From positions 62,682,001 to 62,746,000 of the forward strand of contig OX638150.1 of assembly GCA_951804945.1 (NCBI GenBank): a stretch of 64,000 nucleotides of DNA. The letters are read 5' to 3'. The stretch's first letter is position 1. Each line of letters begins with the position of its first letter. The DNA is from Podarcis cretensis. Lineage: Eukaryota. The notes under the pieces were generated by a model, which saw nothing but the letters and a program-made list of their open reading frames with translations, searched no databases and had not been told where the DNA came from. Positions 1 through 64,000 of the stretch are shown here, piece after piece. Both the position numbers and the translations under genes were made by a program.

Positions 1-27
1 GATATACAGGAAGGTCACTAACAACAA

Positions 28-379
28 GGGACATGGGTGGCACTGTGAGTTAAACCACAGAGCCTAGGACTTGCCGATCAGGTTGGTGGTTCAAATCCCT
101 GCAATGGGGTGAGCTCCCATTGCTCGGTCCCTGCTCATGCCAACCTAGCAGTTTGAAAGCACGTCAAAGTGCAATTAAATAAATAGGTACCGCTCCGGCG
201 GGAAGGTAAACGGCGTTTCCGTGCGCTGCTCTGGTTCGACAGAAGTGGTTTAGTCATGCTGGCCACATGACCCGGAAGCTGTACGCCGGCTCCCTCAGCC
301 AATAAAGTGAGATGAGCGCCGCAACCCCAGAGTCGGTCACGATTGGACCTAATGGTCAGGGGTTCCTTTACCTTTACCT
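28..379 (+). mobile_element. Sauria SINE, full length
   Basis: tRNA-like head gggacatgggtggcactgtg...ggttcaaatccc, core ctagcagtttgaaagcac, (ACCTTT)n tail. Confidence 0.92.
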
Positions 380-535
380 ATACCTGTTAGGAAGCTATGG
401 CCCCTGTCTAAATCATTAGTGGGAAGTGCCCAGCTAATTTTTTAGAAACCAAAAAATACTGTGATTTTAAAATGGATAGTGCAATTTGTGAATTTGGATC
501 TGTTACGGCAAATATCAGGTGAAGAGAAATCAAAA

Positions 536-990
536 GTCACGTTTTGGTCCACCATCTTGATTCAAAATGGCACCTGGCACCCAAACATCAACAAAGAACC
601 CCACCCCAAGAACCCTATTGCTGAGCTTGATGATCGTATCTCAAGAGGTGGTTGAAACTGTCAAAAAATGGACAAAGCCACACCAAAGTGACATTTCAGT
701 CTGCCATCTTGTTTCAAAATGGCACCCAGTGTCCAAATGGCGATGAAGTCTGCTGCCCCACCTTTGGAACCCTTGTGCCAACTTTGTTGATGATATATTG
801 AAAGGCAGCCAAACCTATGCCAAAAAACAAAGTCACGCTCATGTCACGTTTTGGTTCACATGTTGATTCAAAATGGCAGCCCGCGTACAAACACTGATGA
901 ATGGCACCCCCACCCTGGAAACCCTGGTTCCAAATTTGGTGACTTCTCAAGAGATGACCAGATGTCAAGAGAACAAATGGACAAACCACT
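536..990. repeat. Three diverged ~153-bp tandem units
   Basis: Units begin gtcacgttttgg / gtgacatttcag / gtcacgttttgg and each carries tt(g)..tcaaaatggca and (g)aaccct. Confidence 0.7.
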
Positions 991-3102
991 TTCCCAAATA
1001 TATAGATGTGTTTGCAAACGTTTATGTCTCAGCATACAGCACAAGATTATGCATATGCCTCAAAAAGGCAGTATGTGAAGCAGCGCTGAGTGGTAATGAC
1101 CAATAAGCTTACCACTACAACAACAGTCAGATGGAGCCTGATGATACTGACCAATAGGCTTATCAACGCTCGATGAGATGCCCAAATTATTGATCAGCAT
1201 TATGAATATAAAGTGCTGTTCCACCATCTCAACCAATATGAAATATCACTGAGTAAGTCTACCAATCAGTGACGGTGGGAACAGTGACCAGCTCGTTTTA
1301 CATTTTCTCTAGCCTGTTGGTCCTGGATGCTTAAAAAAAAAAGTTCAGCCAGCTTTCACCAATATGCAGAGATTTACACCCCTCATATGTGTTCCTCTAC
1401 CCACTTGCTTCTGAAGTTCATCTTTCTTTATGCCTCCCGACACTGAAGCCATCACACAACACTATTCATTAACTGAGTCCTCATCCCTGTCATTTGGTTC
1501 ACTACTATGAAGTGGAATGACACTGAATTATAAGCCCATTAGCCCATGTGGAAAACCATCACTGATGACGTTGCTCCTAGAGAATTTAGCCAGAGTTCTC
1601 AGCCACTTTCCCCTTTGCTCAGCATCTGAGGCAGTCAAGTGCTGCCTAATCTGCTTTCCCTTAAGACTAGCATGGTATGATGCATCATTTTTCTCTGATA
1701 AAAGCAGAACATGCTGGATAGAATCCAGGGCACTTAGGCAGCTCACTCAGTGTGTAGCTCTGAGCAAACAGCACTGAACTGAGCTAAGAAGCAACCATTA
1801 AGCATACCATCTCATGAACCAAGTATATGAAGAAGGGTGGAACCATTAAACAAAATGGAACAGAAGACCAATAATTTATACACACCTACACCACCAGACA
1901 CATCCAGGATCGACAGGATGAACTGGCCACCTAACTTGTGCATTCACAGCCAAATCAACACACATGCCACACAAGCTATGGTGTACATTTTCCTCCTCTA
2001 CAGGGAGATTATCTCAGGTAAGAAAATCATTAATGGCAAACACAATAAATCACTTTACACCAGCTCAGACTATCTGTCCCTCTAGCCCCTGTTTTACTTT
2101 AATAATGCTAGCATCTCTTGATGATTTTTGGTAGGCATCGTGCTTTGGGGGAAGCTGCTTCCATTTCCCCCAGAACTACCTGATGGCCAAACAGAGGCAT
2201 CTCTGTTAGTTGTGTGCAAAAGGGGTCAGATGTAGTTAGGCATCTGCTTATCTTCATTGCCTATGATAGGTAAATATTTTGATATAAGTCTATCTCTTAA
2301 CAGAAGAAAGGAGGACAGCTAGGGTATGCTACTGCTGACTCCCTCTATTGGACTTGCACATGCCCTTACATGGCATAGTCACATGAAGAGTGAAACTTTA
2401 TACGTCAAGACATGAAGAGGTATATTAAACTAACAGTGAGGCAGGGCACCTCGGGAAAACCTTCAGCATGCAAACATCTGCTCTATCACTAAGTCATGAT
2501 CTCAACTTCCCTTAGTCAGAGTTCCCAACCACTTTCTTCCTCATTCTCACATCTGAGGCAGTCAGTGCTGCCTCATCCATTTTCCCTTAGACTAATATAA
2601 AACTCTTTTTCATCTCAATATTGAGAATATAGGTCATATCTGACTGAATAAGCAGATAATTTCCCAAATCTTTTGGATAAAATTAAAAAATGCACCCAGT
2701 GTCCTTTCCACTGTGGGTCACTGGCCACAACTCTAAGCCATTTTCCCTTTCCATCAAATGGAAATGAAACAGATGGCTTAGCCTTATGTCCAAACAAACT
2801 ACAAGTACTGGTTCAGAAGTAATACTAAACCATCTACTTTGTGGTTTGATTTCCTGTCGCTAAAGGTAGGAGTTTAGTGGAAGAGCTCAAGTTGAATGCA
2901 AAAACTAATTTGCTTAACTATGGGCTATGGTTTAGTAATGCACCTAAACATGGCCACTGTAAGCAAATGAAGCACCAGGGTTCAAGCATCTAGTTTTAGA
3001 AAGAGGGGCTATCTGAAGAGACCACATGTCAAAACATATTTGAAATTTGCCATGACCATGATGCAATAATAGCAGGGGCTTTTCAATGCTCATTTCTCAT
3101 AC

Positions 3103-3315
3103 CTCGTGTGCATTGTCACCACAGCTCTTCTTCCGTCCTCCTCCATTGTTACACGATTGCTTGGACGGAGTTTTCTGCAGAAAGTCAGAGATTCTCTGCA
3201 CCAGGAAATCACGGTCTTTCAGGTTAGCAAAAAGGAAGGTCATTTTGCTTTTGGTACTGATGGACAGTGGGCTAGGTAATACACTGGAACTGTCAGCTTT
3301 TTCAACAATTGTGAC
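3103..3315 (-). CDS. TBC1D9B: TBC1D9B coding exon 7 (213 nt)
   Basis: VTIVEKADSSSVLPSPLSISTKSKMTFLFANLKDRDFLVQRISDFLQKTPSKQSCNNGGGRKKSCGDNAHE; ctag acceptor, GAG|gtatga donor (3' end is in a poorly conserved stretch). Confidence 0.92.
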
Positions 3316-3968
3316 CTAGAGAATATACATGGGGATCATTTGGGTGTATCAGGCTCCTTTGTATTAACATAACTTCTAAATTTAACTTTTAATAGATTAT
3401 TCACAACTATGTCAGTTATCTTACTAGCAACTCCATAATTGACACATATGGAGGTGAATGCTGTCAAGATATTCCTGAAGACACTGAGTTTTTTTTCTGT
3501 ACAGGTAGATGCCACAGTGCATGTGAAACATAGAAAACTGAAATGCTGCAAGAAGTGTGATAAAGAAAGGCTATTCTACTTAAGTTCTACATTTCTGAAA
3601 CACCTGCTTTATTTCAGACGGTTCTCACGCTAAACCAGATAATGGTTTGGTTCTTTGACTCTAGAAGCTGCTCTGACAAAAGTGGAGAGGGAGCCCTTGG
3701 ACTCTTGTTGACTCTGTTGTGTATATAAAACTGCTTCTTCAAACAGTGGCCACAGAATTCCTATCAGCTCCCAACTCAAAATATAGCCGCAACTGAAAAA
3801 TATAACTGGATCTTGTCGCCATCAGCCTAGAAAATTATTTAACCAACAGGCCAATCTACTAACACTCAAAAACAAACCTTCAAATATTTCCTGAAAAAAT
3901 TGAATAAGCATGTAACTAAGTAACAATGAGATACTAAGACAATTCATCCTTAAGAAACAGTGTCTCAC

Positions 3969-4176
3969 CTCCCTGAGTGGTATTATGAGATGGCAAGCCT
4001 CCTCTGCCTTGCTAGCAAAACAAATATAGTTGTTGGAAACAAACATCTGTCCAGGAATGTGAATTTTGTTGAATGGGGTCCACAAAGTACAATCTGTATG
4101 CCCATCAAGACGTTCATCCTTAGGAAGTCGAAATGAAGCACGGTACCATTCATTTTTGGCTCGAGCATCCAAATCT
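3969..4176 (-). CDS. TBC1D9B: TBC1D9B coding exon 6 (208 nt), GRAM domain 2
   Basis: DLDARAKNEWYRASFRLPKDERLDGHTDCTLWTPFNKIHIPGQMFVSNNYICFASKAEEACHLIIPLRE; ttcag/gtgaga. Confidence 0.96.
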
Positions 4177-5264
4177 CTGAAGAAAAATGATAATACACAC
4201 CAGATACTAAGTGGGAAAATAATACATTCCACTATCCAACCATTACAGGAAATGCCCCTTTTCAATGCAGCTTACTCAAGATTCTATTTCCATCCAACAC
4301 AAAGTTAGGCCTGAGTAATGAGAGGCAAAAATTCCTAGTGATGATAAATACTTTTCATCCCCATAATCATTTGGTTGCCCTTTTCTTAACCTTTTCCAGC
4401 TCTATATCTTTTGTGGGGAGAAGAACCAGTGCATTGCTGTACAACACCCTGACATTTTATGAGATGGTGGTTTACAACTACTTCTATACATAAATTAATA
4501 CATAAATTGTGAAAAAATGCAGGTGATGACAAAAATAATGCTCAAATAAAAGGAAAATACATTTTGTCAACTTCAGTGTCAAAGATGGTGGATCTAGTCC
4601 AACAAAAGTTCAGTACCTACAAAGGATCCCCATAGAGTATAATAGAACCTTTTTCTCCCCTACTTCTGTGTACATACAGACACTCAGCACCCCAGACTGC
4701 TATAGAGAATGGGAGGTCTATTCATGCCTCTAACATCCCATCCAGCCCTCCCAGCACTACCTGAACAGAGGAATGGATGGGGAGATGCACAAAAACACCC
4801 ATTTCCCATAATGGCCTGGTCTACCGAGATCATACTAGAGTGGTTGAGATGAGGAGGAACACAGCCCTATGATGGATTAGTGCAAGCCCATAGTATACAA
4901 TCAGAAAACTAATATCCTTCCATTGGAATGACACCAAGAGAACAACTTCACAAATATTAATTTTTCTACAGTCCATTTTCCATGTCCAGTACAACTTCCA
5001 AGTTAAAGGTTCCTGAATCACTTAGTAGGTTCAAGAAATGTAAATAGGATCCATGGGAAGGGGCTGAGAGCTGTCCAATATAAAACCTAAATGCTGATTT
5101 CTGGAAAACTTAATCCACATTTATGTTTCTGTGATTTCCAGACACAATGATACAATCCAGTCCAGAAACATATTTAACTATTCTTAAAATGATTCCTTGT
5201 GCCAAGGTGTGTGTGAGTGTAGCAAGAGAGGGAGGGAGATGGACAGACAGACAGACAGACATAC

Positions 5265-5523
5265 CTTTTGAGTGCTGAAATATTTTTGAGAGGCTTGCTG
5301 GGCTTAGGAAGCAACATGTCCTCCACATACCCTTTATTATCAAATAGTTGCCGCATGGCAATGTTAGCCAGCTGTTCCATTAACTTGAAGGTCTCGTTGA
5401 TGTTGAGGAACATAGAGAAGTAGAGCTCACTGTCCCTGGTACTCACTTTGATGCATTCAGGGAATAGAAGGGTGGCATTCTTCTCCAGCTGGGTTACATC
5501 TACCCACTGGACTATTAAGGTCA
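5265..5523 (-). CDS. TBC1D9B: TBC1D9B coding exon 5 (259 nt)
   Basis: VTLIVQWVDVTQLEKNATLLFPE...KNISALKR; ctag acceptor, gtatgt donor. Confidence 0.96.
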
Positions 5524-5778
5524 CTAGGGAAACATGCAAACGCAAAGCAACAATTACTATCAGATTTCTAACAGACATTTTAAACAAATTAGAACACAAC
5601 AGATTTGAAGCCTATCTGTTTTTCTTTTTTTAATTATAGCTTGACTCAGTGAAGTACTTAAGCAGAAAGAAAACAGATTGGGAAGGAAGCCCTGCAAAAT
5701 ATTTTTAAAATGTTGTTCAAATAATATTTGGGGGCTGCAGCATGGATGTAGAGCTGCTGATTGCTTAAATATCCCTAA

Positions 5779-5812
<34 letters not shown>
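5779..5812. repeat. (AAC)n microsatellite
   Basis: About 11 perfect units. Confidence 0.95.
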
Positions 5813-5813
<1 letters not shown>

Positions 5814-5977
5814 GGAGTGCAACCTCCCCTCCCTTCTGGAGTACCAATTTCTTCCACTGCCCCAACTGGGCCTCACTATTAAGACAATATGGATGTACAA
5901 CCAGATATGAAACCACCTTTAAAAAGTGCAGTTAGAAGTGCTGGACAAAAAAAAACATTAAGCAGCTGACCACTTAC

Positions 5978-6206
5978 CTTCTTTGCCTAAAAGGAAAGAA
6001 TAGAAACAAAGGTGATTAACAGTCAGATACAGCCAGCCTTGCCTAGGGACACGTCCTTTCCAATAGCTGCAGGAATAGTAATTCACTAGTTTCTCTACTT
6101 CAGGCATTCCGAACTGTTTACGCATCTTCATTTCAGCTTCTTTAAATTTACCAGGATCTTCTTCCCCCTGAGGCTGTTGATTCTTATTTTCTTCAGCAAT
6201 AATGCC
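5978..6206 (-). CDS. TBC1D9B: TBC1D9B coding exon 4 (229 nt), start of GRAM domain 1
   Basis: [76 protein letters not shown]; gcag acceptor, gtaagt donor. Confidence 0.96.
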
Positions 6207-6428
6207 CTGCAGGAATGAGTAGCAAAAGTAGCAGATGAAAATATAATGGCCTCTAAAATTCTTTGTTGCATTATTTATTTGCTATGCATAGCTGACAAGT
6301 GTACCACTTGAGGTTATGCTTCTGGGTGGATATAATACAATTTCCAAACACTCAAAGTTCAATGTCTGTCGTTGGGCGGCATTTGTAGGGCCAGGGGTTC
6401 CTCGCGCCTGATCGAAAGAATGAAAATA

Positions 6429-6751
6429 CAGTGGTGCCTCGCAAGACGAAATTAATCCGTTCCGCGAGTCTCTTCGTCTTGCGGTTTTTTCGTCTTGCGA
6501 AGCACGGCTATTAGCGGCTTAGCGGCTATTAGCGGCTTAGCGGCTATTAACGGCTTAGTGGCTTAGCGGCTATTAACGGCTTAGCAGCTTTAAGAAAAAG
6601 GAAACAAACTCGCAAGAACTCGCAAGACGTTTCGTCTTGCGAAGCAAGCCCATAGGGAAATTCGTCTTGCGGAACGACTCAAAAAACGGAAAACTCTTTG
6701 GTCTTGCGCGTTTTTCGTCTTGCGAGGCATTCGTCTTGCGAGGTACCACTG
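6429..6751. mobile_element. Tc1/mariner (Tigger/pogo-like) MITE
   Basis: TIRs cagtggtgcctcgcaagacgaa / ttcgtcttgcgaggtaccactg, TA target duplication, internal (TTAGCGGC)-type array. Confidence 0.9.
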
Positions 6752-7614
6752 TATATATATATATCTGCACTGTACTCTGAAATATGTGATAGCTCATCCA
6801 CAACTACGCTTGTTGAGTGCTTGTGCCAATGCACATGTGCATACTGAATACTGCCAGTAACATTTGTGACAAGGCCTCCAATGTTGTGTGAACTTCCTTC
6901 ATAAGTTGTTTATGTTTATTTGTTTTACGCTGACTGCATGCAAAGTTTTAAATCAGGGCTGGCTGAAAGCATGGTGCTCTTTGAGACACTGCCTCTTCCA
7001 CCAGCACGTTGAGCCCCATTGCTGCCAAAGGCTCCCCATGTGTGACCTAGCGAGTGCCTGTGCCGTCATTGTGCAAAAGCTTCTCAAGAATTTCAGTGCA
7101 GTAAAGTTTAACACTTTTAAAGTAGCACCCTCTGGGGCCGCAATGGTGAGAAAGGGCTCACCATGTCTAATGAGAGCACTGGTTTAAGCCTCAAGTGCCA
7201 AACCTACTGTAAAGAAATCATGCAGGCAGTGAAGGCGTACAACTGCAATGGAAGGCAGAAAAAATACTTCCAGATGGAAAGTAGCAACAGCGTATATATC
7301 CTTGCCGAAGCAAGGACAGATGAAAATATATGGAAGTCTGTTCAAACTGAACCTTGGCTCAAGCACAATCATAGTGTTGATCTTTAACTATATGGTAGAA
7401 TGTTAAACTAGCCAGCCTATTTTATTGTTCCAGGTGAAATGAAAACACTCTAGATGGGCGGCTCTTTAGCTCTTTCGTCCCTTCCTCATAGCATATGGCA
7501 AATATTTATCCTACATCCAACTTTATGTAACAATTCACAGCCTGCAGTTCTTATGGATTGCCATTCTGTTGCTAAAAAACTGGAAAAGTTCCATGACAAA
7601 TAGGTGCCACTTAC

Positions 7615-7733
7615 ATGTATCTTGCCCTTGACAAAGGTAGTGATATCTTCTTCATTGTCAAAGATAGAAAGTGTCTGAAGCAGGTTATTTTCTAGCCATT
7701 CCCAGTGTTTTGTTATTTCCTTACGCGATGAAC
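7615..7733 (-). CDS. TBC1D9B: TBC1D9B coding exon 3 (119 nt)
   Basis: GSSRKEITKHWEWLENNLLQTLSIFDNEEDITTFVKGKIH; AG/GTAAGT boundaries. Confidence 0.96.
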
Positions 7734-7814
7734 CTAAGGAGAAATTCAGAAACAATCAGATAACAGCTACTATAAGGAGCAGGTCAATAGTTTTGGGGTT
7801 CTCTTGGATCCACT

Positions 7815-8375
7815 ACTATCACTGGGGGCAGAAGTGGCTCCAGTAGCATGGAGTGCCTTCTACCAGCTTTTGGCTTGGCAGTCTAGCTATGTTCCTTCCA
7901 TGGAAAGGGATAATCCAGTGTCAGTAATCTGTAATCTAGAAACCTCTAGATTAGATTACTGCAATGTGGTGTATGTGGGGGTGCCTCTGACGATTGTTAG
8001 GAAACTGCAGCTGGTGCATAATGCAGCAGCGAGGCTGCTGGTGGACATGTAGCTATCTCACCACATCACCAGTTCTGGCAAAATGACAGTGGCTATGTAT
8101 ATTTTCTGAAGCTCAATTCAAAGTGCTGGTTTTAACATACAAAGCCATATACAGGTCAAGACTCCAATATCTAACGGAACACATCTCCTGATTGGAACAT
8201 GCATACTGCATCCGAGGCTTTTCTCCAGGTGCTCTCTATGAGAAAGGTTCAGTGAGCATTGCAATTACCCTCCCTCCAATTTATTGAATACTCTCTTCTG
8301 TAAAGCCTGCCTGGCACCAGCATCAATATCCTTTTAGCACCAGGATCAGATGTACTCTTCTCCCAGGTTTTTTGA
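7815..8375 (+). mobile_element. Degenerate L2-clade LINE ORF2 3' fragment
   Basis: Peptide TSRLDYCNVVYVGVPLTIVRKLQLVHNAAARLL is the typical L2 post-RT motif. Confidence 0.8.
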
Positions 8376-8897
8376 AGGATTATGGTAATCATGCTTCCTG
8401 CTGTTTCTCTATCTGTATTTTTGGGGTGGGGTGGGAGGTGTTGTTCTTTTATGGTTTAACTGTAACTTCGCCACTTAAAAGCAAACTTTAACCTTCTATT
8501 CCTTATATTAAATACTTTCTACTACTGGTTAAATTAGATAGCCAGTATTTACTTAATATACCTCTGCTAGCTCCCCGCCAGCCCACCCTCTACTTCACAC
8601 AAATTTGCTTGCTATCAGCCAATTGGTTTTGAACAGATCTTGGACAATCAGGGGTTTTTTCTACTCCACCTGATACAATTATAGAATATTGGATTAAAAC
8701 TTTGAGTAAAATGGCCATAATCCAGATGTGCAACCATGGGCCACATGTACACCCAGATTTTTCTAAAATTTTCAGAATGTGCCTCTGAAGAACACTTGAA
8801 CTGCTCAAAAACCCTTCTGAGGATATTGTAGCTGGCTGTGGGGGACAGCAATCATACACTGGCAGAATTTATTTGTTATAGAATGGTATTTACTCAC

Positions 8898-9008
8898 CAC
8901 ATGCCACTGCCCAATAGATTTGAGAATCCTGTGTCTGATGTAAAATTCTGTAAGGAGCAACCCTAGCGCTTGAGTCCAAAACCACATCCAAGGTTCCCAC
9001 AAGCAGCC
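8898..9008 (-). CDS. TBC1D9B: TBC1D9B coding exon 2 (111 nt)
   Basis: [37 protein letters not shown]; acceptor cttag, donor gtgagt; not in the ORF track. Confidence 0.95.
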
Positions 9009-9139
9009 CTAAGAAGACCAAGATGCAGAGAGAAACATAATGAATATTATCTGAGCAAATGAGAGAGTTAAATAAATGGTGGGATGATTTAAAATAAAGT
9101 GTTTATTGATACAAAAGTTTATAAAGGATGTGAGATCCC

Positions 9140-9495
9140 AAGAAGGGTCTACTGAATCAGACAAAAGGCCCATCTAGTCCAACATTCTTCTTAAGAGTGC
9201 CTAAGCAGATGCCCAAGGGAAGCCCGCAAACAGGACCTAAGCACTACAGCAGTGATCCCACCTGCCATGAACGGCAGCTGGTATTCAGGGCATACTGCCT
9301 CTAACAGTTTCACTGGATGTCTCTGAATTCCAGTATTATGAGGGAGAAATAAAAAACTCTGTGTTCACCTTCTCCACACCAGGCATAATTTTATACACCC
9401 CTATCATGCTGCCTTTTCTCTGAACCCAAGTCCCAAATGTTGTAACCTTTCCTCTTAGGGGAGTTGTTCCATCATCCCCATGGTCATCTTAGGTT
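9140..9495 (-). mobile_element. Old CR1-like LINE fragment
   Basis: cagacaaaaggcccatctagtccaaca... and cttctccacaccaggcataattttatacacccctatcatg resemble reptile CR1 3' regions; boundaries approximate. Confidence 0.55.
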
Positions 9496-11453
9496 GTTTA
9501 AGTCACCCCACTTTTTTAAAAAACACACACAGATAAAGCAACTGTCTGAAATGCTTGGTTCAGACACAATGCTAAACCATGCCCCTTGTGCATGGGGAAA
9601 TTCCACTTTCTTTTTGGGGTTGTGACAAATCATAGTTTCCTAGTTGTCCAAACTATGGTTTGTGCTTTCCCTTCAAACCAAAATTGGGAATAACAAAGCT
9701 CAATCCATAGTTTCCAATCCTGATCTGAACGGCAAGCACAAACCACACTTTGCACATTAAGGAGAGACTGAGGTTTCACAAACATTTGAAAAGCAGAGTC
9801 ACTAAAACAATGCATTCTTAACAGGGAAAGGAACACTGAGGCACAACAGCTGAAGGAGAACTGAAATTTATACAGCATGAAAACTGGGTTTAATGCAGTG
9901 TTAGAATAGCGTACTTGAAGCTTCTTCGCAAATGCCTTCAGAATGCTGTAAGTGGTAATGTTATTTACTATTTTACACAGTGTTAGGCCTGTTGCACATT
10001 TTCTGAGTGGAGAAAGACTAGAAAGAATTATGTGATGGTGACTGGGTGCAGAATTATACTGACAGTATATCATTGCCAATGAAATATTGAAGGAAGTTAA
10101 GCTAATGCATTAGCTTTCCAATTGGCACTGTGTACCTGAAAAGAAGTTGTAGTCTCCAAGAGCAGCTGAGAATGTCCTCTTAAATATACTTTGTATATAC
10201 CACGTCCAAACAACAGAGACGTGCATGTAGGGAGGCACTCTCAGTGATGCATCCCTTTAGAACTAGAACTCTCTTCCTTTAGGGATTTACTAATTTCATA
10301 TCCTGAGTTATCTTCCATAAATGATGCAGGGTATTCCTATTTGTGTCATTTAGTTGTGGGGAGGGGCAAGACAACAAATAACTGCTTGTTTTTCCAAGAT
10401 GATAAAACTAAGTTTTTACAAAGTATACAAGATCTGTACATTTAATCTATGATTTTTTTATACAATTAAGATTTGTTGAGGATCATTATAAGTTATTTTC
10501 AATATGGTAAATTATAAATTTATTAATTTATAAAGATGCTCAGGCCACCCCAAAAGTTTAAACTTGACACAAACTATCTAAAAAATTTGAGTAGTTTGCA
10601 TTTCAAGGCCATTTCTGTTCCAATTTTCTCTTTCAGTCTCTCTCACACACCTACCCAAATGATACCATGCATCTGGTTAAGTACACAAAAGCTTATGCCA
10701 CAAGAAATCACATACAGATGCAACAATAGACTTTTATGTTTTTACTGGAACATGACAACCTTATACGTGTATTTCAAAATGTTCACAGTATTGCTGGACC
10801 ACCCACAAAGCTGAAATCTGGTGCATGTGTAGCCCAAGATACAATTCTTCCTAGATAGCATGTCCAAACTCTGGACATGATGTTTACTTCATAATAGAGG
10901 CCATTCTCTGTGCATTCCAGCACAGAGCAAGCCAAGGTATACCTGTGGCAGAATGGTGGGCTACAGGAGTTCTGTTGTGTTGTCCAGCTTGGGGAGGGGC
11001 AACTTTCAGTAACAGCCAAGATTATGTACATAAACTTACAGAGTGCAAGTTTCATTTGCTTGTAAAATAAACAAAGAATGCCAATGCATAAACCAGTGAT
11101 TTAAGTTTGGCAACAAATACAAGCCTGGCTGTGATAAACTCCCCTTAGGACTTCCTAAGTAGGGCAGTCCCTGCCGCAAGCTCCAAGCACAAGCTCCTGA
11201 AGAGCAGGGTGTTGTTGTTTTTAATGTGTTTGAAATTTTACAAAGAAAAAGAAAATGTTATCAAAGTCCCTTTACACTGTAGATGCTGACTGCATACGGA
11301 ATACTCTCCAATTTCTTAACTATGGTTAAGAGATTCAAGGCATTCCACAAGCTTGCTTGCTTGCTTTCTTTCTTTCTTTCTTTCCAGAATATATTAAAAT
11401 TTTAACAAAATGACGTGGACACTGGGGAGGGAAGACTTTTGTTGTTCATTACC

Positions 11454-11495
<42 letters not shown>

Positions 11496-11503
11496 TATTA
11501 TTA
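11454..11503. repeat. (TAT)n microsatellite at an L2-like tail
   Basis: Direct reading. Confidence 0.9.
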
Positions 11504-11551
11504 TACCTCCCTATGGCCGTAGATCTCAGGGCGGTTCACAGCACATTATCA

Positions 11552-11912
11552 GGGACGCGGGTGGAGCTGTGGTCTAAATCACAGAGCCTAGGGCTTGCCA
11601 ATCGGAAGGTCAGCAGTTTGAATCCCCATGACGGGGTGAGCTCCCGGTGTTTGGTCCCAGCTCTTGCCCACCTAGCAGTTCGAAAGCATGCAGTGCAAGT
11701 AGATAAATAGGTACTGCTCCAGTGGAAAGGTAAATGGCGTTTCCGTATGCTGCTCTGGTTCGCCAGAAGCGGCTTAGTCATGCTGGCCGCATGACCTGGA
11801 AGCTGTCTGCGGACAAACACAGGCTCCCTTGGCCTATAGAGCGAGATGAACGCACAACCCCAGAGTCATCCGCAACTGGACCTAATGGTCAGGGGTACCT
11901 TTACCTTTACCT
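11552..11912 (+). mobile_element. Sauria SINE, full length, with 37-bp flanking duplication
   Basis: Same head/core/(ACCTTT)n tail; 11512-11548 duplicated at 11913-11949. Confidence 0.93.
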
Positions 11913-13769
11913 TATGCCCGTAGATCTCAGGGCAGTTCACAGCACATTAGCAGTGATGTCACAGACTGTTTAAAATGTGTTATGGACACTTCTGTAACTA
12001 ACTAGTGAAATGAAACCAGGGGAGGGAGGGAAATCACATGTTCTCAGGAGCAAAACTCTTTTGAGTGCTAGGCAAACTGTATTTCCTGAATGGCAACTTT
12101 ATTTTAATAAATCTTTTTATAACAAATAATCATTATACATGCACTACTTTTCTAAATGGATAGATAGACAGTCTGTGTGGTAAGATAAACTGGGATCTTT
12201 TAAAACACTGTTTGAGAAAACAACACACACATGTATATGAACATTTTCTCCTGATAAAAGAAATGTTAGCATTTTATTGCCACATTACCAACTGAATGTT
12301 TTTGGCTTAATCTCTCTTTCTATATTAAGAGGCCTGTATGCGGCCTGTATGCATATATGTGGGAATTTGCAATGCTTGAAGCACTTATGACATGAGGGAA
12401 AGAACCTGATGAAATATCCCTTCTTATGCAAAGTACTGTAAAGGAACCCAGCTTCACGCTAGGGAGATAGCAGCTGAAATACCTGAAATTCCACTATATA
12501 TAAGCATTTTGCAGACTTTCGCAAGATTTGCAGCTGCAAAGATACAGCTACCGCTACCACATACATATCATGTGTGTAAGATCACTAGCTTCTTCTGCCC
12601 ATATCAAACAAATTACCAGATCCAATCATATTCAACAAGCAAAATTCACAATTAGGCATGAAAATGACCAAGGCTACGGATCTAAGTTAGCTCAACTTAG
12701 GTACCACTGAAATCTGTGGGTAAATTAGTCATGACATTGATTCAACAACCAACACAGTGCAAACCTATGTATTACTCAGAAGTAAGTCACACTGAGTTCA
12801 ATGGGGCTTACTGGATATAGGACTGCAGTCTTAGTCTGGACCCAATCTATTGTCTGCACTGTCCTATGGAGATTAACTTTTGTTGAGAAAAATGAAATGA
12901 TAACACAAGAAAGTATACTTTTGCAGGAAGACTGTGACCGAAAACAACACCACAGCAATACCATTCCTGTGTTTACACAGGCAACACTTACTGTCTTGGA
13001 ACCAAATTTATCTATAATACTAATATATGCTAAACAGATATGCAGCAATTCACAGAGCTGCTTTGCATTGGGCCTTCAAGAATCTGCAGTGCAGATGTAC
13101 TGCATATAGTGTGAATAAATTCAGCTTGTCTCTGGGAGCCAAGCGAATGAGTGGGTATGCTACTGGCATACAGGAATTTTACTTGAAATTAGCTTTTGTT
13201 TAAAACTACCACAAATGTTACAAGTGTAATACTAAGTTGCTGAAATAATGTGGATTAGAGCATCAGCCTCTAGAAAGCAAAATAATTAGCTGCCTTGTTT
13301 AAACTGAAATCCTTTAAAACTGTGCACATATCCTACGAAGCTCTAAAGTAAAATGTTTCAATACCGACATATTATTTACCAAATGAAAATATACAAGTGA
13401 TGTATTAATCAAAAAAGCCTTTCAACAATGTTTTTCGTTTGTTTATTTCCTCCCACGTCAGACGTTGCGAAACTCCACAGAGCCCCTCCTCTGTATTTCA
13501 TTGCCACACACGGGAGGGGCACATTCAAATATACATGTTTACGGGGCACGCATCCCCCAAATTTCACCTCTGTGTTGGTGGTTGGGGCGGGGCGGGATCA
13601 CAAGTCAAGAAGAGCCTGCTGATTTGAAAGCCTTAGGAGAAAGGGGAAACCAGTGTCGAGGCTTTTGCGCACAGGCACCATCACCCAGGGCAGGACCTAA
13701 CCCGTTCAGCACCCAGAAGCATCCTCTCTGGTCTACCTAGGGAAAGGGTGGGGAGGTAGAGACACCCAC

Positions 13770-14700
13770 AGGCAACGGGCGATGCCACTAGCCAACTACT
13801 TGGCTGGATGGGGGGGGGCCACTGGACCTGACACCCGCAAGCCGCAGCGGCCCTGGGCGAAAAGGCCGGACTCCCTGTGCGTTTTAAAGCGAGGGACGAG
13901 GGGCAGCTTGCGGCTGCGAATGCGCTTTCGGGCGCTGCCCTGACTGGGCCCATTCTCTCCCCGAGAGGCCTTCCCAGCAGCGCCTCTGCTGCCCGCGAGG
14001 CCCCGGGCGGCGGCGGCGGCCGACGGACTCCCCTCTTCCAACTCCTCCGGCGGCTCCACTCACCCGTCAGGCCGCCCCCCTTGCCGTGGCCCCGCCGCCG
14101 CTGCAGGAGGAAGAAGGGGTTGGCCCGCTCCGTCACCCACAGCGCGTTGGCCAGCAGCACCTCCTCCGGGCCCAGCCACATAGCGGGGCCGTCGCCGCTG
14201 CGGCGCCACTGCCGCCACCCGGGCACACTCCGCCGTCTCCGAACCGGGACCGGCCCGACAGTCACAGGTGGGTCACGGGGGCTACGCACGTCGCGGACCG
14301 AGCCCGGAGGAGCTGTTGCCTGCCTACTGCGCCCTCTAGCGGCGTGGCTGGCGCACCGCGGCGCAGGGAAAACGGCCATTTTTGTCGTCGTCGTCGTCCC
14401 CCGCACTGCGAAGCTGAGCCGAGTCCAGGCTCTTCCCAAGCCGCCTAAAACCACGACGGTCGTCGCCCTGTGGCTACACGGTCCTACGCACACATTGGGG
14501 AAGTGGGGCTGCATTGCTGCTATACCCGTTCGACCTGGGAGTAACACCCCCTCCCCTCTGAAGTCAGTGGGGCCTTCTCATGAGGAGACCTGACTAGAGT
14601 GGCACCGTCAATCCCGTTGCACCTGGCGAGACTTGGAGTGTGTCGTGCGGTGGGCAAAGCTGTGTGACCCCGCAGACAAAGGCCCTCGCCATCCGGGTAT
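13770..14700. promoter_or_regulatory. CpG island / promoter of TBC1D9B
   Basis: Very GC- and CpG-rich segment spanning exon 1; YY1-like GCCATTTT at ~14375. Confidence 0.85.
14064..14181 (-). CDS. TBC1D9B: TBC1D9B coding exon 1 (118 nt)
   Basis: ATG at 14181; [39 protein letters not shown](G); donor G|GTGAGT; inside CpG island. Confidence 0.96.
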
Positions 14701-16247
14701 TTCAGTTGTTGCAGCTTGGAACCTGGGACTTAAAAAAAATATATTCCCGTTTTTGAGTTTGGGCTCAACCTAGTGTGGCTTTTTGGAGACCCGCCTGCCC
14801 TGTTAGCTGCTTTGGAACCAACGCCCTGCTTTTTCTAATGTCATGGATGCACCAGGGCTAAGCTCAGCTGTTTTGCTACATGAGAGGAAGGGCAAGATGG
14901 CTCCATGTCCAGGCTGGAAGAGTTCACTGTTGGCAGAGGCACAGTTCAATGGCCCCTAAGCAGGAGACTCAGGAGCATACAGGACAGCCTATCTGGCACA
15001 TTGAGAATGCAGCCCTGCAAACACCCTGCTGTTTCTCCCCAGCCCTAGTTGGGGTCTCCGCCTCACTCTGCTAATGGCAGGACCAGCGCTGAGTATCATA
15101 TGCAACCCCAGTCATTTCTTCACATGATAATAGGAACCCACTTTTAAACCAGTCTTCTGACACCTGAGAATGTCCCATCCCCATTTCACACGGCTGAAGG
15201 TCCCACTCCAGCAGTGCATGCCAAATCCATTTGTTGTTCAACAGGCTTGTGCTGCACTGTTTTTTAAAGGACAGGAAGATGGTGGTTCTTTGGGTTAAAG
15301 GTATTTTAGAAAACATATTGTCATTCCACAAGGAGCTCAACGTGGGCCTCAGTCATCTGAAATAGTAGGTAATGCATGTGTAGAACCTCACTGCTTGTGG
15401 GCATGCATTTACAAGGATAAAAACAGGAGACCAAATGCACTTACTTAGTAGTAAGTGGCACTGAACTCAATGGGACTTAATTCTGAGTAGGTATGTCAGA
15501 TTGTGCCATCAAGGGTGGTGGTGGATGGAACTTCTAGAGATCCTGGACATGGAGTTGAGCATCTGAAGAGAGCTATCAACTCATGCTAACAAAAATATTT
15601 TAAAAAGATGTGAATATCTGAAAGGCAGAAATAAGTGGTTTATAAGGAACTGGTATCAGAAAATCAGAACCATCCTTGGTTAAATAGAGGCAATTAGAGC
15701 ATATGGAATCACAACTGGAAGGAAAGCAGTCATCTTTCCATAATCAGGCTAAAAATAATCACAAATCATCTGACAGAGGAGCTGGAAAGGGTACAGAAAA
15801 TAGAATAGGGCCATCACCTCTTTGCCTGGGCCCTTGCTCCTTTAACAGTAATAATAGGAATTAAAGGCCCAGCAAACAACAGAGACAATGCTGCTCTAGA
15901 ATAATGCCTCATACACCTGAGCTTCATGCGTCCAAAACCTGGGAAGGCAAAATGAATAAATATTCCCAGAGGCACAAGGCAATCTGATCTGAGGGAAAAT
16001 TCCTTCTTGACCACAAATACAGCACCTTTGCCACTTGAGCTCATTTACTGCCGCAGGCAGCATTTAGGTTTTGGCACACTACTACAAAAAGCACTGTGTG
16101 GTGGTGTGCTAGTTTGGCACTGCCCAAAACTAACCACATGGCTGGCTTGAGAACTGGACACCACCAGGTTTCATTTAGCAATGAAGACAGGACTGAAATG
16201 AAAGTTGATTCCATCCAATGACCTGTCTGTGACTGTGACCATCTTTG

Positions 16248-16286
<39 letters not shown>

Positions 16287-16595
16287 TTTATTTATATCCC
16301 GCCCTCCCCAGCCGAAGCTGGGCTCAGGGCGGCTAACAACACTAAAACAGTGCAACATTATAAAAACATTATAAAAATTAATTAAAATCAAAATTGATGG
16401 CAGCCATAAACTAAAGTTTTGTAAAGATTGCCAAAGGAGGGAGTCAGGCTGCGCCCTGACCAAAGGCCTGGTGGAACAGCTCTGTCTTGCAGGCCCTGCA
16501 GAAAGATGTCAAGTCCTGCTGGGCCCTTGTCTCTTGTGACAGAGCGTTCCACCGGGTTGGAGCCGCAGCCGAAAAAGCCCTGGCTCTAGTTGATG
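16248..16595 (-). mobile_element. L2-clade LINE 3' end with microsatellite tail
   Basis: Minus-strand RARAFSAAAPTRWNALSQETR...FCRACKTELFHQAF, 3' stem gttagccgccctgagccc...gggcgggatataaat, then (TAT)n. Confidence 0.82.
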
Positions 16596-19500
16596 TGCCA
16601 GCACCCCTCCCACCACTGCATAAATAAATAAATATTATATAGAAAGCACTCATGGAACAGGAAGATACCTTTTCCCTCACCACCACTGCTGCTCTGACAG
16701 CAAGAAGCTGTTGTTGCAATCATCCACATCAGTAGCATGGGCAACTAAATAATAATAAATAGTAATAATAATAAAGGGCTAGCATGGTTTGTGCTGAATT
16801 AGAATCAATGTCTGATGCCATATGAGAAGCAATTCCCTGCTGAACGACTGAGGCGACAGATTCTTTTACCACATTACCTGTTTTAGAGCACTGCAATATC
16901 TATTAATAAGTTCTCATTCTTCTGAATGTAGTGGCACCTGTACAGTTACTTCTCCACAACATTCCTGAGCTGCAACAACCCATTTTGTTTTAGTGCTTAT
17001 TACAATTCTTGAAGCACAAAGGATTGCTCACCTTGTTGTTTTTCTGAAGCTAACTTACAAAAGGCATGGATAAATCTTCTGAAATGCCTAGTGTTCACTT
17101 AAATGTCTCTCTGCCAGAATGACAGCATTTGTCAGGGCAATTCACAAAACAAAGCAGTAGATGGATTAAACAACTCCCTTGGGATGCACTAAACTAAAGC
17201 TATTCACTATTCCTGATAAAATAGGAGAAAACATTTAAATTATATTCTATGTTGCATATTGGCAAAAGCCACAAATCTTGGACTTAATATGCAGTCCTGT
17301 TCCTATCTCTAGCTATGCAGTATTGGAATTGGTCTCTTTCTGCCCTCTGCCCTTTTCCTGAATAAATATTAGCTGCCATTTGTTTTAAGCCTACTGAGAC
17401 AATGACTGCATGACATAGATGCACCGGTTCCAATTTGCTTCTGAGCTCAATTCAAAGTGTTGGTGATTTCCGTTAAAGTCCTAAACTGCTTAGGTATGAG
17501 ATACCTTAGGCCAGAGGTTCCCAACTCACCCCACCCTCCATGGAACACTTAAAATATTGCTAAATAGGGTCTTACCGGACCATTTAATAATTCTGTTGTA
17601 ACAATTGTAATACAATGTGCTAGATGTGCTAAATTTCATTGCTTCTTTTATTTTAATTTTAGTGTATTACCATTTTAATTCCATAGAATTAAAATATTTA
17701 CAATAAATATTAATATTATAATCAAATTAATGGCTGTGCCATCTCCAGTCTTCAGCCACAAATCCACAGACATGCCTGAATGAGGCTCATAGACCACTAG
17801 TGGTCTATAGACAAGAGTTAGACCTTAAGATTTAGGGATTGCTCCTTCTTCCTATATTATCTTGCCTTACTATTCTTCTTAACTGCCTGCTGTAAAATTG
17901 CTGAACACCATAGAACACAAAATTGACTATGTGAAAGTACAGTTTGTGAAGTATCATGAGATGAGAATCAGGCAGACGAGCTTATTTTTAATTTGTCCAC
18001 TGGTTCCTTATCTGCCATGTGGTCACATGATATCTAAGTATAACAGGAAATAAAATGCACGAAGAGCCATCTGAGATACCTAGAAGATAATTTTCTGTGT
18101 GCCGAAGATTTCATCCATTTTCTTGAAACACTGGAGAACAGGTATCTCAGATTGTCTCACCAGTTGTGCACTGGGATTTGCCAGGCAGTGAAATTCTCAC
18201 ATATACAGAGCAATGGAACACCATTAAGCAGGCATAGGCTGTTTTTAAATAGCTTTTTATTGAAATGTATTACATTAGCAAATCCTAACTTAAAGGTATA
18301 CACTATTAACATATCAGCATATACCACATAGCTACAATATAGTAGTATACTTACATCAAAATATGTAGACTAAGAATTTTTGTGGCTGCCAAGCTACAGC
18401 TTATCACACAGATTTTAAAGTTTAGATTGTCAAGAGGGTGGCATACTGCCTGCACATGCCTAGATTAGAAACAAGGCAAATAATCCTTTTCACTTTGCCA
18501 GACCTCTAGTAGCTTGTTTGTATTTTTCGGCTCTCTGTTGTTCATACTGGTATAATTCACAATATGGCAATGAGGAATTCAAATACATAGGCCCTGCCAT
18601 TGTATTTTACATACACGCTGTTTGATAGTTTAATCACTTTCACTCATCACATTGCAAAAGACCTGTTAAAAGTTATTCTCACTGCATTTTGTGCATAGTT
18701 AATCTTGGCCTGTACCTGGGGATCCTGAGCAGACACTTGAGCCTTGCTTACAGAGTTATCCACTTAAATTTTCTATCTGGGCTAACAGTCTGGATTCAAG
18801 ACTGCTGGTTGTAGTTACATGAGCTCAAATCATGATTAAGCACATCCACTGAACTGTGTGCTGATACAAATGTAAACTGTTGGTTCAGCGTAACTAAATA
18901 TCCATATAAATAGTATCTATGGATAACCACAAACCTAAGGATTGCATGCATAGCCCTTAAGTGGCACAAAAAGGGCATCTAGCAGATATCCATTTATTTT
19001 GCTGCTAAGTTGACCAAACAACTGGGATACCGCTAGCTTTGTGCACTTCAGAAAAGTTTTTTTCTCCCAACATATAAGGCTTAGTGCAGCAATTTTAATC
19101 ACCAGAGTGAGCAATGTGCAGATGTAGAGAAGAGAGGAAAGCAGGTCAAATGTTTAATTCTGGTGGCAGCATTTCCTCTTAAACCCACAAGTGTTGATTT
19201 CCAAATATCCACAGATTTTCTCCTCCCCCTCTTTTTCTTGGCTGGGCTCCTGTGGTTTCAGTTGCTGCATGACAAGAAGGAACTTAGCAACTGCAGCTCT
19301 CCCCCCCCCCCCAAAAAAATGACTGCATCTTTATGCCAAGAGAAGTTGTACAAGTTGCATTTTAGCCTGGCATACAGCTATGAAAGGCACAGGAACTCTT
19401 TCAGAAAAAGCTGGCAAAGCCTTCATATACAGCAGAGGTGGTGTACCTCTGACCATTAGCTATACTGTCTGAGACTGATGGGAGCTGGATTCCAACAATA

Positions 19501-22500
19501 TTTGGAGAGTTGCAGATTAGCCACCCTTGATATACAGTGTCTGGATAAAGCCCAGGTATGAGGGTTATTCATCATGCTCCTGTTAATTATAACCACCACC
19601 ACCATATCTAAGACAGCACAGCCTAACTACCACATAGCAAGTGTCTCTTCACTTCAGTTCCCAGAACTGAAGGAAACTTCACTGACCTTGGAAGTGGGGC
19701 AGCCAGAGCCATTCCAAATGATTAGATTATATGCTAGAAAAATGGCAACTCTTTTCTCCAAGCTACAGAGCTGAGTGACAGTTATTTGACATGTGCTTTT
19801 CGTTAATGCAGATCAACCTCATCAGTGTGTTAACAAATGTGATAGCTGGTGTGTGTTTTTTAGGTTCTTATGCCCCCTTACAGGGATTGTCAGAAGTGCT
19901 CAAATTACAGGGAGCTCGGAGAGGGCCTGATCCCCTTCACTACTGTTTTTGGGAGAGTGCAGGGGGCCCATGATCTGACTAAAATTGGGCAGTCTCAGGA
20001 GTTGAGGCTTGTGGGTTTTATAAAGGACCACTATCTTCTTTCCCCCCATAATTTGAGCAGATCTCAACATAATAAGAACATGGTTTTAGCAATCTAGGTG
20101 CTTGATGGAACACAACTTCAATAGCTGGCATTTGCTAAAATCCCATCATTGACATGACTGGCAATTCTAACGGGAGAATCATTGACCCTTTATACTAGCG
20201 TAGACATTCTGAACTCATTGGGAGTATGCCAATTTAGTGAGTCAGCAGATCATCCCTTTAAAATGCCATTCCACTGTATTCTATTGTCTGGATACATCAA
20301 AAGAAATAACATTTAGGAGAGTTACAAGCATGGCCCATCAAGCATAAGTGAACAAACACTAAATAATAAAAAGAGAGGCAGACAATCAGAGTAAAGATAC
20401 AATAACAGATCACAACGCTTTAGCCAACATGGTCCAGCACCCCAGAGGGCCTGACATCTATAGGGAAAACTGGGAAGATATATAAGCAAACAAGCGAACA
20501 AACATGTAAGCATTTACATAGCACCATCCATGCAAGAAGCTTGCCATTCTTAATAAATATTAATGATTGAAGTCTCACACTATTCCTGTGAGGTAGGTAT
20601 TATTACCATATTATATGAGGAAACAGAAGCATTGAACATAACTTGCTTGTTTAGCGCTTGGATGGAACTAGATATTTCCTGTTCAAAAACTCACTTGTTT
20701 CCCGCCTGGTGCATGTGAATCCCACACCAGATCATCATCTTTTTACTGAACTGATAGGAAAGGGAGCTAAGCCCCTCCTATAGCAAATGCACAGGTGTGC
20801 TAATAGCAATACATCATGTACATTCTGCTAATTGTGCCAGTTTCAGAACACAGTAAAATCTGAGTTTACATACTGCTAGTTTACTGCAGGTCAGTTTCAA
20901 CTGATGTCATCCCCCTGCAGTCTAAGCTGAAATATCAGGGAACCTATGCTTTAAATAGCCACGTGACAGAGGGGAACACAAGAGGTGCAGCTCCCCCCCC
21001 CATCACTGCAACTGTATACTAGGATAAGCTTTACAAATGGAGCACTGCCAAAAACAGGCTGTGTGGTTCAAGTGGCACTGTTTTGAAGAGAAGCAGCTAT
21101 CCTTGGTACAACTGCACTACCCATTAGTGCAGTTGTGCTGCTTCAGTACAACTATAATACAGTTTTGACTGCACCAATCAACTGCAATAAATAAATACAA
21201 TCTAAGAGGGTGTGAAGCCCTTTCCACACATACGGGAGAGTCAGGAGGGTAGACAAGCCTTCTAACTGCAAATGTTTTACAGGCGAAGTACAGCTTGAAA
21301 AAGGAACAATAAAACCAAACTACTCTCTTGTTAGCTGCTAAGTTTTGTACAGAAAGGATTATGCCTATTTCATTTACCCCAATAGCACCTAGTAGAAGGC
21401 CATCCATAATATGCCGATTTCACCAAATAATAGGTCAGTTGAAGAAAAGGTTAAAGGGGGGGGGGGGGGATACAGCATTGTCTGCTTGAAAAGTTGCTAT
21501 ATATCTGTTTTTCTTTCCTATGTAGGCCAAACAATAGGACTTGACGAGTTTTCTCTGTTTAAACATCAGATGAATGCCTGGAGAGCTGATTTACCCCCTT
21601 CTTCCCCACTAGATGTCACTGTAAACAACTGAACGTCATGGAACCATGATGCAGATGCTTCTTAGTTACTTTGTTTAATCTCTGTACATTCACATAGGGC
21701 ATATCAATGCAGTCTTGCTGCGAAAACAGAGTCTTTGTATAGGCCTTCATGTTTTAAATATGTTGATATGCCCTCTGGATAGAGATGGACTCATAACTAC
21801 TGTGAAAAACAGTATTATTGGGTGTGGGAGGGTGTGGCACACAAGTTAGAACATGAATCAGAAAGTGAGCAAGGGAAATTATTGAGTAGGAGGAATAATT
21901 AGGAAGCAACAATGAATGGAACAAGTTACTAAGGGAGTCTCTGTCACTGGGCATTTTTAAACAAGGTTAGAGAAATATTTTTTATGGTGGTTTATATGTA
22001 AATACACTTATTCAGGAGTAGATAGATTAGATGCCTTATGACCTTCCAGCTCTAAAATTGTGCAAAACAAGCCTACCAGCTTCCTTTATCACAACCAATA
22101 AAAACACAGATGCCAAGGGAAAGTGGTTTGCCTGTGGAAGGAAGAACACTAGCTGTCTAAAGTCCAGGAATGGATAAAAATGCTCATCTTTAAAAGTGGG
22201 AAGGCACCAGCTTTTACTATCCTTTTCCATGCTCACACACTTTGCTGATTGCATTAGTCAATGGTTATTTTTAGTCCAGGCTAGATTGAATACACCCTTC
22301 TCTTTCTGGCACAAAGGCAGCAATAGTGGTATAAAACACTTTCATTTATTTGTAGGGTGGATATGTCCATGGGTTACTATTCTGCCTAACTAAAGTATTT
22401 GCACTCCTAAATCAACAAACTATTTGCCCAAAGTTACTGTTTTACCCACATTTTTGCCCTCACTGCAACAGTCTATTTGTATGTGTATGGTTCCTATTCC

Positions 22501-22691
22501 TATTCACATTTTTAAAAATCGCATTTTCTTAGGGCTGTTAATCTTAATTGTGCGTGCCTATCTCCTAGGAATTTACAAGTGAAACAGGCTTTTAATATAC
22601 GCACACCTTTTAAAAATAGTTTGTGGATAATGGTCTTGTTCATATATTAGCCCTCAATCCTGTGAATACACTGGAGAAGAAGGTGCATATC

Positions 22692-22837
22692 AGCCTGGAT
22701 AGCTCAGTTGGTTATGTGGTGCTGATAATGCCAAGGTTGCAGGTTTGATCCCCATCTGGGACAGCTGCCTATTCCTGCATTGCAGGGTGTTGGACTAGAT
22801 GATCCTCAGGGTCCCTTCCAACTCTATGATTCTATGA
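22692..22837 (+). mobile_element. tRNA-Ile-derived SINE with CR1-type 3' tail
   Basis: Head tagctcagttggtt..gtggtgctgataatgccaaggttgcaggtttgatcccc resembles tRNA-Ile; tail ggactagatgatcctcagggtcccttccaactctatgattctatga is the CR1 3' end. Confidence 0.85.
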
Positions 22838-25800
22838 CTTGACATGCCCTATAACTATCCCTCCTCTCCCTCCCACCCCTGCCCCATGAACATAAGATGA
22901 GACAGAGTGTCTCATGCAGAGGCAAGGGGAAATCATGTGAAACTGGCTTGTGAAATCAAGTTGTGAAATTTGGGCCTTTTTGTGAACTGTTCGCTGTATG
23001 CGATGCGTGGTGTTATGCGGTGGGTGAGAAGAGTACATGTCTGCTCCACAATGCGAAAATGCCTGTTAAGTGTGTGGACCAGACCACAGTCTATCATTGC
23101 TACAATTTCTTCCAGTTGCAATAATAAACGCCAGAAAAGTAACAGGAAAAGGAGAGGACGTAGCTTCTATCAATTGAGCCACAGTTTACTTTACTTGTAA
23201 TAGTATAGCCTCTACATACCTGTGCAGTTCTTGAACAAAGCGACAGTTAGGGAATTAGATAATAAAAACAATATAAGTCTGCTAAAATGCATTCTTAACT
23301 AGGTAAATTAGTTATACACATATAGGGGAAAAACATTGAGCAAGGATGTGTGCAATTAACTAATCTTTCAAATGAACTGCCTGAAATCTTTGGGAGTGTA
23401 ATAAATTTAGAAACAGACATGCCCCACCCCCGTGCCTGCATTACCTGTTTTTGTGCTACCTATAATAAGTAGCCACACCCAGATATTAATAAAATGCATG
23501 CTCTCTAGAAAGTTGCAGAGCAGGACCCAGTCTCTGTAGTTGGCTAGGGGTCCTTGTGCAATGCTGGATGGCAAGGCACATGAAGAATCCCTTTGGGAAG
23601 AGCCACTTTCTCACATTTTTTTCCTTACATGGGATAGATAAACTCTGAAGAAAAAAAACGTGTATAGCACAATTCTTATATTGGGCTAAGTATCTGCTGC
23701 ACTTTTCAAGTGAGAAGACTGAACAGCCATTTCACATGTAATAAAAACATCTTTAAAAACTATGCAAGCTGTTTTTTTGCTTGGAGTGTAGCCACATATA
23801 AGCAGGATGGGAGTTTTAAAACTTGTGATTATGTACAAGCCGATTTCCCCAGTTGTCTGTTTATTTTAAAAATACTGTTTTTCACAACAGTGTCAAAGGC
23901 AAAATAGTAGGTTCACAAGACCAAATCCATCTCAACCCCACCCTACCCACCCCAAATTTGGGCTGATTATGTACAAACATTCTAGTCTTGAGAATGAATC
24001 AACGTGTGCTCACATCATGGTCTGACCTGTATTCAGAAATCTTGATTATTATTTTTTTTAAAACCCCATCTTGGGCTAAATAAAAGAGTGAATGATACTG
24101 TCAAGATAAAATAAATGTCCCTGAACGTAAGCCACCATTGTTCTTAAAGGGCAATACATAATACTTAAATTAGAGCTCACCCCCCTACTGCATTCTCTCT
24201 CAAGATAGCAAAATATTTTATGTTTGGGAAGATTTATAGGGGAAGGAGGCTCTTGATGACATCTACTTAAGGAATCATTGAAGTTTAAGCAGCACTAGGC
24301 TTTTCCAAAGGGTGCTTTCTTGTGAATTCTGGGGGCTGGTTTGTTTGCTTTTATTGTTCAGAGGGATACTACAATTTACAGCTCAGACAAAAGCCACATT
24401 TGAAAAGCTACAATTGAAGGCTTTTCTTGATTGCTGCCCATTCCCAAGTTATCAGGACACAGAATATGCTCCAGTGGCAACTGTCAAGGTTCTTCATGAG
24501 CCAAGACATGTTGCACGGCCGCAGTAGGGCGCAACATTCTGAGTCAGACAGATAACTCAATAGTAACTACAGTTTGTTTAAGGCTTCCATGTTTCCCTTT
24601 CATTGCTCTATTTTCTTAGCTTCAGGCACTGCCACCAATGCCTCAGATACCAAAGAGAAATATTAGTGTAGTGGCCAGCTGTAGTTCACTGAATTCTGAT
24701 TGCCCTGCCTCATGTTCTAAAAAGGAGAGAGGGCAGAGCATAGCTCAGTGATAAAACATAGGTTTCGCATGCAGAAGATACCAAACTCATCCATGGTAGT
24801 GCCTCTATTTTAAAGCATTTGGGGCAGCAGGCCTGGGATTTGGGGCAGCTAGCAGCCAGAACAGGCAATATGATGCTAGAGGAGCCAATGATCTGACTTT
24901 ATAGCAGCAGCTGTATAAGTTCAAACAATAGATCTCTCCTTGATTTGGAGAGCAAACATTGTTTATAGCTAGCAAACAATGCCCTAAATCCTAAGTTGCC
25001 TTATTCATCTATATAGAATGATTCCAGCTTGAAAATTCATTAAGTTAGGAGGAGGAGAAGCCTGGATCTTGCTAAAAACGGTATAAATTTGGTCAAAATA
25101 GTGGCCTGAATCTGTTAAAAACATGACTATGATATTACCATTCACCTGTTAAAATGCAAATACAAAGGAATGTAATTACACTTAAATCTCATTGAAATCA
25201 ACCACTGATAGAACTACATTTTCTCTGGAATGGGCCCTCTGTGCACAAAGAATTATTGGTATTTTTGCTTCCAATTAGCATTTTCTAAAAGTTTATCCAG
25301 TTAATATATTTTATTGCCTTTCAGGCTATGGGCCTACACAGTGACCTTTGAACATTCCACAACATCCTGCCAAACATGCAGTCTTAAATACTTCAATGTT
25401 ATGGCTGTAAGAATTCAGTAAAGTTCAGTAACGGTTCAGTTTTAAAATTAACTTCAGCTAGTTAAAATTTTAAAATCAGGTAAACTACTGTGATTTATTA
25501 CATGTGAATAATTGCAGATGTATAGTTTAAAGGGATTGGGCAGGGGCAGAACCTGTTTTAGGCATTTTTTAATCAAGATTCTAGCTATGCACTAAAAACT
25601 CTGCAATACGAGAGCACTTTACATACACTTCTTTCATAAGATGCTTTCTTGCCATCAGAGAAATGTATGGTATTGGCAGATTGTAAAAGGAAAAATGAAT
25701 GCTAGACTTCGTGTGTCCATTTAAATAATATCATTGTAATCATGTAATCAGTATTACTGATTTTCTCCACTAAATCATCTAACTTTCATTCACAATACTT

Positions 25801-27570
25801 CAAGACTGTGCTTTTAAATAGATTTTGCAAAGAATCTTTCACAGTTCAGTGGAGTACATTAAAACTTACCTGGCACATATAACAAACAAAACGGCTGCCA
25901 GTGCTAAGTCCCTAAGCTCTGTATCACCCAGTTAAGAATGATCAGACACACAATATGGCCATCTCAGCAACACAGAAAGGGCATTCCTGCTAACGAAGAA
26001 ACACTTAGCTTCAAAGAGCTAATTTCAAGTCTTTGCATAAAACTTTCAGCATCACAACATTTCAGGGCAGGAGAGATCTTGTGAAAGCCCACTTTCTGCA
26101 GGAGAAAAACAAGACATTTTTCATCTGTAAGCTGCCTGAATGGAACGAGACACCCACCCAACATTCCTTACCTTTTCTTTTGGTTTTCAATTTCTTCAAC
26201 AATCAAGATTCATAAGAGCATTAAGTGTCCACACTACAAGCATACCACTTCTATCTCTACAGCAGCTCAGATTTGCAATGGGGGGGGACGACTATTCTCA
26301 ATTGTTACATTTTATGCAGCATCCACAGTAGGAAAAGCTACTTTAGATGCACCATCGCATAATTTTGTTCTGAATTGCTATTTTTTGCTTAAGCAACACT
26401 GCCAACTACTTAAAAAAAAACACCCTATAGTCTTTGTTCTTTTAGCTGTCCATTTTTGCATCAGTTGGAAAGTTTATTTCCTACAGCCACTGTCCCATTC
26501 TAGTAAATATGGATTTACTCCTGGATGTCAAAGTAGCAACTGCATTTCCTCCATACTGGATTCATACTGTTGATGTCCTCTGGAACAGGTGTAGCTTCAG
26601 AAAAGTGTTTGTTGCTTTATGATTAGTTATCTCAGGTAAAAATGTATGAAGGATGCTTCCAGTTCTTTCAGTATGTAACACCAACGTAAGTGGCTTTTTA
26701 AAAATCAGAGTGAAAAAGTACACACCTTTTAAAAAAACAAGCAATAACCTATTTCTGATTCCTGGGTTCTTCTTAAGAAGTCTTAATCATCTAAAGATCA
26801 AATATTGGTTTTATAAATTTCAGCAGCAGCATCAGTCTGAGATTCCTTCAGCAGGAAGGCTGTAAAAATGGCTGTTTTTGTTTGTTTTTTTGCATTCTTT
26901 CTAAGCAGCTTTTGTTCATATTTAACCGCAGCAATGAAGTAGGAACCCTCATCCCCCACCCCTGAAAAATCCAGTACGAATATTGCAGGCTGTAATGCTG
27001 CTGTAACGTTGGCTTGTTCTGCCATCAGCTTGTTAAATGGAAAGCTGGAACATTAATACATTTCTCATAGATCCCTTTGGAATGGGGATGTTCAGTGTAA
27101 GATCAAGGTTAGAATGAAGAATAACTGGAGCGCTTTGGACATGTAGCCTACCACCTCCTCCATCAGGCAACTAAGCTGGCAAACACTGCAACTTTTTTTT
27201 TTAAAAAAAAGAAGAGAAATATCATGTGCCTACTCGAGAGAGGTGACTGTTGTACAAAATTAAAACTGAGAGTAGGGCAAAACCTCTAGCATACCAACAC
27301 CATCCCGCTGGCACTGCTAATGACAACTTGGTCACTCGGCAACCTCCAACAGCCGACTTTGTGCACACACTTCATCCGTTTACAGATGTCATCCTTGGAT
27401 ATTGCCTCAGCTGAGCTTCACCTTTGCAGCCTGGCAGCCAGGCACATGTTCTGGAAAAGGCAGCTCTTCTTCAGACAAAGGACACCCATGGAAGGAGTAC
27501 ACAACAATAGGAATGAGAAACGGAAAAGGAAAGGGGAAAGAGAGCAAAGCAATAAGAATGCAGATCCCCT

Positions 27571-27680
27571 TCAGGTCTTGTTCTCATCATACATGTCCAA
27601 GACAGGTTCAATGGAAGAGAAGTCATTCTCATAAACCAGGCTCCGAGGAGAGAGGGAATTACGGTGAAAGAAGTGGCCAC
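27571..27680 (-). CDS. RNF130: RNF130 alternative terminal coding exon (110 nt, isoform B): SGHFFHRNSLSPRSLVYENDFSSIEPVLDMYDENKT*
   Basis: Strong acceptor gcttctttcctag|GT GGC CAC; phase matches exon 7; open to TGA at 27573-27571; resembles my recollection of fish rnf130 C-termini (unverified). Confidence 0.78.
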
Positions 27681-30600
27681 CTAGGAAAGAAGCAACAATA
27701 AAAAAAATCCTATTAGGAATGAGGCAGAAAAAACGAAGCGACTCTGCTAACAACAAAGTTTACGCATTTCAATCTACTTTTATACCAAGGTCACAGAAAT
27801 GCAAAAGAAACATCAGTTTTTTTAAAAAAATTAACCATCGTTATCTGGGCTATGTGAATTATTGGAAAATTAGAAAGACCTCTCTTTTTCCGGTAATAAA
27901 CCCATTGCATACTTCTGTATGGACATTGTAATACTACAGGTTTAATAAACTCGCGGCTGATGACATGTAGGTGTGATCTTTGGATGAAGGGCAGTATACA
28001 AATTTAATAAAATAAAATTCAAGGTAGCCTGTGTATGAAACATTTGCCAAGAAGGGCCGCAAGGCTTGTGTGGAGAAGCGTGTCACTTGTGTTTTGTGCA
28101 GAAAGCAGTCAGTGCTGTTACAGATTAGACACCTGGAAAATAGAACTTCTGCAATGTATCCAGATCTCTTTCATCAGTCACAGTATGAACAACTGCAGAG
28201 GGAATGCTCCCCGCAACCCTGCATGAAAGAATATTTTGCTCCAACTGCCTGTTACCTGGGACTGCAGAAGCACACTTTGCCCCTTCCCAGACACCAGGCA
28301 GATGGCCTATGATCATAAGGCAGGCAGTGACAGTCTTATCTTTAAACATATGTATAACGCTTAAAAAGTTTAGGTGTTTTCTAAGTGTTAAATATTAATA
28401 CCATTCTATCCTTTTACATCTGTTCAATAATCTGGTTACAAATCTGCCTCGTGTCACATTTGCCTATCAAGTTCTCTCTCCATTCGTTTCCTTCAACACA
28501 GACTGTCCATTTTTGGTAGGAAATCCTTGACACTTTCCTCTTTTTTATTTGGGTCATTTCACCCACATTGCTCTGTATTCACCAATTCGTTGTAAGCTTC
28601 CAAGACCTTTCTACCATCCCTCTCATCCAAACTTTTACCTAGTATTCCCCCCATCCACCCAAGGCCCCGCAAAGAAGCTGCTTACATCACTGTAGCAAGA
28701 TGCTGGAAAAAACAGATTTCTGCTACAGCTAGTTGACTGACAGTCTAAATTGATTTCGATCAGAGGTTTGCTTCTCACTGCTGTGAAAGCAGCAGTATGG
28801 GCTAAATTTAAACACAGCCATGGGCTTTTTGACTACAAATTGGTTCAATTTTCCTGATCTCTGTGATGAAGACTATATGCCTACTCTCAGAGTGCACTAA
28901 GAAAAAGCTGTCATCAAATCTTGCTGTTACTAGCATGAGGAAGGCAAACACATGTGTTATGTGCTTATTCTGTTGCCTTAAAGCAATCTGAAGCTTGCTT
29001 ATAACTATAGCCTCTCCCTGCAACTCCAACTGCCGGAAATGGAGCCTAGTAAAGGACATGTTGCCTTGCAGATTGAAGGTTCTCTTGCCTTTTGACTGGG
29101 TTTCACAAGACAAGCCCATATCAAGAGACAAGAAAAGGACTGACCTACATACATTTTCCCCTCCTCCCATTCATTTAAAAATTCTTAGCTTATTTGTTTG
29201 CTAGCACAGCAACTTCGCTACATGTAATGAATAAAACAGAAATCTAGAAAGAACTGACCAGGTTCATTATGCTCATGAGGTCTGATTCAAATGTTACAGA
29301 ACTGGCTAATAAAATTTACATGCAGGCATTCAACATACAAAGAACCATTTTTTCAGCTTTTCAAAACAAAAAAAAGGCAAAACAATGTTTTGACAATTCA
29401 TGTGGTACTTCCTTCCTCCTCAGTTTGACTTTTTCACATTTTCTAAAGCAAAGTCACTTCCTTATTTGTGACATTTCTCTGAACGTTTCAAAGACATTTT
29501 GAAATATTCTATTATGGAAACTTTAACACACTTCATTTCTAATTAATAAAAGCTGCTTTCTCAGCTGACGGTTTCCTGACAGCTACAAATTAAGCTACTA
29601 TTTTAATATAGATGTTGGCTGCTTTCCCAAGTTCAAGAAGTACTTTTAAATCCCCAGCCCCAATATTTCTTTAAAAGCAACATAAAAAAGGAACGGCAGC
29701 TCCTTTTTTGATAGCTAGAAATGCAAACTGGCTTATTTTAATTAAACACAGTACTAAATTCAAAAGTAGGTTAAACTTTGATTGAACAAAAACACAAAAG
29801 ATTCTGGCTTTGGCCAGCTTATGCCTTTTTGTCTGCCTGATTCAATAGTCAATCTCATTAAGTCTGAAATTAGCTTTTGGCTGGAAATCAAGAGCCCAAC
29901 AGCTCTACATTCACTAACAAGGCCATTGAATGATTCTTACTCTATGAGAAAAGAAGAAGAATGTGCTGTGTTCAATGGCTTGGAAGTGCAAGCAAGCACC
30001 ACTACTGAAAAAGCAGCAGGGACATGAGATTTTGTGTCACTGACCCAATTTGAAATGGAAGAGCTTGCTGTGGAAGCAATCCTATACACCATTCATTTCC
30101 AATCACAATAGCTGAACACACTTTCACATTAGTGTTCAGTGTTGATTCCCTTAGAGAATAATTTGTGATGTAGAAGTAGCAGAGAAGGGACAATTAGGTG
30201 GTTTGCAAGGAGTAAATTTTATTTAAATAAATTTCTTTCCCCATCTTTGATACAGTTAAATTTAGAATTGTCAGGGGCAACTGTGCCACACCCTGAAACT
30301 GAGGTCTCCCTGCAGGAGGAGCAGAATCCTACCCAGTTGATTGCGATGCAGCCAGTGATTCTAAAGGGCCACTGGATCTAGATATTCTTCCCCCAAATCA
30401 GCTGCCCGAATTCCTGGCCTGCTCGCAACATCCACCCAATGCATTTTCCCCAGTGCCACAATAGAAGAGTCAAGAGAGAAAAGAGTATGTATACCTATAT
30501 ACATTATACACCTATTCCTTTATTGAGACATCATGTTTTTGCCAAACACTCTATTTAACCCCAACAACAATGAAAGCTATCTAACCAGACAATTTCTTCT

Positions 30601-30781
30601 TTTCCTGAATATTTTTTCGAACAGCAGAGAGCTGAGGTAATTTAGGTTGTTCAAGCGTTACATTTTGTAATAACCTATCAAAAAACAGACCACAATTGCC
30701 ATTCTTTATATGCAGAAATATTAAGGAATGAGAAACGGAAGACAAAACCATGAGGATGTCATGTTGTTGAAGCTTGTATGA

Positions 30782-30782
<1 letters not shown>

Positions 30783-30824
<42 letters not shown>
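30783..30824. repeat. (AAT)n microsatellite
   Basis: About 14 units. Confidence 0.95.
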
Positions 30825-30826
<2 letters not shown>

Positions 30827-31267
30827 AATAACACAAGCTAAATGTTTATGTAGCTATAAAACAGTATATATCCGATACCTGGTATTTCCAGTTGTAATCT
30901 CTGAACAAATTGGGAGTCATAATTATTTAAGTCCCAAATATTGCAAGAGGAGTTTCACTTATGGAAAGGCGATTGCTCACCTCTTCTTTTCCATTACAAC
31001 CCCCAAAAAGCTACCCTTGAGGACTGAGATACCTTAGAGCATTATCGAGATACGATACAGGGCGCTGGAACAAGGGAGGATTAGCAGAAATCAAGCCCTC
31101 CTTCCTTTAGCAAGAACTGCTTCCCATTTGCGTTAGTGTTTCGTGGAAATCCATAAAGGTAGTGCCTTTTTATAATTCATAGGTTAGCTTTGGCTTGTAT
31201 ACTAAGTTAAGCAAGTTCACAGAAGGAATGTTTGCTACCCTCAGACTTCTGAAAAGACTCTGTAGAA

Positions 31268-31379
31268 CAGATGTTTTGGGACTACAATTCCCATCATCCC
31301 TGACCACTGGTCCTGTTAGCTAGGGATGATGGGAGTTGTAGTCCCAAAACACCTGGAGGGCCATGTTTGGGGGTGCCTG
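31268..31379. mobile_element. Palindromic hAT-type MITE with deleted left end
   Basis: 8-bp TSD ctgtagaa; ~30-bp internal inverted repeat tgttttgggactacaattcccatcatccct / agggatgatgggagttgtagtcccaaaaca. Confidence 0.85.
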
Positions 31380-31582
31380 CTGTAGAAGATCAAAGGGCCC
31401 TCCTGAATAATATAAAATGGAGCATGGTGGGGTACTAGAAGAGGGAAAGAATGGGAAACTTTACTCCTAGATAAGTTAACTTATCTTAGGATCCAACCTC
31501 AATTTTAGGCAGTTCGTCCTCTCTGCAGCAGCACCAGGCCTGCACTCCAGCATTTCTCTGATTATTAGGGATATCCTATTCC

Positions 31583-31718
31583 ATACCCTCCAACATTTAT
31601 CTGATGAAAATAGGGACATCCTAAGGAAAAGCAGGACATTCCAGGATCAAATCAGAAACTGGGATGGCTTCTGCAAATCCAGGACTGTCCCTGGAAAATA
31701 GGGACACTTGGAGGGTCT
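31583..31718. mobile_element. Short non-autonomous DNA element
   Basis: Inverted ends ataccctccaa / ttggagggtct with repeated gggac(a) subterminal motifs. Confidence 0.6.
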
Positions 31719-32012
31719 ACATCTCACGTTGTTTAAGAGGGCCTTCTTGACTTTTCAGAACAGCTTTCCGCGGAAGAGCAGGCATGCTGGCAGAAGGAAG
31801 GGACCTAAAACTTTCCTCCTGCAAACTTCTGTGTTAACTTTTAGTTCAAGGAACTAAGCCTTGAATTTACAGAAGTATAAGATCAAAATCTGATACATTT
31901 CCATACATTGAACAGAACTAGGTGGAAACATTCACTGAATGGGGGGGGACCACTTTCCACTGACAAGCGTATAATAAAATTCAATCTCAGAATCATTTTT
32001 TATGATTGACCT

Positions 32013-32018
32013 TTTATT
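32013..32018 (-). terminator. Proximal polyadenylation signal (AATAAA) of RNF130 isoform A
   Basis: AATAAA on minus strand ~140 nt after the stop codon at the end of the conserved-looking UTR. Confidence 0.7.
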
Positions 32019-32159
32019 GAGTCTTTTGTAATACAAAGCTTCAGCATTAGCAAATTATGAAAATAGAATGTACAAAACATATGCTTGTGTTACATGATCA
32101 AGAAATGATACATAAAAATAAGCCGCTCTCTCTCCAAAGCGATTAGTCAAAGTGTTTCT

Positions 32160-32175
32160 TCAATACCATTCAGTT
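32160..32175 (-). CDS. RNF130: RNF130 terminal coding exon 9 (16 nt, (E)TEWY*) of isoform A
   Basis: tttactttcccacag|A ACT GAA TGG TAT TGA parallels human EVEWF*; following UTR (ttcataatttgctaatgctgaagctttgtatta) resembles recalled mammalian RNF130 3' UTR. Confidence 0.88.
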
Positions 32176-34330
32176 CTGTGGGAAAGTAAAAGAGATTATC
32201 AGTAATATTTTATTGTTGCTGTTTAATGTACAAATGTTCAAAATAAATTATGAGCAGAATAAAAACAACTTGCTAGTGCTTTCATTCAGTGGGAAGAAAG
32301 GCATACAGCTATTCCTTTTTCACAAGTGGCAAATCCGTAGATATTACAGTTAAAATAGATGGTTCATAAAAATGGGAAATAAATTATGAATTCTAGCTAC
32401 CACCTTGACCTCCACTCTAGGTTTAATTTATTTACTACACCTTTTGGGGGGGGTGAAATAAAGAAAAATACTGTACGTGAACACAATATACAAATTCTCC
32501 CGGCTTCCTATGATACTGTGACATGTCCAAAATACAATCTCTGCATCTCCTCCACCCAAAAGATCAGAGATGGGGCGCTATGTGGGAAACTTGCACATCT
32601 TGTTCCAGCATGGCAAAGTAATGAATGAAAGTGGTTTTGGATATCTGTAGTATCCATTTATGCAAGCATCATTTTTACTTTTACATACAAAAATTTAGGA
32701 GGAACCTTCTAGTTTAATGCAGCTATCACCAGTAGGAAATATTGTGTGAAATCCCTAAAAAATATTCCAGTCTCTTTTTGGAAATATGAAAGTAGCCAGC
32801 CAAAATGCTACATGAGTAAATTGTAAGATTATTCCAGACCAGGGTGCTGATGAACTAGTCAATTACTGTAAAATATGTAGCCTATATACCTCCTTCATGG
32901 GGCAGCGTGCGAGAGCAAGCTCTGTGTTCATGCTGCTCACCACATGTAGCGAGAACCATAATTTATTAATGTACATTTGCTTGCAAATATATGTTTGCTG
33001 CATAATTTGTCCTCCTTACTTGCAGCAGACTGATCACAGGACCAGGAGTTACTAAGTACACATATGTTGGTGCACCCCTAGTTCACTCTAAATTCTCGTC
33101 CTTAAGCTCTCTCCTATACTGCACTTCTTGTAGGATGTACATCATTGTTGGATCTTTATCTCCCTAAACAATCTTAGACCAGGCTATCTCAAGGATAGTT
33201 AGTTTCCATATAAACCTTTGAGATGTGTCTTGGAAGCCCTGCTCTCTGTGCCTTTAACTCAGGCCATTAGGTTGGTGGACACAAGATTCAGTGGCTGTGT
33301 TTGCACAAATTCAGGCTTAATCTGTTTCATGCACTTGTACACAGCCCCTTTGCTTCAGGTCACTTGTCTCTTCATGCGAGTAAAGAAACAAAGAATCTAC
33401 AGTTAACCGTAACTTCTCCAGTTTGCAGGTAACAGGCAACTATGGTTAACTCTGGTTTCCTGATTTGTTTCCCAGCTTGCACAAAGAAATTAATGAAGCA
33501 GGAGCAAAGAGGCTGTGCACAAATGCAGGAAACTCGTGCACATCATACTACACAAGCCAGCACTTGCTTGGTGATAACACTGCGCTGGAATCAGGAATTC
33601 AAGAGACTCTCCTCTAAACATAAGCTAAAAGAAGTTTTCCTTTCAACAACTATTAAAAAACATACAGCACTAAGCCTTAACTTGATTCTTCATTGATTGC
33701 TGATTTTAAATTGTTATCAGGAATTGTTTTTAAATTTGTGTTTTAGTGATAAAAATTATTTGTTTTATTGTATTTTTCATTGTAAGCTGCTCTTGGTTCC
33801 CTGGGAGCAGAAGAAAAATATTAAATAAAAAATAGCATCCTTACTACTCTCTATGGCACTTCCCTTAAGCTTCCCTATTGGAATATACTTCCTGAATATA
33901 ATTCCTAGACAAATAAATAACATTCAGTTATCTAAATCTGAACAGGCACTATCTAGGCTTGTTCACTTAAGTCCATATAGGCAATGATCCTTACAATTCT
34001 CCCTTAATGGTAGGCTTGCTAATATAAACTTAACCAAATAAGGAGTGCATGCATACATATCCACACACAAAATGAATAAAAAGCAGGAGTGCCAGAATAC
34101 AAAGTAAAATTGAACGATAACACATCTTCCCCTTAAAAAATAAAAAAATGTACCCTCCCTTTGGAAAACCTATCCTCAGATGTTCTAACAATCTGATATT
34201 GCAACTTAGTTAAAAGAACGCTGTATTCTGGGTGTTTCCCAGATCTCCTTCCTTCTAATTCTTCAACTCATCATTTCTTTACAATGCTGTCGTATGTGTA
34301 GGCACACTCACAATCTGAACATTTACTTAC

Positions 34331-34424
34331 TCATTAGCATTTAAGCTAGCTGTGGCTTTGATGATCATGTAGCAAAGTGTAAGGGCACTCAGGAGGCCAA
34401 AGCTGGCAATAATAAACCATTCTT
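34331..34424 (-). CDS. RNF130: RNF130 coding exon 8 (94 nt), second hydrophobic segment (isoform A)
   Basis: [31 protein letters not shown](E), nearly identical to recalled human C-terminus; caacag/gtaagt. Confidence 0.94.
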
Positions 34425-36771
34425 CTGTTGACAAAGGAAAGGGAGGAAATCACTCGTGGAAGAAGGCTTATGTCAAATCGATGGCAACTGCCCTCAAAGA
34501 TCAGAAGCAGAAGACAATAATTCTACTCATGTGGGGCACCAGGAAGTGAAGCTCCAGAGGAAAGCAGAAGGCAAAGAAGGTACTAAATGGAGAAGGCCAG
34601 CAAACAAGGTTATGGGGAGAAGTGAGAAAAAGAGGAATGATACAATAATATTGATCACAGAGTCCAGACATTAATGATAAATGACTGATCAAAGTAAAAT
34701 GCAAAATAAGGAAAGCATAAGCAAAATTTTTACCTGCAGTTAAGGAATAAGACTATTTCCAAATGAGACCTGTATTAAAAGAAATATGACAGCACACACA
34801 GAGACCCTGTATCATCTCTTCCACTCCTTTATCCGCAAATAAAGTGCTCTAGCACTTTTAAAAGGCAGAATTCAGCAGGGAGTCATTAATAATAAAAAAT
34901 GAAATATAATTTTAGTCTAAAAATATCACACAAAAGTACATCTTAATTTTTTTAAAGGAATGTGATTGTTTTGGACATCATTTCTAACTAGGTGCATTAT
35001 TTGATTTTAACTTTTTGTGGCATAGGAATGTGTGCAATGTACACAAACTAAAATAAATCAGAAAAGTTTTCAGATGACAGTGCTTGAAATGTTGCATGAA
35101 TTTCTTCTCCTTTATCATGATCTCCATTTTAAAAGACTGGAAAAGCAACAGGACTCAAGCCAAGTTAATATGCTTGCTTTTGAAGGTGTATGTATAGCTG
35201 TACATGTGTATTTCTCGCAACCAGCAGTATTTGTACACTGAGATTTAACCTATATTAAATGCACAGTTATGTGGTTATGAATATTAAATAAGTCTTTCCG
35301 GTCAATGAAAAAGGGTTGTCAATCCATTCTTAGACATGTTCTGGGCCTGCAAGCAATAATCAAAACCAACAACAACAGGGTGGGTGCATTACCACTGCTC
35401 ATTCTCAAGATGGTCAAAGTCACTATAAGATATATATCCCACTTTAAGATTATAGAACCAGGACTGTAGAAAGTATTCAATGGTAAGTCTCAATTTTCAT
35501 GAGGGATATTTAACTGACAAATAAAATTCTTCACACATAGGAATATGATAACACTGCAAACCCAACTTCTGAGGGAATATAACAAAGCAAAACCTGCTAG
35601 CACTAATTCCATGCCTGAAGTTTTTAAATAAATGTGTGGGACGTATGGGGAATGTTAGGGGCAAACCCAGCTCTTTTGTCAAAATTGGCAATATCCCAAA
35701 CTACAGAGTGGTAGTATATGTCACATTGGCCCAAACATTTCTCTTAGTTACTGGTCAAATAATATGCAAGTGCTTCTGCTCAGGTGTTCCCACATATCTC
35801 CAAGTTCCACCAATTCATTTATAGTGTATGAAAGACATTTAGTTAGTAAAACTTCACATAACCACCAAGTTTGCAAATAGAAACTTTCAGCCTTATTTGT
35901 CAGTACCAGGGATCGACTGATTTTTAATTTGAGTTTATTCTAACAAGACTTCCACTCCAGGCCTCAGACAAGCTCTGCGCAGGCCTGCTAGGCAGAAAGA
36001 AAGAAAAGCAATGTGTTGCTACTGATCATGAGGCAGACCAAACAATGCTTAGCACCAGGAAATATGAAAGTTCTACCCTTGATGAGTTGCAGCTGAATTT
36101 AACAAAGTAAGGACTAACACCGTTTGTCTGGGGCTTAGACTGTGCAACAGAATCAGAAGCAAAATTCTTATTTATATATCCAGTAAGGGTTCTTTCGCTT
36201 TTAGGACCTGGTACTATGACTTCCTTTTTGCCTAAATCATACCCCAAACAGCTAGCTCAACACAGATCACTGTTCCAGAGTTCATTTAATGCAAGGTTGT
36301 GTTCACAGTTAGATTGTTGAATTGGCATACGTGATTTTCATAAACAATTGGCATATGTGATTTTCTGATGGCACTCAAACTATAAACTGCTTGAAGACTG
36401 CATCAAGCCCAAAAATAATTATAAAAAGATGGCAGATATAATTGGAGCAATCTACTGATTTTCTAGATCTAGCCATTATGATTTGCAAACATAATTCACT
36501 GATGGGGAAAATTGTTAAAATACTTAACCATCTTAACTGTTAGCCATTTAAATAATTGACTTGTATAATCTATTTTCTTACTTGGTAATTAATTTTGAAA
36601 AAGATTTTGCCAAAGCTATTTCCAAGTTCATTGTCTTGATGTTCAATATGAGTCTTTTTCACTGTCACTTAAAACTAATAGAAAACTTTCATGCATGTTA
36701 TAGTAACAGAGCATAAATCTGAAAGCAACATGAAACCTACGATGCTCAAAGTAAAACCAAACTTCACTTAC

Positions 36772-36976
36772 TAGTTACAGCAATGTTGATCTCTCCTGTT
36801 CTTGGAGTCAGCTCCCCATCCTGTGGAAACTGTGATATTCCAGAAGTACGCAGGGGCTCAAGAGTGAGTGAGGTGTCACTGGTAAGGTCACCAAGAACTG
36901 ATCTCCTGTTGCCTAGTTGGCCTCTGGTGAGCCTTTCCATGTCAAAGGCCATATTGTCAGCACATGGCACATTTGT
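36772..36976 (-). CDS. RNF130: RNF130 coding exon 7 (205 nt)
   Basis: [68 protein letters not shown]; ttcag/gtaagt; ends in phase 1. Confidence 0.96.
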
Positions 36977-37589
36977 CTGAAAACACAGTGTTGGAAAGTT
37001 AATATATTTCCTTTTTGTAAGCTTCTGGCAAAATCATAAAGGAGATATTGCAAAATGTCTGCAGAAGGCTATCTGAGGGACGCACAAGCATCCAATAGTG
37101 ACCAATGATGAAATGTGATTCACAGGAAGAAGCAGTTACTGCTGAGCAGCAACCAGTTGGAACAGGGACTGTCAAGCAGTCAGCCACACATCCAATCAAA
37201 GGATTCAGTAATCCCATCATAAGATATTCTGATAGTGTCCAGATGATAAATTGTACAAAGAGCCAATTCCAAAAGTAATAGTGAGAGGCAAATATACTTG
37301 AGAGGGGATAGTAGGTAGGTCCAAACACAATATACTAATGGGAAGGCAGACACCCAGGGCTTGCACAATGCTGACACCAATCACTCTGTGCCTCTGCCAC
37401 AGTCCTTTTACACCCACTACCAAGGATGCTTCCAATATTTAGAATTGGAACACTGCAATTTCATGCAAGAAAGGAAGAATGGCTAACACCCTGGAATTCT
37501 GGTCCTCTCGTACCTGACTTTACTGATTTATGATCATTTTGGAAAGGAAAGCTCTACATTCCTTACTGTTTAAATAAGACTTGACTCAC

Positions 37590-37686
37590 CACAATTCCCA
37601 GAGCCTTCAAAATGTTCAGTTTACACATAGGACAAGTGCAGTGTTCACTGAGCCATGGATCCACACAGGTTTTGTGGAAAACATGT
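37590..37686 (-). CDS. RNF130: RNF130 coding exon 6 (97 nt), RING-H2 second half
   Basis: [32 protein letters not shown]; ttcag/gtgagt. Confidence 0.96.
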
Positions 37687-38274
37687 CTGAAAACAGAGTA
37701 GCACAACAAATGCTAGTTGCAAAACTACTAATAACACCAGACATACTGGAGAGGTCATAATAAGAAAAAATATTAGGAATTTTGAACAATTTATTTTGGG
37801 AATTCGAATAAATTGGCAATCATCCTTGAGTTGGGTTTAATGTACAACTAACTCCTCAATAGGAAAGCTACATTTAGATCTTCTGAGAATGTATGGATTG
37901 CATATTTCACTTATAACTTCTGCTTGTGTTACATTTTTGTACAGAACATACCAATTTCAGGGGTTTTAAGTAACAGCCACACACATACCAAAACGTTATT
38001 TAGTTCCTCTTCCATTTTAGTGTGTGTGCATATAACAAGGAACACGGGAACTGAACTGGGTTATTTATGCAGTTCAATGCCTGTGTCCTTTGCTATATAT
38101 TAAGATGACCACTCAAAAGATTCAGATAAAGACAGGAGGACACAGGGCAGAAAGAAGAATAAAAAACTTCAGGTGCAAAAAAATTATAGAACAACAGCAT
38201 GATGTCAAATCCTTGTAAGTTTTGGTATACTGAGAAAGTATATGGATCAGAAAAATAATACTTAAATAATTATG

Positions 38275-38675
38275 TGGGTTTTTTTTTAAATAATATTTAT
38301 TAACATTTCCAATAAGAACATACAAGTACAAACAGCAAGAATAAAAACAAAACAAACAAACAAACAAAAAACAACAAGTATAATTTCAAACCTTAATTTT
38401 CTCAACCTATTTTCCCCGACTTCCTCATACCTCCCCGTTTTGTATTCTAATTTCATTATCCAATCAGCAAATCCATTCCCTTGTTTCCCAAAAGTTTTTT
38501 ACTAATTCCATTCCTTTTCTTAATCAAGGTCTCTGAAAACCACATTATTTTTAAACCCCTGTCAATCTAACATTCACTAATCTTATAGTATTTATTAAGG
38601 TAGTCTTTAAATTTCTTCCAATCTTCTTCCACTGTCTCCTTCTCCTGGTCCCGGATTCTGCCCGTCATCTCTGCC
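38275..38675 (-). mobile_element. 5'-truncated L1-clade LINE with poly(A) tail
   Basis: Perfect 18-bp TSD aatacttaaataattatg (38257-38274, 38676-38693); minus-strand remnant AEMTGRIRDQEKETVEEDWKKFKDYL...* like an ORF2 C-terminus; T-run at left end. Confidence 0.8.
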
Positions 38676-39553
38676 AATACTTAAATAATTATGAAGGGAA
38701 GAAGTCAGGTAGTTTTATAAACTAAACATAGTAATACCAAATGGACTTAATAAGGAAAGTGAACGGATGTCAGATTTGTAATAATCTGAGATCCAAGCTC
38801 ATTGTAATTATGTAACATGTCTTGCCACTGTTAATTTCATCATGTATTAATATTCAAATACACTAAATACATTTTAGTCTAAGTCTTTTCAGATTCCAGC
38901 ATTTCTTATGTGCTCTGTAGTGAAAAAGAAAGCCCCTTTCCTTCTCACGTAGATACCACATACATTCCCATTGCTTCTGTCTCCTGCTTCCCAAAATAAA
39001 ATGCCTTTCTGGGCAATAAAAGAAGTGGTGGCCACCACCCTACCTCTCCCTTTCCAGGCCACTGCACAAACTAGTTCAAACATCCTCCATGGCACTTTCA
39101 AGATTTCCTTCAAAGAGGAGGGGTTGCCTTCACAACCAATTAGAGTAGAAGGGGGTGGGCCTTTCCAGCTACAGGAAGTACTCTGCAATATGAAGGCCAC
39201 ACACAGGTCCCATCTTCATTCAGAGATCAGTTTGAGCGCCTTGGGAGTCACCAAGAAAATTCTTCATGGGTACCATGATTGTCTTATTTGACTACCACCA
39301 CCACATCTATTCTCCTAATTCACAAACCACTTTCTTTTCAGACTATACTAAGTATCTTTCACCACCCAGGCCTTTTTGCATAGTTCTCCCACACTACTCT
39401 AGGAAATTGTGTGCACACAAAAGTGCATAAAATTAATACACAAGTTCTAATGTGTTGAGTGAACCCAAGAGTGACAAAAAGGATAATGAAGCTAAGACAT
39501 ATATTTTCAAGGGTAAAGCACTCTCAAAAGGGAAAGAGGAATTACTGGCTTAC

Positions 39554-39636
39554 TTGCATGGAAGAATGCGGACAACATCATTCTGCTTGTAACTTTCAAT
39601 GCAAACAGCACAATGATCGAAGTCTGGATCCGTTTC
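39554..39636 (-). CDS. RNF130: RNF130 coding exon 5 (83 nt), RING-H2 first half
   Basis: ETDPDFDHCAVCIESYKQNDVVRILPCK; tttag/gtaagc. Confidence 0.96.
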
Positions 39637-40353
39637 CTAAAATGAACAAAGTGACTATTCAACCAATCTCTAGAGCAGACAGTCACAGAAATCCTGTAGT
39701 AAGACACATGACCTGGTTTTGTGCTGGGATATGTTGGCGGTATGGTGGTACCATTCACATAACAAAAACTAAAACAGAGATATCAACATTTTCAAAAGTC
39801 GGGGGTCCATGGTTTGGGGTTTGAGAAACAGGGGTTCTGCAGTACTTAGCTAATTGGGAACCACTATTCTAGAAGACTAGAGGGGACCCGCCCACCCTTT
39901 CTCATTTTTCCTCATTGTATTATAATCTTCCCTTTTCTACATATATACCAAAGAAAACGAAAAACTGCCATACGGGTAAGGTGTTGGTATTCAGCTCCCT
40001 AAGTGTCAACACTTTTATCTGTATAGGGTTTAATGTTTTACTATGTTTTTATATATGCTGGAAGCCGCCCAGAGTGGCTGGGGCAACCCAGTCAGATGGG
40101 CCGGGTACAAACAAAAAAACATTATCTACATCAGGGATGTCCAACTGGTTGACCGCGATCAACCGGTTGATTGCTGGATCCCTATCGTTGGAAGTGAAAG
40201 AACTCTCTGCCCCCCTCAACAACTTTGGCCTCCCCCCAAAAAAAAAGCTCAAAGGATTGGGATAAATCGAGGGGGGAAACAGACTTGTACAGATAAGCGT
40301 TAATACTTTTCTCCAGAAAAAATGTGACTAACATTTCATTTGCGTGACTATAC

Positions 40354-40425
40354 CTTATCCCCTTTCTTCACTGTTCTTGTTGTCAATTTACCAACAGCTT
40401 TTTTTGCCGCATCTCCAAGTCGACG
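40354..40425 (-). CDS. RNF130: RNF130 coding exon 4 (72 nt)
   Basis: [24 protein letters not shown]; ttcag/gtatag. Confidence 0.95.
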
Positions 40426-40933
40426 CTGAATAAAACACAGAGAGAGTTTTTAGGTGTTGGAAAAACTGTGCTTCTTCCTCTTAAATCTCCTTTGGTTATA
40501 TACTAAAATGGTGATTACAGCTTGTTCACTATACTCTGAAGAGTACCAGGTGCACAGTTCATGGCACTTTCAAAACTAAAGTCTCTTTGGGCCATAAACA
40601 TCAAGCTCATATTTTATGGGAATCCCTTTTAGTTGCAAGCAAGAACGTCTACGCTTAAAGTGCAGATTCACCTTCAACAATATTATCCAAGGCAATTGAG
40701 AATGGCCAGCTGCCAAGTGATTCAATAGATTTCTGAGACAGGTCACTTTGAATAGAACAAGCTCACATTTCCTTGCTTCAGTAACCAGGAGTCCCAACAG
40801 GAGGAGGATTAGGTTTATACTGTGAGGATCAAGCAATGTGTTAGCATTTTTGCTCTTTAAGCTACTGTAATTATGTTGTTATTTAGAAGACTATGCTGTT
40901 ACAGAGATGTTTCCTGATATCATCTTGTAGCTA

Positions 40934-41267
40934 CAGTGGTGCCTCGCAAGACGAAAAGAATCCGTTCCGCGATTCTCTTCGTCTAGCGGTTTTTTCGTCT
41001 TGCGAAGCAAGCCCATTGACGGCTTAGCGGATTAGCGCTATTAGCGGCTTAGCGGCTTTTAGCAGCTTATCGGCTTAGCGGATAAGCAGATAAGCGGCTT
41101 AGCGGCTTAGAAAAAGGGGGGGAAAGTCGGAAAAACTTGCAAGACATTTTCGTCTTGCGAAGCAAGCCCATAGGAAATTCGTTTTGCGAAGCGCCTCCAA
41201 AACGGAAAACCCTTTCGTCTAGCGGGTTTTTCGTCTTGCGAGGCATTCGTCTTGCGGGGCACCACTG
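40934..41267. mobile_element. Tc1/mariner (Tigger/pogo-like) MITE, same family as 6429-6751
   Basis: TIRs cagtggtgcctcgcaagacgaa / ttcgtcttgcggggcaccactg, TA on both sides. Confidence 0.9.
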
Positions 41268-42383
41268 TATTCTGGAAACACCTGAAACCAGAAATCTCCG
41301 ATTTTTTTTAATTTCTCAAGTTTGTCAATAATATGTAAAGAGAGATTCAATTTTGTGTTAATCTTTGCTAGATGTATTTCTTTGCTTTATAGGGGGATAG
41401 ATCCTGAGTGCCCTTTCAGCAAACAAAAAGGCACCTTCCATCTATGGAAAGGCTCCAGATACGATAAAGCTACCTATTAGAATGGGGAGGGGGGCCTTGC
41501 ACTAATTTCCCCTTTCCCCTTCAGCCCTTTGCAGCATCGCCCATTCTGTTCCAAAGGGTGCCCAAACCCTCCAGATCAGCCTTTCAGGGGGCACAATGGA
41601 AGGAGGAATCAGCAATCAAAAGAATCATATTTCAAAGTAACATATGGAAAGGGCCAAATCAGAGGCGATTCCAATGTTTACATTCAACTGGACGCTTAGG
41701 ATGATGACATGGAGAACATATTAATCCATTGTGCTAAATACTTTGGTCTGCTTCTGCTTGTTTGTGCCTCTGGATGTCTCCTACATTATTCAAGTATGTA
41801 TCATTTATTTTTCTCATTGTCCATCAAATATGAGAAAAATAGGAAGCTCATCAGCGCTGTAAAGTCACATAGGCTATAAAGAGAAAAGCAAAAAAGTCCC
41901 AAAATCAAGTGTTTTCAGCATACTTCCACTCCTAAACACTGCCATATAATTTCAACACATTAAAATCCAGCCAGCCCCTTGATAAGCCAATTGCAGGTCT
42001 CCTGCAACAAAAAGCTAAGTAAGACTGCCCTTTGTATGCTTCAATCAATACAGCAAACAAGCCAAACAGTCTCTTACTAATCCAATATTATATGGATGGT
42101 ACTGTGGAGAGAACCATTTACACTCCAACTCATTTTAATGCAAAGTTGCTTACAAAATTAGAAGTACACTAAAAAACAAAACAGCTGAAAGCCCAATTTA
42201 AAATAGTAAAACCAAAAGATCAACAGCAGCAGAACCTGCCCCAGTAATAAACATCACAGATTTCATTTGAAAAGGTTTTAAATATTTCAGTCAGTCTCAT
42301 AATGGGGTAATGGTCATCCCAAAATGGCAAAGAGAAGTGGGTATTGTTTATTAATTTCCATTACGTTTTCCCTAACCTAAGAC

Positions 42384-42552
42384 CAGTGGCGTAGCGTGGG
42401 TTGTCAGCACCCGGGGCAAGGCAAGTAATTTGCGCCCCCTAACCCATGGATTTGCGCCCCCTAACCCGTGGATTTGCGCCCCCTAACCCTAACCCCCAGA
42501 TGTTGCGCCCGGTGCGGCCGGCCCCCCCTGCACCCCCCACGCTACGCCACTG
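42384..42552. mobile_element. hAT-type MITE (169 bp)
   Basis: Perfect 17-bp TIR cagtggcgtagcgtggg / cccacgctacgccactg and perfect 8-bp TSD cctaagac. Confidence 0.92.
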
Positions 42553-43342
42553 CCTAAGACACAGTAAAATTTCAAAGCTGGCTGTTTTAACTACATATTT
42601 GGTTCAATAATGACCAAAAAGTTCAATAGTTCTGCTCACTCAAGGCAGCAATGTAGAATATATACTTTGCCAACTACTGGCTGTGAGTACAGACCAAGCC
42701 CAGTCTATTGCTAAATGCTTTCTTTGATTCCAGAATACATGTGAGTTGTAAAATGCATCATTGGCATATCAAAGCAAGCTTCATGATATTTAACCTTTTT
42801 TCAGAAGCAGTAGTTTACTTCCAAACTATTGTGTGAAGTCAGCAACAGACTTAAAATGCACAGTTATCCTATCACTTAGCAGCTGTTCCCCCCTTATATA
42901 AAATAGCTAAGCTTTTCCAATTGTGCTCTAGCTGTTGCTACCTCTTCATAAAATTTTAATAAGACAAGCCTTTTAAACCACATAAAAGTTTTATCAAGTT
43001 TCTCCTGACCTTTGTAAAATTCTGAAGGAAAAAGGTCTAAAGACTTTTACTTAAAGAGCAACTGTTCAGGTGTGGATTTCTGAAATCCAGAAATTGCTAA
43101 TGTATAGGATTGCTACTTTGTCCAATCAGTTGCCTATCTGTTATGCTTTTCAACTGCCAAATACAAGATAGGTAAAAAAGAGAATTGTAACATTGTCAAA
43201 AGTCTGGAATACAAAAGTAACGAAGCCGCATAAACACACAGGTTATGAAGCAGAACAGAAAGTATCTCACAACCTCCTCTTTTCTGGGTGTTTCAAGTAC
43301 AACAGGGCAAAGTGACTATGCTTATCTGATAAAAGGACGTTT

Positions 43343-43512
43343 TGGCTCCCGAATGCTGCAAACCTGGAAGTGAGTGTTCCGGTTTGCAAATGTTCTTTGG
43401 AACTCGAACATCTAATGCGGCTTCCGATTGAAGCCATGTCTTGGTTTCCAAACGTTTTGGAAGTCGAACAGACTTCCTGAATGGATTCCGTTCGACTTCC
43501 GAGGTATGACTG
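43343..43512. mobile_element. Truncated Tigger-like DNA transposon right end
   Basis: Ends ...ccgttcgacttccgaggtatgactg|ta, resembling the TIR of the other Tc1/mariner MITEs; no left TIR seen. Confidence 0.6.
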
Positions 43513-43514
43513 TA

Positions 43515-43985
43515 CAGAGCATGGGTTGGAAAACTAAGGCCCAGGGGCTGGATCCGACCCAACTGCCTTCTGGATCCAGCCCGCGGATGGTCTGGGAATC
43601 GCCGCGTGGATCGGGGTGGGGATTCTGATCATTCGGGCTGCGCCATCCCCCCCACACACACCGCAGCGGCGCCTCCTCCCTCCCTCCTCCTGGCTTCTCT
43701 CCGCCCTGCCTAGAGGAGGAAGGGGCCCGGGCTTTGTTGAGCCACGAGCACCATTTTAGCAGCCCCTCTCTGGAGCCAGCCATATCATGCCGCTCATTGT
43801 CCCTCCACTGCTGCCGCCAGCCCCTGCCACTCACAAGGCACAGGTAAGCAGCCACCTGGGCTCGTCCAGAGCTGTGGAGAAGAGAGGGGAGAGTTGGGGG
43901 GGCTTTCCCCCCAAAATATAGTCCAGCTCCCCACAAGGTCTGAAAGACAGTGGATCGGCTCCCTACAGAAACCCCCTGCAGGGGT
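43515..43985. mobile_element. GC-rich hAT-like non-autonomous element remnant
   Basis: Start ...aaactaaggcccaggggctggatccg typical of ggcccg-repeat hAT MITEs; GC-rich island in an AT-rich intron; ends approximate. Confidence 0.55.
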
Positions 43986-46097
43986 TTGCTGACCCCTGGT
44001 ACAGAGGATGGAATTCAAACTGAATGGCGAACCATTCCACTTGCACAGTGGGACTTCCCCTTCCTTTCCTCCCCTTACAACTCCCTGGAGAGTTGGGGGA
44101 CTTGCTGGAGCAGATTTTCTGTTTCTGCAAGTGTTTGCCCCATGACCTGTCATTTACCAGTACAAAACAAATTAAAGTTGTGAGGAAAGAAAATAAAGAA
44201 ATAAACCAGTGAGCAGGAAAAGGTTTGGGGATGTTGGGAAACAGAGAAATGACAGATTCTTCTCTAAACCCCATCTTAGCTTCATCTCTATTTCACAAAA
44301 GCAGTTTTTCTTTCTCTGCTGTAACTTTTCTCTAGAATGCAGAAGAGAACTTTGCTTTTAGATTCCATTCTTACAGTTTATGCTAATTTTACACTGGGAT
44401 TTTTTTCTTTATTCATACCAGTTTTCCAAATACTTTTTGTACAGCTCCCGTTAATCTTAATTACTTGTTTTGGGAAGCTTTTACTTCTCCCTTACTAGAA
44501 TTGTTCCTTGTAATTACTACACAGAACTGGCTTTTTCCTGAGCTCCAGCATTTGGACATCTTTGAATATATATATTTTTTGCTTGTTCCAAGCTGAGATA
44601 TACTTCACCTCCCCACCCTGCAAGCATCTCTCCATCATGTGGATTCTGCCAACAGGATCTCTCTGTTCTTCCCTGAACCCACAGAAACTGCTGGGTTGTA
44701 TTCAGTGAAATTTTATTCAGAGTAGACATACTGAAACGGACCTGGCTTAGTCATGTTCATCAATTTCAATGGGTCTACTCTGGGTAAAACTTAGTTGACT
44801 ACTACCCTGTTTGGATTGGTAGCTATTTGCTATATCTTCTCTTTTCTTAGTATTTAGAACAAGTGCCTATATGGCTAAAACATAGCACAGCTTTTAGGTC
44901 ATTTGGACTAGTGAATGTTTTAGAGGAACAAACAATAGAGTTGCATAACAGTTAAAAATGATTCATTTTGCATGCCATCATGATTCTTTGTAAAGTTAAT
45001 TTGAATTATGTTCCTCTGACTAAAGTTAAATATTAAACTAAAATTGCATATTCATATTCATTTTGTTTTTCCATGAAATTATTATTTTCACATACTGTTC
45101 CTTATTTCCTCAATATGTATAATGTGCTGTTAATTTCTTCTGGATATTATTAAGATTGTACCTTTCATAAGCTGAAATGTATTCACTGGCCTTCTGCTGA
45201 TGTACCGGTATTTAAAACCAATATTTTGAAACAATGTCTAGCTTCTCAGGTCCTGTTTGGGCACTACCCTTTTGTTCCACTGTGGCAAATGAGACATTAA
45301 AATGAAGTTTTTAAAGGCCTCGTTTCAAAATCCAGGCTGAGAAAAATCTTTGCCCTGCCTTGCAATAGGAAACAGTGAGCTACCGTTCAATCCAAAAAAT
45401 TATTCTTTTCCATAGCTCTGTAGACCTTTTTTTCAGAACCCCCAAATAAAGGCACACCTATATTCCCCCCAATGCAGTTTACCTACAAACATAAAGGTGA
45501 ATGAGAAATACTGAATAGTTACACACACACACACACACCATAAACAAGCAGTCACTCAACAATTTATATTAGAACAAAATCTTGTTAATAATATTTGGCA
45601 ATTTACAATGCTCCCAACTGGAGGAAAATGTCTGCATTTCAACTCCCGAATGGTTTATAGCATATTACACTGGAATTAATTCCTAAGAAATGACACACTG
45701 CATTTCAGAAAGATGTTGAAGATCTAGTCTTCCATTACTTAAGACTCTCAGACATATGAAGATTGTCCATATTTTTTAAAACCAGCACATTATGGGAGTA
45801 GTGTTTCTAGGACTAAGGTGAAACAGTGACGCTCCCTTGTTATTTTTGCTACTGGATGATTCATGTTGTTTAAGTAATCTTGTTATATTTTTGAAAAGTG
45901 GTTTTTTGTATGTTACTATATTTACTATTGGTTTCTCATGTTATTATGAAATTATTTTTGCAGTACTTGTTTGAAATGTACTCCTGGTATTATTATTATT
46001 TTGTAAGCTGCTTTGAGCATGATTTTTTGTGGAAAGTGGCATACAAATAAAATGAATGAAAATGAAGGTTACAAACAGCAGCAGTTTACTTATGTCA

Positions 46098-46309
46098 TGT
46101 TTATTTATTTATTTATTTGATTTGATTTGATTTGATTTGTATACCACCCTCAATAGATCTCAGGACAGTTCACAAAATAAAATACAGTAGAAAAACAAGT
46201 AACTACTAATTATTTTAAAAACCCAGCAAAACAAGAACACACCCCTTTCCACAGACACATTTAAAAGGCTATAGAATATTGATAAGCCAAAGGCCTGGCT
46301 GAAGAGGAA
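46098..46309 (-). mobile_element. L2-like 3' tail fragment
   Basis: (TTTA)n/(TTTGA)n then ataccaccctcaatagatctcaggacagttcac, same tail type as 11454-11548. Confidence 0.55.
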
Positions 46310-47076
46310 TGTTGCTCAAGAGATTTCTGGAATCCAGAGGAAACTTAAATAGCTTAGTTTACAAACTAAAACTAGAGGTAGTGATTGTGTTCACCAACAG
46401 AGAGAGCAAAGTAATTCTTGAAGGCTGCCCTCAGTGATATTAGAACCAAGCAACTTAGTTTGGCTAACCCCAACACTGTAACGTAATTCTCATTAACTGA
46501 ATTCCACCTGCCTGGGATAACACTTATGACCATTCCCAGTGATACCTGTGTGTCATAACCTGGGACCCAGGTGAATGTCATGACCTAAGGCAGATGTCAA
46601 GACCCTCAAGCAAGCACAGCACAGCACAGCACAGCACAGCACAGCACAGCACAGCACAGCACAGCACAGCACAGCACAGCATGCACTTATGCTCAAATCC
46701 TCTGTCACTATGTTTACACAACTGACCACAGCCTGCTAAGTGCCGAGTCTGCATAAACAGGTTCTCACAGGCACAACCACAACTTGCTGCCAAGCTACCG
46801 TACATGGAGATAAGAGCATATTTTGAACACGCATAAAGATAGCCAATTAGGATAGTTTAAGCTTTTGCCATAATTGCATATTTTTCTAAAACGCTATAAA
46901 TGCTCTGTGAACCCTGCGTTTGAGGGCCCAGTTTCTTCTGGCAGTTATCCAACTGGGTCTTTTTATTCACACTGCAGCATGCAATAAATCTGAACTCTTT
47001 CCAAGCGCTGTATTTGTCTTCTTTTGGTGAGAAGAATCTGTGTTTTTATTTGTAGGTACCTCCTTTTTAGGTAACA
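46310..47076 (+). mobile_element. Probable solo LTR (~770 bp) containing a (GCACA)n array
   Basis: TGTTGC...GTAACA ends, CCAAT ~46842, TATAAA ~46895, AATAAA ~46983 in LTR order; no clear TSD. Confidence 0.5.
46613..46681. repeat. (GCACA)n pentanucleotide microsatellite
   Basis: About 13 perfect units. Confidence 0.95.
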
Positions 47077-47535
47077 CCAGAATATGTCATTAAAAAAAAG
47101 AAGGCAAAAAGTAACAGATCAGGAAAGTAGTTCAAAACAAGTTGAACATTCACCTAAGTTTAAGGGTTTTACAGGAAATATCCCCTTTATCCCCTACTCC
47201 AGAAAGTATTACTTTTGTCTTAAAAATATATATGGGTCAACATTTAGTGCAGGCCCATTTATATTCCCTTTAATACTGTATAATTGCATATGATAAAGAC
47301 CTTCTGCAAAATACCGAAATATATTTTATCACAGTATGAAACAGCTCACATGTTGCATGTATTAACTTTATAATTTAATTACAAGGGGAAATTAATATCC
47401 CACCCTTCCATTGTAGTCATAGCACTCAGGATGGTGTATAGTAGTTAAAAGAAGTTACAAAAACATTTAATAAAAATCTATCAACACAAAAGAAAAACCC
47501 TACACATTTGAAATGAAGAATCAAAAGACAGTTAC

Positions 47536-47786
47536 CTGGTTCCGATCACGTGCACTTGTATATCTGATCTTCTGGATGAAGTAAAATATTAACCATGCTG
47601 AAGAAATTATCATCAAAACTATGAACGATATTGATACAAAGACAAGAGAACCACGGTTAAAGTTTTTGTTTGGATAGCGGGTTCCAACTGCTATTGCAAT
47701 AATGACAGACATATTTTTCTCCAAGTAATTCAGAATCTCCTTAACCTTCAATTCTGTGATCATGACAGTGACAATGTCTCCAGTTC
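47536..47786 (-). CDS. RNF130: RNF130 coding exon 3 (251 nt), end of PA domain and transmembrane helix
   Basis: [13 protein letters not shown]...[40 protein letters not shown]; atag/gtaact. Confidence 0.97.
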
Positions 47787-48118
47787 CTATCAAAAGAATA
47801 AGCAGAAGAAAACAATGAATCAACATCTGACATAACATGTATGTTTATTAAGAAGCAAATCATTTGGCTGTACATATATAAATTTAAACAAACTGTTAGG
47901 TATCAAAAAGCTGATCCCGAATTATGAAAAACAGTATGACATTAGCAGCCTCAAATTTCAGAAAATTAGGAAAGCAACATGATTTTACAAGCACTTTTTT
48001 ACATGCACATCTCTTAACCAACATCAGTTCAAAATGATTTAATTTCAAAACAACACAAATATGAACTAATCATACTGATATCTACCAAGTACAAAGCAGT
48101 GAGACAAAAAAGCACCTA

Positions 48119-48491
48119 AAGGTAAAGGTAAAGGTACCCCTGCCCGTACGGGCCAGTCTTGACAGACTCTGGGGTTGTGCGCCCATCTCACTTAAGAGGC
48201 CAGGGGCCAGCGCTGTCCGAAGACACTTCCGGGTCACGTGGCCAGCGTGACATCGCTGCTCTGGCCAGAGCCAGAGCCAGAGCCGCACACGGAAACGCCG
48301 TTTACCTTCCCGCTGGTAAGCGGTCCCTATTTATCTACTTGCACCCGGAGGTGCTTTCGAACTGCTAGGTTGGCAGGCGCTGGGACCGAGCAGCGGGAGC
48401 GCACCCCGCCGCAGGGATTCGAACCGCCGACCTTTCGATCGGCAAGTCCTAGGCACTGAGGCTTTAACCCACAGCGCCACCTGCGTCCCCT
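48119..48491 (-). mobile_element. Sauria SINE, young subfamily
   Basis: Reverse-oriented full copy; 15-bp TSD acaaaaaagcaccta (48104-48118, 48492-48506); CpGs intact. Confidence 0.95.
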
Positions 48492-50383
48492 ACAAAAAAG
48501 CACCTACATTCCTCCTAAATATAGCAGTTTAGTTCTGAGGCTAAAGGAAATTCAAAAACACTGAAAGGAATTGGCCAAGCTATACCTTCACCCTTGAGTA
48601 AATGAAAAGATAATCATATTCCTTCTTGAGTGACCTAGAAAGTAATGAATGCTCCACTGGGCCAAGTATACAGGATAATATCCAACTAAGCAACTAAGTC
48701 ATACTCAGAGTTAATCTCATGAAATTAATGGTCAACAATTTTCCACTGATATAAATGAGTGAACTCCAAACATAACCAACATTGGATATACTGTAATACA
48801 CAATCACTAGCTTAGTGATTTAGTGATGGTTTTTGGTTTTCACTCAATCCAAGAAACAGAACTGAAGGTCCCAGAGTAAAATTCAATGAAACCATCCAGC
48901 AGCAATAAAAAAAATGCAATTTTAATGGTAGAGCTTATTGGGCAAATTGAGAAAGGAAACTTAAAATAATGTTGTATATATATCTCCTGTGTACAGCATA
49001 TCTCTGCCTAACAGATACTGGGTGAAAACACTGGACAACTCTACCACACCCGATTGTGAGCTATAGAAGCATTTTCTTTGATGCTGGAGACAGAATGATG
49101 TACTCAAACAATTGGTCTGTCACAGTTCTCTTGCTGCTTATCTACTCTAATCTTAATTTTTTAACAATTGCCACAAATAACCTAGCAACTATATTTTTCT
49201 CCCTTACACAAGTCCAGGTAACAATAATTTAGAAGCCAACCATGGGAACTAATAAGTATTTGATACCTTTCTGTAGATGCTTTAATGTAGCATTCGGAGA
49301 CTATGAACTTGAATATAATGCATCTGGTCACAGGTCCATCTAGCCAGTAATGTCTATTTTATGCATTCATGCTTTTTGAGAAGCCCACAGAGTACAAAAA
49401 CAACAGCCCTCTCCCATTATTACACCACCAGCAATTGGTGTTCAGGTACATGCTGGCTCTGAATCTGAAGGTTTGCCCAGAGCTAAAAACATATCACCAG
49501 AAGCAATTAGTCTACTTGAATGTTGTCTACTACTGGACGCCAACTATTCTATATTTTACTGCATTTTGCAGTGGAAAAGCTCCTAGCATTTATTGTCTAC
49601 TCGACTACCCCTATTACATTAAGGCAGTTAAGATCAGCCAGTGAGGGGCAAACAAGCAGGTTTAGAAAGAAGCAGGCCAGGGCTGAAGGTTACAGCAAAT
49701 CCAATGGATACCTCAATGCCAGCTCCCAGGGTACAACAGGAGAGGACTAACTAAAAATTAGATTAAAAGTATATGCAACTAATACTTGGCTGAGCACGAT
49801 TTCCAGCATTAACCTATGTCTAGGAAGAATGCAACTGAAGATTTCCCTTTGTCAGAGAAATAGTATACTATCATAGTTCAACAGCGCAATATGGGCTCCA
49901 AGTCTTGTATTTTCAGATACTATGCTAATGGAAAGCTGCCATGAAGGGTTTCTATAGATCATGTATGTTTTGTAGAATATTTGAGCACAGCTAATACGCA
50001 TATGCAAATATGCGTTGGAAGGGATTGTTGCACAAACCATACTCCGTATACTTATCCTTCTTCCCATCTAGTTTCTGTTACAGGCATTAAACTAAGCACA
50101 TTATTTTCTTCTCTGTCACAAATAAAGTAGACATGGCAATATGCTATGGTCATGCAGCTAGTGGAGACTGCCAGTCTCAGCACTTTATCCAGCACTTTTA
50201 TAAATCAAAGAATGAATGACCAACTTCCACGCTTGATAATCACAAAAAAGACAAAACGCTGTTAACTATCCACCATGATGTATCTGAACATGTCTAAAAA
50301 CAAATCACAAATACCTTTAAAAAGTCTTACAACATAAGAGAAATAAGAAAAAAATGAGGAGAAAGGAATATCTTAGCTTTTAC

Positions 50384-50575
50384 CTGGATGAGTCATGGTG
50401 ACAGGCTCCTCACTTGACATATTATTGTAAATTACCACAGCTGAAGCATTATGTAAAGCTGCCCGCAGGATTTTTTGTTTAAAGGTGCAATTTCCTCGCT
50501 GCAGTAGGGCAACCCACTGCTTGTTTGTAGGAACTGGAAACCGAGTTCGTGGATCACAGCCTAAACGATCTGAAA
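50384..50575 (-). CDS. RNF130: RNF130 coding exon 2 (192 nt), PA domain core
   Basis: [64 protein letters not shown]; tttttag acceptor, gtaaaa donor; phase 1-1. Confidence 0.96.
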
Positions 50576-51030
50576 CTAAAAAAAGGAGAGAGATGTCAGT
50601 TAAAGTTTGTTGATAAAAATATCTAAAAAGCAGTTCACTGGCTAAAATTATTCTCTAGTTATGAGACCAGAACAATTTGTACAACCCAAAGCAATTTTTA
50701 AGCTAAATAATAATCTCTAAGTGTTAACCATATTTGATCATTATGATCATTACACTTAAGGATTTTTTTCAGTTCCAGAATACTTACTAGTGAATATTTT
50801 CAATACCTGGTCAGAGGAATGGCAAAACGTTAGGATAAATTTGTTCATGTACCGCTGTCATCTTAAGTTGCCCAAAATTTATGTATATATTTAGAATTTA
50901 GAATGCAGATTTGGAAGCGACTCAAAAGGCCATCTTGTCCGTCCCCTACCTGGAATATCAGAATCACAGATGGCCATCCAACCTCTATTTAAAAATCTCT
51001 AATTGCTTGGTACTCCAATTGCTTGGTATA

Positions 51031-51401
51031 GGGACACGGGTGGCGCTGTGGTCTAAACCACTGAGCCTGGGGCTTGCCGATTGGCAGGCCGGCAGTTCGA
51101 ATCCCCGCAACAGGGTGAGCGCCCGTTGCTCGGTCCCAGCTCCTGCCAACCTAGCGGTTCGAAAGCACATCAAAGTTCAAGTAGATAAATAGGTACCGCT
51201 CCAACGGGAAGGTAAATGGCATTTCCGTGTGTTGCTCTGGTTTCACCAGAAGCGGCTTAGTCATGCTGGCCACATGACCTGGAAAAACTGTCTGTGGACA
51301 GACGTCAGCTCCCTCGGCCAGTAAAGCGAGATGAGCACCGCAACCCCAGAGTTGTTTGTGACTGGATTTAACTGTCAGGGGTCCTTTACCTTTACCTTTT
51401 A
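51031..51401 (+). mobile_element. Sauria SINE, older copy
   Basis: Head gggacacgggtggcgctgtgg, (ACCTTT)n tail; near-perfect TSD ccaattgcttg(g/a)ta. Confidence 0.92.
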
Positions 51402-53133
51402 CCAATTGCTTGATACTTGGGAGACAGTCCTATTGTAAAAGCTAGCTTATAAACTAAGAATATGCAGTATAGAGATAAGAGCAAAAAAAGATTTTATTTG
51501 CTATAGTTTGGTATGATTTTATTAACTATATCAATGATTTAAAAAAATGAGAAAGACCCCCTCCAAAAAAATGTATACAACTTGATATGGCAAATTTAGT
51601 AAGATGCAATGGTCAATCTTTATGGTAGCTTTGAATCAGTACAATGTCTAATTGTGCCTCTACATGTATCAGAAAGGCAAAGAGGCTGGCAATCTCTGTC
51701 CTCTTCATAGCTTCTCATAGAATCTTCCAATATTTACTGGAACTAAAGGATACTACCATACACCTTGAGTGCCAGACACATCAATCAGCATTGTAAAGGA
51801 CACAGACAACCATGTCAGCAAGTTTAATTGTCAATAGTTGTCCATTATCATCTGTCATCTATGATCAGTTATTTAGAATCCATTTCTAATGTATATTTTT
51901 CTCAAGCTGAGGACTCTGAATATATATGCTGGAAAGTCTCCATGGCATAATGAAAAGCAATTTAAGAGTAATTTCAAGCTTATACAAATCACTTATTTAA
52001 AAATATGTGATCTGAAGTCATTTATGTCATTTCACAATCGTACAAAAGGTTACTATATAAAATGTTTTCTCTTTTCAATAAAGTGCCAAATTCACTTTAT
52101 TCACATCAACCTAGTCTATTTCAAATTCAAGTACCTTCTCTGTACTGACAACCATCCTCTACCTTAGCTCACTCACAATGAATTCTGAACTTCTTGGGTG
52201 CAGTGAATTTGCTATGCTTTCCAGTTTTTCAAGCAACCACATTCAAAGATCATCTGGCTCAGAACATTTAGAGCTAAGCCACTTAAACTTAATATTATTT
52301 AGAATCTGATCTAACATTGCATGCAAAACTGCTATCTAAGGTCTTGTCTTTCAAGTTGGTTAATTCTTTTTTTATTCAGTGGTGGTGTTCAATGCCTACA
52401 GCACAGGTGATGCTGTAATACTCAAGTACTCAACAAGTTGCTGTAATGCTCTAATACTCAACAAGTAGTGGATTATTTGGAGAAACTGGTCTGTCCCACA
52501 AAACATGCAGAAAATGGGATTTCACCATCCTATTAAGTATCCTTCCTAGTCCTTCCAAGAGCTTCCAATGAAGTATGCAACTGCTTATTTTCTGGTAGCT
52601 ATTGTACCTGCTAAAGCAAAATCTTCTGCATTTTCTATGTGTTATGTGTGAGAAACTTTTGAGGTTACACCTGGCAAACTTGCATAGTTGTGCTAATTAG
52701 AGAAAAATAGAAATCCCCAGGTGTCATCTTTTGAGCTACAGGAAATAGACTTGGCAGAAAAGCATGTAAGCTGAAGCAACACTGTGCTCAGACAGTTGCA
52801 ATTTATTTTGGGTGGGGAAGTAATTTCAGTCCACAGAATTTTGGAGCATAATCCACTCCAAAGGAGAATCTAAATCTCAAAGTAGTACAGTACTCTGTAT
52901 AACACTGCAACATCTTGGTTACCAGCTAGCAGACAGTGCTGATCAGATGCTTCTTGTTACAGATAGCTCTCTTGACCTTTACCACTCTGGAAATATCCAC
53001 ACCTGAGATGTACACATTATATAAATTTCAGGGGTGGAGGGAATCAAACATGCCTCTAACTGAATTGCAGGTGCACTTTTCTGTAAACAAGTTTCCCTGA
53101 AACACCTTTTCTTGACTACTTAAATACAGAATC

Positions 53134-53505
53134 GGGACGCAGGTGGCGCTGTGGGTTAAAGCCTCAGCGCCTAGGGCTTGCCGATCGAAAGGTCGGAGGT
53201 TCGAATCCCTGCGGCGGGGTGCGCTCCCGCTGCTCGGTCCCAGCGCCTGCCAACCTAGCAGTTCGAAAGCACCTCCGGGTGCAAGTAGATAAATAGGGAC
53301 CACTTACCAGCGGGAAGGTAAACGGCGTTTCCGTGTGCGGCTCTGGCTCTGGCTCTGGCCAGAGCAGCGATGTCACGCTGGCCACGTGACCCGGAAGTGT
53401 CTCCGGACAGCGCTGGCCCCTGGCCTCTTAAGTGAGATGGGCGCACAACCCCAGAGTCTGTCAAGACTGGCCCGTACGGGCAGGGGTACCTTTACCTTTA
53501 CCTTT
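53134..53505 (+). mobile_element. Sauria SINE, young subfamily
   Basis: Full copy; 14-bp TSD ttaaatacagaatc (53120-53133, 53506-53519). Confidence 0.95.
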
Positions 53506-53847
53506 TTAAATACAGAATCATCCAGCCCATGTGACAATCTGTATCACTTCAGATTACAAATGGATGGATGAAATGGTGAAAGCTCACATATTACAAAACT
53601 GCACAAATGGGTTGGTAAAGAATGTTGGTCACCAATGAAAGGAACCTGTCAGTGAAATGAAGGAAGATGGCAATTCCCTTCCCCACTACACGTCCCATGC
53701 CATCATCTGTTTGAGGATCCCTAATCCCCTGAAGCAGATGTGGCGGGGGGGGGGGCAGAGAGCTATGAGAGGGAGGAGAATTGCCCCCCTCCATTGCCTC
53801 CCTTCCTCATTCTGCTAGCAGATTCCTTCTGGAGTTCTAATCATCCA

Positions 53848-54000
53848 TGGAGCTCACTGGGTGACCTTGCACCAGTCACTGTTTCTCAACCCTATCTCAC
53901 AGGGTTGTGAGGATAAAAAGGGGAGAGGAAGAACCATATACATCACTATGAGCCTCTTGAAGGAAAGGTGGGATATAAATGCAATAAACAAATAAAATAA
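53848..54000 (+). mobile_element. Old squamate SINE 3' half (MIR/Squam3-like)
   Basis: ctcactgggtgaccttg..cagtcac..tcacagggttgtgaggataaa...gggatataaatgcaataaa; a related decayed copy at ~57470-57670. Confidence 0.6.
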
Positions 54001-54069
54001 ACATCTAATCTGAGTTTATATAACTGAAGTTTGGTAGATATTTTTAAAAAATAAACAAGCTAGTAAACA

Positions 54070-54515
54070 CTGGTTTAGTCATGTCCACAGAATGAAAGAT
54101 GGCAGGATCCCAAGGACGTGCTCTAATGGGAGCTGGCTTCAAGCACCAGGCCTGTTGACAGAACCAACTCTGCATTGCAAAGATGACTGCAAATGTGACA
54201 TAAAGGCTGGTAACATCAACCCTGCTGTGTGGGAATCCCTTGCATATGACAGCAGTGCCTGGAGACAGTCAGTCAGGTTGTGTATCCACAGCAGTGACCA
54301 GAGAAGGAATAGGACCTCTGAGAGGAGCACAGAGAGAAGAAAAGCCATGGGGCATCAGCCTCAGCACAACTGGGTGCCTTCATCTGCCTCAGCTGCAACA
54401 AAACACATCTCATCCATACCAGTGTCTCTACAGCCACAGCAGGTGCTGTAACTCTTCAACAATTTGACTTCACCCCCAAAAGGACACTCCTCCACTGTCC
54501 CCTCAGACAGACAGA
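54070..54515 (+). mobile_element. Degenerate RTE-clade LINE 3' fragment
   Basis: Remnants HVHRMKDGRIP..., WESLAYDSSAWR, LYSHSRCC typical of RTE ORF C-termini. Confidence 0.7.
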
Positions 54516-57500
54516 TGCTGTACACCAAAAGAAGTAAACTCCTGATATAATAGATTCAATGCAGGCATTTCCTTAACACAGCAATGTTGTTCAATTTTAA
54601 GCTTATTTGGAAGTACAGTACTGTAAAACTGTTGCAATGGAACTTATTTCAGAGTTGGTTGTATTGCATATTAGTTTACTCACTATCTTTTGAAAAAGAG
54701 AAACCAGGCGGACCATAAATGTGCAAACATCCCACTATCACAGTGGATTCAAAAGGTAATATTTTGTTGCAGGTCCACTTGTATTGCAAAAATGCTGTAT
54801 CAGTATAAAGAGAAAAGACAGAAGCAGCACTAACACCTAGCAGCATACATTGCCTTCCCCTCACAATTACAATATCAAATTAACAATTTCATGTAAACAT
54901 TCAGGTTAGTTCCCTGATGAACGTATTTTGTTTCCTCTCATTCTCAGTTTTACCACAAAACTGGGGACATGTATTAGATTTAACGGAATGTGTGTTCTCT
55001 GTGAAAAAATGTTTTTGAGAACTCATTCCTATTTTACAGGAATGTCTCAAAAATGTTGATTGTTGTGATTCTAAGCCAATGATAGGGAACCTGTGCCTCT
55101 ACTGATGTTCTTGGACTCCCATCAGCACTAGCCAGTACGACCAATCATCAGGTAATAAAGGAAATAAAAGAGCTGGGAGTCCAATAGGTTCCCCATCTTG
55201 ACTGAAATTCTTCCGACAGATGCAACACAGATTATGGCCTTTCCCCTCAGTTATCAGTTTCAACAGTCACCCAAGTTCTGCCTACAACTGAAATTTACTG
55301 AAGAATACGGAAGTACAATTTGCTTAATTCAAAGAGGAAGCAGCAGTGACTGCTCAGCAGTTATTTGCTTATAGTTAACAAATTAGCATTGTGCAACAAC
55401 TTACTCTTTTCCTCTCCAAAATGCTTGAACTGAAATAAATGTTTATAACATCCACCTGCTAATATCAAAAACCTTGCCCAAAGTATCAAGCAATATGACT
55501 ACAGTACATGTGGTGGTTTTCACAGCACTGTGGAGAAAATATGTCCTAAAAAGCTTAGAACTAGAACACACATTTATAAATTGAAACAGTTTAAAATTAG
55601 GCTACTTTGGATTGGCAGTATCAGAACATTTAGTCACCTGAGGCTCAAAGTACTTGTTATGAGGAGTTCTACAATTCTTTCATCCTTGTGCTGGTTAAAC
55701 ACAAAGTAGTCTGGGATAAGGTGGCAGGGGTGGGGAGCTGCTTAATTCTTTCTCATTCAGTAGTTGTTTTAGCTCAATATAATACATGCTCAGCTCCTTT
55801 TTTAAGTTGTGATAGAAAAGATGTAGGGTTCCCATATGTTTTCCCCCTATGGAAGGAAAGTAGCTTGGGGAAGGCAGTTGTGAGCAAAATGACTAGAGGG
55901 GAAGAGGAAGCAGTAAAGCAGGTCTCCCCAGGCACCTTTTCCCACAGACACAAGTTTGCCCCAGGCTACTTTGGGAATAAAACAAAAGTAGAAATGACAT
56001 TTTTAATGTATTTCATTTTTCCTCTAAGTTTTAAAGCATCTTATGCGGGGGTTTTTTGTCTATCTGGTTTTAAGTTGCTCTGGGTTGCCCTGGGCAAGAT
56101 AAAGTGACGAACAAATTCAATAAATAATAAGAGGAAAAAGAGGAACAAGAAAAAAATAATAGAATTTACTTAACATAGTTAAAATCTATGATACATAAAT
56201 ACTTTTAGAATAGCTTTTTGTTGCCAGCATGTGCATGCGAGTGCAAATATTTCTGCTTCTGAACTATATTATATGTAAATATGGGATGAGATCAACGTGA
56301 CCAACATTTTAACAACCTTCATATCACCCTCAAACCAGTTACTCCATTCATGACATCACATAAGAAGTATAACATATTCACCAGCTGTGTTCTGTCATCT
56401 CTTATGTTCCTTTTATCTTCACTTCTCACTTCCCTCTGTAGCCCCCTAGCCTCGTGCTGTGGCCCCCCATTTGTGTGATTTTCACCTGTAGCCCCCTTGG
56501 AATATCCTGGGGCCTCCCGGGGGCCATATGGCCCCCAGATAGGAAACACTGGTTTACACAAATAGCTGCTCTCTAAAAATCCACACATCCATAAAAAACA
56601 ACTAAAGCTTCACTGTGATGGTTCTGCTACAATACTACTTACTTCTGACAAAAACACCAGTTACACCAAGGCCAACCCAGAACTAGCTTCAGCTGTAATT
56701 TTTGCCAGATAACCCACTCCAGTTCTATTCCAGTAAAAAATCTTCATAAATACCAATATGTTTGGGGCCTTTATAATTTTCCTTTGCTTAAAATTAGAGT
56801 ATCTCTGTTATCTAATCTTGAAGATAATGGTTTCCTTCAATTTGAATAAAGTTTTCCTTAAATTTGATTTATTAAACAAAAACTATCTGACAACATTTTA
56901 AAGATTTTCCTGATACATAACAATTTATGGATTAGGATTCATCACATCATATATTATTCAAATTATTTTTTCCACAGCAAACATTAGATACTGTCTGAAA
57001 TACTTTTCCAAAGGAAAACTATGTCAGGGAATATCTAATGTTTTTACAAAACACAAAAAACCCCTCTACAGTATTTCAAAGAACAAGAAGTAGAGATCTG
57101 CATCACACTTAACAGCCTTCCCCAACTTGGTACCCTTCAGGTAGAATGAGAAATACATACAAGAACACTATATAAAATTATTATAATAAAACAGCAGTAA
57201 AAAGATTTAGGAGTTTACCTGGAAATGGAAATGTGCAAATAATCTTAATACTCTTACAAATTGCAAATGCCTTCACAACTAGAGTTTATTCATGAAATTC
57301 AATTCAGTCATTTACTTAACAAGTGCAATAATTTCAGTGCACTACAACACATATCCATAATCTTTACTACCTATACCAAAGTTCAGGGACGGTAACTTTG
57401 ATGCCAATGTCATTTACCTCAAGAACCTGGACTTCCTATGGAAATAAAAATGATCCTTAATCACAATGAATGTGGTATCATGGTTAGACTAGGACCCCTG

Positions 57501-60500
57501 AGACCAGTGTTCAAAACCATTAAACCATTAAACTAAGTGGCCCAGTCTCAACCTCTCAACCTGGTTGTTGTGTGAATTAACAACCTGTGAATTAAATAAG
57601 GAGGGAGAGAAGCATGTACACCATCTTCAGCTACTTGGAGAACATGGTATATAAATGCTACAAATAAATACTAAAGATCCATTCTTCTCAGAGATTATTC
57701 ACACAGGCATAGTAACAGATCAAGAAACGTGCAAGTGCCAGCCCATCTCCACCTGGCGGTATGCATCTGCTCCTATGCACAGGCCCAACTTTTGCTTTAC
57801 CACCACAAAATGTCACTTGAACATTTACTGTGGATGTAGAAGGTTGAACTTTGCATTTAGCAGATGTACACAACACACTGGCAAACAATTTCAAGTGCCT
57901 TTCCTACTCTTACTATGTGTGTTAAGAGTGTATTCATTTTCACAGTTGACTCACAACAGTGAATGCATGATATAAAAGGGTCACCTGGTACAACTATTGA
58001 GATCAGACATATTCATGTTAACCGACACTCAAAATACTAAAAATAAGCTACATACAGCAGCTTACATGCCTATTCTGAAATGTGTGACTTCAATTTCACT
58101 CTCATATTAACTGCTTAAAGACAATGCATCTGATATAGAACAGCCTAAATAGAGCAACACACAAGAAAAAAAAGTAGTAGTTAATGGCTGCTGTGTATTT
58201 AGCTTTCCCAGTAATATTGGACTAGGTTGGTAAATGATCATGACACCAAATTTTAATGATTATACCATTTTTAAACTGCAGTAATTTGGAGGGGTGAAAT
58301 TTCATAACCTATAATGCTGACTAACTGAAAATAGTCGTTTTCTATTTTAAAATAAAACAACTTTGCTAGCAGTCTGTAAGCTGTTTAGCCACACTATTTT
58401 CCATTCAGTATCAGAAAAGTAGCATACAAACAGATGAAAGAATTGTTTTAAAACAGTTTTAAAATTCTTTAAATAAAATAAAGCCAACTGGAATAGGGGT
58501 TCAGTAAAAAAAAGTGCCCCTAACAATTATTCAAGTTCTGCCTTTTTTATTCCACCCCTCCCCCAAATAAGGAGAAACCTACTCCTGTGATGGAAAGAGG
58601 AAGTGATGGAAAGAGTGATGGAAAGAAGAGTCAAAATAGATAATTTCAGAGACGTAAACTGTCCTTCAGAGGCACAAACTGTCCATATGAGAGGTATGAA
58701 ATGTCACTAATTTGTGGACCTCATACTTACACCCCACTCTTCCCAAATGGTACAGTGCAGGAGCACTCTGTGTTCTACTTCTTATTATTTCTGAATTGCT
58801 GTCCATGTACAAGATGCTATTCACCATGGTCCCCCACCTTTCGGTTTGGAGAACTACTGTATATTTATACAGACTTTAGAGTTATCAATACGTTTATGTC
58901 ACTTAGTTCTTGTCCTGCAAATGTTCACTCTGTCTGGCTAGAGTTGGAGACTGGATGCAGACAAGCTAACTAAAGCTGAATCCAGATAAATAATTGTGGC
59001 TGAAAATGCTTTGTGCCCTATTCCTTGGACATTCAGATATACCTGGACCTAAATTGTACTATCAATAGGTCCTTAACAGTCAAGACAGCATAAAACGAAG
59101 AACATCTATAACCTCAAACAACTACGTATTGTTTTCTATTAAATTTGTTCCAAATAATCTTTTTAAATGTTTAGGGCATGTCATTTTCAGCATGCACGTA
59201 ATGTTAGTTTCACAGGACGAAAAAGGAAAACCCTACAGTATTTAGATGAATTACGCAAGGTTTTAAGCAAACTGTTAACATGCAAAGAGCACAAAAGAAG
59301 AAGAAAATTAAACAGAAGGTGAGGTATGAAGAAAAAATAGGAAGTAGAAAATGATACAGGCCTAAGGCTGCAATACTATACACATAAACCTAAGAGTAAG
59401 TCCTACAATGAGACTTGCTTATGAGCAGACATACATAAGATCACATAACTCAGAGTACTGACACTTAACTGCATAGAAGTACTAAATTAGAACCTATTCA
59501 CCACTAAACGCTTACATGTCCTAATTGCAATTAAAAAAATTAGTTACATAGCACTTTCCACTTTACAATAGCGATAACACTGCATACTTAATGTATGTCT
59601 TATGCTTACATTCCAGAGCAACCATTTTTTCTAAGCAAGTTTTCAACTGTGACAAAAAATCAAGCTACTGTGTATAAGAATCTGTTAAATATATACAAAG
59701 CACTCTTACACAACTTAAAACAAATCTTAAGCATCCGTTTATGATATTAGGTAGAATAGAACTTTATTGCTCCAAGGTCTTTCAGAACTAAAAAGCTACC
59801 CAAGAGACTGTCAGGTTGAGATTTAAAAAAAAAAGACTTACCCATGTGTCTAAATTAATGTAACAGTAATTAATGGATTAACTTTCAAAGGACTAGGAAA
59901 AATATTCTTTTTATAGAGAGCTGCTATTGGCAGAACTGCCTGTTCTAGATGGAACTTCACTTTAAAGCAAGTTAAACACTAAAGCTAAGACTGACTGGCC
60001 TTAGTCTCATCTTCGTTTTCGAGGGCCAGATGGCATCCACAGTCAGATTGCTTGCAATTAGTTCCCTGATATGTTGCTTACCTCCTTAGAGGGAAGAACT
60101 TTGCCACTATTATCATTCAAACCTGGAAGGCTGTAGAAATTTGCAGCAGATGCAGAAACCATCATTCTTGCCTGTTGGCTGAAACTAGTGTGATACCATA
60201 CTAGATTCTTATGTGGGAGGCTTAGAATCAATCTTGTGTTCAATGCCCTTGAATACTCACAAAGAGCCATTTCACACATTACACAGCAGCAAACTCAGAT
60301 TTACTTCAGAAGGGCAACTTGACAGGCAGCTCCCAGCAGGCTGAAAAGGAGTGCCTATGATACATGCGTTTTCAACATGTGTGTATGTATTTTAGGTGTA
60401 CACCTAAAAAAATGTGTAAAATTGTACTACATTCACCCAAATGTACTTCACAGGTCAGTCCACGAACTGCCTTTCATAGTTACCAATTGCTTAAATAAGG

Positions 60501-60650
60501 AATTACTGAAACCCAACCAGAACCAATGGGCAAGGGAGGAGGCAGAGGGTTTGATAGTTTTTGTGAAAATTTTAATGTGCACTGTAAGGAAAGCTTAACA
60601 AACCAAAGCCTCATTTAAACTAAAGAGAAAGAACCAAAGGAAATCCTTAC

Positions 60651-60909
60651 CTCCATTGATTGGCAGAGGTGCCAAAAGTTGGCCTCTGACAGCTACTTTG
60701 GGAGAATCTTGTCCATAGCGCCCACGCTCAAGTATCAGCAAAGTAGGTGTTGAACGATCAGGACTCAGTACAGTCACATTTATGAGGGCTGTATAATATG
60801 CTTGACTAGCATTATCTGCACTAGCTGGAAGAGTGTAACAATTAAACAGGACCAAAATGGGCACAGAGGATAAATAGCTCCAATAAGGCAAAACCCACTT
60901 TAGGAACAT
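60651..60909 (-). CDS. RNF130: RNF130 first coding exon (259 nt): signal peptide and N-terminal lumenal region
   Basis: MFLKWVLP...[19 protein letters not shown]...[26 protein letters not shown] resembles human [17 protein letters not shown]...RGRYGLDSPK; donor G|gtaagg. Confidence 0.92.
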
Positions 60910-61289
60910 TTTCAGCCCTAAAAAATGTAAATTTTATCTTCAAAACGTCTCTTGAACAAAAGATTATTGTGTGCATAAATTCATGTTATTCCATATCACA
61001 ATAAAAAGGAATTAGAATCGCTACAAGAAGCAAGAGAGCCACCCTGGGTGCCTAGTCCTTTCCATACATTCAGCCACCGGAGGAAGCTTAAAATGATATG
61101 GATGGTGGGGGAAAGGAGATTTTTAAAAAAATATATCGCGTTTTAAAAGGTGGAAACGAATCAGAACGAAGAAGCCGGGATAATAACCTAAGCCTTAGAG
61201 CAGCTGCAAGGAAGACGACACACAACAGCTTATTCGAAGGAGACGAGGAAGAGGGGGAGGCAGTGGGATCCAAATGCTTTAAAAGCAGA

Positions 61290-62280
61290 GGATGGGGCTT
61301 CAGAGGCCGAGCAGTCCGTCACTCGATTCCCGAAGAGAGGGGCAGCTCTGAGCCTGCCCGCTCCCCTCCTGGGGCTTCGCTTTCTGCCAAGGAGATGGAT
61401 GAAGGTAGGCAGAGAAGCGCAGGTGGCGGCGGCCGCTCCGGCGGGGCTTCGTATCTCCGGGGGCGGCCGCGGGGAAGGAGCGGTCGACAGTCTCGTCCGA
61501 GGGGGGGGAAGCAGTCACTCAGCGTCGCCGCTCCACCCGAGGGGCACAGAGAGACAGAGAAGGCGAACGGTGCCGCCGCTTCCAGGACAGCCTGCGGCTC
61601 GGCAAGGAGAGCGCTTCGGCGCCGCCGCTTCGGCCGCCCCGGAGCCTTCGGCCCTCCTCAGGCTTGCTGTCGGGTCCCGAGGCGAAGCCCAGTTTCGCGC
61701 GCAGCCTCCACAGACCCTCCCCAGCCCCAGGCGGTCGACTGCGGCGGAGTCAGGAGCCGCGGAAGCTCCATGGAGGCCGACTCGGCTCCGGCCGCTTCGC
61801 GAGTCCCTCCTCTTCCTCTTCCCACCCCACCCCCCTCGCTCAGTCCGGCCGCGCGACCAACAGCCGAAAGGGAGCTCGCGGCGCCAGCAGCCCCACCCAC
61901 CGAGCAACCGTCAAGCCTTTCCCTTTCCCCCCTCAGCTTGGAAACAACGGCAGCCGGCAGCGCCCGGGCGGGTTCTTACGGCGGAACCACCAACTGCAAC
62001 CTGCCGGGTAGTTTCTCGCGCCGCGTGCGCAGGCGCAGTGCGCCAACCCGTTGCTCGCCCTCGTCCTCTCCCCCTCCTCCCCCCACGCACCGCCACGAGG
62101 AGGTGGGAGGGAACTCGAGTGGAAAGTCACACCCACTCCTAGGGGAGGGTGCGCGAGCGTTACAGTCAGGGACTGAGGCAGCGGAGGCGGGGCTAGTTTA
62201 AAAATAGTTGGGTTGCGCTGGATTCTGAGGGAGAGGCGGCAGCGCGGTCGCTGTTCTTGGGGAGCTGAACCGTCGAAAAG
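61290..62280. promoter_or_regulatory. CpG island / promoter and probable 5' UTR of RNF130
   Basis: ~1 kb GC/CpG-rich block upstream of the ATG; NRF1-type TGCGCAGGCGCA at 62026-62037; GC box GAGGCGGGGC near 62184. Confidence 0.85.
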
Positions 62281-62824
62281 GGAAAAGGCAGCCAGGCTCA
62301 GGGACAGCTGTGCATGCGAACTAGCTCCACATCTATATGTATCTTCCTTATATTGCTTTACTACAACCCTTCCCCCCTCCACACACTCATTGGACACTGA
62401 GGCAGGACTGGTGTGTGTGTGCTCCCAATAGAAACTGACCCTTTCTCCTCCGCCGTTACCAGTCGATCGAAGCTGAGTGTCATTATTATGCCCTCTTCCG
62501 AGGGAGCGAAAGCAGGGCAGCAACACCCGTCATGTCCCCCTCAAGCAAATCACTCCTTCGCTCAGTCCGTTTACCTCACACCGGCCATTCCATTTCCCAG
62601 CCATAAGCCCCCTTTTCCTTCCCGCATTATGCTGTGCCTTCCACACGTTGACATAATAGTTAACGACACTCCACTCCTCCCCGTCATTTTAGGAGGAAAT
62701 TGCCTCACAGATTCACTTCTCTGATGAGAGCTAGAAATCCCCTCAGGTTACGCGCAACCCACATTTCTCTGGGACCCAAGTCCCCTCAAGTCCGCATAAT
62801 TCACCTTGCCTTGCTCCGGCGGAA

Positions 62825-62990
62825 GGGCCAAAATCAGTGCTAAAGCTGCACATTCAGAAGGTCCCGGGTCCAGCCTCTTTCATCTCCAGGTAAGGCTGGG
62901 AAATATTCCTTTCTGAAACCCTGCAAAGATTTTGCCGGTTGGTGTAGACCAGGAATACATGCCAGAGGTCGGTGAAGCCTGAGATCCCTC
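62825..62990 (+). mobile_element. Decayed tRNA-derived SINE (Squam2-like)
   Basis: cagaaggtcccgggtcc...catctccaggtaaggctgggaaa...ctgaaaccctg; a related remnant at ~24735-24910. Confidence 0.5.
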
Positions 62991-63047
62991 TTGCATAGAC
63001 ACACAAACAGCTTTCCCCCAATCCCTCTTTCTCACGCACGGGCTAAG

Positions 63048-63048
<1 letters not shown>

Positions 63049-63089
<41 letters not shown>
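63049..63089. repeat. (TG)n microsatellite
   Basis: About 20 units, ~0.8 kb upstream of the RNF130 CpG island. Confidence 0.95.
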
Positions 63090-63090
<1 letters not shown>

Positions 63091-64000
63091 GGGGTCTCAT
63101 GAGGGTCATTTGCCTGGGCGTCAAGATTTCTTCTGCACCTCCTTCTGATATGCCTATGTATTAAGTTGTTGGTGAGTGCATAGTGTAAGCACGTCTCTTC
63201 TGGCTCCTTTTTAATAAGTTAAAACCTCATATGCCAAGTTACATTTCATTGGGGTTAAATGTGGCTTAAGCCATATCCTCATAGAAGAGAAACTTTTTGT
63301 CCCACTGGCAATATGCTGGCCAGACAGTGGATTCACAAAAATGTCAAGCTACAGAAGCTGCCAATTTACCCTCTGCCAGTCTATCTACTGTATATAGCAC
63401 CTTCTGCTCTGCCCCTCTTGATTCAAAGGGAAGAGCCTGGACTGTATCACCAGCTGCCAAAACCAGAAGAGACTTCCTGACATATGCCAAATATATCCTT
63501 AATTATATTGTACCTTTATGTGGGTTTTAACTGGAACCTGGTGTGAGAGCCAATCCTGACTGAAAAGCAGTACATAAATAAGTTAATATTATGTAGTGCA
63601 ATCCCATGTATTTTGCTTAGAAGGGACTCTTATCTAGTTACTTAGGAGTAATACAATTAAACACAGTATAATTTACTTATGAGTAAATGCACTTAGAATT
63701 GCACTGTGATTCATTTTACTAAATATAAACATCCCATTCTTGTTATACCTTGTATCATCAACCAGCTTTTCCTCTCTTGGTGCTTAGTAGTCCTTCATTG
63801 TGACTACTGTATTGAGAGTGTGGAGAATGAACACATTTACTTCACAGCAGAAGAATGGGCTTAGCATGTGTTTCATCTACATCCACATGTTTCATACATA
63901 CAGAATACTCATTTGGCTATTATGGGTGCACATTTTTCAATGTTGGGGTTAAAGATTCATCTCCATCTTGGTCATACACCGATCAATATTTCATAGATGA

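What the first reader, a model, noticed from the sequence alone, without database searches (positions are those of the whole stretch)
48119..53505. Near-identical inverted Sauria SINE pair brackets the frame-preserving PA-domain exon of RNF130
Seen: copies at 48119-48491 (-) and 53134-53505 (+) differ at only about 5 of ~370 positions by eye, have different TSDs (independent insertions) and sit in introns 2 and 1, ~4.6 kb apart, around exon 2 (192 nt, phase 1-1). A third, older copy (51031-51401, +) could compete for the same partner. Known: inverted Alu pairs drive back-splicing, exon skipping and ADAR editing in primates. Inference: a ~370-bp dsRNA stem in the pre-mRNA could give an exon-2 circRNA and an in-frame RNF130 lacking the PA core, i.e. 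a lizard SINE analogue of the inverted-Alu system.
Basis: partly seen in the sequence, partly recalled or inferred. Interest (0 to 1): 0.72.

Follow-up and report, generated by a model that had tools for sequence, protein, structure and literature searches.

The report
Young inverted SINE pair around RNF130 exon
Two nearly identical jumping-gene copies face each other around one exon of a lizard RNF130 gene; both are recent, missing in a close relative and likely still present in only some individuals, so this is likely one of about a thousand chance pairs in this genome that would fold the unspliced RNA, not an evolved splicing switch.

Summary
Two independently inserted Squam1 (Sauria) SINEs, 5 mismatches in 372 nt and 4,644 nt apart, flank the 192-nt, phase 1-1 PA-domain exon of RNF130 in a lacertid lizard. 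It is no more than chance gives. The genome holds 25,232 exact copies of a 37-nt subfamily tag, which predicts about 1,140 inverted pairs within 5.4 kb. The first 100 listed copies already contain 7 such pairs; one, 99.2% alike, brackets a frame-preserving glycogen phosphorylase exon. Both RNF130 copies are absent in a relative about 1% diverged (each empty site bridged by one contig). Contig ends indicate that both still segregate among window-like samples (inferred). The exon-skipped, PA-less RNF130 is on record in mammals, birds, turtles, amphibians and bichirs, so skipping does not need these SINEs. A stem of about 370 bp is predicted and is probably edited. Back-splicing and extra skipping are untested, because the RNA runs come from another lineage and show no intronic reads. 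Verdict: a new member of a known kind. Its value is that a polymorphic pair allows a carrier versus non-carrier test.

The parts
48119..48491 (-). Young Squam1/Sauria SINE copy A, 372-nt variant; sense in the RNF130 pre-mRNA, in the intron after the PA exon
   Evidence: Pol III box A and box B motifs and ACCTTT tail; absent in run X19
48104..48118 (.). Target-site duplication of A, left copy (right copy 48492-48506)
   Evidence: X19 contig joins 48103 to 48492
53134..53505 (+). Young Squam1/Sauria SINE copy B, 372-nt variant; antisense in the pre-mRNA, in the intron before the PA exon
   Evidence: absent in run X19
53120..53133 (.). Target-site duplication of B, left copy (right copy 53506-53519)
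   Evidence: X19 contig joins 53119 to 53506
51031..51401 (+). Older Squam1 copy C, about 76% alike to A and B, 455 nt before the exon's acceptor; present in all DNA runs laid; weaker partner for A (-551 vs -868 kcal/mol)
50384..50575 (-). RNF130 PA-domain exon, 192 nt, phase 1-1
   Evidence: covered by RNA reads and an RNA contig of organism A
47536..47786 (-). Next RNF130 exon (251 nt, transmembrane segment)
60651..60917 (-). RNF130 exon with the ATG (60909); AG acceptor just upstream suggests an earlier 5'UTR exon
48116..48138 (-). Candidate cryptic 3' splice site made by A's pyrimidine-rich tail plus the TAG of its target site, 329 nt upstream of the true exon 47786 acceptor; use not shown
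   Evidence: 15 of 20 pyrimidines; true acceptors of the two nearest exons 16-17 of 20

Best explanation
Two recent copies of a young, abundant Squam1 SINE subfamily, each with its own target-site duplication, lie in opposite orientation on either side of RNF130's PA exon, likely by chance and likely not yet fixed; on haplotypes with both they would pair into a stem of about 370 bp in the pre-mRNA that ADAR likely edits and that likely changes splicing little. Shown: the anatomy, the separate target-site duplications, the copy numbers, absence of both copies in a close relative, and the exon-skipped isoform on record far outside squamates. Inferred: chance juxtaposition, polymorphism within the window's lineage, stem formation in vivo, editing, and a small effect on an old leaky skip or on trace circRNA as a by-product with no selected role.
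For: (1) 25,232 exact copies of the 37-nt tag (16.7 per Mb) predict about 1,140 inverted pairs within 5.4 kb; about 4% of random 64-kb windows would hold one. The rarer 372-nt variant that both copies belong to has 2,629 exact tag matches and still predicts about 12 such pairs. (2) The first 100 listed copies hold 7 inverted and 10 direct pairs within 5.4 kb. The 5 inverted pairs scored are 96.1-99.2% alike, 2 of them at or above this pair's 98.7%. One brackets a 147-nt phase 0-0 glycogen phosphorylase exon with a 1,559-nt loop. (3) A and B share no variant that sets them apart from the other aligned copies, and A's differing bases at three positions recur in other copies, which fits separate source copies without local conversion. 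(4) X19 (organism D, about 0.9-1.3% diverged) has single contigs across both empty sites. (5) In X15 (organism C; 1 other letter and 2 gap letters over about 4.9 kb of laid flank) the contig ends fit empty alleles at both sites. In X16 and X17 contigs stop exactly at B's duplication edge, whereas they run about 24 nt into the fixed copy C, the pattern of a two-allele fork (inferred). (6) Exon1|exon3 joins occur in 7 of 120 listed RNF130 hits and 23 of 137 proteins after cluster look-up: rat, bats, bovids, rhinoceros, primates, quail, chicken, turtles, caecilian, frog, bichirs. (7) Literature passages: SINE hyper-editing is already reported in a lizard (8,663 sites, PMC5625713); circRNAs track young species-specific TEs as a by-product (PMC8516420, abstract).
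Against: No RNA from a carrier was available, so 'little effect' is not shown. Deleting one Alu reduced skipping in seven human reporters by about 1 to over 40% PSI (PMC13019944, passage), so a near-perfect 370-bp stem could matter. Long, near-perfect stems are reported as depleted even in pre-mRNA (PMC7006430, passages), so the effect could be harmful rather than neutral. None of the 12 lacertid RNF130 hits listed is a skipped isoform, so baseline skipping in lacertids is not on record there. The polymorphism reading rests on contig-end arithmetic, not on a displayed joint, for organism C. The 100-copy sample comes from one chromosome end.
Confidence: 0.72

Rival explanations
1. The A-B stem measurably loops out the PA exon in carriers, raising an old PA-less RNF130 isoform or giving an exon circle: a segregating splicing or circRNA variant like an Alu pair.
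For: Predicted 370-bp duplex with three G-U wobbles, one A-C and one C-U mismatch. Both arms lie within 2.6 kb of the exon, inside the 5-kb windows where inverted Alus are enriched around skippable exons (PMC13019027, passages). The exon is skippable in frame in many vertebrates.
Against: Enrichment of inverted SINE pairs around alternative exons was not seen for mouse B elements (PMC13019944, passage). The acceptor has a strong pyrimidine tract (17 of 20). A 192-nt single-exon circle is short (recalled). No supporting reads exist here.
Confidence: 0.15
2. The haplotype is mildly harmful (long near-perfect double-stranded RNA, or a cryptic acceptor at A's tail) and is on its way out.
For: Probable polymorphism. 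Long near-perfect stems are depleted in pre-mRNA across species (PMC7006430, passages). A's tail creates a pyrimidine tract plus AG at 48116 that the empty site lacks.
Against: No deficit of inverted pairs could be shown at this distance in the small sample (7 inverted vs 10 direct). In dogs the deficit was seen only below about 100 bp (10.1101/2020.10.27.358119, passages).
Confidence: 0.08
3. The pair is an evolved regulatory switch for RNF130 PA-exon inclusion, a lizard counterpart of the TBXT Alu pair.
For: Frame-preserving exon encoding the PA core.
Against: Both copies are absent in a relative about 1% diverged and probably absent from some window-like samples. An equally good pair turns up within the first 100 copies listed.
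Confidence: 0.02
4. One copy is a local duplicate of the other, or the two were homogenised by gene conversion, or the pair is an assembly artefact.
For: Both belong to the same rarer 372-nt variant.
Against: Different target-site duplications; 29 unlinked copies are closer to B than A is; no shared private variant. Each site has a clean empty allele in X19. Phasing of A and B on one haplotype was not checked.
Confidence: 0.03

Closest known systems
Inverted Alu pairs flanking exons in primates (exon skipping, circRNA, ADAR editing; PMC13019027, PMC13019944)
   Same: Two SINEs in opposite orientation in the two flanking introns, within 5 kb, predicted to form a long stem around a coding exon.
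   Different: tRNA-type Squam1 instead of Alu; 98.7% alike and 372 nt long; both copies very young and probably unfixed; no RNA evidence here.
Squam1 (Sauria) SINE presence/absence loci in lacertids (PMC10670947, PMC10058329)
   Same: About 360-370 nt, Pol III box A and B motifs, ACCTTT tail, very high copy number, empty orthologous sites in relatives.
   Different: Those passages treat copy number and orthologous loci, not RNA stems; the 372-nt variant with an extra hexamer unit was counted here, and I did not see it described in the passages read.
Polymorphic SINEC_Cf pairs in dog introns (bioRxiv 10.1101/2020.10.27.358119)
   Same: Young, near-identical, polymorphic SINEs that form inverted pairs in introns.
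   Different: Dog study found depletion at short spacers; this pair has a 4.6-kb loop with an exon.
Young-TE-associated circRNAs as splicing by-products (PMC8516420)
   Same: Recent, species-specific repeats supply the complementary arms.
   Different: Shown for five mammals with RNase R data; untested in this lizard.

Membership tests
Squam1 / Sauria SINE | About 360 nt full length | tested here: met
   372-373 nt between duplications; most young copies sampled 358-366 nt; length from PMC10058329 passage
Squam1 / Sauria SINE | Pol III box A and box B in the head | tested here: met
   Both motifs matched in A and B by recalled consensus patterns; box B degenerate in C. ARAGORN calls no tRNA gene
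Squam1 / Sauria SINE | ACCTTT short-repeat tail and target-site duplication | tested here: met
   tail motif named in PMC10058329 passage
Squam1 / Sauria SINE | Alignment to the published Squam1 consensus | not tested
Inverted-SINE exon-looping / circRNA system (Alu type) | Opposite-orientation complementary repeats in both flanking introns | tested here: met
Inverted-SINE exon-looping / circRNA system (Alu type) | Stem forms in vivo and is A-to-I edited | tested here: inconclusive
   Duplex predicted. RNA reads on the SINEs are a pile from many loci and the runs are another lineage
Inverted-SINE exon-looping / circRNA system (Alu type) | Back-splice junction or exon skipping in RNA | tested here: inconclusive
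   No such joint among 15 shown of 382 or 15 of 383; tables swamped by SINE reads; no intronic depth; no RNase R library
Inverted-SINE exon-looping / circRNA system (Alu type) | Effect depends on both repeats | not testable with these tools
   Needs carrier versus non-carrier RNA or a minigene
Fixed, selected SINE splicing switch (TBXT type) | Fixed in the lineage | tested here: not met
   Absent in X19; empty alleles inferred in X15 and a fork at B in X16 and X17
RNF130 (Goliath) PA-TM-RING ligase gene | PA, transmembrane and RING exons in order, best hits named RNF130 | tested here: met

The most novel reading that the evidence does not exclude
A recent Squam1 burst has left this lizard with on the order of a thousand near-perfect inverted pairs of over 300 bp, many still segregating, which act as natural splicing and circRNA variants; at RNF130 the two-insertion haplotype raises the ancient PA-less isoform in carriers, giving an outside-mammals, within-species test of exon loop-out by repeat pairing.
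Probability: 0.15. Interest if true: 0.6.

Novelty: new member of a known kind. Interest (0 to 1): 0.24.

Why it matters
As a single locus it matters little: it is one of many chance pairs. If carriers do skip or circularise the exon more, it would show that repeat-pair loop-out works outside primates, where mouse SINEs showed no such signal (PMC13019944). Because the insertions seem to segregate, wild animals would supply the control without engineering. The genome-wide load is also notable: humans have 197 inverted duplicates over 300 bp and over 96% alike inside RefSeq transcripts (PMC7006430, passage), while this lizard is predicted to hold about a thousand such genomic pairs within 5.4 kb (not all in genes).

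Tried and rejected
No RNA holder on record was listed for the stretch; not used as evidence. RNA runs X22 and X20 (organism A) cover both exons at depths of about 12-42 and 2-10 per bin, have almost no intronic depth, and differ from the window at 47657 in all reads, so they are another lineage whose SINE status is unknown. They cannot test the idea. Counts of A>G and T>C places in the RNA runs (43/41 and 40/40) against DNA runs (27/24 and 35/29) are dominated by reads of other SINE copies and were rejected as editing evidence. RNA contigs of X1 include the PA exon in an 827-nt contig but stop before B's site. Exon 60651 and exon 47786 were never in one laid stretch, so the skip junction was not looked for directly. 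A's status in X16 and X17 was not determined. Rfam: no real match (one hit, E 0.92). ARAGORN: none. Gene conversion rejected. Paper searches for circRNF130 found 0 papers. Searches combining Sauria SINE, Squam1, Podarcis or lizard with editing or circRNA showed no such study among the listed rows (only 20, 3 and 12 rows were listed). A search on RNF130 splice variants listed three reviews, not read. Earlier-findings look-ups returned nothing. A genome-wide test of inverted versus direct pair depletion was not possible, since only 100 places are listed per search. Supplements of the Squam1 papers (consensus sequences) were not opened.
Full report
1. Observation. Self-comparison of the window finds one long inverted repeat: 48118-48489 against 53134-53505, 372 nt, 5 mismatches, no gaps, 4,644 nt apart. 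Each copy has its own target-site duplication (A: 48104-48118 and 48492-48506; B: 53120-53133 and 53506-53519), and so does the older copy C at 51031-51401, which is about 76% alike to both. A and B carry box A and box B motifs and an ACCTTT tail. Length, boxes and tail match the description of Squam1 (Sauria) SINEs in passages of PMC10058329. I did not align to a published consensus.

2. Gene. The exon 50384-50575 (-) is 192 nt, phase 1-1, and matches Pfam PA positions 24-63 of 95. The next exon (47536-47786) is 98-99% identical to RNF130 of Podarcis, Zootoca and Lacerta, and P0001 maps on the window in 8 ordered pieces. The host is therefore a lacertid lizard. In the pre-mRNA the order is B (antisense), C (antisense), exon, A (sense). 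A can pair with B (370 pairs, -868 kcal/mol, longest helix 308 nt) or with C (310 pairs, -551, longest helix 32 nt). B and C share orientation. B lies 2,558 nt before the exon and A 1,894 nt after it.

3. Is it more than chance? No. A 37-nt tag from the 3' end has 25,232 exact matches in 1.508 Gb. Uniform placement predicts about 1,140 inverted pairs within 5.4 kb and such a pair in about 4% of 64-kb windows. Among the first 100 places listed (C1, 0.1-5.5 Mb, one chromosome end) there are 7 inverted and 10 direct pairs. Five of the 7 inverted pairs were scored (96.1, 97.0, 97.8, 98.9, 99.2%). Two were dropped because one partner was under 93% alike to B. I scanned 126 of 242 reading frames (those of 67 aa or more) from six fetched loops against Pfam and got one hit: a glycogen phosphorylase exon inside the 99.2% pair, whose loop is only 1,559 nt. 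That exon is AG/GT-bounded, 147 nt, phase 0-0. So a tighter and more alike pair around a frame-preserving coding exon appears within 0.4% of the copies. Even so about 12 inverted pairs of that variant are expected within 5.4 kb.

4. Origin of the two copies. All 29 other copies fetched as best hits to B are 1-4 mismatches from B, against 5 for A (these are selected for closeness to B). A and B share no variant that sets them apart from these copies, and three of A's differing bases recur in other copies. This fits separate retrotransposition events, not local duplication or conversion.

5. Age and fixation. In run X19 (organism D; 23 other letters in 2,504 nt and 22 in 1,743 nt) one contig joins 48103 to 48492 and another joins 53119 to 53506. 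Both young copies are absent there, and C is present. Runs X15-X17 (organism C, three samples) differ from the window by 1-4 letters in about 2,490 nt. In X15 the contig left of A stops fitting at 48103 as in X19, with 46 letters left over, which equals an empty allele overlapping the next contig by 30 letters. Its contig left of B runs 474 letters past 53120, which for an empty allele ends at 53980, where X16 and X17 contigs end (53978). The same arithmetic predicted X19's end correctly once its 8-letter insertion is counted. In X16 and X17 contigs stop exactly at 53133 and restart at 53506 and 53516, while at the shared copy C they run about 24 nt into the SINE. That is the pattern of a fork between filled and empty alleles. 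These readings for organism C are inferences from contig ends. Whether organism C is the window's species, A's status in X16 and X17, and the phase of A and B were not determined.

6. The PA-less isoform is old. Of the 120 hits listed (of 326), 7 join the ATG exon directly to the transmembrane exon: quail, turtle, rat, buffalo, caecilian, bichir, frog. Their clusters add chicken, sea turtle, bats, rhinoceros, sheep, goat, cattle, primates and reedfish. In all 23 of 137 proteins held show the join (21 by pattern, 2 more read by eye). Most are annotation models; the rat entry has accession AAI66595. None of the 12 lacertid hits is of this form. Squam1 is described as confined to squamates, so finding the skip in a lizard would not by itself implicate the SINEs.

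7. RNA. The runs offered are from organism A, which differs from the window at 47657 in 34 of 34 and 13 of 13 reads and shares several intronic alleles with organism D. They cover the exons, show almost no intronic reads, and the joint tables are filled by reads of other SINE copies (15 rows shown of 382 and of 383). No back-splice, skip or editing call can be made either way.

8. Mechanism. Most likely (0.72): a chance, recent, probably unfixed pair that folds in the nascent RNA of carriers, is edited by ADAR and has little effect on splicing. Editing is inferred from the general rule and from reported SINE hyper-editing in a lizard (8,663 sites; PMC5625713, passages). Rivals: a measurable carrier-specific rise in skipping or circRNA (0.15); a mildly harmful haplotype (0.08); an evolved switch (0.02); conversion or artefact (0.03). 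For rival 1, inverted Alus are enriched within 0.5-5 kb of skippable exons (PMC13019027, passages), and Alu deletion lowered skipping in seven reporters, but the link was not seen for mouse SINEs (PMC13019944, passages). For rival 2, long near-perfect stems are depleted even in pre-mRNA (PMC7006430, passages), though dog SINE pairs are depleted only below about 100 bp (10.1101/2020.10.27.358119, passages).

9. Comparison with what is known. It would work like an inverted Alu pair. It meets the anatomical test of that class, is untested on the RNA tests, and fails the fixation test for a TBXT-like switch. Presence/absence Squam1 loci number in the tens of thousands between lacertid species (PMC10670947, passages and tables). 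Young species-specific repeats are argued to give circRNAs as a by-product (PMC8516420, abstract only). PMC10702118 was read as passages. My searches found no paper on circRNF130 and listed none on Squam1 stems, editing or circRNA, within a library that lacks most subscription papers.

10. Verdict. Real, correctly described and ordinary as a locus: new member of a known kind, interest 0.24.

Noticed in passing
L033:418-2704 (G000:C1:4250617-4252903); exon L033:1583-1729 (-): A second young inverted Squam1 pair, 99.2% alike with a 1,559-nt loop, brackets a 147-nt phase 0-0 glycogen phosphorylase exon. It is a tighter candidate for loop-out than the RNF130 pair.
   Followed up: partly
genome-wide: At least 25,232 very young Squam1 copies (neighbours mostly 96-99% alike), with a 372-nt sub-variant of at least 2,629 copies carrying an extra hexamer unit: a recent, probably ongoing burst.
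   Followed up: partly
window 48116-48138 (-): A's tail plus its target site forms a pyrimidine tract with AG, a candidate cryptic acceptor absent from the empty allele. Antisense tails of B and C read as repeated AG|GTAAAG donor-like motifs.
   Followed up: partly
window 50384-50575 (-): As a circle the exon would be a 64-codon frame without a stop, with in-frame ATGs; a generic property of a symmetric exon.
   Followed up: no
window 60918-62100 (-): The RNF130 ATG exon lies outside the CpG island and has an upstream acceptor; an RNA contig of organism A has 355 letters on that side against a 267-nt exon, which fits a 5'UTR exon.
   Followed up: partly
window 40932-41270 and 6427-6754: Two copies (83% alike) of a roughly 340-nt element with terminal inverted repeats starting TACAGTGG, probably a Tc1/mariner-type MITE (label recalled). 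The first lies in an RNF130 intron and could fold on itself.
   Followed up: no
window about 3100-14300 (-): Exons of a GRAM-domain gene downstream of RNF130 (Pfam GRAM), probably TBC1D9B (name recalled from synteny), with older Squam1 copies at 27-379 and 11551-11913.
   Followed up: no
window 11509-11555 and 11910-11956: An unusually long 47-nt near-duplication (89%) flanks the Squam1 copy at 11551-11913.
   Followed up: no
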